Shown: in pieces, positions 1-64,000 of the stretch
Numbering within the stretch: the first letter of the stretch is position 1
Layout of the letters: each line of letters opens with the position of its first letter
Origin: a virus
Virus record (IMG/VR): IMGVR_UViG_3300007960_010163
Coordinates: 1 to 64,000 of that record
Reading direction: 5' to 3' (one strand)
DNA: 64,000 bases
The notes under the pieces: model-generated
Seen by the model: the letters and a program-made list of their open reading frames with translations, nothing else
Database searches by the model: none
What the model was told of the DNA's origin: nothing
Position numbers and translations under genes: made by a program

Positions 1-731
1 AAGGAAGGAGAAATATCAAGCCCAAAAGAAACCAAAACATTTTTAAAGTTATTCTGATGTAAGTTTAGGAGATCGCCTATACTCTCAACTAAAATAACAG
101 AACCCGCATCACTTATAGCTTCTTCAATTGGGAGCTTTTTACCATCAGGAACATAGTATGGATAAATCCATTTTGATTTTCTACCGATATGTTTCCATTT
201 TGCATCCTTTTCATTTGTCATATCGCGACCAGAAAAACCTATGATTTGAGAATGCTCATTATATATTGGGAAAACAAAACGTTGAAACATTTTTCCTTTC
301 GTAGCGTAACCACCTTTTAGAAACTCAAGGACATCAGATTCAATCCCTTTGTTATTGTAAAAGTCATAATGAGGAAAAAGGTCATCAAGTATAGATTCAT
401 CATAAACTTTTTCCATAACTATCCTGTCTTGTTGAGTAGAAGTTTTTTGAGAGGGGACGTAATCATATGTAAGGTACTTCCCTATAACGTTTTTGTCATT
501 AGTACCGAAATGAGTTTCAAGAAGCTTTGCAAAAGGCAGCGCGACTGTTCCTTGAACAAAATCCCTCCAGACACCAGAGTTCTTCCAAATCTGCAAAGCA
601 GTAGAATTATCACCATTCCTAAAAGCAGCATTTGAATGCCAATAAGCTCCACGGTCAGTAAGTCTATACCCAAGCTCTTCAAGAATCTCCTTGATTCTAT
701 CTGGAGAAAGATTATATTCCGAGGTCACCAT
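1..731 (-). CDS. dnaG: DnaG-type DNA primase (3' end beyond window)
   Basis: Not in ORF track; translated by hand from ATG at 731: MVTSEYNLSPDRIKEILEELGY...RFVFPIYNEHSQIIGFSGR...VILVESIGDLL (primase core and TOPRIM motifs); overlaps the end of the helicase gene; open to the window edge. Confidence 0.85.
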   Translation of the reverse strand, partial: MVTSEYNLSPDRIKEILEELGYRLTDRGAYWHSNAAFRNGDNSTALQIWKNSGVWRDFVQGTVALPFAKLLETHFGTNDKNVIGKYLTYDYVPSQKTSTQQDRIVMEKVYDESILDDLFPHYDFYNNKGIESDVLEFLKGGYATKGKMFQRFVFPIYNEHSQIIGFSGRDMTNEKDAKWKHIGRKSKWIYPYYVPDGKKLPIEEAISDAGSVILVESIGDLLNLHQNNFKNVLVSFGLDISPS

Positions 732-2298
732 CTTGATCAGGTAAAATATTATCTACCCCCATTTGTTGAGCCATGTCTCGCAAATCACCAACCTCTTCAA
801 CACCAAAGTTATCCATTCTTAGGAAGATACAATTTGGCTCAGCCCTATCATTCCCAACCGCTTCGCCATTCTCATCGATGGCTGGAATCAATACGGGTTC
901 AGTAGCTCGTAATCTATCCTCTCCTAAATGTCTAAACTTTACGCATTTAAGGCGATGTGTAGCCCTAGAATAACAGTCGGGCTCTATCTGAAGCTCGCGA
1001 GCCAACCTAGGTCGCAAAATAAAAAGATGAGAGGCAAACTGAGTAATTTGATCGGAAAGCGATACGATACTTTCATCTTCTACAATAGCGTCTGGATTTC
1101 TGTTGCCAGTAATACCAGTCCTATTACTTTGAACACTAGTCACCATACTAATCATAGGCTTATTGTCAAAGGTCACATCTCGTTGAACGAATTTTTTAAA
1201 CTTATCGACCATTTCACCAACCGCTTCCCAAGAACTTTTATTTTTATCGGTCTTTTCATTTGTGGTCTTAATATAGTCAAAGCTTAATATCATAGGATTG
1301 CCTCGACCTACCTTGGAGTAATAATGACGAGTTGCAACTTGTATCATTTCTTTAATTTCAAGGCCGCCAACATTAAAGTATTCAAAAGACATGTTTTTCA
1401 TTTCTTTAATGGCGTTATAAATTTTTGATCTAGTTTCCTCGACAGAAATTTCTTTGCCCGTTAGTGGCTCTATATAGCTAGAGTCTTTCCATTTTCCGCT
1501 TTCGATTAGATACATGGGAACTCCAGATAGAGCGGAGGCTTGTCTCATTTGAAGCTCTAGCTTGCTCATTTCACCATTATCAAAATGTAAAACAGGGACA
1601 TGATCATGAGCACTAGATATTTTTGTTACAAAATCCAAGCAAAAAGTAGTTTTACCAACCCCTGTTCTAGCGCATATAACAGAAATATTTCCGGGCCTCA
1701 CCAAGGATCCATAACACCTATTTAAATAAGGCATATGTGGCGCTAACATACCGGGGTCTCGAGGATTCTCAGCCAAATCTTCAAGCACCTCTTCTATATC
1801 GTCGTAGATATTTTCAGGGCCAATATTCTCGTGAGAATAAAAATCAATCTTGTCGTTATATTTAGTATCGGCTAGCTTGACTACTTCAGGTAATGACAAT
1901 CCTTGGCATTTAACCATGTCATCCTTGATTTCATCACAGGTATCAATTATGGACCTTCTTAAAGAAAAAGTTTTTAATTCTTTTGCTATAATTAAAACAG
2001 ATTTTTCTGAAACCTTTTTCAATAACAAACTTTTAATGTAATCCCCTATATCAATATTATCAATAAAAGATACATTGGCAGATCTTAATCGCTCAATTAA
2101 AACAACTTCATCTAAGGCTTCCGTGGGGCCAGAGTCCTGTATTTTTTTGATGATCTTAAAAATAGTCCTATGCACATAGCTGCCATGAGCAATAGAGAAA
2201 TCGCTTTCATCTATTAATCCAGCAACTTCACCATATGAAGCAGGAAACTTTATAAGGACAGACAATAATTGCCTTTCCAACTCTTTTGAGTCAATCAT
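712..2298 (-). CDS. dnaB: Replicative DnaB-like helicase
   Basis: N-terminal DnaB domain (ELERQLLSVL..HRTIF), Walker A ARTGVGKT, GEMS, FDYI Walker B, SVQSNR. Confidence 0.92.
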   Translation of the reverse strand: MIDSKELERQLLSVLIKFPASYGEVAGLIDESDFSIAHGSYVHRTIFKIIKKIQDSGPTEALDEVVLIERLRSANVSFIDNIDIGDYIKSLLLKKVSEKSVLIIAKELKTFSLRRSIIDTCDEIKDDMVKCQGLSLPEVVKLADTKYNDKIDFYSHENIGPENIYDDIEEVLEDLAENPRDPGMLAPHMPYLNRCYGSLVRPGNISVICARTGVGKTTFCLDFVTKISSAHDHVPVLHFDNGEMSKLELQMRQASALSGVPMYLIESGKWKDSSYIEPLTGKEISVEETRSKIYNAIKEMKNMSFEYFNVGGLEIKEMIQVATRHYYSKVGRGNPMILSFDYIKTTNEKTDKNKSSWEAVGEMVDKFKKFVQRDVTFDNKPMISMVTSVQSNRTGITGNRNPDAIVEDESIVSLSDQITQFASHLFILRPRLARELQIEPDCYSRATHRLKCVKFRHLGEDRLRATEPVLIPAIDENGEAVGNDRAEPNCIFLRMDNFGVEEVGDLRDMAQQMGVDNILPDQDGDLGI

Positions 2299-2306
2299 GA
2301 AGCGTT

Positions 2307-2335
2307 ATGTTAACAAAAAAAAATTGAAATGTCAA
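2307..2335 (-). promoter_or_regulatory. sigma70-like promoter for dnaB (TTGACA-17-TAACAT)
   Basis: -35 at 2335-2330, -10 at 2312-2307, 8 nt before the ATG. Confidence 0.65.
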
Positions 2336-2343
2336 GAACTTTA

Positions 2344-2616
2344 TTAGAGAGGATTATCTCCATCCCTATTGTTATTGAACATTTCAGATTCTTCGGATTC
2401 GATAATGTATTTCTCAATCGCTTTACGCAAGCCCATTTCAATGATTTGATTATCCGCTTTGGTATAAATCATGGGAGAGCCCTCTTGATTCACATAAGCC
2501 AATAAAAAACCTCTATTGCCATCTGTTGAGCCAGAAAACTCAAATAATTGATTGAGAAAAGATTCTGGAAGAACAAAAGAAGGAAAACCTTCTTCATCAA
2601 AATTATCTTCGTCCAT
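2344..2616 (-). CDS. Hypothetical acidic protein
   Basis: 90-aa ORF in the replication operon, preceded by an AGTGTA motif. Confidence 0.75.
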   Translation of the reverse strand: MDEDNFDEEGFPSFVLPESFLNQLFEFSGSTDGNRGFLLAYVNQEGSPMIYTKADNQIIEMGLRKAIEKYIIESEESEMFNNNRDGDNPL

Positions 2617-2634
2617 TAATATATATTACACTTT

Positions 2635-3042
2635 TTACAGGTAAATTCCTAACTCTTCGAACTTTTTTTTATCAAGCTCTGATTCGGAGTATATTTCTAC
2701 AAGCTTAATTTCATTCAATTCACAGAAATCAATTTTTTGCTGATCCCTTCGTATTTGACTAACGAAATTAGACCTGCGCTTATGAAAAAAGGGAACGTAT
2801 TTAACATGCTGTTGACCGTTAACTTCTATAGCGATTTTTTTATTAGCGTTATAAAAATCAAATTTTAATCTAGTTCCAGCAACAGGGAACTCCTCAAATA
2901 CAACATGGTTTTTCCAATACTGTTTAAGGAATTGCTTGGCGTTATATTGGATCTTGCTTTTGCTCGCTTTGTCCCAATCAATAATATATTTATTGGCTCT
3001 TGTTACTCTTTTAGTTGAGCCACTAAGTGTTTGAAAAAGCAT
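2635..3042 (-). CDS. PD-(D/E)xK endonuclease-like protein (DUF559/Vsr-like)
   Basis: EEFPV..RLKFDFY..IAIEVNGQQH..RRDQQKIDFC..IKLVEI; start adjusted to MLFQ. Confidence 0.75.
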   Translation of the reverse strand: MLFQTLSGSTKRVTRANKYIIDWDKASKSKIQYNAKQFLKQYWKNHVVFEEFPVAGTRLKFDFYNANKKIAIEVNGQQHVKYVPFFHKRRSNFVSQIRRDQQKIDFCELNEIKLVEIYSESELDKKKFEELGIYL

Positions 3043-3043
3043 C

Positions 3044-4141
3044 TTATTCGCAAACAATCTTCTTAAAATAAGAAGTTAAGAAATTAGTTAGCTTTTGGTC
3101 TTCTTCAAATAAATTACTGAGCTTGGCTTCGCCTTGAACTTTTTCGGGAAAATCCAAACCATTCTCTTTTAGTAACTCAAGGAATGATTCATCTGCGCTA
3201 ATCCAAGCACCTCGTTTGTGAACATATTCCCATCCATAAAGCATTTCTATTAACTCTTTCTCAACCCAAACAGAATTTCCGCCAGTTCTTCCGTAGCGAA
3301 TGGGATATTGAAGGGTATAGTTAGTCTTCTCGTTGGGTGATTTTTTTACTGTGATCTTAGCGAAATGACCAAGAATTTTGTTTTTATCTTTATCAACTGG
3401 TTGAGTTTGATTTTCTAGAATCAAATCTTTCTTATGCCTAGCTTCAAACTCAAGAATATAATTAGCAAAGTGAAGAAGTGCGTTACCCCCTGTTGCGCTA
3501 GTTTGTCTAATAGGAGCCTTGGTATATGGATCAAGTTTAATATCAGCGCGCACTTGAGAAATAAATATTGCCATGTGTCCACGCTTTGCTAGAGCGATAC
3601 TCATCTTTTGCATAAATTTTGCACCAAGAAGAGCGCCGCCAGCAACTTTATGAGCGTCTTGAAAATCTTTTTTCATGTCCTCCTTCATGATCAAACCATC
3701 AAGAGAATCTAGAATGAAACAGTATTTAGTTTTATTTTCATTGTCTCCCACTAAAGCTCTCATCAAATCCAAAACAGTCTCGTAAATATTACTTTCAAAA
3801 ACAAAACAATTACCATCTTTCCAATCGTCTTCAGCGGTAGCAAATTCAACCCCACTACGCTCTTGCATTTCTTTTGAAAGCCTACCTTCAGCTTTAATAT
3901 ACAAGCCTCTAGAATTGGGCATCTTTAGAAAGTTCTTCATGACTTCTAGAGCTTCAGAAGTCTTGCCTCCTTCGTTCATCCCAACGAACCTATGTAGTCC
4001 GGGGCCAAATCCTCCTCCAAGTTCGAAATCTACATTCAAGCTTCCGCTAGAAACTTTATAATCAATTTCATCTTCGAAGTTATAGTGATGTTCCTTATTC
4101 TCTTTAAGGAACGATTTTAACATGTCATTAGCTGTACTCAT
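3044..4141 (-). CDS. recA: RecA/UvsX-like recombinase
   Basis: SSGSLNVDFELGGG, P-loop GMNEGGKTS, ILDSLDGL, FISQVR, TGGNALLHFA. Confidence 0.88.
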   Translation of the reverse strand: MSTANDMLKSFLKENKEHHYNFEDEIDYKVSSGSLNVDFELGGGFGPGLHRFVGMNEGGKTSEALEVMKNFLKMPNSRGLYIKAEGRLSKEMQERSGVEFATAEDDWKDGNCFVFESNIYETVLDLMRALVGDNENKTKYCFILDSLDGLIMKEDMKKDFQDAHKVAGGALLGAKFMQKMSIALAKRGHMAIFISQVRADIKLDPYTKAPIRQTSATGGNALLHFANYILEFEARHKKDLILENQTQPVDKDKNKILGHFAKITVKKSPNEKTNYTLQYPIRYGRTGGNSVWVEKELIEMLYGWEYVHKRGAWISADESFLELLKENGLDFPEKVQGEAKLSNLFEEDQKLTNFLTSYFKKIVCE

Positions 4142-4143
4142 AA

Positions 4144-4692
4144 TCAATAATAGTCCCAGATGTTTTTCTTCTTTTTCTCTCTGGGCTCTCTTTTTTCGGG
4201 TTTATAATCGTAATTAAACTTAGTATATCCATCTTTTGCCGTAAAGTCAATAAATTTTTTATGCAAATTTTGTTCAGCCTTTCCAATATATAAAAGAATA
4301 TCGTCTCTAGGTTCTCCGAAATCTACGTTTAACCAAAAATCTATATTAGGATACTTTTTAAATAACCTTTTTAATATCTTGAATTGTTTAGCGTAGCAAT
4401 AGCTATTAGTTAGACATTTTTTAGTGACTAATTTTCTAAGTATTTTAGAAGAGTTTTGAGAAAACGCAAAGCTGTTCACGAAATCGTAAACAACGGATTC
4501 TTTCAACGGCTCGGAATCTTCTGTCTTCGAATAACCAGCTTCCCATTTGCCAGACTTTAAATTTCGATACCAATTATATACAGTAGTATGATTATAACCT
4601 AGTTTTTTGGAACAGTCCTTAATTGATAAAGAAGGATCTTGCTTGGAACAACCTAGCATATCAATTAAAATTTGATTCGAAATCTTTTGCAC
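4144..4692 (-). CDS. Hypothetical protein with N-terminal helix-turn-helix
   Basis: SIKDCSKKLGYNHTTVYNW HTH; in-frame GTG at 4692 lies 7 nt after a TTGACT-17-TAATCT promoter (the ORF-track TTG start is the -35 box). Confidence 0.65.
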   Translation of the reverse strand: MQKISNQILIDMLGCSKQDPSLSIKDCSKKLGYNHTTVYNWYRNLKSGKWEAGYSKTEDSEPLKESVVYDFVNSFAFSQNSSKILRKLVTKKCLTNSYCYAKQFKILKRLFKKYPNIDFWLNVDFGEPRDDILLYIGKAEQNLHKKFIDFTAKDGYTKFNYDYKPEKREPREKKKKNIWDYY

Positions 4693-4761
4693 AAAAAAAA
4701 GATTAACATATTTATAAGAAAAAGTCAAGGATTATTATTATAATAGTGTATTAATATAAAT

Positions 4762-5565
4762 ATGAAACGAAAGATTCTTATTATGGGTTTGCCCGGTTCT
4801 GGGAAAACTACACTTGCTGAAAAGCTTGTGTCTAAGTTGAACGCCGCTTGGTTTAATGCTGATGCCGTAAGACAAGACATTTATTCCGAATTGGGATTTT
4901 CCCCAGAGGATAGACTCGCTCACGCAACTCGAATGGGTAAACTTTGCGACTGGGCAAAACTGGGAGGCTCATATGTCATAGCTGACTTTGTATGCCCAAC
5001 CAAAGAAACAAGGGAAGCTTTTGGCGCTGACTTTACCATATGGGTTGATAGAATTGAAGAAGGTAGATACGAAGATACCAACAAAATGTTTCAAAAACCA
5101 GAAGGGTATGATATTAAGCTAAAAGAAGGAACACCAGACGAATGGTGCGCAAAGGTTGTTGAGAAGCTTAATGAAACTGAAGCTTGGGATAATCAAGCGC
5201 CAACCGCCCTTTTAATAGGAAGATATCAACCTTTTCATATTGGCCATAAAAGTTTAGTTGCCGAAGCGATCAGAAGAACTGGGCAATGCTGCATTGCTTT
5301 GAGAGACGTTGGAGGAATAGACGAAAAGAACCCTTACGATTTCGAGCAAGTCAAAAAAGAAATCGAAGCAGCTTGCATTGAATTTGGAAATAAAATCAAA
5401 GTTGTAGAACTTCCTAATATTATGGACGTATTCTATGGAAGAGGAGTAGGATACAATATAGAGCAACTCGAGCTTAGCAAAGAGCTCCAAGAAGTCTCCG
5501 CTACAAAAATTCGCGCTGGAGAAATCGGGCAAGATGGAAAACCTTTAGGTAAAAGACCTGAATAA
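4762..5565 (+). CDS. cysC: Adenylylsulfate kinase fused to a HIGH-motif nucleotidyltransferase domain
   Basis: N-terminal GLPGSGKTT, NADAVR, LGFSPEDR, ADFVCP (CysC); C-terminal GRYQPFHIGH and SATKIR (NMNAT/cytidylyltransferase-like). Confidence 0.85.
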   Translation: MKRKILIMGLPGSGKTTLAEKLVSKLNAAWFNADAVRQDIYSELGFSPEDRLAHATRMGKLCDWAKLGGSYVIADFVCPTKETREAFGADFTIWVDRIEEGRYEDTNKMFQKPEGYDIKLKEGTPDEWCAKVVEKLNETEAWDNQAPTALLIGRYQPFHIGHKSLVAEAIRRTGQCCIALRDVGGIDEKNPYDFEQVKKEIEAACIEFGNKIKVVELPNIMDVFYGRGVGYNIEQLELSKELQEVSATKIRAGEIGQDGKPLGKRPE

Positions 5566-5593
5566 TTTATACCGTTAGTAAAACTAACCCTCC

Positions 5594-5633
5594 AAAAGAA
5601 AAAGCCCCCTAGCAATAGGGGGCTTATTTTTTT
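5594..5633. terminator. Bidirectional rho-independent terminator
   Basis: 10-bp stem AAGCCCCCTA-GCAA-TAGGGGGCTT flanked by A-run and T-run, between convergent genes. Confidence 0.88.
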
Positions 5634-5663
5634 GCGGATTTAATCGCCTGTACAGTACATGAT

Positions 5664-5948
5664 TTAATTCTTTTTGTCAAGCTTGGAACGAATTTTTTTA
5701 ATGGCGCTAGGAAGCAAACGGGGCTTGCAAGACAAAAAACATCCACCTATAATAAAAAGACTAATAAATAAAAAGGGTTTCCATGCAGGACTATCCTTTG
5801 ACACATGAATAGGAGATTCTTTCTCTTCTATTCGCTGAGCAACTTCAATCTTTTCTTCTAAGGTTTTGGGTTTGTATCCTGTATTAATTGAATGCTGAGT
5901 TGGCGAACAAGAAAGCAAGAAGAAGCATATTATCAATATGTTTTTCAT
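5664..5948 (-). CDS. Small putative lipoprotein with C-terminal transmembrane helix
   Basis: [14 protein letters not shown] lipobox-like signal; hydrophobic [14 protein letters not shown] followed by a basic tail. Confidence 0.6.
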
Positions 5949-7252
5949 GTAGACTTAATTCTAAGCACATTGGTTTCTGTTATGTCCTCAGGGCCTTGAG
6001 TCTTCTCAGGCTCAGGCTCAGGCTCTGGTTCAGGCTCTGGTTCAGGCTCTGGTTCAGGCTCTGGTTCAGGCTCGGGCTCTGGTTCGGGCTCTGGTTCGGG
6101 ATCAGGCTCAGGTTCGGGATCAGGCTCAGGTTCTGGATCAGGTTTCGGAGGTAAGAATTTAGGCTTTACTCGATCAACAATATTTTCATATGGTTTTTGG
6201 CGCCGCATTTTAAAACTAGAATTTGCAGCAAGCAACATGACCACAGCAAGGGGATCAAATACAAAAACCAAAATCAGTATAACAATTCTTACAGCCTCGG
6301 ACAAATCAACAGACTCAGCGCCGAAGTCTTCAAATAGTTCGGCAACATATTTAACTGGGCCAACTTCAGCTTCAAGATTTAATTGAGAATTTTTATACTC
6401 AAATTTTTCAGCTTCCATTTGATCTATTCTTTCATAAGCTGATTTAATGTTTTTATTGAACTCTTCTTTTTTAGCTGATATATCCTCTTTAGAATAAGTG
6501 TTGTCTTGTCTTTCGTTAATACGAGATCTAATTTTATCAACTTCAGTTTGAGTTGATTCACGCATTTTGGATATTCTAGATTCTGCGCTCTCTATCTTTG
6601 TTTTTATACTATCTCTTTCGGGCTTTTGTTTTACAGCAAGCTCTTCGAGCTTTTTCTTTTTACTGCCAAATAGACCGCCAGAGGCACTATTCAGTAAGGC
6701 GACTTCTTCATCAAGAGCCTGTATTCTTGAGGTTAGACGACCAATCTCGTCATTATCAAGCTTCATGTTTTTATCTAAAGATACATATAAAGCATCGATC
6801 TTCTTTTGTTCAAGCTCAATATTATAAGCATTGCTCTCAGTAGAATCTTCTTTTTCAACAGATAATTGATTGATATATTCGTTCTGCCTAGTTATATATT
6901 CGTTCTCTCTGCTGATTTTATTATCTAATTGAGACATTAAGATAGCATTCTCTTCGGCGTTTTTCTGATGTTCAATATGGGACTTACTAAGAAAGCCGAA
7001 AATACCCATACTCGTTATAAATATGAGAACAACTACGGCAGAAGTCAGGTATATCTTTAAGCTTTTAGAAGCAACCTTCCAATTGTGATGAAGCCAACTT
7101 GCAGATACAAGCTTACCAACCTCTAAAACACCACCCATGATCACAATAGACCAAAAAGCAGCAGGAAACATCGTTGTCAATCCGATAATGCTAAAATATG
7201 CAGAGACGCATGATATGCTCAATGCAGAAAGCAGGATCAAATAAGAGATCAT
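5945..7252 (-). CDS. Membrane protein with long coiled coil and Pro-Glu tail
   Basis: Three N-terminal TM segments, long heptad-rich region, [17 protein letters not shown], (PE)n tail; ATGA overlap with upstream gene supports start at 7252. Confidence 0.8.
6005..6145 (-). repeat. Hexanucleotide-period tandem repeat encoding (PE/PD)n
   Basis: CCTGAG/CCAGAG/CCTGAA/CCTGAT-type units giving [14 protein letters not shown]... Confidence 0.9.
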
Positions 7253-7401
7253 GACTTCTTTTTCTTCTTGTCGTATTGGGAATAGCAAACCGCAGCGCGC
7301 TGTTTAGCGTCTGGGAATTCTTTACGAGCCGTAGGATCACTCATGCAGCGAGAAATAAACTTTCCACGCTTCTCGTCTTTTGATTTTTCGGGTAATGGCA
7401 T
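7249..7401 (-). CDS. Small conserved phage protein
   Basis: [37 protein letters not shown]; AGTGTA motif 9 nt upstream of ATG 7401. Confidence 0.7.
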
Positions 7402-7457
7402 AAAAATATATACACTTTGATCTTGACAATACCTCAAAAAACTGTCATATTATGGTT

Positions 7458-8513
7458 ATGAAACTTATAAAATATCTAATCTTTCTCCCCGTTTTCGCCC
7501 TTGCCGATACTCTTTCTCCACAAGAGATAGATAAATTGGTGGAGCATGCTTTTTATTCGGATAATGGATATAATTCCAAGAACTTTTCAAGATGGAATAA
7601 GCCAATTCACTTGTTCGTTAACCCATTTTGGAATGGGGTAAGTGCTGATCGTACGGAGCCAACAAGAAAAGAATTAGATGAAATCCAAAAAGTCACTGAC
7701 GACATCACTCAATTAACAGGAATTCAATATATTATTCATGAAGAACCACTTACTCTTGAGGAAGTAAGGTCTTATGTTATGAATAATCCAAAAGTAGGAT
7801 CTATTCAAATGTACTTTGTTCCACACAATAGATACATAAGTAGCGGAATGCAAGCAGAAGCATCATTTTCAAGAAATTCTGCAAAGATTAAAATCAATAC
7901 TTATTACAGAAAATCCAATGGACAAGATTTAGAATTTGTTCTCCATAATATTAGAGAAGAATTGACGAACATAATTGGATTACCCGGAGATACATATAGT
8001 AGAGTTGATAAATTTTCAGCATTAGAAGGCGTAGCAGAGCATTTTGCGCATGAGTTCAGCTTGATGGATAGAAGGAACATTTACGCCTACTACGCAATGG
8101 ACAAGGGAAGTGGGCATGAATATCCCCCAAGTTATACAGAGGCAGAATTTCGCGAAAGAATTGCGAAGGTCGAGATTGATGACGAAATCGTAAACGGTGG
8201 AAGGTTTGAGGGAATGGTCGATCCAGAATTCACTGACTTTGAAATACTTCATGGTACAGCTAGCAAATCAGAAACGAACAAGCATTCTGAACCAACGCCT
8301 GAACCAGAAGAACAAACGAAGGAAGAAGTACAAGAAAAAGCCGAACAAGCTGCTCTAGACGCAGATTGGCTTTACTTTAAGCATTACCCTTGGGTCTACT
8401 CAAGCAAGACGGGTTCTTGGTACTACCTCGTCCCTAGAAACGAAGGAATGATCGTCTGGAGCCAATTGTCAAACAAATGGCAAATGATGTCAGAGGCCTT
8501 TGGGACCAATTAA
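7458..8513 (+). CDS. Secreted protein, DUF2927-like domain plus C-terminal Trp/Tyr-rich motif
   Basis: Signal peptide MKLIKYLIFLPVFALA; IREELTNIIGLPGD; C-terminal WLYFKHYPWVYSSKTGSWYYL; TTGACA-17-CATATT promoter 6 nt before ATG. Confidence 0.6.
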   Translation: MKLIKYLIFLPVFALADTLSPQEIDKLVEHAFYSDNGYNSKNFSRWNKPIHLFVNPFWNGVSADRTEPTRKELDEIQKVTDDITQLTGIQYIIHEEPLTLEEVRSYVMNNPKVGSIQMYFVPHNRYISSGMQAEASFSRNSAKIKINTYYRKSNGQDLEFVLHNIREELTNIIGLPGDTYSRVDKFSALEGVAEHFAHEFSLMDRRNIYAYYAMDKGSGHEYPPSYTEAEFRERIAKVEIDDEIVNGGRFEGMVDPEFTDFEILHGTASKSETNKHSEPTPEPEEQTKEEVQEKAEQAALDADWLYFKHYPWVYSSKTGSWYYLVPRNEGMIVWSQLSNKWQMMSEAFGTN

Positions 8514-9833
8514 AGCCTTAAGTTCGTCAATTTGTTTTTGCTGATCTTTGATGCATTCAATCAAAAGAGGAATCATCTTTTCATAACGAACAGCTAACAT
8601 ATCATCTTCGCGGGTAGTAACGGCTTCAGGAAGGACTTTTTGAACGTCTTGGGCTATAACACCTATATCGTGACCCTTAAGATGATCATAGGCGTCTGCT
8701 GACCAATCAAATTCAACACCGTTTAATTGATTGATTTTCTCAATTGGGTCAGAGATATTGGTGATGTTTTCTTTAAGACGCTCATCAGAAGAAGCGTAAG
8801 CAACAACATCTCCGTTAGCGCTAAGAGTAAAAGTGACTTTATTATAAGTTAAACCAGCATTACCGCCAAAATTCCCACCATCATTAAATTGAACATGAGT
8901 ATTTAAACCGCCGGGACTAACAGTGGTTGGCTGAAGGCTTTCCCAATAATTATTTGCGCTATTATACGTAAGAACATCACCATCATTAAATACATCACCA
9001 GTATTATAGGGTATACCAACAATAGTACCAGTAAAATACTCGCAAGTTTTAGTAGCGGCGCAATCTAATTTTTCCCAACCTGCGCCTAAATCAATATATC
9101 CAGTTTCAGTATAAGTGGCGCCAGCAACATGAAGCAAGCCATTTGGATTATTCGTTCCTATACCAACTTCGCCGTCATCGTTAATTCTCATTGACGGCTG
9201 GCTTAATGGCTTGGTAGCAAAGACCATGTCACCACCATTATTGTTGCTATTGTTAGTAAACCTTAATTCATCATTAGTATTTAACCAAATTGTAGCGCGA
9301 GTTTGACCACCAGTATCTTCCCATTGAAGTCTGCCGTCGTTTTCAAGATAAATATTTCCAGTAGTATATAAACTTTTAAGTTTTAAGTCTTGGTAACTGT
9401 CAATTACTACGTTACCAAGCGTGGTACCATCATCGTTGGTTGAAACTAAAGCGAATTGATCGGCACTTTCATCCCACATGTTTGCGATATTTACCGTGCC
9501 ATTACCACGATCCCCAACCCAGCCAATATCATATGTATTTGGGTTAGAGACTCCGCTATTTAACATGATTAATGGATCGCCAATAAATAAATCTTGCGCA
9601 TGTTCAATATATTGAACACCAGTAACAGTAAGATTTTTAATGATTACATGATCAACAAAACTCTTTGTACCAGAAATAGTTTGATCGCCAGAAGTTCTTA
9701 CTACTGTATCATCTACTGCAATAGTAGCATTTGCAGTACCATTAAATGTAAAATCTACGATTCCCCCGCCATCTTCTAAAGTGCTTAACGCTCCAGCACC
9801 GGGCCTAATCGGGTATATATTACATTGACTCAT
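8490..9833 (-). CDS. Tail fibre/spike with C-terminal peptidase S74 intramolecular chaperone
   Basis: VRTSGDQTISGTKSF, VGIGTNNPNGLLHV, HVQFNDGGNFGG, SSDERLKENI..GVIAQDVQKVLPEAV..coiled coil. Confidence 0.85.
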   Translation of the reverse strand: MSQCNIYPIRPGAGALSTLEDGGGIVDFTFNGTANATIAVDDTVVRTSGDQTISGTKSFVDHVIIKNLTVTGVQYIEHAQDLFIGDPLIMLNSGVSNPNTYDIGWVGDRGNGTVNIANMWDESADQFALVSTNDDGTTLGNVVIDSYQDLKLKSLYTTGNIYLENDGRLQWEDTGGQTRATIWLNTNDELRFTNNSNNNGGDMVFATKPLSQPSMRINDDGEVGIGTNNPNGLLHVAGATYTETGYIDLGAGWEKLDCAATKTCEYFTGTIVGIPYNTGDVFNDGDVLTYNSANNYWESLQPTTVSPGGLNTHVQFNDGGNFGGNAGLTYNKVTFTLSANGDVVAYASSDERLKENITNISDPIEKINQLNGVEFDWSADAYDHLKGHDIGVIAQDVQKVLPEAVTTREDDMLAVRYEKMIPLLIECIKDQQKQIDELKALIGPKGL

Positions 9834-9834
9834 T

Positions 9835-10185
9835 TTAGTATAGATGACGTTCGTTAATCAAATATTCGCCAGCAGTACCAGTAATAACAGGCCGTGCATA
9901 AGCAAAAGCCCAAGTGTCAGAATAAGCTATATGACCATCAGAGCCACTAAATGGAAGACAGGATATACTACTATAATTGACTCCATCGTTTGAAACTTCA
10001 ACCTTAAATTCAGCATTCCAAGTCGGTCCAGCACCTATAGGTAGAACTTGATAAGTATGAATTGTATAGTCTGCTACTTCAAGAGCATTACCAGTTAAGC
10101 TAAGATTACCACTGGTTTGTACAGTTTCGGTTCCAAAATTTACCCTATCGGCTTTGCCGCGAAGTCTTCTATAAGTTGGTTTCAT
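9835..10185 (-). CDS. Hypothetical beta-rich protein, probably virion-associated
   Basis: VEVSNDGVNY motif; adjacent to tail fibre. Confidence 0.6.
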   Translation of the reverse strand: MKPTYRRLRGKADRVNFGTETVQTSGNLSLTGNALEVADYTIHTYQVLPIGAGPTWNAEFKVEVSNDGVNYSSISCLPFSGSDGHIAYSDTWAFAYARPVITGTAGEYLINERHLY

Positions 10186-10245
10186 CCTAATAAGTATATA
10201 ATCATTAGATTATACACTTATTTTTAAGACCCGAACAGTTTTTTA

Positions 10246-11259
10246 TTAAAAGTCGTCGTCTAAAGACCCGCTTTGTTGATATTCACGAGGTCTTCTTTCA
10301 AAGAAATTACCCATCGCTTGAACGTCAACAACTTCTCCCAACCAAGGAAAAGGGTTTTTATTACTAGGGAATCTATAATCCAAGCCAATACCTTCTAATC
10401 GCCTATTTCCTATATAATACATATAGTCAATAAACATTTCAGCATTTAGGCCTAAAATACCAGTAGGAAGAACATCATGAGCATAAGCAATCTCAAGTTC
10501 TACTGCTTTTTTCATGTGCTCAACAAATTCATCTTGCATCTTTTTAGTCCAGATTTCTGGATTTTGCTCGATCAAAGTGTTAATAAGGTAGGTTCCAAAT
10601 GCAATGTGAGAACTTTCATCCCTTAAAGTATACTTAATTTGATCGGAAATTCCTTGGAGTTTGTTTTGGCGGCCAAGAGCAAGGAGCATAGCAAATCCGC
10701 TAAAAAAGAACGTGCCCTCACAAACAATCCAATAGGTCAAAAAGTTCCTAAGTATTTCTTGCTTTCCTGCTTTTGTATTTGGGTTAAAATCTGGCGCACT
10801 AATATCATTAGTGATTTCCATAAGAAAATCATCCTTAGCTTTAATACTAGGAATAGTTTCGTAAGCAGCAAATACTTCGTCAATATCTAAATCAAGACTA
10901 TCACAAACATAAACTATAGTGAGGTTGTGAAGACTTTCTTCAAACGCTTGACGTAAGATATACTGACGGCACTCAGCGTCGGTAATATAACGGAAGGCAG
11001 ATAAAAGAAGATTATTACCAACCAAAGACTCACTTCCAGCAAAAAATCCAAGACAGCGTTTAACAAGTAATTTTTCATCATCAGTTATTTGTCCGTTTTT
11101 CCATTGTTGGATGTCTTCTTGCATGCCTATTTCGGTAGGCATCCAATTATTCGCACAACTACTTAAGAATAAATCCCATGCAAATTTATGTTTGTGAGGT
11201 AAAATGCGATTAACGCCAGCAATATTCGATGTAAGTAATTCTCCAGTTTTATCTTTCAT
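10246..11259 (-). CDS. nrdB: Ribonucleotide reductase beta subunit, class Ic-like (no radical Tyr)
   Basis: NNWMPTEI, FFAGSESLVGNN, FEESLHNLTIVY, CEGTFFFSGF, RDESSH, NFFERR. Confidence 0.93.
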   Translation of the reverse strand: MKDKTGELLTSNIAGVNRILPHKHKFAWDLFLSSCANNWMPTEIGMQEDIQQWKNGQITDDEKLLVKRCLGFFAGSESLVGNNLLLSAFRYITDAECRQYILRQAFEESLHNLTIVYVCDSLDLDIDEVFAAYETIPSIKAKDDFLMEITNDISAPDFNPNTKAGKQEILRNFLTYWIVCEGTFFFSGFAMLLALGRQNKLQGISDQIKYTLRDESSHIAFGTYLINTLIEQNPEIWTKKMQDEFVEHMKKAVELEIAYAHDVLPTGILGLNAEMFIDYMYYIGNRRLEGIGLDYRFPSNKNPFPWLGEVVDVQAMGNFFERRPREYQQSGSLDDDF

Positions 11260-11310
11260 ATAATAGTATAACGATACTATCATAAAAATAGATCTAAGTC
11301 AATAAAAAAA

Positions 11311-11745
11311 TTATCGACGTTTGCTTGGAATGGCGTAGAAACCAACAACCATAAAGCAAAGATCCATGAATGAAGAAAGCATTAACCCCCCGGTTAATTG
11401 TACTATTTCCCAATCTTTACCGCCCAAAATCCAGCTAAAAAATCCCCAGCGGGCATTTTCTCCTTTAGGAACAATGATTTCATATGAAATATCGGGGTTA
11501 TGAGCATAAAAGATCATCAAGTAACACATCGTGAAAGTGATACTCATGAACAAAACGCGACGAGTAATTTTAACAAACGGATCGCTTGCTTGTTTAGCCT
11601 GATTATCAATCATAGCCTGAAGCATCGCATTATCTCGCGCAGCTAAAATCATTTGATCTTGGCGTTTTTGTTCAAGCCAAGAGTTTATAAGATTACAACC
11701 CAGCTTAATGCCAGCCCCAATAATAGTATTGAGGATAGGGCCCAT
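11311..11745 (-). CDS. Membrane protein (possibly holin-like)
   Basis: Amphipathic N-terminus, two hydrophobic segments, basic C-terminus. Confidence 0.55.
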   Translation of the reverse strand: MGPILNTIIGAGIKLGCNLINSWLEQKRQDQMILAARDNAMLQAMIDNQAKQASDPFVKITRRVLFMSITFTMCYLMIFYAHNPDISYEIIVPKGENARWGFFSWILGGKDWEIVQLTGGLMLSSFMDLCFMVVGFYAIPSKRR

Positions 11746-11750
11746 GATAA

Positions 11751-11942
11751 TCAGGGCAGTTTGTCGTAGTCAGCTTTACTGCAAAACTTGGTCAGCTTGG
11801 TTCCATCGTCATCAACTGCTTTCATAGCATAACGAATGGAGGTCTTGCCAGTTTTCGTGACACGTTCGTAAGAATGTTTTTCAACATTAGATTCATCAAT
11901 TTGAACCTTCTTCTTCTTTTTTACATTATAAAATTCGATCAT
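11751..11942 (-). CDS. Small basic protein, possible DNA-binding
   Basis: 63 aa, Lys-rich, EFYNVKKK..RYAMKAVDDDGTKLTKF; AGTGTA motif upstream. Confidence 0.7.
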   Translation of the reverse strand: MIEFYNVKKKKKVQIDESNVEKHSYERVTKTGKTSIRYAMKAVDDDGTKLTKFCSKADYDKLP

Positions 11943-11959
11943 AACAAAAATATATACAC

Positions 11960-12952
11960 TTAATAACCTTCGGATTCACCGCAATTTTGCATTTGATCAT
12001 AAATCCATGCATAGGTTTTTTCCAAACCGTCTTCAAGAGTAATCGAAGGAGCCCATCCAAGAACTTCTTTAATCATAGTATTGTCGCTATTACGACCACG
12101 CACACCTTGTGGGGCATCAAGATTGTAATTTCTTTTTAATTTAACACCGCCAATTCCTTCGACAATATCAACAAGCTGATTAATAGAAACCATACGATCA
12201 CTTCCAAGATTTAGCGGGCGAGTATCACCTTTTTGCCACATCAATTCCATGCCAGTAATACAATCATCAATGAACATAAACGAACGAGTTTGTTCGCCGT
12301 CACCCCAAATCTCAATCTCATGCTTACCACTCATCTTGGCCTCAATAACTTTACGGCAAATAGCTGCTGGAGCTTTTTCCCTTCCTCCGCGCCAAGTCCC
12401 AAAAGGCCCATAAACATTATGATAACGACAAGTACGGGAATCAATATCGAAATCTTTTCCGTAGTAGTAAGTGATGAGCTCGCTAAATAATTTTTCCCAA
12501 CCATATCCATCGTCTGGATTCGCTGGAAAAACATCAGATTCTTTTAAGGCTTGAGATGATTCGTCTTTAATTTCAGACTGAATTGCAGCTGGATAAACGC
12601 AAGCAGTAGAGCTGTAGAGAACTTCTTTCACCCCATTATCGCGAGCAGCCATCATCATATGCGTTTGAATCAAAACATTTTCCATGCAAAGAGCTTGGTT
12701 GTTTTCAACAAAGCCCATACCACCCATATTGCAAGCAAGATTATAAATGCGATCAACGCCAACAGTTAGATTATAACAATTATCTTTTTCCTGAAGATTG
12801 CAGTCGGCATGGTTTTCAGCGCCATCAAAAGTTTGATACCACATATCTGCCGGTTTAATATCGGCGGCCACAACTTCATGACCTTGCGCTAATAAATCTT
12901 TTACAAGATAGCCTGCGATAAAACCACCCGCTCCTCCTACTAATATTTTCAT
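11960..12952 (-). CDS. GDP-mannose 3,5-epimerase-like SDR
   Basis: GAGGFIA, LACNMGGMGF, SSTACVYP, YGWEK, GGREKAPAAICRK, GVRGRNSDN. Confidence 0.85.
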   Translation of the reverse strand: MKILVGGAGGFIAGYLVKDLLAQGHEVVAADIKPADMWYQTFDGAENHADCNLQEKDNCYNLTVGVDRIYNLACNMGGMGFVENNQALCMENVLIQTHMMMAARDNGVKEVLYSSTACVYPAAIQSEIKDESSQALKESDVFPANPDDGYGWEKLFSELITYYYGKDFDIDSRTCRYHNVYGPFGTWRGGREKAPAAICRKVIEAKMSGKHEIEIWGDGEQTRSFMFIDDCITGMELMWQKGDTRPLNLGSDRMVSINQLVDIVEGIGGVKLKRNYNLDAPQGVRGRNSDNTMIKEVLGWAPSITLEDGLEKTYAWIYDQMQNCGESEGY

Positions 12953-13782
12953 AATTCTTTTTTAATTTTTTTTATCCAATGATTAAAATCTAAAGTTTTG
13001 TAATATGGTTGTATTTTTTTTGACAATATATTATATTGTTCATTTAGGAAATTTTCAGTAATTTTTTGATAATCTTTTTGATGTTCAAGAAAGAGAATAG
13101 GTAATTCTGAATGGTCAAATTGATCATACATGGAATGCTTGATTACAATAGGTATAGCACCAGAATAAAGAGTATCATAAAATCTAAAAGAATCTGGAGC
13201 GCTACCCCTAGGGCAAATCACAAACTTACTAGATTGAAGACGCAAGAAAAAATCATTATTAGACATAGTCCAGCTTCTCTTGGATCCTTTTCTTCTTTCT
13301 CCAATATTCTCTTTCTTAATGAAAGGCTTGTCTTGGACAAATGACTTAATAGCTTTTCTAGTCCAATGGGTATTTAAAGAAAAATTACAATAAGCAAGTA
13401 TGTCTCGTTTTAAATCTTTAGAGTCAATACGAAATGATTCTCTAGCTCTGAAGTCTCTACCCATAGGTAGAAACTTTATGATTTCGTGTTCAAAATCAAT
13501 ATTGTTACAATATATTGACTTGACATTTTTAGGGATAAACATATCAGGCGGCAAAGCTTGATCTGTCTTTCCGCAAATGATAGAATAACTATAAGGTTTT
13601 TTAGAAATTAAATCCAAATACTCTGGAAGATATTTGTTTGGATTAGTGGTAAACCTATGGTTTCCGATAAAAAGAATAGAATCGCTCTCAGGGATATCCG
13701 AAGCTTTATTTACTGTAACGACACCATGTTTGTCGAAAAATTTCCTGTTAAAAATTAACAGTATATCCTCCATTTTTTTCAT
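12949..13782 (-). CDS. Exostosin (GT47)-like glycosyltransferase
   Basis: SKFVICPRGSAPDSFRFYDTLYSGAIPIV. Confidence 0.75.
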   Translation of the reverse strand: MKKMEDILLIFNRKFFDKHGVVTVNKASDIPESDSILFIGNHRFTTNPNKYLPEYLDLISKKPYSYSIICGKTDQALPPDMFIPKNVKSIYCNNIDFEHEIIKFLPMGRDFRARESFRIDSKDLKRDILAYCNFSLNTHWTRKAIKSFVQDKPFIKKENIGERRKGSKRSWTMSNNDFFLRLQSSKFVICPRGSAPDSFRFYDTLYSGAIPIVIKHSMYDQFDHSELPILFLEHQKDYQKITENFLNEQYNILSKKIQPYYKTLDFNHWIKKIKKEL

Positions 13783-13786
13783 GGAG

Positions 13787-14350
13787 TTATTGTTTTTCTA
13801 TAATATACTGAGCGTCCTGAGAGCGAAAATCTTTTATTGAAGAAAGGTTCTTATCAACAAACTCATCAACTGCGGGAACCACACCGAAGTCTAACACTTT
13901 TACCTGATATTCATTATTTTGGTATGCGTTACCGCAGATAAAACCACCAGATTTTAATTTAGGCCACCAGTTCTCAAGGTCAGATTTAACAAATTCATAA
14001 GAATGATTTGCATCAATATAGATCAAGTCAAAATGCCCATCTTCGAAGTCCTGAACAGCATCAGTTGAAAACTTTTCAGATATTTCAACCACAGGGTTGC
14101 CGGAAAACCTGCTAACGACAGAAGATTTTATAGAATCCATGTCTGATTGAGGCACCGAATGCCAACGATCAGGAATATCGCTAATGCTTTTCCATGGATC
14201 AATCAAATGAAGTTTTGCAGGACTCTTTTTTAGCATTTCATTAGCGAAATCTCCTCTGTAGACTCCGATTTCTGCGCAAACATTTCCTTCAGAAATTAAA
14301 TTGATAACCTGTTGGCGGCCAAATCCAAAATAAAATTGATAAGTTTCCAT
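13787..14350 (-). CDS. Class I SAM-dependent methyltransferase (Methyltransf_24-like)
   Basis: AEIGVYRG, LIDPW, DLIYIDANHSYEFVKSDL..LKSGGFICG. Confidence 0.85.
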   Translation of the reverse strand: METYQFYFGFGRQQVINLISEGNVCAEIGVYRGDFANEMLKKSPAKLHLIDPWKSISDIPDRWHSVPQSDMDSIKSSVVSRFSGNPVVEISEKFSTDAVQDFEDGHFDLIYIDANHSYEFVKSDLENWWPKLKSGGFICGNAYQNNEYQVKVLDFGVVPAVDEFVDKNLSSIKDFRSQDAQYIIEKQ

Positions 14351-14352
14351 GA

Positions 14353-14943
14353 TTAAAATTCGTAATTATATTCTTCTATGTCTTCCTTGTATATATTATA
14401 CACGATATTCTTTGTTTCTTCTATATATAATTGTCTATAGTCCTGCTGCTTTGTCGAATTTATTTTAGGTATTACCTTTAGGGGAATATTTAAGCGTGAT
14501 CTTATGCTCATGTAATCGTGATTAATGTCTTCTACTTTTCCAACGAAATCAACTCGAGCATCTAAAAAATAGGAAAAGGGCTGAAAGTGAATGCCAGAAC
14601 GAACTGAACCCTCTTCGCGGATCATCATATTCTGAAATTCAGGGATTCTTCTAACGAATTCGTCAAAAGAAATTTGTTTAGCTAAATCGGCAAGCTTTTG
14701 ATTTCCTTTATACCATCTATCTTTAGGGTTCATAGATTTGAAGTAACGATAACAAGAAGCTATACGATCCCACGGGTTACGAACAAAAGAAAAAGAAAAA
14801 TACCCCTGATCTAAAAACTCAGAATGCTTTGATGCTGGAGCATGCCCCGAACCTAAAAAATCTAAATTAAGACTTTTGTAAACTGAGGTTCCAGCACATT
14901 TAGGTATGTGAATAAAGACACATTTTAAATCATGAGATATCAT
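14353..14943 (-). CDS. Sulfotransferase (Sulfotransfer_2 family)
   Basis: FIHIPKCAGTS (5'-PSB) and FVRNPWDRIAS (3'-PB). Confidence 0.85.
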   Translation of the reverse strand: MISHDLKCVFIHIPKCAGTSVYKSLNLDFLGSGHAPASKHSEFLDQGYFSFSFVRNPWDRIASCYRYFKSMNPKDRWYKGNQKLADLAKQISFDEFVRRIPEFQNMMIREEGSVRSGIHFQPFSYFLDARVDFVGKVEDINHDYMSIRSRLNIPLKVIPKINSTKQQDYRQLYIEETKNIVYNIYKEDIEEYNYEF

Positions 14944-15722
14944 AGCCTTGTTAATTTCCTCCAGTCAACCTTGCCTGTTGTCGAATTCTTATATATTAAG
15001 CTTCCGAAATTTTTATCAGCCTCTTCTAATCTAGTTGCGCCACTATATGTAAAAAAATCTTGTTTGTATGCAACCCCATTTAACTTTTCAAAAACTGGGG
15101 AGTCCATTAATAATAAATCTAAATGATCGCTCCACGGAACTACGGACAGGATAGCTTCAATAGCTTCGATATGAAATATCTGAGCCCAGTTACCCCAAGA
15201 AGGAATAAGATTGTAGAAATTATCTTTAATGTGATATTTTTCTGAAAATTGAATGTCTGGAGAAAACTCGACAATCCCATTTTTCAACCTTTCTTTACCA
15301 GAACCAACCAAAAACTTTACGAAAAAACTATTTAAACTTTCCGCTTCTTTAATTATGAAAGAAATTTTATCCTCAATATTCTCCTCTAATAATTCGGTGT
15401 CATCCTCCAATATCAAAAACCATTTGGGAAACTCAGGATTAAAAGAATAATTTAATTGTATTTTTTTGAATAAAATTAACCAAGATAAATTGCAGCCTAA
15501 TTTTCCCGGCAACCATTTCCATTTGTCTAGATATTCTTTTGTATGAAATCCAAACTTCCTGTCCATTGAGTCAAGATAATCATAATTGTCGATTGCATTT
15601 GCGGCCTCAAATAATTCCAATCCATTGAGTTTAGATTTTGTATCATTAAAATTTGAAAGACGACGCTCATCTTTTGTGAATGTTATCATGTAAGATTTAA
15701 AGTTCATTATTTCCAGTTCCAT
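14940..15722 (-). CDS. GT25-like glycosyltransferase
   Basis: ERRL..FEAANA, GKLGCNLSW, LILEDD. Confidence 0.7.
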   Translation of the reverse strand: MELEIMNFKSYMITFTKDERRLSNFNDTKSKLNGLELFEAANAIDNYDYLDSMDRKFGFHTKEYLDKWKWLPGKLGCNLSWLILFKKIQLNYSFNPEFPKWFLILEDDTELLEENIEDKISFIIKEAESLNSFFVKFLVGSGKERLKNGIVEFSPDIQFSEKYHIKDNFYNLIPSWGNWAQIFHIEAIEAILSVVPWSDHLDLLLMDSPVFEKLNGVAYKQDFFTYSGATRLEEADKNFGSLIYKNSTTGKVDWRKLTRL

Positions 15723-16465
15723 GGTTTAGATTTACATAAATACGAATCATAATTTGCCCAGCTTGGCCAACGCAGGCAGGAAACCCTGTAGCTTGCAAGC
15801 TTCATTATTTCTTGCTCTATCAAAAAAACTTTATAGTTATCTTTTATTGTATTAAGGCCAAAGTCTTTAGCAAAGAAGAAATCAAAATTATTATTTTTGA
15901 TAAGTGGTTTAAAGAAATCGAACTGCTTTTCATCAGTCATGATATAAACTTTTTTGCAGTTAAATTTTTTTACATTTTTTAATATATTTGAAGGTTTTGT
16001 GCATTCTTTAGTTTGATTTAACCTATCGGACCTGCGGACATGCACACATGTATAATCTTTGAGTGATTCATATACTTTCTCAGAAATTTTTTTTAACGAG
16101 GGGTGTATAGGAATTTCTACAGAAATATCAGTAAGTTTAGAAAAAAGAGAATGGTTCTGCAGTAAGTCATTATCTTTTTTCTCTGGGATATAACTTAAAG
16201 ATAATAAATTACTTGAGGGCGGTTGATCGCAAAGCAAGTACTTTTTGCCTTCGACTTTTATATCATTAAAATTAAAATAATCAGATAAATTTGAGCAAAT
16301 TTCATTGCCGTGATTGTGCTTGCCAGATAATTTAAACAAAGGTGGAATTAAGTAAAAGTCATTATGATATGCATATTTAATTAGTTGCATTAAATTGCTT
16401 AATTGATGATTCAGTCCAGCAGCTCGAAGTTGAGATAAATCTACACTAATTTTTTTCTTTTTCAT
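15707..16465 (-). CDS. O-fucosyltransferase-like GT-B protein
   Basis: GLNHQLSNL, CVHVRRSDR, VYIMTDE, LIEQEIM. Confidence 0.65.
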   Translation of the reverse strand: MKKKKISVDLSQLRAAGLNHQLSNLMQLIKYAYHNDFYLIPPLFKLSGKHNHGNEICSNLSDYFNFNDIKVEGKKYLLCDQPPSSNLLSLSYIPEKKDNDLLQNHSLFSKLTDISVEIPIHPSLKKISEKVYESLKDYTCVHVRRSDRLNQTKECTKPSNILKNVKKFNCKKVYIMTDEKQFDFFKPLIKNNNFDFFFAKDFGLNTIKDNYKVFLIEQEIMKLASYRVSCLRWPSWANYDSYLCKSKPWNWK

Positions 16466-17861
16466 GAAGATTATATAAGTGTTGAAGCTTATTGCCGAGT
16501 TCAGAAGATTTAGCATAGTCACTCTCGTATTCATTAAGTTGGATATAGCCTTCTGTAGTCATTTCTTTAATATGCTCTTTATAAGCATTCGTGCCGTAAA
16601 AATTAATCAATTCATCAGGGTCTACTTTTTGGTCAAAAAGCCAAGGGTCATCATCTATGGAAACAACTAATTTTAATGAATTTTTAATAATAGCAATCCA
16701 GTTCCAGTTTCTACTGTAAACTATGCGATCTCTCTCTATGGTTTTATCCGAACACAAAATATCACTACTAAAACTTGAACCATGAAATGATTGTTTTTGA
16801 TAATGCACTCCACACAAATCAAGAATGGTTGGGGCGAAATCTGGCATTGAGTGTGGTGTGTTTACCACTTTGCTTGATATTTTATTGGGATAATAAATAA
16901 TCATGGGAACTCTAATGGAGCAATCATAAGGCAGTGATTTGTTGATAAATCTATGCTCGTAAAGCAAATCTCCATGATCCGAAGTAAAAACCAAAATTGT
17001 ATTATCAAGTAAATTAATATTTTTGAGGCAAGAAATTATTTTGCCTACGTTATCATCAATACACTTAACCATTCCAAAATATTTTTTGATGGATTCTGGG
17101 AGCCATTTATTAGCGCGTTCGCCATTTTTTACCCATAAAGGCTGATCCATAGGTTTGTTTACTGATTTCTTCATTGTACGAGGTAGATCAAAAACAAGAT
17201 CATTAAACATTGAATTATAAGGCTCTCGAACTACATTTGGATCATGAGGATCAGGAATACATAAAGTCAATAAAAATGGTTTTGTTTTATTAGATTTTAT
17301 AATTTCTATGGCTTTATTTGAGAGCCAATCTGTCGTGTAATTTTCATCATTTGCTAAATCAAGATCCCAATCAGAAGTGCTGATGTTATCACCAGTTTCT
17401 TTAATAATTTTAAAATGACCTCGATTATACATATAGCGATTATGGTCGAAGCCGAAATTAGGAGAGGTTCCCCAGTCAGGCGAGTTCATTCCATTTAAGT
17501 GCCATTTCCCTACATAATTTGTTGAATACCCAGCATTTTTGAAAAAATGAGCAAAGGTTTTTTTGTTACTTTTTAAATGTTGCGACTGCCATTCAGTCCC
17601 AGCATTGATTACATTATCATAATGGCGACCAGTAAAAAATGTAGCACGGGAAGGTTGGCATATGGGAAATGGAGTTATGAAATTATTAAAAAGACATCCA
17701 TTTTTAGCAAGAAAATCAATATTGGGGGTATCGACTTTGACATCTTTACCGAACTGAAACGCTTGATCTTCTGTCATTAAGTCTCGATAACAACCTAAAG
17801 TTCTTAGATTATGTTCGTCGGTATGAATAATTATTACATTTGGTTTTTGGCTCATGATCAT
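16446..17861 (-). CDS. Formylglycine-dependent (S1) sulfatase, no signal peptide
   Basis: KPNVIIIHTDE, TPNID, CQPSRATFFTGR (CxPxR), GKWHL, PHDP, FTSDHGD, RVPMI. Confidence 0.92.
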   Translation of the reverse strand: MIMSQKPNVIIIHTDEHNLRTLGCYRDLMTEDQAFQFGKDVKVDTPNIDFLAKNGCLFNNFITPFPICQPSRATFFTGRHYDNVINAGTEWQSQHLKSNKKTFAHFFKNAGYSTNYVGKWHLNGMNSPDWGTSPNFGFDHNRYMYNRGHFKIIKETGDNISTSDWDLDLANDENYTTDWLSNKAIEIIKSNKTKPFLLTLCIPDPHDPNVVREPYNSMFNDLVFDLPRTMKKSVNKPMDQPLWVKNGERANKWLPESIKKYFGMVKCIDDNVGKIISCLKNINLLDNTILVFTSDHGDLLYEHRFINKSLPYDCSIRVPMIIYYPNKISSKVVNTPHSMPDFAPTILDLCGVHYQKQSFHGSSFSSDILCSDKTIERDRIVYSRNWNWIAIIKNSLKLVVSIDDDPWLFDQKVDPDELINFYGTNAYKEHIKEMTTEGYIQLNEYESDYAKSSELGNKLQHLYNLHEKEKN

Positions 17862-18655
17862 AAAGAATCTATATATTTCAATAAATCAAAGCCATTATTT
17901 CTTTGAATCTTGTGTTGATTTAAATTAAGAACACGGCAAATTGTATCAAAAAAAGGATAAAACCCTGCTCCGATTTTTTTATCCGAAAGCGTTTGTGCAT
18001 CGACTTCAATAACTAAAGTATCGGGTTGACAAAAAAATAAATTAGCCATGCAAGCTCCATGAGCACATATAATAATTTTCGCATAATGAAAATGCATGAT
18101 TTGATCTTTAAAATCCATATTTTCCAGAATAACAGAGCCAAATTTATCTTTATATTTTTTACTTAGCATCTTTTCCGCCCTGTCTATACCTTTAATTTCA
18201 CGACGCTCTTTACCATTTGTTAAATTGTTATTTTGTTTTTTTAAATATGGATCAGAGATTAGATCTACTCTTTCTCCTCTTTTTATTAAAAGCACCTCTG
18301 GATAAGAAGCATCAGGGGATTTGTCAATACCTAAGGACTGAAAAATAAAATGAGCAAATTTGCTAAAGTCTTGAGTGTTTTCGTGAGAAGGCAATCTTTC
18401 AATGACTTTTTCTTCGCATTCAATTTTGTCAAATGCTGTTTGATCTACTTCTATGTTTCTGCAATTGAATATTTCTTCATATATTTTTTCAAAATTACCT
18501 AATGTCTGATCTAAATTTTTTATTCTAAAAACATGGTCATGCTCAGGTATACCAGAGAGAACTTCAGGAAAAACACAATCACACATAAAATGTGCGAAAT
18601 GAAATAAATTGCCGCCTTTTCTTTTGTTTTTAACTTTTATCAAACTCATAATCAA
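17858..18655 (-). CDS. GT61 (DUF563)-like glycosyltransferase
   Basis: NLFHF, LENMDFKDQI, CAHGACMANLFF..VIEV. Confidence 0.8.
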   Translation of the reverse strand: MIMSLIKVKNKRKGGNLFHFAHFMCDCVFPEVLSGIPEHDHVFRIKNLDQTLGNFEKIYEEIFNCRNIEVDQTAFDKIECEEKVIERLPSHENTQDFSKFAHFIFQSLGIDKSPDASYPEVLLIKRGERVDLISDPYLKKQNNNLTNGKERREIKGIDRAEKMLSKKYKDKFGSVILENMDFKDQIMHFHYAKIIICAHGACMANLFFCQPDTLVIEVDAQTLSDKKIGAGFYPFFDTICRVLNLNQHKIQRNNGFDLLKYIDSL

Positions 18656-19202
18656 ATAGCCTTATGTCTTTTGAGAATTTTTCTGCAACCATATTTACAC
18701 TACGATCATTATAGAAATAAGAATAATGAATGCCTTTAGGTTTTGGGGATACTTTTTCTCTATCTGGACCGGTTGTTATAGGTTTAGAGTTTTCGTGAGG
18801 AAGCTTAGTTTTAGCCTTGCCTATTTTTTGACATACAAAATCGAAGTCTTGCTGTAAGTTTTCAAACTTACCTATAAAATCAATGTCAAGATCGAAATAA
18901 TCACTGTGAATACAGCTATGGGCAGTAAGCCGCTCTTTTTGCTCATACCATCTTGAAATATATTCATTAAAATCTTTTGTATAACACTGACCATTATAAA
19001 AATATTGTGAAACCATCTTGTCCCAAGGGTTTCTTGTGAATGAAAAAGTAAAATAATCATCCCATTTGCCTTTTGTTATCGATTTAATATCAGAAGCTGG
19101 AACATGAAATTGTTTTTTTCTCATGTTCAAAGCGGAGCAAACAGAGACACCTCCTGTTTTAACCACATGAATAAAAATACATTTATATTGATGATTAATC
19201 AT
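18630..19202 (-). CDS. Sulfotransferase (Sulfotransfer_2 family)
   Basis: FIHVVKTGGVS, FTRNPWDKMVS, FIGKFENLQQDF. Confidence 0.82.
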   Translation of the reverse strand: MINHQYKCIFIHVVKTGGVSVCSALNMRKKQFHVPASDIKSITKGKWDDYFTFSFTRNPWDKMVSQYFYNGQCYTKDFNEYISRWYEQKERLTAHSCIHSDYFDLDIDFIGKFENLQQDFDFVCQKIGKAKTKLPHENSKPITTGPDREKVSPKPKGIHYSYFYNDRSVNMVAEKFSKDIRLFDYEFDKS

Positions 19203-19852
19203 TTGTTGATATCTAATCTTAATACCACCTTGTCTGGCCAAGGATTAATTTCTTTTGGGACGATTCCGCATTTTTTCAAAAATTTTGCAACAGCTAAATC
19301 TTCATATATATGATGATACCTAATTTCAGAAACTTGGTGAAAATTTTTAAATTTTTTAACAGCTTCAGAGCTTAAGAAATAAGTGGCTCCTCCAGCAGCC
19401 CAATGAACATAATCACCATTATATCTTTTATTGTACCAAGGAGAATCTTCTCTTACTCTACCAATATGCCAGCCCCTCTTGCCTTCTTTAGTTTTTACTT
19501 GAAAGCCTGCGTAATCATAATCTGCGAGCGATTCAATTAACTGATTTTCTCTACTAGGATTCCATCTGACCCAATCAATATCGTCATCTATTTTCCAAAA
19601 ATAATCATAATTTTTATGATAATCATTGTTAGCTAAGTAATTATAAATTGCAAACATCTTCTCTGGCAGGTCTTCATATAGATCGCGACATTTTAATTGT
19701 ATAACATTTTCTTCCAGTTCCTTTTCCTCTTCTCCACCAGTAAAGATCAAATAGTCACCAAGATTCCATTTTTCAACTCGAGCTTTAATTTCCTTAACTC
19801 GATGAATATACTTTTGACAGCATACAAAAACTTTAAGTATTCCACTTTTCAT
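19199..19852 (-). CDS. GT31 (galactosyltransferase/Fringe)-like glycosyltransferase
   Basis: YEDLPEK, WKIDDD, AGGATYFLS, YEDLAV. Confidence 0.75.
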   Translation of the reverse strand: MKSGILKVFVCCQKYIHRVKEIKARVEKWNLGDYLIFTGGEEEKELEENVIQLKCRDLYEDLPEKMFAIYNYLANNDYHKNYDYFWKIDDDIDWVRWNPSRENQLIESLADYDYAGFQVKTKEGKRGWHIGRVREDSPWYNKRYNGDYVHWAAGGATYFLSSEAVKKFKNFHQVSEIRYHHIYEDLAVAKFLKKCGIVPKEINPWPDKVVLRLDINK

Positions 19853-20564
19853 TAAAATAACCTTTACCTACTGATCGACTTTCATTTCTATTAACTTTTT
19901 CGTGATCCAGATGATAACCTTTGCAGTTAACATTAATTATGATTTCGTTGCCAGCCATCTTTGCTCGCTTTGCGAAATCAAAATCTTCACCACCCCAACC
20001 TTTGAATCCTTCATCTAAACCTTCGATCTCATTAAATACACGAGCAGGACACGACCAATTTCCTCCGTACATATACCGAGGGGGTATTGGTTTTTCATGG
20101 ATTAAATAGGGGCGCTTAATTTTATCTATGAAATCTTGACGGCGATCACCATTTTTAAGCGAATCAATATAGTTGAAATCATTATGTATTTTTTCAACAG
20201 TAACTTTTGGAACATCATTAATTGGTATGGATAAACAAAGACCTGCAATTAATTTATCGCCATACTTCAAATGCTCAGATACAAAATCTGGACTCCAAAT
20301 AACATCAGAGTTGCCAAAGATAAAGCGATCACCAGAAGCTAAGTCAGCGCCTCGATTCCAAATATACGCAAGTCTATAACCTTCATTTGGGCGGCTAAAA
20401 TATTTTATACCTTCTTTTTCTAAGTATTCTATTGTCCCGTCTGTTGAACCATCATCTGCTATAATGAGCTCAAAATCTTTTTCCGTTTGAATCTTTAATG
20501 TTTCAACACTTAATTTTAAAGCTGGCAAATTATTATAAGCCGATAATATTACTGAAGCTTTCAT
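19833..20564 (-). CDS. GT2 glycosyltransferase with GT7-like C-terminus
   Basis: SVILSAYN, ADDGSTDGT, WNRGA, GLDEGFKGWGGEDFDF. Confidence 0.88.
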   Translation of the reverse strand: MKASVILSAYNNLPALKLSVETLKIQTEKDFELIIADDGSTDGTIEYLEKEGIKYFSRPNEGYRLAYIWNRGADLASGDRFIFGNSDVIWSPDFVSEHLKYGDKLIAGLCLSIPINDVPKVTVEKIHNDFNYIDSLKNGDRRQDFIDKIKRPYLIHEKPIPPRYMYGGNWSCPARVFNEIEGLDEGFKGWGGEDFDFAKRAKMAGNEIIINVNCKGYHLDHEKVNRNESRSVGKGYFNEKWNT

Positions 20565-21370
20565 ATTTGATGAATTTTTTCTTCTGGGAATTGAAGATGA
20601 CAAACACCAGAAATCATCATATTTTTATGAGCTGGATCAAGTATTCGCCTTCCTCTTACGAATTTACACAATTTAATATGATATTCCTGATTTAATAAAT
20701 AATGTTTTTTGAGATCGTTTCTTTCAACGCATTGTTTTAAAAAGTTTTCGCAAGACCATCCATCAATATAATCCCATGTACAATTATTGTAATCTTTGAT
20801 TGTCTTTATATATTCATAGGTTTCATTTATATAATCTTCATTGTATAAATAATCAATCTTGTCGGCACGAATAAAATAAAAATTTGTTTGAGGGTAAAAG
20901 TGATTATTATAATGTCTGGTATAATTGAAGTTATAAGCTTTTAGATCTTCAACCTTAAATCCATTTAAGTAAATAAAATCTACATCAGGTACATTGATAT
21001 TAAGTATTGAATCATTAAATATAACATCATTTGAACTTTTTAACGCCCATTTTCCACCTTTTGATTTGCATAAATTAATTAATGCGTTTTCGCTATCAGC
21101 GATTCCAAAACCATGCCCGCGATTTTTTTCTATATCAATGACATGACAATCCGGAAAGTATTTCTTCCATAAAGAATGATTTTTCTGAACTAAAGAATCG
21201 GATAAATGGGAATAAGTTGTAGCTACTGCAATATGTTTAAATTGCTTTAAGATAGGTAAGTTATACTTAATATATTTTTGCTCAAGTAAATCTATAGAAG
21301 AAGTTGAATCTATATAACCATTGGATAAAAACCAACTTTCATTAATTATTTCTTTTAAATTCACTTCCAA
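20561..21370 (-). CDS. Hypothetical protein, probable GT-A fold
   Basis: NRGHGFG, KSSNDV, YPQTNFYFI; coupled within the glycan operon. Confidence 0.5.
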   Translation of the reverse strand: MEVNLKEIINESWFLSNGYIDSTSSIDLLEQKYIKYNLPILKQFKHIAVATTYSHLSDSLVQKNHSLWKKYFPDCHVIDIEKNRGHGFGIADSENALINLCKSKGGKWALKSSNDVIFNDSILNINVPDVDFIYLNGFKVEDLKAYNFNYTRHYNNHFYPQTNFYFIRADKIDYLYNEDYINETYEYIKTIKDYNNCTWDYIDGWSCENFLKQCVERNDLKKHYLLNQEYHIKLCKFVRGRRILDPAHKNMMISGVCHLQFPEEKIHQI

Positions 21371-22350
21371 AAATCATATATACCCTTATCGATCTCGTAC
21401 TTTTCCCATTTAAAAATCTCACGGACTGGTTGTGTTTGAGCCCATTTCCACATTTTTGCTAAACCATCTTGCAGAGAAACGGTATGCTTGAAGCCTAAAA
21501 TATCAACAGATTTTTTATAAGTAGGAATGGAATGCTTAACTTCGTGACGAGCCTCTTTATATATAGACTCTCCATCCTCGATGATTTTAAGTAAAATTTT
21601 ATTAGCTTCATTAATAGAATGCTCTTCGACCCCACCAAGATTTATAATTTCTTTTGAAGATTCTTTTTTGATTGCAGCATTATATAGTGGCTGTAAAATA
21701 TCATCAACGCAACTAAATGCCCGCGTTTGCTCGCCATCTCCAAAAATAGACATTGGTAAACCTTGCATATACTGAAACATCCAGATGCCTAAAACGTTTC
21801 TATATCTATCCCAAATATTTTGCTTTGCGCCATATACATTATGGGGCCTGATAATACACCAATCTAATCCATGTTGCTCACCAGCAATTTGAATATCCAT
21901 TTCGCAAGCATATTTTGCAACTCCATATGGATCAATTGGAGCTGGAGTCTGCTCTTCTTTAAAGATTCCTCCATCTCCATGACCATAAACAGCCAAAGAA
22001 GAAGTAAAAACCAATCTGCTAACATTATGAGTAATGCATGCATTAATAATAGCGGCAGTCGAAACAGTATTATTTAGGTAGTTAAATTTTCTAATAAAGG
22101 GACTTAATCCTTCTGCTGCATAAGCCGCCAAATGAAAAACATAGTCTATTTGATGCGTTTTGAAAATTTCATCTATATCATCCTTATGCAAATTAGCTTG
22201 ATAAAAAATCACTCTTTGATCTACATTCTCTATATAACCGCCGCTAAGATCGTCAATCCCGATAACGTTCACATTTGAAATGTTTTCTAAAAGCCAATCG
22301 GCTAGCCTACTTCCAATGAGGCCCGCAACACCAGTAATTAGTATGTTCAT
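21361..22350 (-). CDS. NAD-dependent nucleotide-sugar epimerase/dehydratase
   Basis: GVAGLIG, HLAAYAAE, YGVAK, RPHNVYG, GDGEQTRAF. Confidence 0.9.
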   Translation of the reverse strand: MNILITGVAGLIGSRLADWLLENISNVNVIGIDDLSGGYIENVDQRVIFYQANLHKDDIDEIFKTHQIDYVFHLAAYAAEGLSPFIRKFNYLNNTVSTAAIINACITHNVSRLVFTSSLAVYGHGDGGIFKEEQTPAPIDPYGVAKYACEMDIQIAGEQHGLDWCIIRPHNVYGAKQNIWDRYRNVLGIWMFQYMQGLPMSIFGDGEQTRAFSCVDDILQPLYNAAIKKESSKEIINLGGVEEHSINEANKILLKIIEDGESIYKEARHEVKHSIPTYKKSVDILGFKHTVSLQDGLAKMWKWAQTQPVREIFKWEKYEIDKGIYDFWK

Positions 22351-22368
22351 ATCTTGATATACACTTTA

Positions 22369-22953
22369 TTATTTAAATTCATATCCGAAATGCTCAATGT
22401 CCTTCGCGTATTTTTCTGCAACGACACCACGCATTTCATCATCATAATATTCAGTATAGTATTTATGTTTCGACTTATTGTTCCAACGAAGTTTGCGAAT
22501 CGGTATGCCCATCTTGTTACATATAAAATCCCAATCCTTTTGAATTGTTTCAAACCTGCCTATAAAGTGAGGTATTAAGCCTCCATCGTAATCACATATC
22601 CACTCGTGTTGAGGTCTAAAATGAATTTGATCAAAAAGAGAGTCGTCCCAATTTAACACAAGGTCTCTAAAACTTTTATATTTAGATAAATATTTTTTAA
22701 AGTCTAAAGCGTCATTTTTGCAATTCCCGCCCTGTTTTAAATAGTGGAAACTGGAAACTAAGCGATCCCAAGGATTCCGCACAAAAGTAAATATAAAATC
22801 ATAATCATGATAATTAATATCTTTTAAGAATTTAAACTCTTTTAAGTTAGTATCGTGACCCTGATAAAAATAAGGGCATGGATTAGGATTAAGGGAGTTA
22901 CCTGCGCATTTCGGTATATGAGCGAAAAGCCACTTTTTTGATTCACATTCCAT
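22369..22953 (-). CDS. Sulfotransferase (Sulfotransfer_2 family)
   Basis: FAHIPKCAGNS, FVRNPWDRLVS, HFRPQ. Confidence 0.85.
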   Translation of the reverse strand: MECESKKWLFAHIPKCAGNSLNPNPCPYFYQGHDTNLKEFKFLKDINYHDYDFIFTFVRNPWDRLVSSFHYLKQGGNCKNDALDFKKYLSKYKSFRDLVLNWDDSLFDQIHFRPQHEWICDYDGGLIPHFIGRFETIQKDWDFICNKMGIPIRKLRWNNKSKHKYYTEYYDDEMRGVVAEKYAKDIEHFGYEFK

Positions 22954-22962
22954 AGCTCATGA

Positions 22963-23502
22963 TTATATGAATATTGTAAATTGCATATCAACAATTTCAA
23001 TCTCAAGGTTATGGCGTCTTACGAACTCGTCTACCGCAGGTTTAGGGCCTCCTCCACCATCACTTCCCGCTCCAGATTTTGGATTGTTTGCCCAAAGACC
23101 ATAGTCATCACCGCATAAATACCCACCCTGCTTTATTAAAGGATAATAAAATTCTAAATCTTTTTTTACTCCATCATAACTATGATCCCCGTCAATATAG
23201 ACCCAGTTAAAATATTTTTCAGGAAAGGAAACCTGAGTTGAAAATACTCGGTGAATCTCCACATTGTTTAATTTTCTAAACTTGTTTGATACAGTTTGAT
23301 AAACTTTATTCATGATTTCTTGATTGGCTGAGTAGCATCTTTCAATTACGTCTTGCGTTTTCCACGGGTCAATCAAGTGTAGCATAGAAGGTTTGCGTTT
23401 TAATATTTGAACAGAAAGGTCGCCTTCCCATACGCCTACCTCTGCGCAGACATATCCTTCTTTAATATATTTTAATGTATAATGGTTATCTTGATTTTTC
23501 AT
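22963..23502 (-). CDS. Class I SAM-dependent methyltransferase (paralogue of 13787-14350)
   Basis: AEVGVWEG, LIDPW, YIDGDHSYDGVKKDL, GGYLCGDDY. Confidence 0.85.
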   Translation of the reverse strand: MKNQDNHYTLKYIKEGYVCAEVGVWEGDLSVQILKRKPSMLHLIDPWKTQDVIERCYSANQEIMNKVYQTVSNKFRKLNNVEIHRVFSTQVSFPEKYFNWVYIDGDHSYDGVKKDLEFYYPLIKQGGYLCGDDYGLWANNPKSGAGSDGGGGPKPAVDEFVRRHNLEIEIVDMQFTIFI

Positions 23503-23505
23503 ATA

Positions 23506-24069
23506 CTATCCTCGAAATTTGTAACCAAAATGCTCAATGTCTTTTGCGTATTGTTCTCCAACGATTTGTCTCGTTTCGCCATCATAATATGCTGTATAGT
23601 GTTCGTGGCCATTTCTGTTTTTATGAGGTAACTTCACTTTAGGGATCTTAAGTTTATCAAAAACTTTATCCATACCATCGGGATCTTCTAGTTTAAAAAC
23701 ATAATCCATTAACAAATTGCCATCTTCATCAGCAAGCCAATTAAATTGAGGGGATGCTGGATAATGCCTGACGAAATCTTTAAATTCAGTATGGTTATGT
23801 TGGCCTTTTTTAAGCCTATATGCCCATGATGAAACCCGTCTTTCCCAAGGGTTTCGTACTACAGAAAATTTATAATAACCATTCCAGTCCCAGTCTTGAG
23901 ATTTGAAATGAGATTTTAGATTAAGTGCTGTTGTGTGATGTTTATATGGTGAATTTCTATCATTAACGCTTACTATATCGCTATATGGATCAATAACAGA
24001 TCTGACTGATGTACTGCCAGTTTTCGGAACAGCGATAAAAACAAATTTATGTTTGTGAGATATTCTCAT
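23506..24069 (-). CDS. Sulfotransferase (Sulfotransfer_2 family)
   Basis: FIAVPKTGSTS, VVRNPWERRVS. Confidence 0.85.
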   Translation of the reverse strand: MRISHKHKFVFIAVPKTGSTSVRSVIDPYSDIVSVNDRNSPYKHHTTALNLKSHFKSQDWDWNGYYKFSVVRNPWERRVSSWAYRLKKGQHNHTEFKDFVRHYPASPQFNWLADEDGNLLMDYVFKLEDPDGMDKVFDKLKIPKVKLPHKNRNGHEHYTAYYDGETRQIVGEQYAKDIEHFGYKFRG

Positions 24070-24733
24070 AACTTATAGATGAATCTTGTTTTGACTTATT
24101 CCATTTTTTTACATTGTTTTTCTCGTTCCATTCTCTACCAATATGATTAAATACTCCATTAAAATGAACACGTTTAACATTTTTAAAATGATCTTTATCT
24201 TCTTTTTTTCTGTTGCGATGATAGTCAATTAAAAGCTGTTCAGGGTCCTGTTTTTTACCATCATTTAAAATATATGGTTCGTAAACATGCTCAGAAAAAA
24301 ACTGCTTAGCCCACATAGACGGATGGAATGAGAATTCAAAAAGATGATTTGGATGAAAGCCAATATAATCATAATCGCTGTCTATTAGCTCTTTTATGTC
24401 ATAACTAATATCGTGCTTCTTATCATCTTCAAGCCAAAAAACATATCCTTGGTCGCTAAGTTCATTAATGCTATTTTGGCATGAATTAATACAATTACTG
24501 GCGGCAGTGAAAAAACAAGGGTCAGAAGCGCAAGTTATCGTATGATTAATATCTTTTAGGATGTATGAAAAATTTTTATGAGTTTCAGATTGATCTCCAA
24601 GTGCAGGATCTATATTAACAAACCAATGGCATTTAATTTTTTGCTCCCTTAAATCGTTAGCAAAAGACATGAGGCATTCGGTGTGCAATTCGGGGCGGCA
24701 AATTGCTGTAGTTATTATATATAAATCATTCAC
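24047..24733 (-). CDS. Hypothetical protein, probable GT-A fold
   Basis: ITTAICRP, WFVNID, FWLEDD, HIGREW. Confidence 0.55.
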   Translation of the reverse strand: MNDLYIITTAICRPELHTECLMSFANDLREQKIKCHWFVNIDPALGDQSETHKNFSYILKDINHTITCASDPCFFTAASNCINSCQNSINELSDQGYVFWLEDDKKHDISYDIKELIDSDYDYIGFHPNHLFEFSFHPSMWAKQFFSEHVYEPYILNDGKKQDPEQLLIDYHRNRKKEDKDHFKNVKRVHFNGVFNHIGREWNEKNNVKKWNKSKQDSSISYENISQT

Positions 24734-24736
24734 TTT

Positions 24737-25687
24737 TTACATAATCATTACCATTTGAGAATCAATTATGGTTTCATACCATTTTTTATTTACAGCCTCT
24801 ACAGAAAAATGCTCTAAGCTAAAATTGAAAGCGTTATCTATGATAGTTTGACACTCTTTTGGGTGATCATTTGCCCATTCAATTTTTTCAATCAAGTCAG
24901 AAAGATCTTTTTTAATAGGAATATAATGAACCATAGGTATAAGGTATTCTTCATAGTAAGCTTTGTGAAATCTTTCTTGTAAAAAAGTCAACCTATTGGA
25001 TTGAAGAAAATATTTTACCCGAGGGCTCCATCCTGAAGCCTGTAAATCAATAAAGTACTTAAAATTGACAACAGCATCCTCTAGGGATACAAAATTAGGA
25101 TCATTAGGATTTGGCTTTGCAAATTTAGCGTCAATCAAATCAGGGCGAGACAAAGAAAGATCAACTAGTGGGCCTCTTAATTTGGGGTATTTAGTTCCCC
25201 TCCAAAACATTTTTGAAGATTTTGGGGGTAGTTTTCCTGCTGAGCGAATTTTTGGAAAATACTTATCGTATTTCATAGCGCACCAGTTCCAGAATGTGAA
25301 ATCAGGACAACAAATAAAATCAGGATGCCTCTTTAATTTAGGAGGGCATTCTGGCTCGTCTTTGTCAATATATGATTGAAATAAAATAGGCTCTTTTGAT
25401 TCATTTATTATACTGTCTAAAGGGGGGACATCAATAAAATAGATCTTTATAGCTTTAAAATTTGGTAGAGATAAGGAATTGTCGGCTCTTTCAATCTGTT
25501 TGATAAAACTTATTGCTTTTGAGTTTTTAGATTCAAACTTCCAAGGGGAGTGATCATAATAATGAAAAGCAATCTTTCCCGAAACCTTTTCAATCACAAC
25601 ACGACCAAATCTAAAACGATCCTCCTCGAAAGGAAGATCGTAAAGATGAGGGTTCCCAATAATTCTAGTTGGTTTAAGATTATCCAC
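24737..25687 (-). CDS. GT90 (CAP10/POGLUT)-like glycosyltransferase
   Basis: CPDFTFWNW, FWRG, KYFIDLQASGWSPRVKY, PMVHYIPIKKDLSDLIEKIEWA. Confidence 0.85.
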   Translation of the reverse strand: MDNLKPTRIIGNPHLYDLPFEEDRFRFGRVVIEKVSGKIAFHYYDHSPWKFESKNSKAISFIKQIERADNSLSLPNFKAIKIYFIDVPPLDSIINESKEPILFQSYIDKDEPECPPKLKRHPDFICCPDFTFWNWCAMKYDKYFPKIRSAGKLPPKSSKMFWRGTKYPKLRGPLVDLSLSRPDLIDAKFAKPNPNDPNFVSLEDAVVNFKYFIDLQASGWSPRVKYFLQSNRLTFLQERFHKAYYEEYLIPMVHYIPIKKDLSDLIEKIEWANDHPKECQTIIDNAFNFSLEHFSVEAVNKKWYETIIDSQMVMIM

Positions 25688-27401
25688 TTTTACGTTTTAA
25701 GTTATTATATTGATTGTCATAAAATTGACTAATGCTTTCATCCAAATCTGGAGCTCTAGCCAAAGGGTTTTTTGCCAATGTGATTTCGCGTATCAAAAGC
25801 TCAGAAATATGAAGAGCTAACAAGAAAGGCCATCTCTCACTAGAAAAGTTTTTAAATTTTGGATTGCCACTATTAATTAACACAGTAAAATCTGAAACGT
25901 CATCGACTCTTGACATAACATTTTTTTGATCTTCTCCAAAATCAATAATTCTATACCTGATTCTTTTGGACTTATCTTTCTTTTTATTAGCAAAACGACG
26001 CCAAGGGTTATTACGTGGAGGAGGGGGCGGAGGAGGGTCTTTTTGATCCTCTTCAGGACTTGGGTCAAAATCATCTTTCCTAAGCATAGCAAAGACAGCC
26101 TTTCCTCTCAAGTCTTCTTTTTCGAGGTCAGGTTTATCTTCATCATCTTCATCATTTTCAGACCCATCCTCATCATCCCACAAATCAGAGAAATCGTCTT
26201 CATTAAAATACTCGGCGAGCATTTTAGAAACCTCAGAAGCTAATGCATCAAGAATATCCATCTTCTCTTCTTCGTTTAATTTAATATACTCTATAATCCA
26301 TTCAAGGATTACCTCGTAGCAAGCTTTTAAAAATGGAAGAGTGATAGGATGATCATCTCTTAAACCGTGATGAGATAAATCTTTCGCAGGCATTCCTGTA
26401 TTATCAAGAACTTCAGAAAGGTCGTTACAGGAAATGAATCCAATTAGCTTATTAAAAATATCATGTACTTTACCTTCGTTTTCAAGAGCTTCATCACCTT
26501 TAGAGTCAAGCCAAGTTAACACGCTTTTGACCAGATCAGGATCAGAAAGATGAAGTGGGCAAATTTTAACTTTAGATACGATATCTATATTTTTAAGAGG
26601 ATGGTTTTTGATTACAGACCTGTCATAAACCAGAGAAAGTCTAAATTCTACATTTGATTCGCGTTCTTCTCCGTAATAATCGTATTTAAATTTTCGATTA
26701 ATGATTGGTATGTTAGAGCCCGGAAGCTTATATGAAAAATCCAAGCTTTCGCCGTTAACAAGTAATTTAAATTGCTTGCCTTCTTTTTCTAATTGAGGCA
26801 CAAGAAACCCAAAAAAAGTAGAAAGCTCAGAATCAATAGCTTTTTTATTCCATCCAGTTGACTCTATATGGCTTTTTGTGGAATGTATAATTACTTTTGT
26901 TCCTGAAGGAGTTTTAATAGAGCAATCTTCAGCATTTATCTCTTTTAAGGAAGGAGAGTACTCATTTAAAAACTCAGAATCAGATGGGCAATATTCGACA
27001 ATAAAGCAACGTCCGTGTTTATTTTTAGTTTCAATAGACCAATGTATATTGGTTTCATTAGAAAGTTTATCATTAGCTAGTTTTCCGCCTATACCCATCT
27101 GTCCTAGCCTTACGCCTTGGCCTTCAGTTAAGTCATAAGAATTGCCAAAAACAAAATACTTATCAAACGCATTCATGCCGCTCTCTGGATCTTTTTCGTG
27201 ATCAAAACCCTGACCGTCATCAGTAATTATAGCAGAGCAAGTGCTATCACCAAAAGATTCATGCTTTAACTCAATAGAACAAAAAGTCGCAAAATTTTGA
27301 ATAGAATTTTTTACCAGCTCAGTAAATGCCTGAGGGATATTAACGGTAGATTGAAGAAGCCGACTAAGGTTTGCTCCTGTTTTGATTTGTATATTGTCCA
27401 T
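25680..27401 (-). CDS. GHKL (Hsp90/MORC-type) ATPase
   Basis: ELVKNS (N-box), DDGQG (G1), GQMGIGG (G2), SGTKV (G3); acidic tract and polyproline near C-terminus. Confidence 0.8.
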   Translation of the reverse strand: MDNIQIKTGANLSRLLQSTVNIPQAFTELVKNSIQNFATFCSIELKHESFGDSTCSAIITDDGQGFDHEKDPESGMNAFDKYFVFGNSYDLTEGQGVRLGQMGIGGKLANDKLSNETNIHWSIETKNKHGRCFIVEYCPSDSEFLNEYSPSLKEINAEDCSIKTPSGTKVIIHSTKSHIESTGWNKKAIDSELSTFFGFLVPQLEKEGKQFKLLVNGESLDFSYKLPGSNIPIINRKFKYDYYGEERESNVEFRLSLVYDRSVIKNHPLKNIDIVSKVKICPLHLSDPDLVKSVLTWLDSKGDEALENEGKVHDIFNKLIGFISCNDLSEVLDNTGMPAKDLSHHGLRDDHPITLPFLKACYEVILEWIIEYIKLNEEEKMDILDALASEVSKMLAEYFNEDDFSDLWDDEDGSENDEDDEDKPDLEKEDLRGKAVFAMLRKDDFDPSPEEDQKDPPPPPPPRNNPWRRFANKKKDKSKRIRYRIIDFGEDQKNVMSRVDDVSDFTVLINSGNPKFKNFSSERWPFLLALHISELLIREITLAKNPLARAPDLDESISQFYDNQYNNLKRKSG

Positions 27402-27406
27402 GATAA

Positions 27407-27904
27407 TTATATTACACTATATAATAGCTCTGTCCTGTTCTGTTTTACTAGATTCGCTTTATCTTTCATGAATCCTTTTATGTTTCTACGATTCCGCTTA
27501 AAGTCTTTTTCTTTTAATGGATTAATCGCTATGCAAAAATGTTTTATTTTATGTTTAGAGCAGTCAATCTTCTGGAGAAATTCAAAGGCATGATCAGGAT
27601 CTATTATAGATAAAAAATCAATTTCTTTATGAATATGCATAAGTGAGCATAAGGGATTTTGTAGAGACCTAATTACTTTATGACCTAAATATTTTTCACC
27701 GACAAAAACATTAGAATCCCTTTCCGGATTCCGGAACGGGCTGATTTCGACACATTTTAAATTCTTCTGAAATTTTGTTTGTCGCAAAAACCAACGATCA
27801 CTCAGCCATTTACTGGGCGAATTGACAACCTCGCCACTTGGAAGCTTTATTAAGTTAATAACCTGTTTGCTTGGGTTGTCGATACGTGAAATTAAACTTT
27901 CCAT
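27407..27904 (-). CDS. Hypothetical basic protein
   Basis: 165-aa ORF coupled to upstream gene; no motif recognised. Confidence 0.6.
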   Translation of the reverse strand: MESLISRIDNPSKQVINLIKLPSGEVVNSPSKWLSDRWFLRQTKFQKNLKCVEISPFRNPERDSNVFVGEKYLGHKVIRSLQNPLCSLMHIHKEIDFLSIIDPDHAFEFLQKIDCSKHKIKHFCIAINPLKEKDFKRNRRNIKGFMKDKANLVKQNRTELLYSVI

Positions 27905-28638
27905 TTTTTCCTATCAATAAATGACTGTTTTTTATGTTCAGCTTCTTTTCTTGTATTAGGGTGCCAAACATATGTTTCGTCTTCAATTGGGCCGCGCTTA
28001 ACCAGAGGCTTGCTTAAAGCTAGTAAAGACAACTCGTTATAATTATAGTCCTGATCTGCAGTATTATCAATAGTTAATTCGTCTCCAAAATCATGGAGTT
28101 TAGAGGAAGGTCGATTGTTTAGCAAAAATTTATTGAAATTTTTCTGATCAGACCCTTTAATTTCACGTGTGTTTAAAAAACGATCCAAGTAATCAATTGT
28201 TTTATAATTGCTACGAAAAAATATCCAACCCATGCAGCATGTGAATCCGAAAGCTTCGCGAACTTCTGGCGGAAATGCTCCACTGTGACGGACAGTCGAT
28301 ACAATAATATCGTGATTATTAGATTCGATTAAATCGGGTATTGGATTCTTGAGCCAAAGAGCGTCAGTATCAGAATGAATAATATCATAACCCTCCTCAA
28401 GATACTTCTTGAAAATCAATGTTCTGCGCATTGTATGTTTGCACCCAGAGATCCAATCGTCGTTGAATTCATCTAAGACTCTAGAGTGACAGCCATGAGA
28501 TTTTAAATACTCATCAGATTCAGGGTCTAAGCACAAAACCTCATAGTTATCTATAGATAACTCTTCTAAATGCTTGACCCAGTTCAGGGCAACTTCTCTA
28601 TAAGGATAGTTGCAAAATGATATAATTTTAAGATTCAT
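27892..28638 (-). CDS. Nucleotide-diphospho-sugar transferase (GT77-like)
   Basis: NWVKHL, IIHSDTDALWLKNP, GWIFFRSN, SDQKNFN. Confidence 0.78.
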   Translation of the reverse strand: MNLKIISFCNYPYREVALNWVKHLEELSIDNYEVLCLDPESDEYLKSHGCHSRVLDEFNDDWISGCKHTMRRTLIFKKYLEEGYDIIHSDTDALWLKNPIPDLIESNNHDIIVSTVRHSGAFPPEVREAFGFTCCMGWIFFRSNYKTIDYLDRFLNTREIKGSDQKNFNKFLLNNRPSSKLHDFGDELTIDNTADQDYNYNELSLLALSKPLVKRGPIEDETYVWHPNTRKEAEHKKQSFIDRKKWKV

Positions 28639-29326
28639 TTAAAATAATTGGAGATTTTAATTTGCTATAATGAGTGGTATAGTATTTTTTATGAGAGCTT
28701 AAGTTTGGCAACGAAGATGGTTCTAGATCTCCTGCGTAATTTTTAGGTCTAAAAGTAAATTTATAATCGCCGCTTTCCATCATTGGATGGATTACGGATG
28801 TGTACATTAACGGGCCAGTCATTAAGGTTACAGCAAACTTTCCAATAGCTTTTTGCGATGCTGTATTTATATTATGAATACATTGTTTAATTACAGCTGA
28901 TAAAAAATCATGATTTGGTACGCATCCAATAAATAGATTTTGATATTCGCCATGACCAGTCTTTAATCTAGGCTCCCAGTATGCCTCAGGCCAAGAAGAA
29001 ACTAGATATTCATCATTATCAGAAACAATTTCTCGAATAGGCCTTTTGAATCCAGTCTTAAGATCAATATAAATTCCACCGAGTTTATAAAGTAAAAGGT
29101 ATCTAAAAAAGTCAGATCTTGCTGGGCCGTACTCTGGATTGATTTTATGGTAAGCCCGATTTACTTCTTCATCATAATTTGATGATATGAAATCTTCAAT
29201 ATCATTGTCATCATAAAGTATGTATTGATATTCTGGGTTGTTAGATTTTAATTTGTCAATTAAATTAATTAATTCATTTGGCAAATCCTTTTTAGGAAAT
29301 GTTTGATGTATGATTTTGGGAATCAC
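28628..29326 (-). CDS. GT32 (OCH1-like) glycosyltransferase
   Basis: IPKIIHQT, SDFFRYLLLYKLGGIYID, TGP. Confidence 0.88.
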   Translation of the reverse strand: MIPKIIHQTFPKKDLPNELINLIDKLKSNNPEYQYILYDDNDIEDFISSNYDEEVNRAYHKINPEYGPARSDFFRYLLLYKLGGIYIDLKTGFKRPIREIVSDNDEYLVSSWPEAYWEPRLKTGHGEYQNLFIGCVPNHDFLSAVIKQCIHNINTASQKAIGKFAVTLMTGPLMYTSVIHPMMESGDYKFTFRPKNYAGDLEPSSLPNLSSHKKYYTTHYSKLKSPIILNES

Positions 29327-29943
29327 TTTTTGATACTATTGTAAAAGTAATCATCTAAATTATCACACTTTAGTATATCACCTTCGTTTGTTTTTACCCA
29401 TTTTCTATAAAAAGCCTTAAAGTTAAGCTTTAGTTCAGGCCCAGACATTTCTCTTAATTGATTATCTATATTATCAACGACACCAGTATCTTTTATGATA
29501 GAGAGAAGCCTTTTTGCGCTTGAAAGAGACGTGATATAACCCTCTCCCCATTGAAAAAGCCTTACTATGTTGATATCATTATCAAGTAGACTCCACTTGT
29601 CCGACATTATGTCATTTAAGGAGTCGAAAAAGCCGGGGAGAAGCTTAGCATCATCCTCAAGAAAAAGAGCGTAAGGAATTTCATTATCTATTTGAAATTT
29701 TAAAAACTTAACCTTCGTTATCCAGCAAGCAAGTGTACCGTAGGTGTTGAAATCATTTTTAGGGCCAATCTTTAGTTTGTGAAACTGCACATCTAGATTA
29801 ATGAATTCATTGATGGTTTCATCTTTATCATAGCCATTAACCGATTTTACAATATTGACAAAAGGAAAAAGCTTAGTTGTTTTGTTGACATATACCAGCC
29901 TATCTTCAGTTAAGAGTGAAAGAATGTATGTCTTATATTTCAT
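29323..29943 (-). CDS. GT25-like glycosyltransferase
   Basis: VNG, GTLACW, LFLEDDA, GYITSLSSAKRLL, IDNQL. Confidence 0.72.
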   Translation of the reverse strand: MKYKTYILSLLTEDRLVYVNKTTKLFPFVNIVKSVNGYDKDETINEFINLDVQFHKLKIGPKNDFNTYGTLACWITKVKFLKFQIDNEIPYALFLEDDAKLLPGFFDSLNDIMSDKWSLLDNDINIVRLFQWGEGYITSLSSAKRLLSIIKDTGVVDNIDNQLREMSGPELKLNFKAFYRKWVKTNEGDILKCDNLDDYFYNSIKK

Positions 29944-30571
29944 AGCTAAAAAGATCGAAGTCTTTCTTGTAGTAATTATACACTTTTTCTTTTAGCTCAT
30001 CGGTCCATTTAAATGGCTGCTTGAATGTTTTCGAGTTATATGCATGGGGTAATTTTAATTCTGTTACGCCTATGTTAGAGCAAACCTCATTAAATCCTTC
30101 ATTAAGATTCTCAAACTTTCCTATAAAATCACAGGTAAATTCGGGGTTAATTTTATCTGAAAAATAATGACCACCATTTAAATGAGGAAAAAATTCAAAC
30201 TGAGGCAAAGTATGATATTCATCGTATTCGCTCCATAAGTTTTCATTGTCTTTGCGGTAATCAAGATCAGTAGTTAGTAATACATATTCTTCGAATGATA
30301 CCCCGCATTCTTTATTGTAAAAAGGAAGGTTGCCTTCTTTGGAAAATTTTAGCTCACCCCATTTCCATGCAGAAACAAAACGGTCATAAGGATTGCGAAC
30401 AAAAGAAAATACATAATAATCCAAATGGTCATTTAGAAAATGAGAAAAGCCACGTTTTCTTAAAATTTTCTGAGGTATTTCTGGATCTACTTGCCGCAAG
30501 AACCTTTCGACAGATGTGCCTGCCGCTTTGGGAATGTGCAAAAATATACATTTATTTTTATGAGAGATCAT
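29933..30571 (-). CDS. Sulfotransferase (Sulfotransfer_2 family)
   Basis: FLHIPKAAGTS, FVRNPYDRFVS. Confidence 0.85.
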   Translation of the reverse strand: MISHKNKCIFLHIPKAAGTSVERFLRQVDPEIPQKILRKRGFSHFLNDHLDYYVFSFVRNPYDRFVSAWKWGELKFSKEGNLPFYNKECGVSFEEYVLLTTDLDYRKDNENLWSEYDEYHTLPQFEFFPHLNGGHYFSDKINPEFTCDFIGKFENLNEGFNEVCSNIGVTELKLPHAYNSKTFKQPFKWTDELKEKVYNYYKKDFDLFSYEI

Positions 30572-31335
30572 GGAACTTTCTTAAATATAAATTCAAAACC
30601 TTTATTGTTTTGGCAAAAAAATTTAAAACAAGATTCTTGATTCTTTAAGGGCCTGTCTTGATAAAAACAAAAGTTAGAAGCTACCCAATCTTTTAGAATT
30701 TCATCAAGATTAAAATGAAAACTTTCAATAACAAACCTCATGTGATCAAGAGTTGAACAAAAAAAGTTGTCACAACCATACTCTTCGTAAAGCGAACAAG
30801 TTGAGCTTAATGATTTTTTGCTATGAGAAGAAGCTATCGTCTTTACGAAATCCAAATGGCTCAATGGTTTTATCCATTTTTCATGCTTCGGGCTTCGGCA
30901 AAAATGGTCTAGATTATTGTTAAATATATCAAACCTAGTGTTCACCGCAAAATCATAGCCATTTGAAACCTGTGAAATATTTTGATACATTCCAGCCCAC
31001 ATATATTTCCAGCCAATAGTTGGGCATCGGCTTGTTCCAATTTTTCCTTCTAGGTTTCCATGCAATTCTAATTTAGAATCGTCTAGAACTAATAGACTTT
31101 TAATTTTAGACTTAATTGAATCGTCAAAATACGAAAGAACTTGCTCGTCATTAACTGAAAGTTTTTCAATTTTTGAGTTCCTCCAAGATTTAAAGGCTTC
31201 TTTTTTGTTCCAAGTTTGAATGTATAAATCAAAATCAATTATATCTTGACATGACAGTAAAAAATTATTAAGCTTACGATTCCTTAGAGAATTTCGAATA
31301 TGCCCTCTAATTAAAAATGCTACTTTAGGCTTCAT
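30568..31335 (-). CDS. Hypothetical glycan-associated protein
   Basis: VAFLIRGHIR, YIQTW, YDFAVNTRFDI. Confidence 0.55.
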   Translation of the reverse strand: MKPKVAFLIRGHIRNSLRNRKLNNFLLSCQDIIDFDLYIQTWNKKEAFKSWRNSKIEKLSVNDEQVLSYFDDSIKSKIKSLLVLDDSKLELHGNLEGKIGTSRCPTIGWKYMWAGMYQNISQVSNGYDFAVNTRFDIFNNNLDHFCRSPKHEKWIKPLSHLDFVKTIASSHSKKSLSSTCSLYEEYGCDNFFCSTLDHMRFVIESFHFNLDEILKDWVASNFCFYQDRPLKNQESCFKFFCQNNKGFEFIFKKVP

Positions 31336-32330
31336 TCTTTTAATTTAGTCATTACTTGTTTTACTGCCATCCACATATCTAGATATTTATATGTCGCAAG
31401 CCTACCAAGAAATATCACATTCTTTTCTGCGCTTGCGGCTGTTTTGTATTTATCATATATTTCTGTTCCCCCATTAAACGGCTTTGGGTAAATGGGTTCA
31501 TTTTTGCCTTTTTCATATTCCTCTGGATAATCTTTGGTTAGTATAGTATATTCTGGTTTTTCATTTAAGTATACAGCGCTATCCATAGTTCTATTAAAGG
31601 GTTTTTTATTGCACTCATTTATAACTGCACCTAGTTCATATGAAAACTTTGTTTCGTCTCTTTTGGTTTTTGTATGCTCAAATCTAAGCGATCTGTAGGG
31701 TAAGTGGCCAAATGAGTCATTGAAATATTGAGATATCGTTCCTGTCCAAACCATCATATCTCCCTTCAGATTTTTATAGCATTCTTTATCAACTCCAAGA
31801 TTAACCTTTATGCCATCAAGCATTGAATTAAACATTTCGGTATACCCATTTTCAGGTATCCCTTGATATTTGTCTGTAAAGTAGCGATCATCATAGTCAG
31901 CTCTCTTATTAGGTACCCTGCGACTTATGCTTTTAGGCAAATCTGACCAAGGTATTCCCCAGTGTCTTTCTGAGTAATCTACAAATAATAAATCTTTAAT
32001 TTCTTCTGGAGTCAAGTCCCTGCCTAATTGCTCTTCTGTTTTTTTACTAAAAGGTATTGATAGTAAACCTTCTTTAGTATTCGCCCTTACCTTATGTTTA
32101 TAATCATTAAATTTAGTATATCTATTTAGAAATTCCCAAACATCTTCATCATTTGTGTGGAATATATGAGATCCATACTTGTGAACAGTTACGCCGTCTT
32201 GTTTCTCGTCATAGCAGTTACCTGCTATATGATTTCTGGTTTCAAATATTTCTACATCATGCCCCTGTTCTTTCAGTAAAATCGCCGCAGTAACACCTGA
32301 GAGACCGCATCCTATAACATTAACTTTCAT
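31332..32330 (-). CDS. glf: UDP-galactopyranose mutase
   Basis: GCGLSG, HIAGNCYD, HKYGSHIFHT, YFTDKYQGIP, GRLATYKYLDM. Confidence 0.95.
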   Translation of the reverse strand: MKVNVIGCGLSGVTAAILLKEQGHDVEIFETRNHIAGNCYDEKQDGVTVHKYGSHIFHTNDEDVWEFLNRYTKFNDYKHKVRANTKEGLLSIPFSKKTEEQLGRDLTPEEIKDLLFVDYSERHWGIPWSDLPKSISRRVPNKRADYDDRYFTDKYQGIPENGYTEMFNSMLDGIKVNLGVDKECYKNLKGDMMVWTGTISQYFNDSFGHLPYRSLRFEHTKTKRDETKFSYELGAVINECNKKPFNRTMDSAVYLNEKPEYTILTKDYPEEYEKGKNEPIYPKPFNGGTEIYDKYKTAASAEKNVIFLGRLATYKYLDMWMAVKQVMTKLKE

Positions 32331-33201
32331 TTTTAAGCCTTATTTTTTCTGATAAGGATAATTCTTTATACATACTGAGTATGTGCTCTTGCTTGGAGAA
32401 ATTAGATTGAGGACCAAAAGAAAAGTGAGACACCAAGGAGTCAAGTTTAATAAAATTGCCCGCCCCAGAGTTACAACTAACAAAAGATTCGTCACTCAAA
32501 ATCAAATCATTATGCAAATACTTCCTCCATCCTGCCCCTGTTATTCCAAACATATTAATTGAAAGTCTGGATCCATAAAATTTTAAATCTTCAGAGTTTA
32601 TTATAAAAGATTTAGGATCTTTTAAAAACAAGCCATGAATTAAAAAGGCTTTATTTTTGTCTTGAGACCAATTTGAAAGTGGGGTACTTGTGCGTTTGTC
32701 ACTGGTAAATTGATAATCTACTTTATAATCAAACAAATCGTGGACTCCGTATTCTTGTTGCCAGTATGCGCAGACATCGTTGTTTACAATGTTTGGGTAT
32801 AAAAAATAATCATCACATATTGATTCAATATATTTTTCAAAACTGTCAACGTCTATATATACAATGTCATCGTCGCATTTAATTATTTTGTCACAGTCTG
32901 ATGAATTATCACGATAATAATTATAATAACTACTCCATTTTTTTCGAATAGTTTTCCCGTCTTTGTTTTTGAAGAAATATTTTTCTGGAATTTTTAGATG
33001 ATAATGCTTGTTTTTGAGGCAAGTATTCTTGATGTATTCTTTATTTTCAAGATCTATCTTGCCGTTGTTTGGATTTTGGGTATAGTCCCACAAATGAACT
33101 TCGTCAATTATATCTAAATCAAGAAGAATATCTAAATATACAAATAGAATTTCTAAAAATTTTTGACGACCACAGAATACTGTTAATATTTTTTTATGCA
33201 T
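32320..33201 (-). CDS. Hypothetical GT-A-like protein
   Basis: VFCGR, IKCDDDIVYID, NIVNN, SINMFG, SHFSFGPQ. Confidence 0.55.
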   Translation of the reverse strand: MHKKILTVFCGRQKFLEILFVYLDILLDLDIIDEVHLWDYTQNPNNGKIDLENKEYIKNTCLKNKHYHLKIPEKYFFKNKDGKTIRKKWSSYYNYYRDNSSDCDKIIKCDDDIVYIDVDSFEKYIESICDDYFLYPNIVNNDVCAYWQQEYGVHDLFDYKVDYQFTSDKRTSTPLSNWSQDKNKAFLIHGLFLKDPKSFIINSEDLKFYGSRLSINMFGITGAGWRKYLHNDLILSDESFVSCNSGAGNFIKLDSLVSHFSFGPQSNFSKQEHILSMYKELSLSEKIRLKNES

Positions 33202-34108
33202 TATTTAATAATGTTTTCCAGATTTGATTTATGTTTGGTACCGAAAAAGTTGAGCGAGCGAACTTAAGGGCGTTATCTATTATTTGTTTACACTCTTCTT
33301 CGTTAGATTTAGCCCATTTAATTTTTTCAATAATGTCAGAAAAGTCATATGCTACTGGAATATAATGAACCCATGGTTCAAGGCTTTTTTCAAAAAAGCA
33401 TTTATGATAATGGCATTGTAAAAATAGTAATCTACCACTTAATAACAAATACTTTAATCTACCACTAAAACCAAACGCTTGGGTGTCTATTACGTACTTA
33501 TATTTTTCAAAAGTATCAAAAAGGCTCATTCTGTGCTGTTGATTTTGACCTCCAACATGATGTGCATCAATATAGTCTGGGTATTTTTTAGTTAATTTAC
33601 AAAGGTTTTTTCTACTTTCTATCCTAGCCGCGCCTCTCCAGCAAATTTTAGGAATTGCATCGTCTTGCAGTTTTAAATCTAAAAGGTCATCATACATTTT
33701 AGCATGATTAAAACTTAACCAGTTAGAAAAATTAAAGTCGGGACAACAAATCAAGTCTTTATGATACTGCTCCCTTTTAAAAGTGTTTGGATAACATTCA
33801 ACTTCTTTATCAATATAGCATTGCGACAGAACGGGTTCTGAGCTACATTCAACCATGCTATAGCCGGGGTTATTGTCTGTTGTGTACAACCTTACATAGC
33901 TAAAGTCATTAAACATAACATCTTTGTCAGCCCTTTCAATTTGAGAAATAAAAGCATGTGGCCTGTGATCTCCGCCATATGTATGAAATTCTAATTTACC
34001 ATCTTGTTTTCTAAAAACTAATCTAGTATTCCTAAACTTCTGCCCCCAAGAAGTTTCAGGGCATTCTGACTGATTATCAAAAATTTTAGGGTCACCTATT
34101 TTTTTCAT
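33194..34108 (-). CDS. GT90-like glycosyltransferase (paralogue of 24737-25687)
   Basis: CPDFNFSNW, WRG, KYVIDTQAFGFSGRLKYLL, PWVHYIPV. Confidence 0.85.
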   Translation of the reverse strand: MKKIGDPKIFDNQSECPETSWGQKFRNTRLVFRKQDGKLEFHTYGGDHRPHAFISQIERADKDVMFNDFSYVRLYTTDNNPGYSMVECSSEPVLSQCYIDKEVECYPNTFKREQYHKDLICCPDFNFSNWLSFNHAKMYDDLLDLKLQDDAIPKICWRGAARIESRKNLCKLTKKYPDYIDAHHVGGQNQQHRMSLFDTFEKYKYVIDTQAFGFSGRLKYLLLSGRLLFLQCHYHKCFFEKSLEPWVHYIPVAYDFSDIIEKIKWAKSNEEECKQIIDNALKFARSTFSVPNINQIWKTLLNNA

Positions 34109-34787
34109 AAATTAACTCCATTTCCTTGTCGCATGCGCTTAAGACTTCTTCAGTTATATAACTAACCTTCGTGTCAGTCCATTTATTTTCGTTTCCTTGA
34201 AAAAACCCTATTCTGTTTTGTTTGACAAAAATGACATCCCATGGAGAATGAGGCTTATTCCACCATTTTATTTTAGTTAAATTAGTTCTCTTGCCTAAAG
34301 CGTGAAAACCAAACTCAATATCAACTGCATCTTTATATGTAATCATAACCTTATCTTTTATAAAGTTATAAAACTTTTCAGCATGATGGTGAGTCATGAA
34401 ATTAAAATAACCTAGATTATCTATCGTTCCGCAAACATCAAAACCTTGATCTATTTTAGTGGTAAATGGACTTTCCCACTCTGGACCTCTAAAATACGGA
34501 CCTTTACAACTGTCATTCATAATTATGAAATAATCAAAATCATCGAATGAATTTATTCTAGATAAGTTGTCAAAATGGCTTTTCATACAAAAGCCTACAT
34601 TCTCCGAAGGTCTAAAAACTTTAACGTTTTGGTTGGCAGAAACATCTACTGAGAAAGTTTCTGATTTGCAGTCGATGGAAAGGTAATGGTTTTCCTTTAA
34701 GCCATGCTTAATAAAAAACTCTAAATTTTTCTTAGTATTCTTTTTTTCAAAATAAGAATAGCTTATAAAGATATTGCAGCTTTTCAT
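34092..34787 (-). CDS. Hypothetical glycan-associated protein
   Basis: NLEFFIKHG, ENVGF, DYFIIMNDSCKGP, VIFVKQNR. Confidence 0.55.
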   Translation of the reverse strand: MKSCNIFISYSYFEKKNTKKNLEFFIKHGLKENHYLSIDCKSETFSVDVSANQNVKVFRPSENVGFCMKSHFDNLSRINSFDDFDYFIIMNDSCKGPYFRGPEWESPFTTKIDQGFDVCGTIDNLGYFNFMTHHHAEKFYNFIKDKVMITYKDAVDIEFGFHALGKRTNLTKIKWWNKPHSPWDVIFVKQNRIGFFQGNENKWTDTKVSYITEEVLSACDKEMELIYEKNR

Positions 34788-34790
34788 AAA

Positions 34791-35378
34791 CTATTCTCCA
34801 AATTTATAGCCAAAATACTTTATATCTTTTGCGTATTTTTCCGCAACGATGTGACGAGTCTCATCGTCATAGTATTCGGTATAGTGTTTATGTTTTGTTT
34901 TGTTTTTGTGCGGAAGTTTTTGTCGTGGAATTGCTATTTTGTCGCAAATAGCATCATAATCATTCTGTAGGTTTTCAAATCTACCCACAAAATCTACAAT
35001 GATATTTTTGGCATTATCGCAAATCCAATCGCACTGAGGTTTAAAATGTATCTGATTGAGATAACTTTCATCCCAATTTAAAATTACGTTTCTAAAACTC
35101 CCATATTTAGAAAATAAATTATTATAATCTTTTAGGTCGTTAGGGTTGTTGCCTCCATTTGATAAATATTTATATGATGAAACCAATCGCTCCCAAGGGT
35201 TGCGAACGAAAGTAAAAGAAAATTGCGAATTTTTTCTTAACTCACTGTCTTTATAATATTTGAAATTTTCGTTTCGTAAATTATGTCCAAATCGTGTATA
35301 ATATTGCGGTCTAACTACAGAACAACCTCCGCATTTAGGTATATGTATATATATATATTTATGTTTATGATTGATCAT
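34791..35378 (-). CDS. Sulfotransferase (Sulfotransfer_2 family)
   Basis: [22 protein letters not shown], HFKPQ; start adjusted to MINHKHK. Confidence 0.85.
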   Translation of the reverse strand: [195 protein letters not shown]

Positions 35379-35379
35379 G

Positions 35380-36267
35380 TCAATAACACTTCTCTTGAAA
35401 GTTGATATGAAAATTTGGTATACCTTTGTATAAGCAAAATTCATTAAAGCGACTGAAGTTCTTAAATAAGAAATTAGTCTCTTGCAATAGATAAAAATCA
35501 ATCAAAGCTTCTTTGGCAATCTTAGTCCTGCCATAATTCTCTTCTTTTTCAATAATATCTGAAGTGGACTTTTCACCTTTTTCGTGACCAGTACCACATC
35601 CCGGCGGAGCAAAATACCTATCAGCAACTATAGATTGAGGATACGCATTTTGGAATAAATCAACAAACTGACGAGAGTCAGAAGCAATGAAAAATTTGTA
35701 ACCGTCGCAAGCTTTTAAAAATGCACGTGGTGAATCAAAAAGAACATGATCTATCCTCTCTTTAAAAATGTGGAAAATGGTTTCAATAGGATTTCTTTCT
35801 CCTTGAAAACGATTAGAGTTTCCTGTTTTGGGAGGCAAAACTTCGCCGTTAGAGCAACGGGCATGAACACCAACAATATAATTACCAGAAAAATTAGAAT
35901 AGGCAAAGGACTCCATTGGTATAGAGACAGATTCGCTAGGAATAATCCTTTTAAAACAATTAAAAAATTTCAAAGAATCTTGTTTGTCTTTAAGTGGGTT
36001 TTTTATAACCAATTTAGAATCATTATGCATTTCCGCTTCTTTTTTATTAGCGTCAATTTCATCTTCATTAGTGATTATATTAATATCAGTATCTATTCCT
36101 GAAAAATATTCATGGAATAAATTTTTGTCACCCTTGCTCATCCATGCGCCGCGAAAGTCGATAAGCATATCTTTTTTATTTTCTTCGCAATACAAAAGAG
36201 CGTTTGTTAGATGCCAGAGGGTGTCACCCCATCCAGTATCACGAGTAAAATAATAATAACTGCTCAC
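35380..36267 (-). CDS. NodZ/GT23-like fucosyltransferase
   Basis: GWGDTLW, IDFRG, VGVHARCSNGE, FFIASDS, ALIDFYLL. Confidence 0.72.
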   Translation of the reverse strand: MSSYYYFTRDTGWGDTLWHLTNALLYCEENKKDMLIDFRGAWMSKGDKNLFHEYFSGIDTDINIITNEDEIDANKKEAEMHNDSKLVIKNPLKDKQDSLKFFNCFKRIIPSESVSIPMESFAYSNFSGNYIVGVHARCSNGEVLPPKTGNSNRFQGERNPIETIFHIFKERIDHVLFDSPRAFLKACDGYKFFIASDSRQFVDLFQNAYPQSIVADRYFAPPGCGTGHEKGEKSTSDIIEKEENYGRTKIAKEALIDFYLLQETNFLFKNFSRFNEFCLYKGIPNFHINFQEKCY

Positions 36268-37070
36268 AACTCGACTTTCTCTTCTCCATATTTATCAAAC
36301 ATTTCTTGATAGTTTGATATTTTGTCATAAGCTTTTTTGCCAAAGACTCTTCTGTCTGTGCCTAAAAAATTAGATACATTGTTTTCGTCGATTTCAACAC
36401 CTAAATATTCTATGATTTTATTGAATTGCTTCACTCGCTCTTCGTAGGTTTCTAAGCTATATAAATCTTCGTACTTAGAAACAAAACTATTCTTGGGTAG
36501 AAGATTATGGTAGTAAGGTAGGTATTTTTTGTACCATCGCACCCGGCGTTGAATCGGGGGCTCTTCAAGATCTTGATATTCAAAAGAATCAACTTTTGAT
36601 TTATGCTCCTTATTCTCTCCTAGCTGCCAAACTTGAACTTGGTTTGCGAGCTGCCAAGAGATAGCAGGGTAAAAAGCGCTTTCTCTATATTGGAATATGA
36701 TTTTTATACTATGCTCCCCGCAATAATCCAAAAAATTTTCATTCCCTATTTCAGAAACTGTACACCATACATGTTTAACGCCATCAAACGTTTCAAAAAG
36801 AGAATCTAAAAAAGGAAAAAGCTTATCTTTATCTTCTGATATATTGTTAAATCTATTAAAGTATGGAATGTTTTTTGATTTAGGAAGAAGAGATGGATCC
36901 ATATTATGCTTTGCAATTATATCTGCATAGCGAGGGTTGTGTTCTAGGTCTCCAGTAAGGCTCGACAGAGGCTCGTGAACGATTCTGTCGTTCTTGTTTA
37001 AGGCAGAGATAAGACTAGTGGTGCCAGCTCTTTCTTGGCCGAATATTACAAACTTAGAATCCATAACCAA
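36264..37070 (-). CDS. Sulfotransferase (Stf0/Sulfotransfer_1-like)
   Basis: FVIFGQERAGTT, HEP, GVK, YRE..AISW, YEDL. Confidence 0.7.
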   Translation of the reverse strand: MVMDSKFVIFGQERAGTTSLISALNKNDRIVHEPLSSLTGDLEHNPRYADIIAKHNMDPSLLPKSKNIPYFNRFNNISEDKDKLFPFLDSLFETFDGVKHVWCTVSEIGNENFLDYCGEHSIKIIFQYRESAFYPAISWQLANQVQVWQLGENKEHKSKVDSFEYQDLEEPPIQRRVRWYKKYLPYYHNLLPKNSFVSKYEDLYSLETYEERVKQFNKIIEYLGVEIDENNVSNFLGTDRRVFGKKAYDKISNYQEMFDKYGEEKVEL

Positions 37071-37740
37071 AATAATTAAGATCAGCAGAAAAATGATTCT
37101 CTATAAAATCTTTAGAATATTCTGAATAATAATCTTTATAACTTTTTTTCTTCTTATATTCAGAGCTGCTATTTTGTCGCCAATCATTAAATCCTGATTT
37201 ATTTTCAAAGTTAAATCTTTCAGAAAGATCTGATGTGCAAGATTTGATATCTTCCATTTTGTAAAACTTATCTATCGCTACTTTGCCATAAAGCGATACT
37301 CGGTCAAGATTGTTTTCATAATACCCAGTATGAAACTTTTTGATATTACCTTCTTTATAGGCATAATCAATAAAGCCGTCAAAATCATTTGCGAGATAGT
37401 ATTTCCTAAACTCTTGAACATATGGCATCATTGGAGAATCGATATTATTCTCAACAAAATAATCAAACTTCCAACCACCCAAATAAGAGAACATGGAAAC
37501 AACCCTATCAAAAGGATTGCGAACTATCGTAAACTTAAAATAATCTTTATAATCAGGAACTTCTGGTACGACAGCGCTTAAAGCTCGTTCGCAAGTAGTC
37601 TTGTATTTATCGTCGTAATCTTGTTGGTTTTGGTTTTCTTCGTAACCTTCTTCTATGTTTGACAATAGAAAATGCTTTATGAATGTTCCTGCAGATTTAG
37701 GGATATGGACATATATGAACTTATGATCGCGACTATACAT
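37054..37740 (-). CDS. Sulfotransferase (Sulfotransfer_2 family)
   Basis: YVHIPKSAGT, IVRNPFDRVVS. Confidence 0.85.
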   Translation of the reverse strand: MYSRDHKFIYVHIPKSAGTFIKHFLLSNIEEGYEENQNQQDYDDKYKTTCERALSAVVPEVPDYKDYFKFTIVRNPFDRVVSMFSYLGGWKFDYFVENNIDSPMMPYVQEFRKYYLANDFDGFIDYAYKEGNIKKFHTGYYENNLDRVSLYGKVAIDKFYKMEDIKSCTSDLSERFNFENKSGFNDWRQNSSSEYKKKKSYKDYYSEYSKDFIENHFSADLNYFGYGF

Positions 37741-38584
37741 CTATCTTCTCCATTACTTCAGGGTTGTCAAGATTATCTAGAAGGAATTGTTTTCCATCTT
37801 CTCCACATAAATGACACAAGTAAAACTCTTTGTTTTGATCGCCTTTTTGAAAGCAAGCTTGATAGTTTGCATTCCATACCCATTGAAGGGGTTTATGGTA
37901 ATCGGTCACATTAGTTTTTGCATATGCATATCCATACATGTCTTGATCAATAAAATCTTTGCGCTCACCAAGGATTTCAAGAACTGGATTGTCGATCAAT
38001 CCGTGCTCTTTTAAGAAATCTACTATCGTATGTTGATCAGGTAAAACTTTTACCATTTCAGAGACGATCTTCCTGCTCATGATATAACAACCCAAATTAA
38101 GGTTGTATTTAGGAATGTTTCTCTGAGTCTTTTCATTAAACCAATATACGTCCTCATCCTGAGGAATTGCTTTCAAGTAATCTTTTAAAAAAATTTCGTT
38201 TTTCTTTACGACAGCTTCGTTGAAGCCGTACTGCATCATGAAATCTTCGTCTTTGTGAGCTTCAAAAATATCAGGAGCAGTTTTGCTTACAACCATATCA
38301 AGATCAAGCAGTGCAAACTTATCATAATCAGACTTCATGAATTCATGAAGAAACAAGATTTTTACGAATGTACTTTTTTGATAATGAGAAAAACCATACT
38401 TATGTATTTCCTGATAAGCAGGAAAATCATTCATTGATATAATTTTAAGATCTACGCCGATTTTATCAGCATACTTTTCTAAGGAGCCAAGGCAATGCGG
38501 AACCCACGCAACATCTTTATACCCCGGATTTGCAAAATTAGTGTCCTTAGGCAAATCGTTAATTACATATATAACATTACTCAT
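37733..38584 (-). CDS. GT-A glycosyltransferase (GT8/GT34-like)
   Basis: YADKIG, LLDLDMVV..APDIF, NLGCYI, DQD, WN, HLCG. Confidence 0.7.
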   Translation of the reverse strand: MSNVIYVINDLPKDTNFANPGYKDVAWVPHCLGSLEKYADKIGVDLKIISMNDFPAYQEIHKYGFSHYQKSTFVKILFLHEFMKSDYDKFALLDLDMVVSKTAPDIFEAHKDEDFMMQYGFNEAVVKKNEIFLKDYLKAIPQDEDVYWFNEKTQRNIPKYNLNLGCYIMSRKIVSEMVKVLPDQHTIVDFLKEHGLIDNPVLEILGERKDFIDQDMYGYAYAKTNVTDYHKPLQWVWNANYQACFQKGDQNKEFYLCHLCGEDGKQFLLDNLDNPEVMEKIDV

Positions 38585-39510
38585 AATTCAGTTACCTCCA
38601 GATCTTCGTCAAGTAAGCCCCAATTATCTGGATTTGGATTATCCATAAGTTTGTTTCTAACATCAAGGGAATTAGTTTTTCTTTCTCCTTCTTGTTGAGC
38701 GTGTGGCTGAGTCGTATCATTTGCTGCTCCGTCATCTCTACCATGAAACTGATGGTAGAAATCAGCGTCAATAGCCAAGCACAAATTATAAATCTCTTCT
38801 TTAGCGGCGATCCTATTAAGAAATTCAGTATCCATACTATTCATGTAAACAAGATCCTCGTTGAATCCTTTGTGCTCAAGATAGCATTCTCTTTCAACCA
38901 TCATTACCCCAACAGCGCCACCATAAAAAGAAAAGATCTGCTTGTTCGGCATTAATCTACTATAATGATTATGCTCATGGCAAATCTCAACTTTTTTAGA
39001 AAGCTCTTGATCATATACGAAATCACGAAAAACGGAATGATGAGACTGGGATTCGTCTAGATTTCTACGACTGCAAAAAGCTGCACGAGGCCAAGGCCAT
39101 CCGTAATCTTTAACTTCAAACTCATGGTAGAACCAGTCCATAAATCTTTGACCTACGAGAGTGTCTTGATCAATTCTGGCAAAATGTTTTCCGCTCATTT
39201 TCCTAAAGCCGACATTCATAGCATGAACCTCAGAAAAAGGAGAATCGCCTTGATGCTTATTGGCTATATCGGGTGGTACGGTAACAATCTTTAAGACGCC
39301 TTTCGTTTGTGGAACAAGACGGTTTTTAATGGCGTCTTTAAGCGGTTCTTTTTTTGAACACCAGTCAACTAGAACAACCTCAGATTGATCTTCAACATTG
39401 TTTTTGGCGATGATTTCACAAGCGTGATTAACAGTATTTACGCAACGCCCAACAGAATCTCCATTGTAATTGTCGTTACGAGAAACGCATATATAAGATA
39501 TTCTTTTCAT
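38581..39510 (-). CDS. GT2-like glycosyltransferase
   Basis: SRNDNY, VLVDW, AMNVG, IDQD, GFNEDL..DTEF, YHQFH. Confidence 0.72.
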   Translation of the reverse strand: MKRISYICVSRNDNYNGDSVGRCVNTVNHACEIIAKNNVEDQSEVVLVDWCSKKEPLKDAIKNRLVPQTKGVLKIVTVPPDIANKHQGDSPFSEVHAMNVGFRKMSGKHFARIDQDTLVGQRFMDWFYHEFEVKDYGWPWPRAAFCSRRNLDESQSHHSVFRDFVYDQELSKKVEICHEHNHYSRLMPNKQIFSFYGGAVGVMMVERECYLEHKGFNEDLVYMNSMDTEFLNRIAAKEEIYNLCLAIDADFYHQFHGRDDGAANDTTQPHAQQEGERKTNSLDVRNKLMDNPNPDNWGLLDEDLEVTEL

Positions 39511-40157
39511 CCTTCTGGCACTAATCTTTTACAGTTAAAACAAAAAACTCTACTTGGATTAGGGACGGTAACCTGCTTTCCTCCTATAGATTTTAACATA
39601 TTCATATATATAGAACCCGGAGTAGATACATGTTTATCTAAATGCTTTAAACAATGAAAATTAATTGTTGACCTATATTTTTCATCGATATTTGCGTTAA
39701 ATGTATTGGGACAAATATAATGAATTTTATTCATCCAGTTAAAAGTATTATGTAATTTCAATAATATTTCTTCAGAATCAGTAACTACAAAAAAATTGGC
39801 TTGTCTAGCATTAATTTGTACTTTATTCATTTGTGCAATATATATATTAATATCTTGTACTTTTTCTGACTCCAATATTACTCCCCAAGTATGATCGGTA
39901 ATACCTTTGCTGATTCTTATGATTTCCTCTATAGCTTGCTCCGGAAGGGAGCTTAAGCTATGAATTTCGCTATCGAATTTATAAGCAGAATACTCCATTG
40001 TTAATTTGTTTATAGTTTTTTGTTCGGTATAATATAATTGTGAATCTAGATAGTCAAGTTCTTTATCTAGAGCTTTATGTAGGCGATCAATTTTGTTTTG
40101 ATAACCTTGTTTTATATTACACAAAAACTTTTTACTATTTTCGAGTAAAGTAATCAC
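39507..40157 (-). CDS. Hypothetical protein (degenerate fucosyltransferase-like C-terminus)
   Basis: GTG start; FFVVTDS, STPGS resemble the GT-B fucosyltransferase C-lobe. Confidence 0.5.
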   Translation of the reverse strand: MITLLENSKKFLCNIKQGYQNKIDRLHKALDKELDYLDSQLYYTEQKTINKLTMEYSAYKFDSEIHSLSSLPEQAIEEIIRISKGITDHTWGVILESEKVQDINIYIAQMNKVQINARQANFFVVTDSEEILLKLHNTFNWMNKIHYICPNTFNANIDEKYRSTINFHCLKHLDKHVSTPGSIYMNMLKSIGGKQVTVPNPSRVFCFNCKRLVPEG

Positions 40158-40243
40158 GTTGGGGGAGCGGGAGCCCTTTTGTGTATAAGCAAAGCCAACT
40201 TCTTAACCAATAATTTAGCACCTTTTTTGATTAGAAGAGACAT
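40154..40243 (-). CDS. Unannotated 29-aa cationic amphipathic peptide
   Basis: ATG 40243 to TGA 40154: MSLLIKKGAKLLVKKLALLIHKRAPAPPT; GTGA overlap with the next gene. Confidence 0.55.
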   Translation of the reverse strand: MSLLIKKGAKLLVKKLALLIHKRAPAPPT

Positions 40244-40292
40244 GGCTTATGATTATCATGGTCTATAACACTCATTACAATAAGCGTCAGGC

Positions 40293-40784
40293 CTATCCGC
40301 TGCTAATCATTAATGCGCCATTATTAATCCAAACGCGACCCCTTGTATTAGGATTTGACTTAGGAAGACTATCGTAATTTAGTATTACATGGGCTCCGCT
40401 CAAGCAAGAGGAACCATTAACGTGAAATGTATAAAGAGGGTCAGTGATATTTACTCCAACTTTGCCACTATCAGTAACAACAAAAGTTGTTAAATCGCCG
40501 GTTCCAATAGTAGCTTCATTTTCAAGAAAACCACTATGCCCAGTCATAGTTAAATAGATTCCGCTTTCGCCACTAAATCTAGAATGTCCGATTTTTCCAA
40601 TTGGCATCCAGTCAGTAGCATTATCTTCTCCCGTTTTTTCATATAATTGATTATCATTAGAGTCTCTATAAGTTGAACCTATGATACCAGCAGCTTTTGA
40701 ACTCCCACTAGGATGACCAGCATCAGTAATCATTGGGCGACGAATGCCCAAGTTTGCATTTACATAATCTTCAAAAGCACCCAT
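40293..40784 (-). CDS. Putative virion/tail-associated protein
   Basis: GKVGVNITDPLYTFHVNG, LPKSNP..GRVWINNGALMIS (fibre-type repeats). Confidence 0.6.
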   Translation of the reverse strand: MGAFEDYVNANLGIRRPMITDAGHPSGSSKAAGIIGSTYRDSNDNQLYEKTGEDNATDWMPIGKIGHSRFSGESGIYLTMTGHSGFLENEATIGTGDLTTFVVTDSGKVGVNITDPLYTFHVNGSSCLSGAHVILNYDSLPKSNPNTRGRVWINNGALMISSG

Positions 40785-40785
40785 T

Positions 40786-43428
40786 TTAATCCTCCTTTAT
40801 ATTCGCTGTAGCTGGAACTAGAGTTGATGTATTTGCATCTCTAATAATTTTATCTAAATTGTAACAATAATCTCCAGTAGTAGAAACAATGCCAGCAGAA
40901 TCACAAACTGCAAATTCATTATTAAAATCCATCGTATCTACTAACTGAGTACCGTTAGCAAAAAATTTATAACTATAAATAGTTCCACCATTTGGTCCAG
41001 AACCTCCTTCTGCAATATTTTCAAAAGTAACATCGTTAGGATCTGATATAGTAGTACCCACAGGAAAAAGACCTCTTCCTAGCGCTGTAGATGGATTGGA
41101 CGCTACGGTCCTTGCAGAAAAACCTGCTAAAACATAATTTGGATTAACTGAAACATTAGTAGTATCTATACCAGCTAAATTTTGACCACTAACAACCCAA
41201 GCAAAGGTTCCTTTTGTATCTCCATCGTCAACCGTAATTCTATAATTGTTGGAACTAGTATTAGTACCTGATGCTGTAGCAACTAAATCAGAAGGCACTG
41301 TTTGAGATGGATTAGTTTCTAAAGATGGAATTTCTAACATCTGTTGAGAAGAAACCAAATTAAAATTATCACTAACCCCAGCAGGAGAACTAGATAATGT
41401 AGAAGCTAAATTACTAACGGAAAAAGTTAATGGGTCATGAGCGATTTTTACTACTGTGCTAGCGGATCTAACCATACCGTTTGAGTTTTTTGTCGCTGTA
41501 ACGGTAAAGTTATCAGTGCTAATATTGTAAGAACCAGCTAGCCTATCACAATTTTTCGAAGCTTCAAAAGTAGATGGATTTGCTATAGTGAGCTGACTAT
41601 TTGGGCTACTATACTCTATAGAATCATAATTTAACGCAGAATTTGAAACAGTTGCAGTTTCAGTATTTTTCAAGGCTCCTTGGCCGGCAGGATAAGAAAC
41701 AGAAGAGATACTCAAAACTGGGAAGACACTGTTATTAACTGGAGAACTCGTCGTAGATACAACAGAATCGCTTTCAGTAAGAAAATTATTTCGGGCAGTG
41801 ACCGTAATAGTATTTTCACCATCCCTAGCCGTAGAACTTGTTACATTAACGATAACTTCGTATTGATATTTTCCAACATATGGGCCAGCAGACATAACTT
41901 GATTAACGCTATAATATGTAAAAGCAGTTTGACTTCCATCTGATATCCCATTATCGGCAACAGATAATTCAATTTGATTTAAGTTAACTCCATTTCCATC
42001 AACATAAACATAGCATTTAATGGTGTCTCCGCCTTTTATTTCAGTAAGACCAAGAACATTTGGAGCTACCGTGGAGGTAGCCGTACTATTCATTAAAGCA
42101 GCTTCGATAATGGGCCCATTGGCAATTTTAACCGCAACATTTTCATTATCAGTAGCGCCGTTACTAAAACGACTTGCAGAGATCGTAATATTATCTGAGT
42201 TACTAAAAATTCCATCGTTATAACTGACTGTTTTGGGGTTTTGAAAAACTCCACTATCAGAAATAAGTATATCACTGTTTAAACCAGAATATAATACTGT
42301 ATCACCAGCACCAGCAGACCAATTAGAAATAGAATTAACAAAAGTAGTTGACTCGCCTTCTCTTAAGCCGTCAGACCTTCCACTATAAGAAGCGGGGTCA
42401 GATGCAGAAATAGAAGGATAAGTTTGATCTAAAGTTACGCTATTAGAGGAAACAGTATCATTCCCAGCGGTCCCAAAATTATTATTAGCTACGATAGTTA
42501 CAGCTTGAGAACCAACCCTTACTGAATCAATAGAAACAGGAATTGTGGCGGTATAATTACCATCTCCAGTATCAGTTAATGCATAAGATGTATAACCAAT
42601 CCCATCTGAAATCCCAGAATCATAAACTTTTATACCGGTAACGTCAGAAGTATCAAAAGTAGCAAAAATATTAATTGTATCATCTCCTTTTAATGCCGAA
42701 TTACCAAGGTTTTCTCCCGGTTTTGGAGTAGCATTTGAAATATCATCAATAGTTACATACAAAGGAGTTGGGCCAGCACCGGCTTCAGATAAAGATATTG
42801 TACCAGTAAATCCATTGGCAACACCAGTGATTTCAGTTTTTCCAACCAAATTTAGGCCAGAAATATAACCTTCAAACCTTCTGGTATAGCTTCCTAATTC
42901 AACGATATTTCCAGTATCAATTTGCTGTCCGTCAATAAATCCAGACCCCATATAAGAATCATTAGGGCCATCCCATCTTAAATACAAAGTAATATCATTT
43001 GCGGAATCAACATCTATTCCAGATAAATATGTATCGGAAGTAGGGGTACTATAATAAGTTTTTTCAATTATGCCTTGATTATTCAGGGCATTTGAGAAAA
43101 ACGCAAACTGAGCAGATGGAGAAGCTGCGCCGCCTCCAGAGGCATTAATAGTAATAGTTTCAAGACCAGAAACTATACTAACATTTTCACCAGCTTGAAT
43201 TGTCTTAACTTTTATATCGCTACCAACAACCCCACTAACCAGATCGACTCCGCTTCCAATATTAGTAGCAGTAGTATCATCCCCACTAACACCAGAAAGA
43301 AAATCTCTAGCTGAAATCTTAACTACTTTTCTAGATAATGCAGAATCAGGATTAATTTCTGCGATAAGAATATCATCATTATTTAAAGAGGATACTCCTG
43401 ATAATTGATCTGGTCGTAAATTTGCCAT
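40786..43428 (-). CDS. Large Ser/Thr/Gly-rich beta-sandwich virion protein
   Basis: 880 aa; TATNIGSG, AGENVSI; repeated KG(G/D)DTI..VxDxGISDG Ig-like modules. Confidence 0.65.
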   Translation of the reverse strand: MANLRPDQLSGVSSLNNDDILIAEINPDSALSRKVVKISARDFLSGVSGDDTTATNIGSGVDLVSGVVGSDIKVKTIQAGENVSIVSGLETITINASGGGAASPSAQFAFFSNALNNQGIIEKTYYSTPTSDTYLSGIDVDSANDITLYLRWDGPNDSYMGSGFIDGQQIDTGNIVELGSYTRRFEGYISGLNLVGKTEITGVANGFTGTISLSEAGAGPTPLYVTIDDISNATPKPGENLGNSALKGDDTINIFATFDTSDVTGIKVYDSGISDGIGYTSYALTDTGDGNYTATIPVSIDSVRVGSQAVTIVANNNFGTAGNDTVSSNSVTLDQTYPSISASDPASYSGRSDGLREGESTTFVNSISNWSAGAGDTVLYSGLNSDILISDSGVFQNPKTVSYNDGIFSNSDNITISASRFSNGATDNENVAVKIANGPIIEAALMNSTATSTVAPNVLGLTEIKGGDTIKCYVYVDGNGVNLNQIELSVADNGISDGSQTAFTYYSVNQVMSAGPYVGKYQYEVIVNVTSSTARDGENTITVTARNNFLTESDSVVSTTSSPVNNSVFPVLSISSVSYPAGQGALKNTETATVSNSALNYDSIEYSSPNSQLTIANPSTFEASKNCDRLAGSYNISTDNFTVTATKNSNGMVRSASTVVKIAHDPLTFSVSNLASTLSSSPAGVSDNFNLVSSQQMLEIPSLETNPSQTVPSDLVATASGTNTSSNNYRITVDDGDTKGTFAWVVSGQNLAGIDTTNVSVNPNYVLAGFSARTVASNPSTALGRGLFPVGTTISDPNDVTFENIAEGGSGPNGGTIYSYKFFANGTQLVDTMDFNNEFAVCDSAGIVSTTGDYCYNLDKIIRDANTSTLVPATANIKED

Positions 43429-43429
43429 T

Positions 43430-43687
43430 TTATCTTATATTATCTTTATCAGTAATTTCAGAATCTCCCAAAACAGTACTTCTGCCATCGAAATCTAAAA
43501 TGAATTTATCACTAGCTTCTGTAATAATGAAATTATTGTTTTCTTCGATTAAAAAACTTGAATTACGATAGTAAAAGCCAGCTTTAGTAATATCAACTTC
43601 AGGATTTGATAATACACGTTGAGAAGCGGAAGAACCTCCAATAGAAGAAGAGGAGATCGAACTAGTACTTTGGTTTAAATTGGCCAT
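43430..43687 (-). CDS. Hypothetical protein
   Basis: 85 aa; FLIEENNNFIITE motif typical of virion proteins. Confidence 0.55.
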   Translation of the reverse strand: MANLNQSTSSISSSSIGGSSASQRVLSNPEVDITKAGFYYRNSSFLIEENNNFIITEASDKFILDFDGRSTVLGDSEITDKDNIR

Positions 43688-44079
43688 TAAGTTGGATCTC
43701 CAGTAATTCTAATTCCAATGTCTAAATTGACTATAAATCTACCTTCAAGTAATGTATAAACCAAGGCATCATCAGATCGATTTACGGCATTAACGCCATA
43801 GTAATGACTGCCTTCAAGAAGATTTTTGGTATCATTATGCAATAATACTATCCTTGCTTTTCCAGCGCTGGCATTAACAACCGTGATCCCTCCTGAATAT
43901 GCAGTTGGCGGATTATCACTATTTTTTCTAGCGACAGCTTTTTCGTCAGGGTCAGTTTTTTTCTGCTTGATCGTAAAAAAAACTAAATAATCATCTAAAT
44001 CAATAGGGGCATTATCTAGCTCTAAAGTTACATCAAATGAGACTGCATCTCCACGATATATTGTTAGATTATTAGACAT
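43687..44079 (-). CDS. Ig-like (BppU N-terminal-like) virion protein
   Basis: LTIYRGD..PIDL..FTIK..GKARIVL..DT..LLEGRFIV. Confidence 0.6.
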   Translation of the reverse strand: MSNNLTIYRGDAVSFDVTLELDNAPIDLDDYLVFFTIKQKKTDPDEKAVARKNSDNPPTAYSGGITVVNASAGKARIVLLHNDTKNLLEGSHYYGVNAVNRSDDALVYTLLEGRFIVNLDIGIRITGDPT

Positions 44080-44272
44080 CTTTATCCTTTCTAAAGGGAA
44101 CTTGAGGCTTATTACTAGGCAAAAAGTCAGGCATAAGGTCTTTGATTATATACTCAACGCCACGACGCATAAGCTCGGAAACACTGTAACCAGTTTCGTC
44201 AGAAATAACTTTTAACGCTTTTTTCTGATTTTCGTGCAACCAAAATTCAATTTTCTCTTTATTACCTTTCAT
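44072..44272 (-). CDS. Ribbon-helix-helix (CopG-like) regulator
   Basis: KIEFWL..QKKALKVISDETGYSVSELMRRGVE; GGAG RBS upstream. Confidence 0.8.
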   Translation of the reverse strand: MKGNKEKIEFWLHENQKKALKVISDETGYSVSELMRRGVEYIIKDLMPDFLPSNKPQVPFRKDKDV

Positions 44273-44285
44273 GCAAAAGACTCCA

Positions 44286-44312
44286 TTATATACATGTTAT
44301 ATACATGTATAT
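44286..44312. promoter_or_regulatory. Operator-like direct repeat/palindrome upstream of RHH gene
   Basis: TTATATACATG x2 (44286-44307) overlapping palindrome ATATACATGTATAT (44299-44312). Confidence 0.6.
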
Positions 44313-44351
44313 TATATGGAAAGAGAACTATTTTTTATTTTTTATTAAAAA

Positions 44352-46805
44352 TTACTGGCAGCTCTCGCAGGTACCGCCGTTTTTCATAGCTTCAATGCTA
44401 CAGGCAGATGGTTCTGAAGATGAATCTGGCGCAGTAGATTTTTCTACTTTAGTAGCTGCGCGATTACGCAAGTAATAAGTGGTTTTTAAACCTGCTTCCC
44501 AGCAAGACATATAAATATCATTAAGGTATTTTAATGAAGTAGTCTTATTGTAAAGGTTGAAGCTTACAGCTTGATCAATCCATTTTTGACGTACAGAATT
44601 AGCTTCGATAAGCTTAAACATATCTCTGTCAAAAGCTGTTTTATATTTCTCTTTGATTTCTTCAGGTATAGATCCGTTTAACAAAGATAGATCGCCGTCA
44701 ACACTCTTAATCATGTTTGCCATTTCGTAGGACCAAAGACCAAGCTCTTTCATGTCTTTTACGAAATGTTGATTAGTAATAAAAAAGTTTCCGGATTTAT
44801 TTTCGTAAACAAATAGAACAGAAAAATTAGGCTCAATACTTTGCTCTACTCCATTAATATAACCAATAGTAGCTGTTGGAGCAATAGCCATGACATTTGA
44901 GTTTCTCATGCCATGCTTATTTACATGAGTTCTCACTTTTTTCCATTCTTCTAGAGTTTGACCTTTGCCTGTTAATTGTTTTCCTGTAACTGATTCTTTT
45001 GGAACTTTTTGCTTGCCTCTATAAACCATAAGATTGTTATAAGAATCTATTGGAAAAACTCCTCCATGCCAAAGAGATCCTTCGTATGTTTCATATGAAC
45101 CGCGCTCTTTAGCCAAAATAGAACTTGCATATATAGCATGCAAAGAATAAAATTCGAAAAGCTTATCATTAAACTCAACCGCTTCGTCGCTATCTATTTG
45201 AATATTTTTTACATGAAGCACGTCATGCAAGCCCATCATTCCTAAGCCGATTGGACGATGCCTTAAATTTGATTTACTTGCTTCGAGAGTAGGATAAAAA
45301 TTAATATCAATAACGTTATCTAATATTCTAATTGCAGTATGTATAGTGGATTTTAATAACTGATAATCAAGATCTTCATCGCCATCCATATGGTTTAGTA
45401 AATTTACTGATCCAAGATTGCAAACAGCAGTTTCTCCGATATCAGTCTTTTCACCTTTTTCATAAGAAGAAGCTTTTGTATGTAAGGTGATTTCAGTACA
45501 AAGATTGCTACTATGAACTACGCCTTGATGTTGATTTGTATATCTAATATTGCAAGGATCTTTAAATGTATTCCAAGGATGGGAAGTTTCAAAAAGAACT
45601 TTGAGCATTTTTTTCCAAAGATCTTTCGCTGGAGTCTTCCTCCAGTTATCAATATGACCATTCTCGGCAAGATCAATTAATGAATTATACCTATGATCAA
45701 ACTCTTCCCCGAAACAATCATGAAGGTCAGCATCTTTAGGGTCAAAGAAATACCAATCTTGTTCAGCTTGAACTCTTCTCATGAATTCATCACAAACCCA
45801 AGAAGCGGTATTCATATCATGACATCTCAATCTATCATCGCCAGTATTCCTGCGAAGATTAAGAAAATCTTCAAAATCTAAATGCCAAGGTTCTAAATAA
45901 GCGCATCCCGCGCCGGGGCGCTTACCTCCTTGATTTACTGCTATCAAGAGATCATTAAATATTTTCAACCAAGGAATCAAGCCGCTCGAAACTCCATTAG
46001 TTCCGACAATGTGAGATCCAGTTGATCTGAAAGGAGTAACATCCAAACCAAGACCACCAGCAAATTTAGACTTTCTTGCTTCTTGCCAAGCGCCATCAAA
46101 AATACCATCAATAGAATCATCAAAAGTATTTAGATAGCAAGAGCTTAATTGAGAATGAGTTGTCCCGCTATTAAATAAAGTGGGGGTGGAAGGGGTGTAA
46201 AGCATTTTGCTAAATACATTATAAAACTCAATAGCCTTTTCAGTTTTATGCTCTTCGTTTATAGACAAGCCCATAGCAACCCTCATCCAGAAAGCTTGTG
46301 GGGTTTCCATTATTTTTCCATCTTGCCTGATAAGATATCTATCAAATAAAATTTGAATACCTAGATATTTAAATTTTTTATCCCTTCTAATTCTTAAAGC
46401 TTCAGAAAGTCTAGATAAATCAAAGTTGAGCAAGCGTTTATCTAGCCTATTATCTTTTACTAGCTTCTTAATATTTAGAATAAAACTCTTTCTGTATTGT
46501 AGTTCGAAAGTATCTGAGTCAACGCCTTCCTTGAATACCTCTTTATAAAGACAGTTTAATAGAAGCCTTGCGCCAGCATAAGAATAATTTGGTTCTTTTT
46601 CAATTTTTTCTCTGGCAGATAAAATAAGAGCTTGGTCAATTTCTTTTGTAGTGATCTTATCGAACAACTGAAGTTGAGCATCTAATACGATTTCACTTGC
46701 GGAAACGTTTTCAATTTCTTCACATGCTCTTTGAGCACTTGCATTGATCTTATCTACTTCAAAATTTTCTAAACGACCATTTCTTTTTTTAACCTTAATA
46801 TCCAT
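44352..46805 (-). CDS. nrdA: Ribonucleotide reductase alpha subunit with ATP cone
   Basis: VKKRNG ATP cone, TPTLFN, SSCY, SSNLCTEI, VCNLGS, APTA, TTYYLR, C-terminal CESCQ. Confidence 0.96.
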   Translation of the reverse strand: MDIKVKKRNGRLENFEVDKINASAQRACEEIENVSASEIVLDAQLQLFDKITTKEIDQALILSAREKIEKEPNYSYAGARLLLNCLYKEVFKEGVDSDTFELQYRKSFILNIKKLVKDNRLDKRLLNFDLSRLSEALRIRRDKKFKYLGIQILFDRYLIRQDGKIMETPQAFWMRVAMGLSINEEHKTEKAIEFYNVFSKMLYTPSTPTLFNSGTTHSQLSSCYLNTFDDSIDGIFDGAWQEARKSKFAGGLGLDVTPFRSTGSHIVGTNGVSSGLIPWLKIFNDLLIAVNQGGKRPGAGCAYLEPWHLDFEDFLNLRRNTGDDRLRCHDMNTASWVCDEFMRRVQAEQDWYFFDPKDADLHDCFGEEFDHRYNSLIDLAENGHIDNWRKTPAKDLWKKMLKVLFETSHPWNTFKDPCNIRYTNQHQGVVHSSNLCTEITLHTKASSYEKGEKTDIGETAVCNLGSVNLLNHMDGDEDLDYQLLKSTIHTAIRILDNVIDINFYPTLEASKSNLRHRPIGLGMMGLHDVLHVKNIQIDSDEAVEFNDKLFEFYSLHAIYASSILAKERGSYETYEGSLWHGGVFPIDSYNNLMVYRGKQKVPKESVTGKQLTGKGQTLEEWKKVRTHVNKHGMRNSNVMAIAPTATIGYINGVEQSIEPNFSVLFVYENKSGNFFITNQHFVKDMKELGLWSYEMANMIKSVDGDLSLLNGSIPEEIKEKYKTAFDRDMFKLIEANSVRQKWIDQAVSFNLYNKTTSLKYLNDIYMSCWEAGLKTTYYLRNRAATKVEKSTAPDSSSEPSACSIEAMKNGGTCESCQ

Positions 46806-46868
46806 GAAATTATTCTACACGATTGGAGTATATATTTTTACTAAAAACTTCTTTTTGATGAAGTTTCT

Positions 46869-46897
46869 ATAATAACACAAAAAATTGTGTAATGCAA
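46869..46897 (-). promoter_or_regulatory. sigma70-like nrdA promoter containing an NrdR-box-like palindrome
   Basis: TTGCAT-17-TATTAT; spacer holds ACACAAAAAATTGTGT (46875-46890). Confidence 0.55.
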
Positions 46898-46917
46898 GAA
46901 TAATTATTCTAAAGTTA

Positions 46918-47757
46918 TTAACAATTATCTTTATTGACAGCAGACTCTGATCGACCCCAGTCAAAATCTTTTCTGACGTCAAGGTTGACTGACCATGCAG
47001 ATTTTAAAATTTTTGGATCGATGCCATTTTTTTCGAATGTCTTGATAAGTGCGTTAATGTCTTTAGGGAAACAAGTACCACCGAACCCTTTGTCTCCATC
47101 GTGGCCGGGAACTTGAAAATGAGAATCCCCAATTCTTCTATCTCCCATAACGCCATTAATGATAGAGTTCCAGTCTAGTCCTAGTTTTTCAATTAATAAA
47201 AATATCTCATTGAAAAAACTAACTTTTGTAGCAAAGAAGCAATTCGCAATATATTTAACAGATTCAGACTCATCGCTTTTCATCATTAAGCAAGGAATAT
47301 TAGGGAAGGCTGACTTAAATAATTTTGCAGCTTTTTCACCAATACTTTTATTTTTAGCATACCCAACAATATGCCTATCCGCATTCAAGAAGTCCTCTTT
47401 AGCAAATTTGGCAGTGAGGAATTCTGGAGAATGAACTATATTTATAGATGGGTGGGATTTTTGAAGCTGAGAGGTTGTTCCTATAGGAACGGTAGATTTT
47501 ATTATGAAAATAGCATTTGATCCAATTTTTTCAATTTCCTTGAAGCAAGATTCGATAATTGAAAGGTTGCAATCGTCTCCCATAATGTCTTTCATGGGGG
47601 TAGGAACGCATACAAAAACGAAATCTTGTTCTAATACATCTTCCAGAGAATTTTTTGAAGCCTCTGGATTTTTGTCAAAGATTTTGACATCGTATTTTGA
47701 AAACCCGTTAGCTACAGCAGAGCCAACGAAGCCGTTGCCGATTACTCCAATTTTCAT
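46918..47757 (-). CDS. ugd: UDP-glucose/GDP-mannose dehydrogenase family, C-terminal domain absent
   Basis: GNGFVG, CVPTP, IKSTVPIGT, SPEFL, KYIANCF, GFGGTCFPKD. Confidence 0.85.
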   Translation of the reverse strand: MKIGVIGNGFVGSAVANGFSKYDVKIFDKNPEASKNSLEDVLEQDFVFVCVPTPMKDIMGDDCNLSIIESCFKEIEKIGSNAIFIIKSTVPIGTTSQLQKSHPSINIVHSPEFLTAKFAKEDFLNADRHIVGYAKNKSIGEKAAKLFKSAFPNIPCLMMKSDESESVKYIANCFFATKVSFFNEIFLLIEKLGLDWNSIINGVMGDRRIGDSHFQVPGHDGDKGFGGTCFPKDINALIKTFEKNGIDPKILKSAWSVNLDVRKDFDWGRSESAVNKDNC

Positions 47758-48665
47758 TGAGGCCTATTAGCTTCTATCCAGTCTTCAAATTTTACTTTTG
47801 GATCCCATCCAAGCAAGGACTTTGCTTTGGTATTATCAGCAAGGGTTTCTCTAGCTTCGCCGGGGCGCTCTGGAATGTGTACATGCCCACCTTTAGTCAT
47901 TCTGACAATATCCATTACCGAATGATTAGTTCCTGTGCCCAAATTAAAGAGTTCGCCAATAATTTCTTTCTTTTCAGATTCTCCAGCTAGAAACATAGCT
48001 TCAACGATATCAGTAACATGAGTGTAGTCGCGAGTTTGAAGACCATCTCCGACAACAGTCATATCTTCACCGTTTTCTTTTTGTCTAAAAAACAGCCCAA
48101 CTACTGGCGCATAATCTCCAGCAATAGGCTGGCGCTCTCCATAAACATTGAAAAATCTAAACAATACAGTTTCAAGCCCAAAAAGCTTCGTATACATCTT
48201 GCAAAGCTCTTCGCAGTTAGATTTGCTAACTGAATAAGGATTAAGGCAATCGTTTGGCATGTCTTCCCTTAGCGGGATTGGATTTTTCAACCCGTAACAA
48301 GAAGAAGTTCCTGCAAACATTACGCGCTTGCATTTATTAAGTCGAGCAGCTTGAAGAACATTGCACGTTCCGAGAGAGTTGTTTTTAACTGCATCGGCTG
48401 GATCTTGAACGCAAATTTGAATTCTAGATCGAGCTGCTAAATGAAAAACTAGATCAACACCTTTGAATAAAGGCTCTAATTTATCGAAGTCGCAAATATC
48501 AACCTTATGATTTTCGGTATCATCTCTCCAAATGAAATTGGAATTAGCCGTGGACGATTCATCATCAACAACAATAACTTCATGACCTGCTTTAAGAAGT
48601 CTTTCAACTAAATGGCCGCCAATAAAACCAGCACCACCTGTAACTAAACATTTTTTCTTAGACAT
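47754..48665 (-). CDS. NAD-dependent nucleotide-sugar epimerase
   Basis: GGAGFIG, HLAA, YSVSK, RFFNVYG, GDGLQTRDY. Confidence 0.9.
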   Translation of the reverse strand: MSKKKCLVTGGAGFIGGHLVERLLKAGHEVIVVDDESSTANSNFIWRDDTENHKVDICDFDKLEPLFKGVDLVFHLAARSRIQICVQDPADAVKNNSLGTCNVLQAARLNKCKRVMFAGTSSCYGLKNPIPLREDMPNDCLNPYSVSKSNCEELCKMYTKLFGLETVLFRFFNVYGERQPIAGDYAPVVGLFFRQKENGEDMTVVGDGLQTRDYTHVTDIVEAMFLAGESEKKEIIGELFNLGTGTNHSVMDIVRMTKGGHVHIPERPGEARETLADNTKAKSLLGWDPKVKFEDWIEANRPQ

Positions 48666-48682
48666 AATTTATTATACACTAA

Positions 48683-49639
48683 TTAACAATCATCTTTGCC
48701 CTTTTTTATGAACCAATCGTAAGTTTTTTGAATTCCCAACCTCAATGAAGTTTTTGGGGTAAATCCAGTATTGGACATTCTGGAGTTATCCATTTTCTTT
48801 CTGAAAGTACCGTCTGGCTTAGATGAATCAAAATAAAGATCTCCGCTATATTCAACAACAGATTTTATAAACAAAGCGAGGTCTTGAATAGAAACTTCAT
48901 CATTTGATCCACAATTAAGATGAGAGATATTTAAATCATATATGTCTTTTGCTTCAATATTTTTAAGGCAATGAATAACTGCATCAGCAAGATCTTCGAC
49001 GAAAAGAAATTCCCTGAGAGGTTTCCCGCTTCCCCAAACCTCGACTTTTGAAGCACCTTTTTCTTTAGCGCAATGAATTTTATTAATTAATGCAGGAAGA
49101 ACATGAGAAGTTTGTAAATCGAAATTGTCTCTTGGTCCGTATAAATTACAAGGCATGATAGAATAAAAATTATCTTCGTATTGCTTGTAGAAACTCTCGC
49201 ACATTTTAAGCGCCGCAATCTTAGCGATTGCATAAGGCTCATTTGTATATTCAAGTTCACCAGTAAGTAAATATTCTTCTTTGATGGGTATCTTGGAATC
49301 CCTTGGGTAAATACAGGAAGATCCAAGATTGATTAATTTCTTGACCCCAAAGTCATGAGCCGATTTAATAATATTAGATGATATCATCAAGTTATCATAT
49401 ATGAAATCACCGCGATAAGTATTGTTGGCTAAAATGCCCCCGACTTTGGCAGCGCATAAAACCACTACGTCTGGAGAGTTTTTTTCGAAAAACCTAGAGA
49501 CCCTAGCGCTGTCAGTTAAGTCTAAGCTAGATCTAGTTCTGGTTATTATATTGTTATAACCTAAAGACTTTAACTTTTTAACTACGGATGATCCGACCAT
49601 TCCTCGATGGCCAGCAACGAAAACTTTTTGATCGGTCAT
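48683..49639 (-). CDS. fcl: GDP-L-fucose synthase
   Basis: GHRGMVG, AAKVGGILAN, GSSCIYP, TNEPYAIAK, WGSGKPLREF, KPDG. Confidence 0.95.
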   Translation of the reverse strand: MTDQKVFVAGHRGMVGSSVVKKLKSLGYNNIITRTRSSLDLTDSARVSRFFEKNSPDVVVLCAAKVGGILANNTYRGDFIYDNLMISSNIIKSAHDFGVKKLINLGSSCIYPRDSKIPIKEEYLLTGELEYTNEPYAIAKIAALKMCESFYKQYEDNFYSIMPCNLYGPRDNFDLQTSHVLPALINKIHCAKEKGASKVEVWGSGKPLREFLFVEDLADAVIHCLKNIEAKDIYDLNISHLNCGSNDEVSIQDLALFIKSVVEYSGDLYFDSSKPDGTFRKKMDNSRMSNTGFTPKTSLRLGIQKTYDWFIKKGKDDC

Positions 49640-50667
49640 TTAGATAAGAGCTCGTAATCGTTTTCGTACATTTTCTTGACCAGACCTTCGAAGCCAGTTT
49701 TACGAACCCACCCCATCTCTTGTTCTGCAAGCGAGCAATCACCGCAAAGTTTATGAACTTCTGCTGGGCGATAAAATTTAGGATTGACTTCAAAAATCAA
49801 TTGGCCGTCCTTGGTGAAGTACTTCTCTTCGTCTTCCGAGCCTTTTGATACAAATTCTATACCAGCAAATTCAAGAGACTTATCGAGAAACTCTCTTACG
49901 CTATGCATTTCTCCGCTAGCCAAAACATAAGCTTTTGGCCTGTCTTGATTAAGCATGAGCCACACTCCCTCCATAAAATCTTCAGCATCAGTCCAATCTC
50001 TTTGTGCATCAAGATTGCCTAGTTGTAAAATTGGAATCTCTTTACCTTGTTCTAGAGCATGTTTGATTTTTGCTACTCCATTGGTGATTTTTCTAGTAAC
50101 GAAATCAAGACCTCTTCTAGTACCTTCGTGATTGAATAACCAACCTTGAATAGCGAATAACCCATAAGACTCTCGATACACTCTAACTATATGACGAGCT
50201 GCGCATTTTGCTGCCCCATATGGAGATTGAGGGCGAAGTGGATGATCTTCATTTTGGGGTGTGCAAATAACATCACCAAACTCTTCAGATGATCCGGCGT
50301 TGTAAAACCTGCAGTGAGGAGCAAATCGACGAATGGATTCTAAAATATGAAGAACTGCGTCAGCGTCAGTATCCCAAGTTTGAATGGGATAGTCCCAACT
50401 TCCAGCAACAAAAGATTGCGCGGCAAAGTTAATAAAATAATCAGGCTGAATATCAATAATGACATCACGCATGCTGTGCGCATCGTTAAGATCCATATTG
50501 ATTAATTCAAATCTAGGCTCGTTCTCCAAATGAAGAATGTTTTCGTGATTCTTTACGCTTAGCCTTCTTACAGCGCCATAAATTCTATGGTTTGTATTGG
50601 CTAATAAATAGTCAACCATATGGCTTCCGTCTTGACCAGTGACTCCGGTAATGATAACTTTTTTCAT
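49636..50667 (-). CDS. gmd: GDP-mannose 4,6-dehydratase
   Basis: TGVTGQDGS, AAQSFV, SSEEFG, SPYGAAK, LFNHE, FVTRKIT, LGNLDAQRDW, YRPAEV. Confidence 0.95.
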   Translation of the reverse strand: MKKVIITGVTGQDGSHMVDYLLANTNHRIYGAVRRLSVKNHENILHLENEPRFELINMDLNDAHSMRDVIIDIQPDYFINFAAQSFVAGSWDYPIQTWDTDADAVLHILESIRRFAPHCRFYNAGSSEEFGDVICTPQNEDHPLRPQSPYGAAKCAARHIVRVYRESYGLFAIQGWLFNHEGTRRGLDFVTRKITNGVAKIKHALEQGKEIPILQLGNLDAQRDWTDAEDFMEGVWLMLNQDRPKAYVLASGEMHSVREFLDKSLEFAGIEFVSKGSEDEEKYFTKDGQLIFEVNPKFYRPAEVHKLCGDCSLAEQEMGWVRKTGFEGLVKKMYENDYELLSK

Positions 50668-50713
50668 AATTTAGATTTATAAGATATTATTAAATCCCTC
50701 CAGTATTTAAAGT

Positions 50714-51538
50714 TTAATTTAAACTTGGATAAATTGAATTAAGGATTTCTTTAAAATGTTCATGAATACCTAAATTCTTTTTAAAAGTAACTTCAAGAAC
50801 ATCACCATTCCGAATTTGACTGATTACGCTTTTGTAGTTGTAGGCATTTAGATCTATTCTTTTTTTAACATGATTGCGCCTAAATTCATTAAGGTATTTT
50901 ATTTTAGATTGCTCCGGGTATAGTGATAAAATCCAAGAGGAATAACATTCATCTAGACCCCAGAGCTTAGATTGGGGATAATAAATATTATTCAAGTAAA
51001 AATTATCTCTAGATTTAAAAACCTTATTCGCTTCGTCTGCCCAGTCATCTTCAATGTCATATATCTTTTTAAAGTTTTTACCTTTAGATAAGTGATGAGA
51101 ACTTGGGTACATAAGGTTTGTGGAAGTGTTCCAATACCCTAATGTATTAAGCGAATAACCTTCATACGCATCAGCAAAAAAAACAATATAATCCTCTGAG
51201 TTGAAGTTTTTGCATTGTTGTACATAGTAGTCTGAAAGGGGAACTTGATCAATGCCGGAAAGAAAGCAGGTGTCATCTGGAAATTGGGATGCGCCCCAAA
51301 ACAGACTCCAAGTAACTAGCCAGTTAGGAGATGGATCAGCAATTTCTTCTATATTCTCTAAGCGGAAGACATCTCCCGCCGTTTGATCTATGGAAGCGTC
51401 TAAATCCCGCTTAGAGCCAATAAAAAAAAGAGTAGGATTTATGTTGAAATAATCCTTCCATATATAGGAATAATTATTCCAAAACATAAAATAGGAAGGG
51501 TTATTGTCTACGCAAAATACGACTCTATCAATGTTCAT
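50714..51538 (-). CDS. Hypothetical glycan-associated protein (paralogue of 52991-53758)
   Basis: DNNPSY..W, VTWSLFWGASQF, GIDQ.PLS, SSHH, WGLDE, RID. Confidence 0.65.
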   Translation of the reverse strand: MNIDRVVFCVDNNPSYFMFWNNYSYIWKDYFNINPTLFFIGSKRDLDASIDQTAGDVFRLENIEEIADPSPNWLVTWSLFWGASQFPDDTCFLSGIDQVPLSDYYVQQCKNFNSEDYIVFFADAYEGYSLNTLGYWNTSTNLMYPSSHHLSKGKNFKKIYDIEDDWADEANKVFKSRDNFYLNNIYYPQSKLWGLDECYSSWILSLYPEQSKIKYLNEFRRNHVKKRIDLNAYNYKSVISQIRNGDVLEVTFKKNLGIHEHFKEILNSIYPSLN

Positions 51539-52527
51539 CGTGCTTTATATATATCTTCAATAAGTTTTATAACGTTAAACGATTCCATTATTTCAAAATT
51601 GTCTATAGAGGAATAGAGATCTACGTGATTAGGGCATGAACCCTCATATGATCCATATGAATTGGGCGTAGTATTGATTTTGTATTTTTCATAAATATCA
51701 TTAAAAATATTTTGTGATTTTTGGGATAAAAAATTAGAAGACTCTATTATATTTAAAGCTTTACCTCCAATTTTAACAAAACCATTAGAGCCTTGTATTG
51801 AAAGAGAGCATTCAAGATTTCGAGGCTCAGAAGCTATAGTCACCTCCGCAGTACCTCCAAAACCTCCAAAATCTAAAATACAATAAACTGTATCTTCAAT
51901 TTCTGTATGTTTATGCTTAGTGCTGTAAGTTTTAGCTGAATGGACCTTGGGTAGACCAAAAACATTTTGAAGTACGTCAAGATAATGAATCCCTACTTCA
52001 TGAAGAGTTCCTCCACCTAATTCTAGGGCAGATCTCCATCCGGTAAAATACTCAAACGGCCTCTGCCATCTTTGAATTAAAGAAACCGACCTCATATCTC
52101 CAAGAATACCTAAAGATAGGACTTCTTTTATTAAGGAAATAGTTTTGTTTAGTCGGACTTGCAAAACACAGTAAGCTTTTTGCTGGTTTTCTTTAGCAAT
52201 TTGATTGATAGACAGAATATCTGAGGAATAAAAACTTGCGGGCTTTTCTATTAAGACGTTTTTTTTGTGAAGAAGACAGCTGATGGCCTGATCTTTATGG
52301 AAATGATTAGGAGAACAAATAGATACAAAATTGGAATTTTCATCTTTAAGCAATTCATCTAAACTTTTGTATGAATTACAGTTATATTTTTTAGAGTAAA
52401 AATCAGATAATGATTCGTCTATATCATAAAAACCATATAATTCATATTGCGGATTACTTAAAATACCTTCAATATGCCTTGGGCATATAGCACCACAACC
52501 GATAATAACACAATTATATTCCTTCAT
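51535..52527 (-). CDS. Gfo/Idh/MocA oxidoreductase, WbpB/WlbA-like
   Basis: GCGAI, CSPNHFH, EKP, QVRLN, WQRP..YF, GIHYLD, NLECSL. Confidence 0.82.
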   Translation of the reverse strand: MKEYNCVIIGCGAICPRHIEGILSNPQYELYGFYDIDESLSDFYSKKYNCNSYKSLDELLKDENSNFVSICSPNHFHKDQAISCLLHKKNVLIEKPASFYSSDILSINQIAKENQQKAYCVLQVRLNKTISLIKEVLSLGILGDMRSVSLIQRWQRPFEYFTGWRSALELGGGTLHEVGIHYLDVLQNVFGLPKVHSAKTYSTKHKHTEIEDTVYCILDFGGFGGTAEVTIASEPRNLECSLSIQGSNGFVKIGGKALNIIESSNFLSQKSQNIFNDIYEKYKINTTPNSYGSYEGSCPNHVDLYSSIDNFEIMESFNVIKLIEDIYKAR

Positions 52528-52994
52528 GACTTTAATAATATAGCTGGATTTCCGCAATAAACGCTACCAGCGGGCGTACTTTTGGTTACTACTGAACCCG
52601 CCCCTATTAAACTATTTTCACCTATGATCACACCGCAGATAATAACGCTATTAGCTCCAATAGAACATCCCTTTTTAAACAACGTCTCTTTGAATCTTTC
52701 ACTATTTTTCCATTCTCCATTTACCGAAGGTTTATAATCGTTAGTGGTGACAGTATTAGGTCCAAAAAATACGTCATTTTCTAATGTGACTCCCTCGTAA
52801 ATTAAAGAATTATTTTGAATTTTACAATTATCTCCAATTTTAACATTGTTACCTATATAGACCCCTTGACCTATCGTACAATTAGACCCAATTTTAGCTC
52901 CCGAACAAATGTGCGAAAAATGCCAAACCTTAGTGCCATTTCCTATAATAACGTCTTGATCTATAATCGAAGATGGATGCGCGTAAAAGATCAT
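52524..52994 (-). CDS. Hexapeptide-repeat N-acetyltransferase, WbpD/WlbB-like
   Basis: IGNGTKVWHFSHI, CKIQNN..YEGVTLENDVFFGP..TND, GNPA. Confidence 0.88.
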   Translation of the reverse strand: MIFYAHPSSIIDQDVIIGNGTKVWHFSHICSGAKIGSNCTIGQGVYIGNNVKIGDNCKIQNNSLIYEGVTLENDVFFGPNTVTTNDYKPSVNGEWKNSERFKETLFKKGCSIGANSVIICGVIIGENSLIGAGSVVTKSTPAGSVYCGNPAILLKS

Positions 52995-53758
52995 GTGTAA
53001 ATTGGGCAGAGGTTAGAGATTTCATCTAGGAAATCTTTATATTGAGAGTAAGGCCTGTGGGCGTGGATTTCTGAATAGTACCCTTCTTTTAGTAAATTTT
53101 TATCAAAATGCGGGGCATATGCTCTATCAATTCTTCTTGATCTTAAATCCTTAAATCCGTTATGAAGCTTGAGATCCGGAAACCCTTTCAGGAGAAATGA
53201 AGAATGAAGCTCGTCAAGACCCCAAAAATCCCCAGTATTATACATATGCCCATAATTATTTCTAAAGGAAAAAACTGATTTAACTTCTTCTTCCCATTCA
53301 TCTTTAATAGATAAAGCTTTTTTAAAAGTAGAGCCTGTAGCTACATGATGAGAAGAGACATACCAATCAGGATTATTATAAGCGTCAGCCAAACCTATGA
53401 CATAATCTTTATTGAAATCATATTTTTCAATAGATTTAAAGAATCTATCAGAAAGAGGGGCTTGATCTATACCATGTGTGATGCATATGTCGTTTTTGAA
53501 TTGAGATGCTCCCCAAAAAAGAGCCCACGTTACTGACCAATCTCTAGCCCTGTTAGCTATAACTTCATTAACTTCTGGTAGTACGTGCACTTCACCGAAT
53601 TGTTCGGTAGGCCTAGTAGGCGGCTCACCTACAAAGAATAAAGTGGGGTTAACACCAAAATTATTCCTCCATATTCTCGATGAGTATTCCCAAAAATCTA
53701 AATAAGTAGGGTTGTCATTTAGTACAAGGATAACCCTGTCTATAATAATATTTTTCAT
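52991..53758 (-). CDS. Hypothetical glycan-associated protein (paralogue of 50714-51538)
   Basis: NDNPTY..W, VTWALFWGASQF, GIDQAPLS, SSHH, WGLDE, RIDR, HAHRPY. Confidence 0.65.
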   Translation of the reverse strand: MKNIIIDRVILVLNDNPTYLDFWEYSSRIWRNNFGVNPTLFFVGEPPTRPTEQFGEVHVLPEVNEVIANRARDWSVTWALFWGASQFKNDICITHGIDQAPLSDRFFKSIEKYDFNKDYVIGLADAYNNPDWYVSSHHVATGSTFKKALSIKDEWEEEVKSVFSFRNNYGHMYNTGDFWGLDELHSSFLLKGFPDLKLHNGFKDLRSRRIDRAYAPHFDKNLLKEGYYSEIHAHRPYSQYKDFLDEISNLCPIYT

Positions 53759-54402
53759 AAATTATTTGTAATTAATTTTTCAATTTCAAGCATGTCCTCC
53801 AATCTCTTGATGTAGTGAAAAGATATTTGATCAGCAATTTTTTCATAAGGAAAATTATACGGACTACCCGGAGGAAAAGAATGAAGATATTTGCAATTGA
53901 TTACATCAATACCTTTTTCTCTAGCATAGAGCCCAACCGAAACATCGGAATATCCGGTTTGGTAATTTTTGCATTCATGAAAAACATTAAATAGCAAGCT
54001 ATGACTCATGATATAACCAGCTCCACCACCGCAATAATATAAAGACTTGTCAGCTGGCCAAGAATTAGCTTTTATACCGTAAAGTTTATTTGTGTCTATA
54101 TCTTTATTAGATAAAAAGTCCTCTAAATTTCTTGTGTTGACAAAAGTGTCATTATCGCAGAAAAAATAAAAATCATAATTATGAAATTTTTTATCTAAAA
54201 AAATTCTTTTGAAAACATTTACATTCTTTTCTTCGTTGGAATGGTAATCGGTTCTATCAGTAACTTTTACGATATTTTTGTTTGGATCTTCTGTATCAGA
54301 ATAAAATAAAAGGTTTTGATCTTTGCCCCAAGAATTAATGACGTTATTATATCTGTCAGGATGGACGCTACCATGAAGTACGCAATAAAGAATATTAATC
54401 AT
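53755..54402 (-). CDS. Fringe/GT31-like glycosyltransferase
   Basis: SWG, FYSD, FCDNDTFVN..NL, GGGAGYIMS, SDVSVG, ISFHY. Confidence 0.8.
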   Translation of the reverse strand: MINILYCVLHGSVHPDRYNNVINSWGKDQNLLFYSDTEDPNKNIVKVTDRTDYHSNEEKNVNVFKRIFLDKKFHNYDFYFFCDNDTFVNTRNLEDFLSNKDIDTNKLYGIKANSWPADKSLYYCGGGAGYIMSHSLLFNVFHECKNYQTGYSDVSVGLYAREKGIDVINCKYLHSFPPGSPYNFPYEKIADQISFHYIKRLEDMLEIEKLITNNL

Positions 54403-55063
54403 TGGTATTTGAGTGGGAATTTAATGCATCAAGATGAGATTGATCGTAGACATCGTTCTCATCAAAAACTTGACCGACAAATTGATTCTCTTCTCTTGGG
54501 TTTGGGAAATCGATACCAGTAAAAAAAGGATCGTGAACCATTATAGATTCAAGAGGGACTTGCCCAATTATCGCATCAAAAAATCTGTAATCGGTTCCGT
54601 AATTATCTGTCTGAGCAAAACGAGCGCACAAATCTTTCATATTATCTAGGATACCTTTCTTGACGCCAAACATTCCGCCAAGAACATTAAATCCGTGATG
54701 TGGGTGATCGCGCATGATATGAAAAAGTTTTTCACTATTCATAAATTCAGAAACAGCGTCGGCTTCTCTTTGGTTTAAGCGACTGTCACAATCTCTGGAA
54801 AGCATTACAGAAACATCTTCTTCTGAAATAGGCTCAAACCTCCAAAACATTCCAGTCCAATTAGCCGCACGATCTTCAATGACTACTTCAGTACCATCGG
54901 AGGATTCAAGGGATTCAATGTATTCGCTTGGGACGTCTTTATGGACATGGAACCTGCAGACCCAATCAGGGTAGTATTTTTCTCTTAATTCTGAATTCTT
55001 AATTGCCCCAACGCAATATTTTGGATTGTCGCCCCAAAGTGAGAATGATATAATTTTTTTCAT
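54395..55063 (-). CDS. Conserved glycan-locus protein, probable GT-A fold
   Basis: IISFSLWG..KY..GAIKN, GMFWRF, SRDCDSR, HIMRDHPHH, GGMFG. Confidence 0.6.
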   Translation of the reverse strand: MKKIISFSLWGDNPKYCVGAIKNSELREKYYPDWVCRFHVHKDVPSEYIESLESSDGTEVVIEDRAANWTGMFWRFEPISEEDVSVMLSRDCDSRLNQREADAVSEFMNSEKLFHIMRDHPHHGFNVLGGMFGVKKGILDNMKDLCARFAQTDNYGTDYRFFDAIIGQVPLESIMVHDPFFTGIDFPNPREENQFVGQVFDENDVYDQSHLDALNSHSNTND

Positions 55064-55797
55064 ATGTAAGATGGTATATATTGATTTCTTACTTGATTGA
55101 CTTCGCGAATGGCTTTTTGTAATGTTTTTGATCCAGAAGAAATGCCCTCTGGGTTCCTGTAATACAAGCCGAGGACTTGATCTATTTTTTTCATTTTAGA
55201 TCCACCCTTGGCAGCTCTAAGCCACATCTCGTAATCCGCTGCGGACATGAGGGATTCATTGAAAAAACCAAACTTTTCATGTAAGCTTTTTCTCCACATA
55301 GGTTGGCAGTGGGGAGAGTTTACTGACATAAGAGATTCGAAGCAAAAATCCATACATGGAAACTCCATTGTGGCTGAATTATCCTCAAAACTTTCGTTGG
55401 GCTTATCTGTCTCAAGGGTTCTGTAGTATACTAAATCGATATCTGGGTTTGATAAAAGGTTGTCTCGTTGTATTTCTATTGCCTGTTTAGATCTTCTATC
55501 ATCTATATTTGCGTTTGTTATAAAAGTACCCGTTGAGTTCTTTATACCTAAATTCCAGCATCCATAAACTCCGGGGTCGAAAGACAAACCAAAATCAGAA
55601 AAGTGAAAATATTTTATGTTTGAATGTTTATCTAAGTATTCTTGGACAAAGTGCCTCTCATTTTCTTTATTAGCATCAATAATAACCAACTCAGAATCCG
55701 AGAATATAGTCTGAGATATCATGTTATCCATGAATCCCTCGATGAAATCCGCGCAGTTAAACATGGACGTAATCATTGAGACTTTCCCTTTTGCCAT
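55060..55797 (-). CDS. GT2 glycosyltransferase
   Basis: SMITSMFN, WNLGI, NANIDDR, PMWRKSLH, ADYEMWLR; start 5 nt after TTGACT-17-TAATAT. Confidence 0.85.
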   Translation of the reverse strand: MAKGKVSMITSMFNCADFIEGFMDNMISQTIFSDSELVIIDANKENERHFVQEYLDKHSNIKYFHFSDFGLSFDPGVYGCWNLGIKNSTGTFITNANIDDRRSKQAIEIQRDNLLSNPDIDLVYYRTLETDKPNESFEDNSATMEFPCMDFCFESLMSVNSPHCQPMWRKSLHEKFGFFNESLMSAADYEMWLRAAKGGSKMKKIDQVLGLYYRNPEGISSGSKTLQKAIREVNQVRNQYIPSYI

Positions 55798-55862
55798 AAA
55801 TGATATTATCACATTCAGACGATTAAGTCAATAAAAATTTCGCGCGATTTTTTATTTTATTA

Positions 55863-55921
55863 TTGACATATATGAAATATATAGTATAATATGATCATAT
55901 AGTTCTTTATATTTCATATAT
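55863..55921 (+). promoter_or_regulatory. Consensus sigma70 promoter overlapped by a 54-bp GATC-centred dyad
   Basis: TTGACA(55863)-16-TATAAT(55885); arms ATATATGAAATATA/TATATTTCATATAT around palindrome ATATGATCATAT. Confidence 0.65.
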
Positions 55922-56039
55922 AATAATATTATATACTATATATATAATTTAATAATTATTATTACGTTAGTAATACAGTACAACTTTTTATGAAAAATTT
56001 AGGTTGACTTTTTGTATGTTATATGATATTATCTATCTC

Positions 56040-56294
56040 ATGGTCAGGAAAAAGTCAAATAAGAAAAAGTTTTTTTATATTCAATGCGGAGACTGGGACG
56101 GAATTACGGCAGCAAAAAGCCCAAGAGAAGCTTGTGTTCAAGTTGTTTCTCAAGCTCTAGAGCTCTTTAAAGATAAAGCTCGATTCTCAAAAGTTATGCT
56201 ATGTGTTGATTGCAGTAAGTCAGTAGAAAATTCGCAAGATGATAAAGACGCTTTTTTAGTAGAAACAATATTGGAGGAAGTAAATGAACACTAA
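56040..56294 (+). CDS. Hypothetical protein
   Basis: ATG 7 nt after TTGACT-17-TATTAT; first gene of rightward operon. Confidence 0.65.
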   Translation: MVRKKSNKKKFFYIQCGDWDGITAAKSPREACVQVVSQALELFKDKARFSKVMLCVDCSKSVENSQDDKDAFLVETILEEVNEH

Positions 56295-56865
56295 TTTTAT
56301 TATAGGGGTTTGTGGTCATGCAAGAAGTGGAAAAGATACTTTTTGCGAACACGCCAAATCAATCCTATCAAAAAAGAAGATTGGCGCTGCAAGAGCAGCG
56401 TTCGCAGATGAACTTAAGAAAGACTTGGATGATTTGTGTAGGCATAAGATAGGAATCAGTGCATTTACACAAGATTCAAAAGAGAAAGATATCATTCGGC
56501 CTCTGCTTGTTACATACGGTACTGAGGTCATAAGGAAAATGGATGAGAATTGGTGGATTAACAGACTTGAAAAGACCCTTGGGGTTCATCAGTATATGAA
56601 TCTTATACCGATTGTTACCGACGTAAGATACCCAAATGAAATGGAATGGATACAGAAAAAACATAATGGAGTTGTTGTCTACATAACGAGAAAAGGAATA
56701 GGCCCCGCAAACTCCGAAGAAAAGAAAAACAATCCTATCTTAAAAAAAATGGCAGACTATAGAATGATGTGGCCAACATTCGGAGATGGTAACTTAGATG
56801 AAGGCGAGAGATTCGCTAAGAAAATAGTGAACAAGATATTTAGAACAAAAATAAAATGTACTTGA
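56284..56865 (+). CDS. Deoxynucleoside monophosphate kinase
   Basis: GHARSGKDT, AFADELK, RPLLVTYGTE, TDVRYPNE. Confidence 0.85.
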   Translation: MNTNFIIGVCGHARSGKDTFCEHAKSILSKKKIGAARAAFADELKKDLDDLCRHKIGISAFTQDSKEKDIIRPLLVTYGTEVIRKMDENWWINRLEKTLGVHQYMNLIPIVTDVRYPNEMEWIQKKHNGVVVYITRKGIGPANSEEKKNNPILKKMADYRMMWPTFGDGNLDEGERFAKKIVNKIFRTKIKCT

Positions 56866-57440
56866 GGGATTATGAACTCGTTGGAAACATTCAAAAAGAG
56901 GTTAATATAGAATCCTCACTGAAAGAGCTTGTAAACAGACATAGTGGAATATTTTATGATATCATAAATAAATATGTCCCCAAGAATTCAGAGTTTTGCT
57001 GTAAGGACGATTTATTTGAAGATAGAGACCTTCATATTTACAACACTGCGCTAAAATTCAATCCAAGCAAAGGTACTAAGTTCTCAACATTTTTAGGGAA
57101 TGAGACTAAATGGCTTTGCTTGAACTCTTACAATAAAGCCAAAAGAAAACATTTCGAAACAAAAACGCCAGAAGAATTAGATTTTCTTGACAAAATGGAA
57201 AATAATGATAATATTGATAGAAATTTAGTCAATGAAATTTACTTTATCATACAAAAACATCCAGATCCTAGAGTATCAAAAATATTCAAAATGAGATACA
57301 ACGATGGACATAATTATAAACTTTTGCCATGGAAGAAAATTGCACCCGAAGTCAAATTAAGTATTCAAGGATGTATAAACATCCATGACAATGTTATTGT
57401 AGATCTAAAAAATAAATTATTAAAGAAGGAGTTATCATGA
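56856..57440 (+). CDS. Phage-encoded sigma70-family factor
   Basis: Region 2-like KFNPSKGTKFSTFL; region 4-like IFKMRY..PWKKIAPEVKLS. Confidence 0.78.
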   Translation: MYLRDYELVGNIQKEVNIESSLKELVNRHSGIFYDIINKYVPKNSEFCCKDDLFEDRDLHIYNTALKFNPSKGTKFSTFLGNETKWLCLNSYNKAKRKHFETKTPEELDFLDKMENNDNIDRNLVNEIYFIIQKHPDPRVSKIFKMRYNDGHNYKLLPWKKIAPEVKLSIQGCINIHDNVIVDLKNKLLKKELS

Positions 57441-57850
57441 ATAATATAGTAGTATCAGGAAGATTGACCAAGGACCCAGAATGCAAAGAGTTCGACGAAG
57501 GCAAAGCTGTTTGCGATTTTACCGTTGCGATTAACGGCTATAAAAAAGAAGACACAATGTACGTTAAAGTGAAAGCTTGGGATGGCAGGGCAAGAAGTTG
57601 CGCCAAATTCACCAAGAAGGGAAGTCTCGTAAATGTTTGCGGAGCCCTCAGGGAGAATTCTTGGAAAAATAAAGAGGGTCAACAAAGAAAAGAGTTTTAT
57701 ATTCTTGCATCAGATATAGAGTTTGTTCAAAAACCACAAGAACAAGAAGGTCAAGCTCGCAAAAAGAGCGTTGAGAAAGTGGATAAAGAGCCTACTCCAG
57801 TCAAGGTAGAAGAGGTTTCTGAAGAAGAGCTTGAAGAAGTCCCATTTTAA
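57437..57850 (+). CDS. ssb: Single-stranded DNA-binding protein
   Basis: GRLTKDPE, FTVA, KGSLVNVCGAL, acidic tail ending EEVPF. Confidence 0.93.
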   Translation: MNNIVVSGRLTKDPECKEFDEGKAVCDFTVAINGYKKEDTMYVKVKAWDGRARSCAKFTKKGSLVNVCGALRENSWKNKEGQQRKEFYILASDIEFVQKPQEQEGQARKKSVEKVDKEPTPVKVEEVSEEELEEVPF

Positions 57851-58935
57851 TGGATACTCTAATATTTAAATGCCCAGTTAACCCCGTTTCTTTTGGTAAT
57901 GTTTCCCTCAATCTTTTGAGGGAAATGTTCAAAAGGGACATGGTTATCGCCCATTTCCCGATAGGGAATGTCGATGCATCTGTTTACGATAAGCTCCCAA
58001 ATGACTTAAAAGAATGGCTTCAAAATTCCATTAATAATAGATTTAAGTTATTAAAGAAGGATCTTCCTACTCTTCAGTTATGGCACATTAACGGAAGTGA
58101 AAACAGGATTACTCCTAAACATCACTTAATAACCTTTTACGAGCTTGACGAACCAACTGATACAGAAAAAAATATCGTTGATATACATGATAGCGTTATG
58201 TTTAGCAGCGAGTATTCAGCAAAAGCATTTAAATCAATAGGATGCAAAAACGTTTCTCACATCCCAATTGGATTTGATCCCGATTTCCATAAAACAGGAA
58301 AAGAATATCTTCAAGACAAAGTTCATTTTGGATTGATGGGTAAATTTGAGAAGCGAAAACATACAGGAAAAATATTAAGGCTCTGGGCAGAGAAATACGG
58401 CAATAATTACAACTATCAACTTTCATGCTGTATAAATAATTCTTTTCTTAAGCAAGATCAATTGAATCAATTAATCCATCAAGCATTGGATGGTAAAAAG
58501 TATGGAAACATAAACTTCCTCCCATTCCTTAAGACTAATTCAGAAGTTAATGAATTTATGAATGCCATAGATATTGACTTGACTGGATTAAGTGGTGCCG
58601 AAGGATGGAACCTTCCAGCTTTTAATGCTACAGCATTAGGTAAATGGAGTATCGTTCTAAACGCCACATCTCATAAAGATTGGGCAAATGAACAAAACTC
58701 GATATTGGTTGAGCCATCTGGTAAGACGCCAGCCTATGATGGCGTATTCTTCCAAGAAGGAGCTCCTTTCAATCAAGGAAATATACACACTTTCAATGAC
58801 GAAGAAGTTCTCTCAAAAATGGAAGAAGCAGAATTAAAATGCAAAAAAGAAAATGTAGAAGGTCTTAAGTTACAAGAAAAATTTTCTTACTCAAATATGC
58901 TAGATTGTGTAATAAAAAATATTGAAAATAATTAA
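57850..58935 (+). CDS. GT-B (GT4-like) glycosyltransferase
   Basis: IPIGFD, GKFEKRK, SGAEGWNLPAF. Confidence 0.78.
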   Translation: MDTLIFKCPVNPVSFGNVSLNLLREMFKRDMVIAHFPIGNVDASVYDKLPNDLKEWLQNSINNRFKLLKKDLPTLQLWHINGSENRITPKHHLITFYELDEPTDTEKNIVDIHDSVMFSSEYSAKAFKSIGCKNVSHIPIGFDPDFHKTGKEYLQDKVHFGLMGKFEKRKHTGKILRLWAEKYGNNYNYQLSCCINNSFLKQDQLNQLIHQALDGKKYGNINFLPFLKTNSEVNEFMNAIDIDLTGLSGAEGWNLPAFNATALGKWSIVLNATSHKDWANEQNSILVEPSGKTPAYDGVFFQEGAPFNQGNIHTFNDEEVLSKMEEAELKCKKENVEGLKLQEKFSYSNMLDCVIKNIENN

Positions 58936-58955
58936 TTTAATTATATTATATTGAA

Positions 58956-59147
58956 ATGAAAAAAGATATTAAATTCGAAGACGGCAAGGCTATTCTCTGC
59001 TGTGGTAGTAAAAAGTGCCCCATGCTTCATAAAAATGAAGATGGAATGATCGAAATCCAAGACGATTTTGGCGGAAAGATTACCATTAGAGAAGACCAAG
59101 CTAATCTTATTAATCAAGCAATTAAAGAGATCAACAAGAAAAAGTGA
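58956..59147 (+). CDS. Small hypothetical protein
   Basis: CCGSKKCP, IQDDFGGKI; ATG 6 nt after TTGAAA-16-TATTAT. Confidence 0.65.
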   Translation: MKKDIKFEDGKAILCCGSKKCPMLHKNEDGMIEIQDDFGGKITIREDQANLINQAIKEINKKK

Positions 59148-59452
59148 CAACAGCCCTGCTGTTGTTGTCATGCGTAGGTTTTACTTTCATACTAAAGTAC
59201 GGATCTATACTGAATTGGATTCGCTCTTTTTTATGTAAAGTAAAATTCTTTAATGATCTTTTTAAATGTTCGCTATGCTTAGGCTTTTGGTCTGGCTTGG
59301 CTCATTCAGTATTTTTATATCATTTCCAATGGAATGATATCTACTTTCTTCTTCCTCTAGTATCTTCTTGTGTTTGCTGGTTTGCTGATTGCATAATAAC
59401 AAACTTACAGACAATAGAAATACTAATGGATAAAAAAATAGAAAAAGAATAA
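59144..59452 (+). CDS. Membrane protein with CxxC (DUF1360-like)
   Basis: Hydrophobic segments; LFKCSLCLGFW. Confidence 0.6.
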   Translation: MTTALLLLSCVGFTFILKYGSILNWIRSFLCKVKFFNDLFKCSLCLGFWSGLAHSVFLYHFQWNDIYFLLPLVSSCVCWFADCIITNLQTIEILMDKKIEKE

Positions 59453-59793
59453 TGCCCATTTACGTATATCAAAATCCAAACACCGAAGAATATATAGAAG
59501 TATTCCAAGGAATGAATGACGAACATAAATACATTGACGAATCAGGTTTGGAATGGAAAAGGGTTTTCATTGCTCCCAATGCAGCTATAGATTTGGATGC
59601 AAATCCATATGATAAGCAAGGTTTTATAGATAGAACCCAAGGAAAAGGAACTATGGGAGATCTCTGGGACAGAAGTAAAGAAATGAGCGACAAACGAGCT
59701 TCCCAGAACGGTGGAGTAGATCCCTACAAGAAACAGTACTTTAAAGACTACTCAAGCAAAAGAAAGGGTGCTAAGCACCATTTGGATAATTAA
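59452..59793 (+). CDS. FmdB-like small phage protein (lacks Cys ligands)
   Basis: MPIYVY..EVFQGMN..WKRVF, GTMGDLWDRS. Confidence 0.55.
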   Translation: MPIYVYQNPNTEEYIEVFQGMNDEHKYIDESGLEWKRVFIAPNAAIDLDANPYDKQGFIDRTQGKGTMGDLWDRSKEMSDKRASQNGGVDPYKKQYFKDYSSKRKGAKHHLDN

Positions 59794-61127
59794 TGCAGTA
59801 AGGACCAGATTCCTGTATATCCTGCAAATTTCCCAGAATCAGTGTTGTAAATCAACATGCCCTCTACTGGGCTAGAAATCGCATTCATTTGAGCGGTTGT
59901 CATTCTAGGCATAATTGGAGCGCTGACTGTTGTAGATAAATCCAATATACCTTCCGGGGTAGAAGTTCCAATACCTAGTCTAGTATTACCTGTATCATAA
60001 ACAAAATCATTTTTAGAGCAAATTATTCCGGCAGAATCAACCGCTTCTTCAAAAAATGTTATTCCGCTAACATTAACTGTTTTATTGTTCTTTACATCTC
60101 CACCACCTAATTTAGGATTTCCGGGCTGTACTAAAATAGTACCTTGACTACTATGATTTCTAATTACATGGCCAACTGAAACTTGATAGTTTGGTGAAGT
60201 TGGTTTGACTCCAGTAACAGCCCCAGATTCTATAGCAAGAAAAACTTCATCTCCAGCAGAAAAAGTTGCCGTATTCAAACCCCTCACAATCCCATAAGTA
60301 GTTATATATCCAAAGTCATTATTGGCTATATCATGAGTTGCTAATCCTATAACCTGAGAATTATCTTCTGAATCAGCAGAAGCTAAAGTAATTGTTGGTC
60401 CTTCTAGTCCAATCGCTCCATTTATTCTTACTGCTTGTCCATTATTTATAGTGCTACCAATAGTATTTTTAGCTCTTATATATTCTTCTTGACCAATTTG
60501 TAAAGTGATATCAGCTTCGTCGTTATACGTTGCTAATGATTTATTGACATCATCATAAAAAAGTCTTCCTTCTTTATAGGCTTGATTAGCGCCAACACCA
60601 ACAGTAAAATCAATTGCATCAAAATCTCCGGTCAGAGTTTCTAATTGAACTCCGCTTCCATTTACAGTTAACGCTCCAGTAAAACTACCGCTTCCAAAAG
60701 CTAAGTTTTCTCCAGTAACAAAATAAAAATCTCCAGTTCCCCCATAAATTGTTCCATTTTCTACAATTAAATTACTATTATTTTTTACATTAACTTGGTC
60801 TTCTAGATTAATTTGACCTCCGCTAACATGAAGCGCTCCATTTGGAGCAGGAGTAGAGCTTCTTGGCGTACTTATAGGGTATCCTATTTTTACAGCGCCA
60901 GCAAAAACATTATTTGGGGTATAAATATTGTTTGGGTCAACTAAAATACCCTGCGCACCAGAGAAATCGGCATTACCTGCAAAGTATTTCCATCCGCTTA
61001 AATTAAAATTACCACTAGCTAATCCAGTAGCAATTTCCGAGTTAGATGTGATTTGACCCTGTAAATCTCCGGACAAATTGTCGAATGTATCCTGTAATCC
61101 ATCTACTTGTTTAAATTTTATTCCCAT
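59790..61127 (-). CDS. Putative tail fibre/virion protein
   Basis: Gly-rich beta repeats, RLGIGTSTP, PRMTTAQMNAISSPVEGMLIYNTD. Confidence 0.7.
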   Translation of the reverse strand: MGIKFKQVDGLQDTFDNLSGDLQGQITSNSEIATGLASGNFNLSGWKYFAGNADFSGAQGILVDPNNIYTPNNVFAGAVKIGYPISTPRSSTPAPNGALHVSGGQINLEDQVNVKNNSNLIVENGTIYGGTGDFYFVTGENLAFGSGSFTGALTVNGSGVQLETLTGDFDAIDFTVGVGANQAYKEGRLFYDDVNKSLATYNDEADITLQIGQEEYIRAKNTIGSTINNGQAVRINGAIGLEGPTITLASADSEDNSQVIGLATHDIANNDFGYITTYGIVRGLNTATFSAGDEVFLAIESGAVTGVKPTSPNYQVSVGHVIRNHSSQGTILVQPGNPKLGGGDVKNNKTVNVSGITFFEEAVDSAGIICSKNDFVYDTGNTRLGIGTSTPEGILDLSTTVSAPIMPRMTTAQMNAISSPVEGMLIYNTDSGKFAGYTGIWSLLH

Positions 61128-61199
61128 GTCCTTTATTCCTCAAATAAAATATACACTTTTTTCATTGAAAATACCTTTAATATATACTATTATCCGAAA

Positions 61200-61751
61200 A
61201 TGAGTATTTCTATATATAAACCAAATTCCAAGAACTCAGGGTCTGGGTTCTCTTTTCAAATCGGCATATCAAAGAATCAAGAGCCAGCGCTTTTTATAAA
61301 ATCAATATTGCAAGCCAACTGGGATTCAAATAAAAAACAAGGATCCTTTAAAGAAAACCTTGATAATCCGGAAAAAAATATTACAGTTAAGTTCTCTGAA
61401 TATGAAGTTGGTCATATTATTCACGCAATGAGAACTAGATGCACATATACCACCTATCATTCTTACGAAAGCGATAGGACTAATATTAAGTTCATGCCTT
61501 GGGATAAAAAAGCCAAGAAGTCAATGAAGACAGAAGATGGTGAATGGAAAGATCATTGGGTTGAAGTTCCAGCCTTTAGTATTTCTTTTGTCAGAAATGG
61601 TAATCAAAACTTCGTAATTGGATTGGAACCCGGAGAGACAGAAACTGTCATTGAGTTTTTGCGCTTTTATCTTAAAACCCTGTTCTCTCATAGGTTTGAC
61701 AAGCAAATTCTAGACATTAAGAAAGCTAAAGAACGACGAGAAAATGCGTAA
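61200..61751 (+). CDS. Hypothetical conserved phage protein
   Basis: MSISIYKPNSKNSG..; ATG 6 nt after TTGAAA-17-TATTAT. Confidence 0.65.
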   Translation: MSISIYKPNSKNSGSGFSFQIGISKNQEPALFIKSILQANWDSNKKQGSFKENLDNPEKNITVKFSEYEVGHIIHAMRTRCTYTTYHSYESDRTNIKFMPWDKKAKKSMKTEDGEWKDHWVEVPAFSISFVRNGNQNFVIGLEPGETETVIEFLRFYLKTLFSHRFDKQILDIKKAKERRENA

Positions 61752-63624
61752 GAAAAAAATACTATTCCATAGTAATCACTCAAAAGCTTTTACTGGATTT
61801 GGCAAAAATGCTAAAAACGTTTTAATACATCTCCATAAAACAGGAAAATATGAAATTGTAGAATTTGCCAATGGATTCCAGTGGAGCGCTCCAAAATTAA
61901 AACAACTTCCTTGGAGAGCGTATGGATCTTTGCCAGATAATCCTGCTCTAATTGAAAAGCTCAATAAAGATCCAAAATTAGGCAGAGCGGCAGGATATGG
62001 CGCAAATATGATCGACAGGATCATACAACAAGAAAAACCCGATTTATACATTGGCGCAGAAGACATATGGGCCTTTAATGAATATACTGAAAAAAAGTGG
62101 TGGAATAAAACAAACTGCATGATTTGGACTACGCTTGATAGTCTTCCAATACTACCAGATGCAGTAAATAAAGCTTCAGAAATCAAAAATTATTATGTAT
62201 GGGCTTCTTTTGCAGAAAAAGCTCTTCATGATCTTGGTCACAATCATGTAAAAACTCTTCACGGCTCCATAGATTGTTCAACTTTTTTCAGATTGGAGAA
62301 CGAAAGAAGAGCTCAACTTCGGGCAATAAATGGTATTAGTCAAAATTCGTATGTTATCGGATTTATATTCAGAAACCAATTAAGAAAAAGCGTTCCAAAT
62401 ATTCTTGAAGGTTTTAAAATGTTCCTTAATCAAGAGCCTACTTCTAATGCTCGTCTATTACTACATACCCATTGGTCAGAAGGATGGGATATACCTCGCT
62501 TGATTCATGAAAAAGGTATCGATCCAAATTTGATATTAACTACTTATTTTTGCCAAAATTGTGGTTCATATGAAATAAGAAATTTTAACGGTCAACAATT
62601 ACAATGCAGATCTTGTGGCCAGAAAAAGCTAAACACAACTAATACCACTCATGGAGTAAATGAGCATCAGTTAAATGAGATATACAATTTAATGGATGTA
62701 TATTGTCATCCGTTCACTTCTGGAGGGCAAGAAATCCCTATACAAGAAGCAAAGCTTACTGAACTTATTACCCTTGTTACAGATTATAGTTGTGGAACTG
62801 ATAGCTGCAACCCAGAAAGTGGCGGAATCCCTCTTGACTGGTGCGAATATAGAGAGCCCGGAACTCAGTTTATTAAGGCCACTACTTACCCATCAAGTAT
62901 TTCAAAAAATCTGAGAAAGGTTTTTAATATGAAGCCTGAAAAAAGGCTGGCTCAAGGAAAAAAATCTCGTCAATACGTTCTCGATAATTATGATTCTTCG
63001 GTCATAGGTAAAAAACTAGAATTGATTATTGATGAAATGCCAGAAATTAACTGGGATTTTGATTTCTCTTTTGTAAAACGAGATCCTAATTATAATCCTC
63101 CAAATATAGAAGATGACAGTGAATGGATTATTGATTTGTATAAAAACATTTTAAAAACTAATCTTGATGCCAGCGACTCAGGTCATCAGCACTGGATGGA
63201 AAGACTTAGGACAGATATGAATCGCAAGCAAGTATTGGACTATTTTAAATCTGTTGCTATTAAAGAAAATTCCGAAAATAGTAAAGTCAGCCTTGAGTCT
63301 TTAATTGAAAAATCTAATAACAAAACAGCTCTAATAGTTTCATCGGCAGATGCATCAACAATTTTTGCGGCTACATCTTTATTGGATTCTTTTCATGAAA
63401 CCTACAAAGGTACAGATCTTTATTTTGCATGCCATCCAAATTTCCATGATATATTAAATGGAAACCCTAATATTAAAAAGGTTTTGCAATACGATGAGCA
63501 AATGGAAGATGAGTTTTTAATGACTGGTCGCGCTGGTCAAAAAGGATATTTCGATTATTATATTAACTTAAATAATTCTCACTTAAAAAACATTACTTCT
63601 AAAAACTGTTATGCATTTCGTTGA
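61744..63624 (+). CDS. Multidomain GT4-like glycosyltransferase
   Basis: TGFG, RNQLRK, CxxC..CxxC insert, YNLMDVY..SGGQEIPIQEA; C-terminal GT9-N-lobe-like ILNGNPNIKKV. Confidence 0.8.
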   Translation: MRKKKILFHSNHSKAFTGFGKNAKNVLIHLHKTGKYEIVEFANGFQWSAPKLKQLPWRAYGSLPDNPALIEKLNKDPKLGRAAGYGANMIDRIIQQEKPDLYIGAEDIWAFNEYTEKKWWNKTNCMIWTTLDSLPILPDAVNKASEIKNYYVWASFAEKALHDLGHNHVKTLHGSIDCSTFFRLENERRAQLRAINGISQNSYVIGFIFRNQLRKSVPNILEGFKMFLNQEPTSNARLLLHTHWSEGWDIPRLIHEKGIDPNLILTTYFCQNCGSYEIRNFNGQQLQCRSCGQKKLNTTNTTHGVNEHQLNEIYNLMDVYCHPFTSGGQEIPIQEAKLTELITLVTDYSCGTDSCNPESGGIPLDWCEYREPGTQFIKATTYPSSISKNLRKVFNMKPEKRLAQGKKSRQYVLDNYDSSVIGKKLELIIDEMPEINWDFDFSFVKRDPNYNPPNIEDDSEWIIDLYKNILKTNLDASDSGHQHWMERLRTDMNRKQVLDYFKSVAIKENSENSKVSLESLIEKSNNKTALIVSSADASTIFAATSLLDSFHETYKGTDLYFACHPNFHDILNGNPNIKKVLQYDEQMEDEFLMTGRAGQKGYFDYYINLNNSHLKNITSKNCYAFR

Positions 63625-64000
63625 ATCTTTAGCCGTAGGGGCAGGGCTTAAATCCTCACGCCCGTTTATTGAGGACTCATTTTTTCCAATAGTACCCGAA
63701 AAGTATATCACCTTTTGTACGGAAAATCATCAAAGCAAACAATGGGATCACTTTCAGGAGTATTTGGATATCATATCGCCAATTCTTCAAAAGAACAATA
63801 TCAGTATTATTGAAATAGGAAGTAATGACGTAAAATTAAATGGTCAAATCAATCTTAAAAAAGTTACTGGCCCCAATCATTGGTCTTATATAATTAAGAA
63901 ATCTTTACTTCATGTTGGTCCTGAAAATTTTATATCTCAAATAGCTTCTTTTCATAACAGGCCTTTTATAGCATTTTTCTCAAATACTGATCCAGAGTAC
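63611..64000 (+). CDS. GT9-like protein (runs off window)
   Basis: Translated by hand: MHFVESLA..KQWDHFQEY..IIEIG..IIKKSLLHVGPENFISQIAS..PFIAFFSNTDP. Confidence 0.6.
   Translation, partial: MHFVESLAVGAGLKSSRPFIEDSFFPIVPEKYITFCTENHQSKQWDHFQEYLDIISPILQKNNISIIEIGSNDVKLNGQINLKKVTGPNHWSYIIKKSLLHVGPENFISQIASFHNRPFIAFFSNTDPEY

Follow-up and report, generated by a model that had tools for sequence, protein, structure and literature searches.

The window analysed here is a 64,000-nucleotide stretch of DNA (IMG/VR record IMGVR_UViG_3300007960_010163, positions 1 to 64,000) from a large uncultured marine phage, which encodes a small two-part protein together with seven sulfate-adding enzymes. The small protein is encoded by a + strand ORF at 4762..5565 (stop included) that starts with ATG and specifies 267 amino acids, with a kinase domain followed by a nucleotidyltransferase domain. 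This ORF was confirmed as real, with the two domains that an earlier note on this DNA had described, and PHROG 10255 matches it over its full length (5.6e-53). It is an inverted unit, flanked by genes on the - strand at 4144-4728 and 5664-5948. The terminator claimed for the gene is also real: 3' of the ORF, at 5602..5625, lies a bidirectional intrinsic-terminator-like hairpin with a 10-bp stem, 6 GC pairs and a T-run on both strands. A promoter-like AGTGTA motif had been claimed as well, but TAGTGTA, with 5 occurrences where chance predicts 4.88, is not enriched and so cannot count as one. No isolated phage gave a megablast match to positions 1-12000 of the window, and the viral clusters matched in a protein Atlas search carried only the generic label 'cytidyltransferase'.

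The N-domain (residues 1-140, 4762..5181, + strand) was assigned as a lid-less APS-kinase homologue using Pfam, PDB and Foldseek searches. The APS-kinase P-loop, GxxGxGK[ST], is present as GLPGSGKT at residues 9-16 (4786..4809, + strand), and its K15 is invariant among 57 aligned homologues. Alignments to 2yvu, 2ofw and 7yq0 place the stretch D34-A-V-R37 ... L44-G-F46-S-P-E-D-R51 (4861..4914, + strand) opposite the DGDxxR ... LGFSxEDR of solved APS kinases, so that the DxxR ... LGFSxEDR pattern is retained. R37 is invariant, and for D34, F46 and R51 the conservation is 90% or higher across the 57 sequences. We take these four positions to have roles in APS binding in APS kinases. The Pfam APS_kinase profile (PF01583, cut-off 21.1) scored 46 bits, aligning protein residues 5-86 to positions 5-91 of its 152, and NCBIfam apsK (TIGR00455) scored 40.6 bits, which is under its cut-off of 138.7. 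The best PDB sequence matches were solved APS kinases (2yvu, 5.8e-7). APS kinases were also the best Foldseek matches (2ofw, 3.1e-9) of the structure model, which has a pLDDT of 93.3. Among the Foldseek matches listed, nearly all were APS-kinase chains or domains (7yq1 with a TM(target) of 0.73), and the sole exception was T4 polynucleotide kinase at rank 27.

What the N-domain does not have is the lid (RDVKGLYxKAR...FTG), a segment of about 24 residues that is present in two relatives, P0266 and the CysC of L084. The claim of an APS-kinase N-domain thus stands as homology, by sequence, by fold and by D34, R37, F46 and R51, but not as a full-length domain. That the N-domain is an APS-kinase homologue is well supported by the sequence comparisons and the model, and the support for a kinase is much stronger than that for a sulfurylase. 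The absent lid and the score under the apsK cut-off count against reading the protein as a PAPS synthase. APS-kinase homologues able to act on other nucleotides also count against that reading.

The C-domain is a minimal HxGH/ISxTxxR nucleotidyltransferase and a candidate sulfate adenylyltransferase. It was annotated at residues 141-267 (core ~145-255; 5182..5562, + strand) and has a size of about 115 aa, approximately residues 141-255. Both motifs named in the earlier note were found on the + strand. GRYQPFHIGH, the HxGH nucleotide-binding motif, occupies residues 153-162 (5218..5247), and SATKIR, an ISxTxxR-type motif with an invariant R251, occupies residues 246-251 (5497..5514). Between them, at residues 225-231 (5434..5454, + strand), is a family-specific loop, YGRGVGY, in which G226, R227 and G230 are invariant. 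R181 is invariant too. CTP_transf_like was matched at 21.3 bits with a cut-off of 21. NMNAT models were matched weakly and their cut-offs were not reached (TIGR01527, 19.5 vs 181.2; NF002243, 22.5 vs 127; NF003786, 32.5 vs 397). A PDB profile search with the C-domain led to NMNATs, and alignments to 2qjt and 1f9a display the NMNAT-type motifs GRxQPxHxGH and SxTxxR. By fold, the VIA Z scores were 10.3 for 1f9a, 10.3 for 4nah, 10.2 for 2qjt and 9.7 for 2qjo. Among the Foldseek matches listed, the majority were PPATs, with NMNATs and one FAD synthetase and no Sat, and most of these alignments spanned only ~75-80 columns.

Kinship with Sat-type ATP sulfurylases had been proposed through the HxxH superfamily. 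H159-I-G-H162 in a Rossmann-like nucleotidyltransferase fold agrees with this, as a superfamily-level feature only. Superposition on the Thermus ATP sulfurylase 1v47 gave a Z of 8.2 and an rmsd of 3.5 over 117 aligned residues, and other ATP sulfurylases gave a Z of 6.1-6.5. Five SAR11 Sat proteins have FQTRNxPHxGH and VGRDHAG in common; the QTRN and GRDHAG motifs are absent from the C-domain family, which has GRYQPFHxGH instead. Pfam Sat (PF01747, cut-off 24.3 bits) was not among the best 25 of 41 families for the 267-aa protein, and a SAR11 homologue of the C-domain, at locus L167, reached 17 bits with this profile, also under the cut-off. In hhalign, the C-domain and the five SAR11 Sat proteins aligned with a probability of 10% (E 0.0031) and from HxGH through YGR only; this low-probability alignment puts YGR opposite the Y-x-G-P-R of Sat. 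The hhalign match was rejected as evidence of Sat membership and, with the QTRN and GRDHAG motifs missing, the C-domain is not a Sat homologue at the level of the family. By sequence and modelled fold, the C-domain is nearer to NMNAT and PPAT than to Sat, which counts against the PAPS-synthase reading.

Eight sulfotransferases had been claimed for the window, but Pfam found seven, and a local HMM search of the 84 window ORFs found the same seven. All are Sulfotransfer_2 ORFs on the - strand, presumed to use PAPS, at 14353..14943 (Pfam 2.2e-13), 18630..19241 (8.8e-8), 22369..22953 (2.4e-18), 23506..24069 (1.6e-11), 29933..30571 (2.9e-17), 34791..35501 (4.8e-20) and 37054..37740 (6e-17). They sit in a glycan island of ~44 kb.

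Co-occurrence of the fusion with sulfotransferases across phages, which had been put forward as a check, was found in part. A sulfotransferase lies within 3.5 kb in 18/80 viral loci and in none of the other 62; the bacterial figure is 4/80, and these counts have no random-locus baseline. In three loci (L120, L152 and L123) the sulfotransferase is directly upstream of the pair, and a sulfotransferase neighbour is also found in a Bradyrhizobium locus (L025) and an alphaproteobacterial locus (L054). Six records combine the full fusion with just one sulfotransferase locus; in four of them the two are no more than 5 kb apart, an arrangement to which a rough within-record placement model assigns a probability of 0.004 by chance. 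Whole-record scans found no sulfotransferase above the Pfam cut-off in 16/26 long viral or phage records; ORF-level Pfam gave marginal matches in two of those 16, G018 (via L123) and Bhz60. The records and viral loci in which no sulfotransferase was found count against the PAPS-synthase reading.

The two domains are coupled well beyond this phage. Matches to N and C are fused or adjacent in 144/160 loci (80 bacterial, 80 viral), and the kinase-nucleotidyltransferase pair is found in more than 7,000 database proteins. The domain order is reversed in loci from Omnitrophota, Peribacteria and Acidobacteriota. In P0266, a full-length, lid-bearing APS kinase (its residues 6-165 match PDB APS kinases at 6.7e-31) is fused to the same C-domain. 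In a Flavobacteriaceae locus (L064), a full CysC (Pfam 2-150 of 152) precedes a C-domain of 119 aa, and next come a pyruvate-kinase barrel and a Sulfotransfer_3 gene. SAR11 has the pair as two genes as well, with a kinase of 136 aa and a C-domain of 124 aa. On a SAR11 contig, a canonical CysC-type fusion adjoins PPDK-like, GATase and NTP_transferase genes.

Neighbouring genes were scanned for other pathways. No NAD-pathway family was found in 27 representatives (of the 45 largest neighbour clusters from the 160 loci) or in 39 further neighbour ORFs. The only CoA-linked genes among the neighbours scanned were in the SAR11 island (ECH_1 and CoA_binding_2), and the viral neighbours scanned included one stand-alone CTP_transf_like ORF (L142 cluster, 5 loci). 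A NADAR gene adjoins the fusion gene, only in Sano/Salvo-like phages, an observation that counts against the PAPS-synthase reading.

Among five bacterial carrier genomes, CoaD was above its cut-off in 5/5, NadD in 4/5 and CoaE in 4/5. Since carriers have these housekeeping enzymes, the pair is not their replacement. The same five genomes were searched for Sat (0/5) and for CysD above cut-off (0/5). Related phage records with a completeness of 90% or more likewise gave 0/5 for Sat and 0/5 for PAPS_reduct (CysD/CysH-type), and each of these five records had exactly one APS_kinase match, the fusion itself.

SAR11 (Pelagibacterales) are the most abundant marine bacteria. Among 121 Pelagibacterales genomes, 97 have both a strong C-domain match and aprA, 2 have the C-domain only, 4 have aprA only and 18 have neither. 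Fisher's test gives p = 1e-15 for this association, a value to be read with the phylogenetic non-independence of the genomes and the possible incompleteness of MAGs in mind. Canonical Sat was found in 5/121. Four SAR11 genomes have Sat, aprA and the C-domain together and, therefore, displacement of Sat is not strict. In about 19 SAR11 genomes, the C-domain gene is ~350 bp from aprA. In L167, a TenA-like gene, the C-domain, a 263-aa ORF, AprB, AprA, a 116-aa ORF and TauE follow one another on one strand; here the C-domain stands alone just upstream of aprB-aprA, with no kinase. The literature describes aprAB as core in SAR11 (PMC12636525) and sulfotransferases as carried in SAR11 hypervariable regions (preprint 10.64898/2026.04.03.716430).

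From the architecture, folds, conserved residues, gene contexts and phyletic patterns, we infer both catalytic activities and their coupling. We consider it fairly probable that one polypeptide takes sulfate to PAPS. Comparative evidence, namely the domain coupling, the sulfotransferase and aprBA neighbourhoods and the absence of Sat and CysD, suggests that the small C-domain adenylylates sulfate. It would transfer AMP from ATP onto sulfate (ATP + sulfate -> APS + PPi), and the N-domain, which retains the P-loop, D34, R37, F46 and R51 for its proposed kinase step, would then add a phosphate to the 3'-OH of APS, yielding PAPS. PAPS formation would pull the unfavourable first step, and the PAPS would supply the seven Sulfotransfer_2 enzymes of the glycan island. 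A broader proposal seems to us a little better than an even bet: the C-domain would be a third, previously unrecognised class of ATP sulfurylase, with its origin in the NMNAT/PPAT branch of HxGH enzymes. In SAR11, AprBA and the sulfotransferases of the hypervariable regions would have in it their missing partner. Phages would have captured it and joined it with a trimmed APS kinase, fuelling their own sulfated-glycan synthesis.

Another possible, though unlikely, explanation is that the kinase half alone serves sulfation. It would convert APS supplied by the host, such as that formed by AprBA from sulfite and AMP, to PAPS, and the C-domain would be otherwise employed in another adenylyltransferase reaction, nucleotide binding or regulation. 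The far stronger evidence for the kinase and the failure of the C-domain to match the Sat motifs agree with this, and the AprBA of SAR11 hosts (PMC12636525) could provide the APS. On the other hand, the HxGH, YGR and SxTxxR residues of the C-domain are of catalytic type and invariant or nearly so, which argues for an active enzyme. The L167 C-domain, which directly precedes the co-oriented aprB-aprA, stands without the kinase, and two genomes with sulfotransferase neighbours (G002 and G003) have no aprA, Sat or CysD and would thus be left with no source of APS.

Less probable still is that the product of the pair is some other 3'-phosphorylated nucleotide donor, made by nucleotidylating a small anion or phosphate ester and then phosphorylating the 3' position, as in the Campylobacter phosphoramidate pathway or CoA synthesis. 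PPAT and dephospho-CoA kinase (CoA synthase) carry out adenylyl transfer followed by 3'-phosphorylation, and PPAT and NMNAT share first place among the fold matches of the C-domain. The SAR11 contig described above, with its canonical CysC-type fusion, would also fit, and the APS-kinase homologue Cj1415 acts in such a pathway (PMC11800397). However, the phosphoramidate-type cluster employs an NTP_transferase-fold enzyme rather than the C-domain, and the recurrent neighbours are aprBA and sulfotransferases of families named for PAPS use. The CoA-synthase version is further lowered because housekeeping CoaD and CoaE are kept in carriers.

Very improbable is a NadR-like enzyme of NAD+ salvage or anti-defence with its domain order swapped (nicotinamide riboside kinase plus an NMNAT-like domain giving NAD+): NMNATs are the closest relatives of the C-domain by sequence and tie with PPAT by fold, its GRxQPxHxGH and SxTxxR motifs are of NMNAT type, Sano/Salvo-like phages have the adjacent NADAR gene and a phage NadR-like protein, NARP3, is known (PMC13464706), but the kinase is of APS-kinase rather than ribosylnicotinamide-kinase type, archaeal NMNATs exceed the C-domain by ~50 residues, the C-domain scores far under NMNAT cut-offs, and the gene-context tests lower this reading, with sulfur-related contexts, no NAD-pathway families among the scanned neighbours and NadD present in 4/5 carriers.

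If the C-domain activates sulfate, this would close a gap in SAR11 sulfur metabolism, where aprAB is core yet canonical Sat was found in only 5/121 genomes, and it would alter the interpretation of sulfite oxidation and sulfation in marine metagenomes. The protein would be the smallest known PAPS-forming enzyme, of use in enzymatic sulfation, and phages with donor synthesis and seven sulfotransferases would be capable of self-sufficient sulfation. Should the C-domain turn out to be no sulfurylase, a function is still needed for this very widespread pair, with its more than 7,000 database proteins. Within the listings and abstracts that the literature searches covered, no description was found of this fusion, of an NMNAT-like ATP sulfurylase or of a phage sulfation pathway; viral 'cysC' appeared, as far as searched, only in AMG surveys.

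Several known systems resemble the phage protein. PAPSS1/2 (1x6v, 2ofw) and the Sat-APS kinase fusions (Aquifex 2gks, Penicillium 1i2d) also join an APS-kinase-type and an HxxH-superfamily domain in one chain, PAPSS1/2 likewise have the kinase at the N-terminus, and in the fold search the N-domain matched the APS-kinase domains of these entries best. In contrast to them, the phage kinase has no lid and the second domain has no PUA-like or extra domains. As the earlier note had said of animal PAPS synthases, the size difference is more than twofold, since 267 aa is less than half of chains of 546-630 residues. Compared with a bifunctional PAPS synthase, the kinase half is homologous but the second half is outside the Sat family, a likeness of logic rather than of family.

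The NMNATs of archaeal/NadM/NadR type (1f9a, 2qjt, 2qjo) and NARP3 Bas30_86 (9x6f) have GRxQPxHxGH, SxTxxR and an NPxxF after strand 2 in common with the C-domain. Solved NMNAT chains are 164-181 aa long whereas the C-domain has ~115 aa, and in the 1f9a alignment its middle segment is ~25 residues shorter. After strand 2, NMNATs have 'IGS' where the C-domain family has a conserved R-D, and the family adds the invariant YGR loop. The partner kinase of the phage protein is of APS-kinase type. CoaD (4nah, 1h1t) shares with the C-domain its small size, the HxGH motif and a basic loop that follows strand 4. Lastly, Campylobacter jejuni Cj1415, a cytidine diphosphoramidate kinase, is an APS-kinase homologue that puts the 3'-phosphate on a nucleotide-activated donor of a small group with which glycans are decorated (PMC11800397). 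Its partners are an NTP_transferase-fold cytidylyltransferase and a glutamine kinase, whereas the phage kinase has an HxGH partner and sulfotransferase neighbours.

The fusion gene lies on the + strand (4762-5565, ATG start, 267 aa) between two genes on the opposite strand (4144-4728 and 5664-5948, both -). It is followed by a hairpin with a 10-bp stem and T-runs on both strands (5602-5625), which agrees with the inverted gene and terminator described in the earlier note. Both motifs quoted there also occur: residues 153-162 read GRYQPFHIGH and residues 246-251 read SATKIR. AGTGTA, given there as the gene's own motif, did not hold up. TAGTGTA, which includes it, is not demonstrable as a motif because it was found five times in the window with 4.88 copies expected. 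Four of these copies (4744, 18696, 27413, and 48675) sit 10-41 nt 5' of start codons on the coding strand, with ORFs starting at 4762, 18655, 27401, and 48665. The window comes from an uncultured phage, has a G+C content of 34.7%, and includes DnaB-like, primase-like, RecA-like, and RNR genes; megablast of positions 1-12000 against isolated phages gave no match. A 447-aa protein (5945-7288, -) has N-terminal membrane helices, a long coiled-coil-like middle, and C-terminal PE/PD dipeptide repeats, and its Pfam match (Trypan_PARP, below cut-off) is to the repeat alone.

The N-domain (residues 1-140) is an APS-kinase homologue. It matched Pfam APS_kinase with 46 bits (cut-off 21.1) over profile positions 5-91 of 152, and NCBIfam apsK with 40.6, under the cut-off of 138.7. 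Its top PDB sequence matches were APS kinases (2yvu, 5.8e-7; the PAPSS1 kinase domain 2ofw, 7.2e-6), with D34-x-x-R37 aligned opposite DGDxxR and L-G-F46-S-P-E-D-R51 opposite LGFSxEDR. In a family alignment of 57 sequences, no row deviates at K15 or R37, and at least 90% of rows keep D34, F46, R51, and R84; in solved kinases, these residues bind APS. Nearly all listed Foldseek matches of the AlphaFold model (pLDDT 93.3) were APS kinases, such as 2ofw (3.1e-9) and 7yq1 (TM(target) 0.73). Alignment against P0266, a representative of the family, and a SAR11 CysC showed that the lid (RDVKGLYxKAR...), about 24 residues, is deleted.

The C-domain (residues 141-255) matched CTP_transf_like with 21.3 bits (cut-off 21), and NMNAT models matched it far under their cut-offs. 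When it was modelled alone (pLDDT 94.4), the best structural Z scores were with M. jannaschii NMNAT (10.3), PPAT (10.3), NadM (10.2 and 9.7), and NadR (8.8), compared to 8.2 for the Thermus ATP sulfurylase (117 residues aligned) and 6.1-6.5 for others. Foldseek returned PPAT and NMNAT at ~1e-4, mostly across 75-80 columns. A profile of stand-alone C-domains also found NMNATs in the PDB; with 1f9a, positions 14-56 and 92-121 aligned, with about 25 residues fewer between them than in NMNAT. Where NMNAT has 'IGS' after strand 2, the C-domain has a conserved R-D. Its invariants (domain numbering) are G14, Q17, H20 and H23 (HxGH), G87-R88 and G91 (YGRxVGY), and R112 (SxTxxR). The motifs common to five SAR11 Sat proteins are FQTRNxPHxGH, YxGPREA, VGRDHAG, and ISGSxFR. 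Profile-profile comparison with these five gave a probability of 10% and an alignment limited to HxGH through YGR. The structure, profile, and Sat-motif comparisons therefore place the C-domain in the HxGH superfamily, nearer to NMNAT/PPAT and outside the Sat family.

The two domains travel together. Of 160 loci (80 bacterial, 80 viral), 144 have kinase and C-domain matches either fused or side by side, and loci from Omnitrophota, Peribacteria, and Acidobacteriota have the C-domain first. The fusion protein matches PHROG 10255 ('kinase') over its full length (5.6e-53). As a query it drew over 7,336 matching database proteins, many on marine contigs of up to ~237 kb. A library of representatives at 50% identity gave 144 matches at E <= 1e-30, among them kinases on their own, C-domains on their own, and fusions to a DUF4118 membrane domain. 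DUF4118 is fused to the trimmed kinase on either side (P0121, P0187, P0196, P0195, P0207, P0224), and in P0121 (395 aa, 55% identical) to the entire kinase and C-domain unit. In P0266, a full canonical APS kinase, lid included (6.7e-31 against PDB APS kinases over residues 6-165), is fused to a homologous C-domain. The order in a Flavobacteriaceae MAG (L064) is TauE, full CysC (Pfam 2-150 of 152), C-domain (119 aa), pyruvate-kinase barrel, and Sulfotransfer_3; the barrel-only protein (1716-2720, 335 aa) is below the equivalog cut-off.

The window carries a glycan island of ~44 kb (11960-55812, almost all -), and Pfam identified seven Sulfotransfer_2 ORFs, one sulfatase, many glycosyltransferases, and sugar-nucleotide enzymes. 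The earlier note had counted eight sulfotransferases; a local HMM built from the seven and run on 84 window ORFs recovered the identical seven and no eighth. The sulfatase is full-length (16446-17861, -; Pfam Sulfatase 8.8e-50 plus SGSH_C). The island also holds at least 15 glycosyltransferase-family ORFs (GT2, GT25, GT47, GT61, GT90, Fringe, NodZ-like, and others), GDP-mannose dehydratase, epimerases, UDP-glucose dehydrogenase pieces, two Methyltransf_24 genes, UDP-galactopyranose mutase, and a hexapeptide acyltransferase. It is broken up by the RNR large-subunit gene and two long unknown ORFs. In five other viral loci (represented by L122 and L119), a protein with radical-SAM/SPASM, the architecture of anaerobic sulfatase-maturating enzymes, adjoins the fusion gene.

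Sulfotransferases also neighbour the fusion elsewhere. Iterative phmmer with 15 sulfotransferase seeds gave raw counts of 18 of the 80 viral loci and 4 of the 80 bacterial ones with a sulfotransferase-like ORF no more than 3.5 kb away. The gene directly upstream is Sulfotransfer_3 in loci L120 (Pfam 4.5e-18) and L152 (4.1e-17) and Sulfotransfer_2 in L123 (22.7 bits, cut-off 22). Sulfotransfer_3 genes lie beside the fusion in a Bradyrhizobium (L025) and an alphaproteobacterial locus (L054), Pfam sulfotransferases occur in two neighbour clusters of seven viral loci each, and weaker matches were seen in L127, L151, and L158. Just downstream of the fusion in L152, a 79.6-kb viral contig, is a tryptophan-halogenase-family gene (4336-5928, 6.4e-104). 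Sano-like phage Bhz60 has a Sulfotransfer_4-like ORF (26.2 bits, cut-off 22.8, a partial match), then a NADAR gene, then the fusion.

Whole-record scans of four isolated phages and 22 viral records, each 40 kb or longer, found Sulfotransfer_2 in 7 of 26, and Sulfotransfer_3 and Sulfotransfer_1 over cut-off in four each; the union is 10 of 26, and these scans found none of the three in 16. Among records with the full fusion and a single sulfotransferase locus, that locus is within 5 kb of the fusion in four of six (chance probability 0.004 under a crude uniform-placement model). Adding Ralstonia phage RSL1, which has the kinase homologue alone, gives five of seven (0.0004). In RSL1 (L003, 5001-9513, and 165456-166088 of the phage record), the kinase-only ORF238 (APS_kinase positions 2-131 of 152) adjoins two TET-associated glycosyltransferase (TAGT) genes and sugar-nucleotide transferases, and a Sulfotransfer_2 gene is 4.7 kb away. 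Speculatively, this gene set may serve sulfation of a glycosylated DNA base.

Other sulfate-activation genes were scarce in carriers. Neither Sat nor PAPS_reduct (CysD/CysH) matched in five phage records of related phages with completeness of 90% or more, and the fusion was the one APS_kinase match in each. Five bacterial carriers had no Sat and no CysD over cut-off, a result limited by MAG incompleteness; one Bradyrhizobium MAG has a CysD-like match (212 bits) next to a kinase of CysNC type.

SAR11 encodes the kinase (136 aa) and the C-domain (124 aa) in two neighbouring genes, within an organosulfur/C1 metabolism island with homocysteine S-methyltransferase, enoyl-CoA hydratase, SBP56, YeeE-like sulfur transport, and CoA-binding genes. 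We searched 121 Pelagibacterales genomes for the C-domain and aprA. A strong C-domain match was found in 99 and aprA in 101: both in 97 (96 if G109, a genome flagged unpublished, is left out), a strong C-domain without aprA in 2, aprA with an absent or weak C-domain in 4, and neither in 18 (Fisher p 1e-15, uncorrected for shared ancestry). Canonical Sat was present in five of the 121, four with aprA and the C-domain and one with neither. In sulfur oxidisers, sat typically adjoins aprMBA. The C-domain gene is ~350 bp from aprA and convergent in about 19 genomes (e.g., L166, L168), and L167 has the same-strand order TenA-like, C-domain (Pfam ATP-sulfurylase match of 17 bits, sub-threshold), 263-aa ORF, AprB, AprA, 116-aa ORF, and TauE. 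PMC12636525 describes aprAB as core in Pelagibacteraceae, with incomplete sulfate-reduction pathways, and a preprint (10.64898/2026.04.03.716430) gives sulfotransferases as typical of the SAR11 hypervariable region.

The best-supported reading of the fusion is still that of the earlier note, a candidate one-gene PAPS synthase. Its architecture was confirmed, and we consider it somewhat more probable than not, from context and not from chemistry, that the single polypeptide converts sulfate to PAPS. Alternatively, the pair could make a different 3'-phospho-nucleotide donor. This is favored by L084, a SAR11 isolate contig (G001 contig C2, 406-6050), where a canonical CysC-type kinase is fused to an unknown C-terminal part of 200 aa and neighbours formyltransferase-like, PPDK-like/PEP-utilising (775 aa), class-I glutamine amidotransferase (GATase), and NTP_transferase genes, a set resembling the Campylobacter O-methyl-phosphoramidate donor pathway. 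Taylor and Raushel reportedly named Cj1415 as the kinase in 2018. Cj1415-Cj1418 make CDP-phosphoramidate 3'-phosphate, according to PMC11800397. It may also be that the kinase alone acts on host-made APS. A NadR-like role in NAD salvage would suit the similarity of the C-domain to NMNAT and the NADAR neighbour (NARP3 is described in PMC13464706), but the kinase is of the APS-kinase type, the C-domain is truncated, the scanned neighbour ORFs from 160 loci include no NAD-pathway family, and NadD is over cut-off in four of five carriers. A CoA-type logic for the pair is disfavored by canonical CoaD (5/5) and CoaE (4/5 over cut-off) in carriers.

If confirmed, sulfate-to-PAPS conversion by the fusion would be a third route to APS. 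The fusion is like PAPS synthase in its proposed logic, but its second domain falls outside the Sat family.
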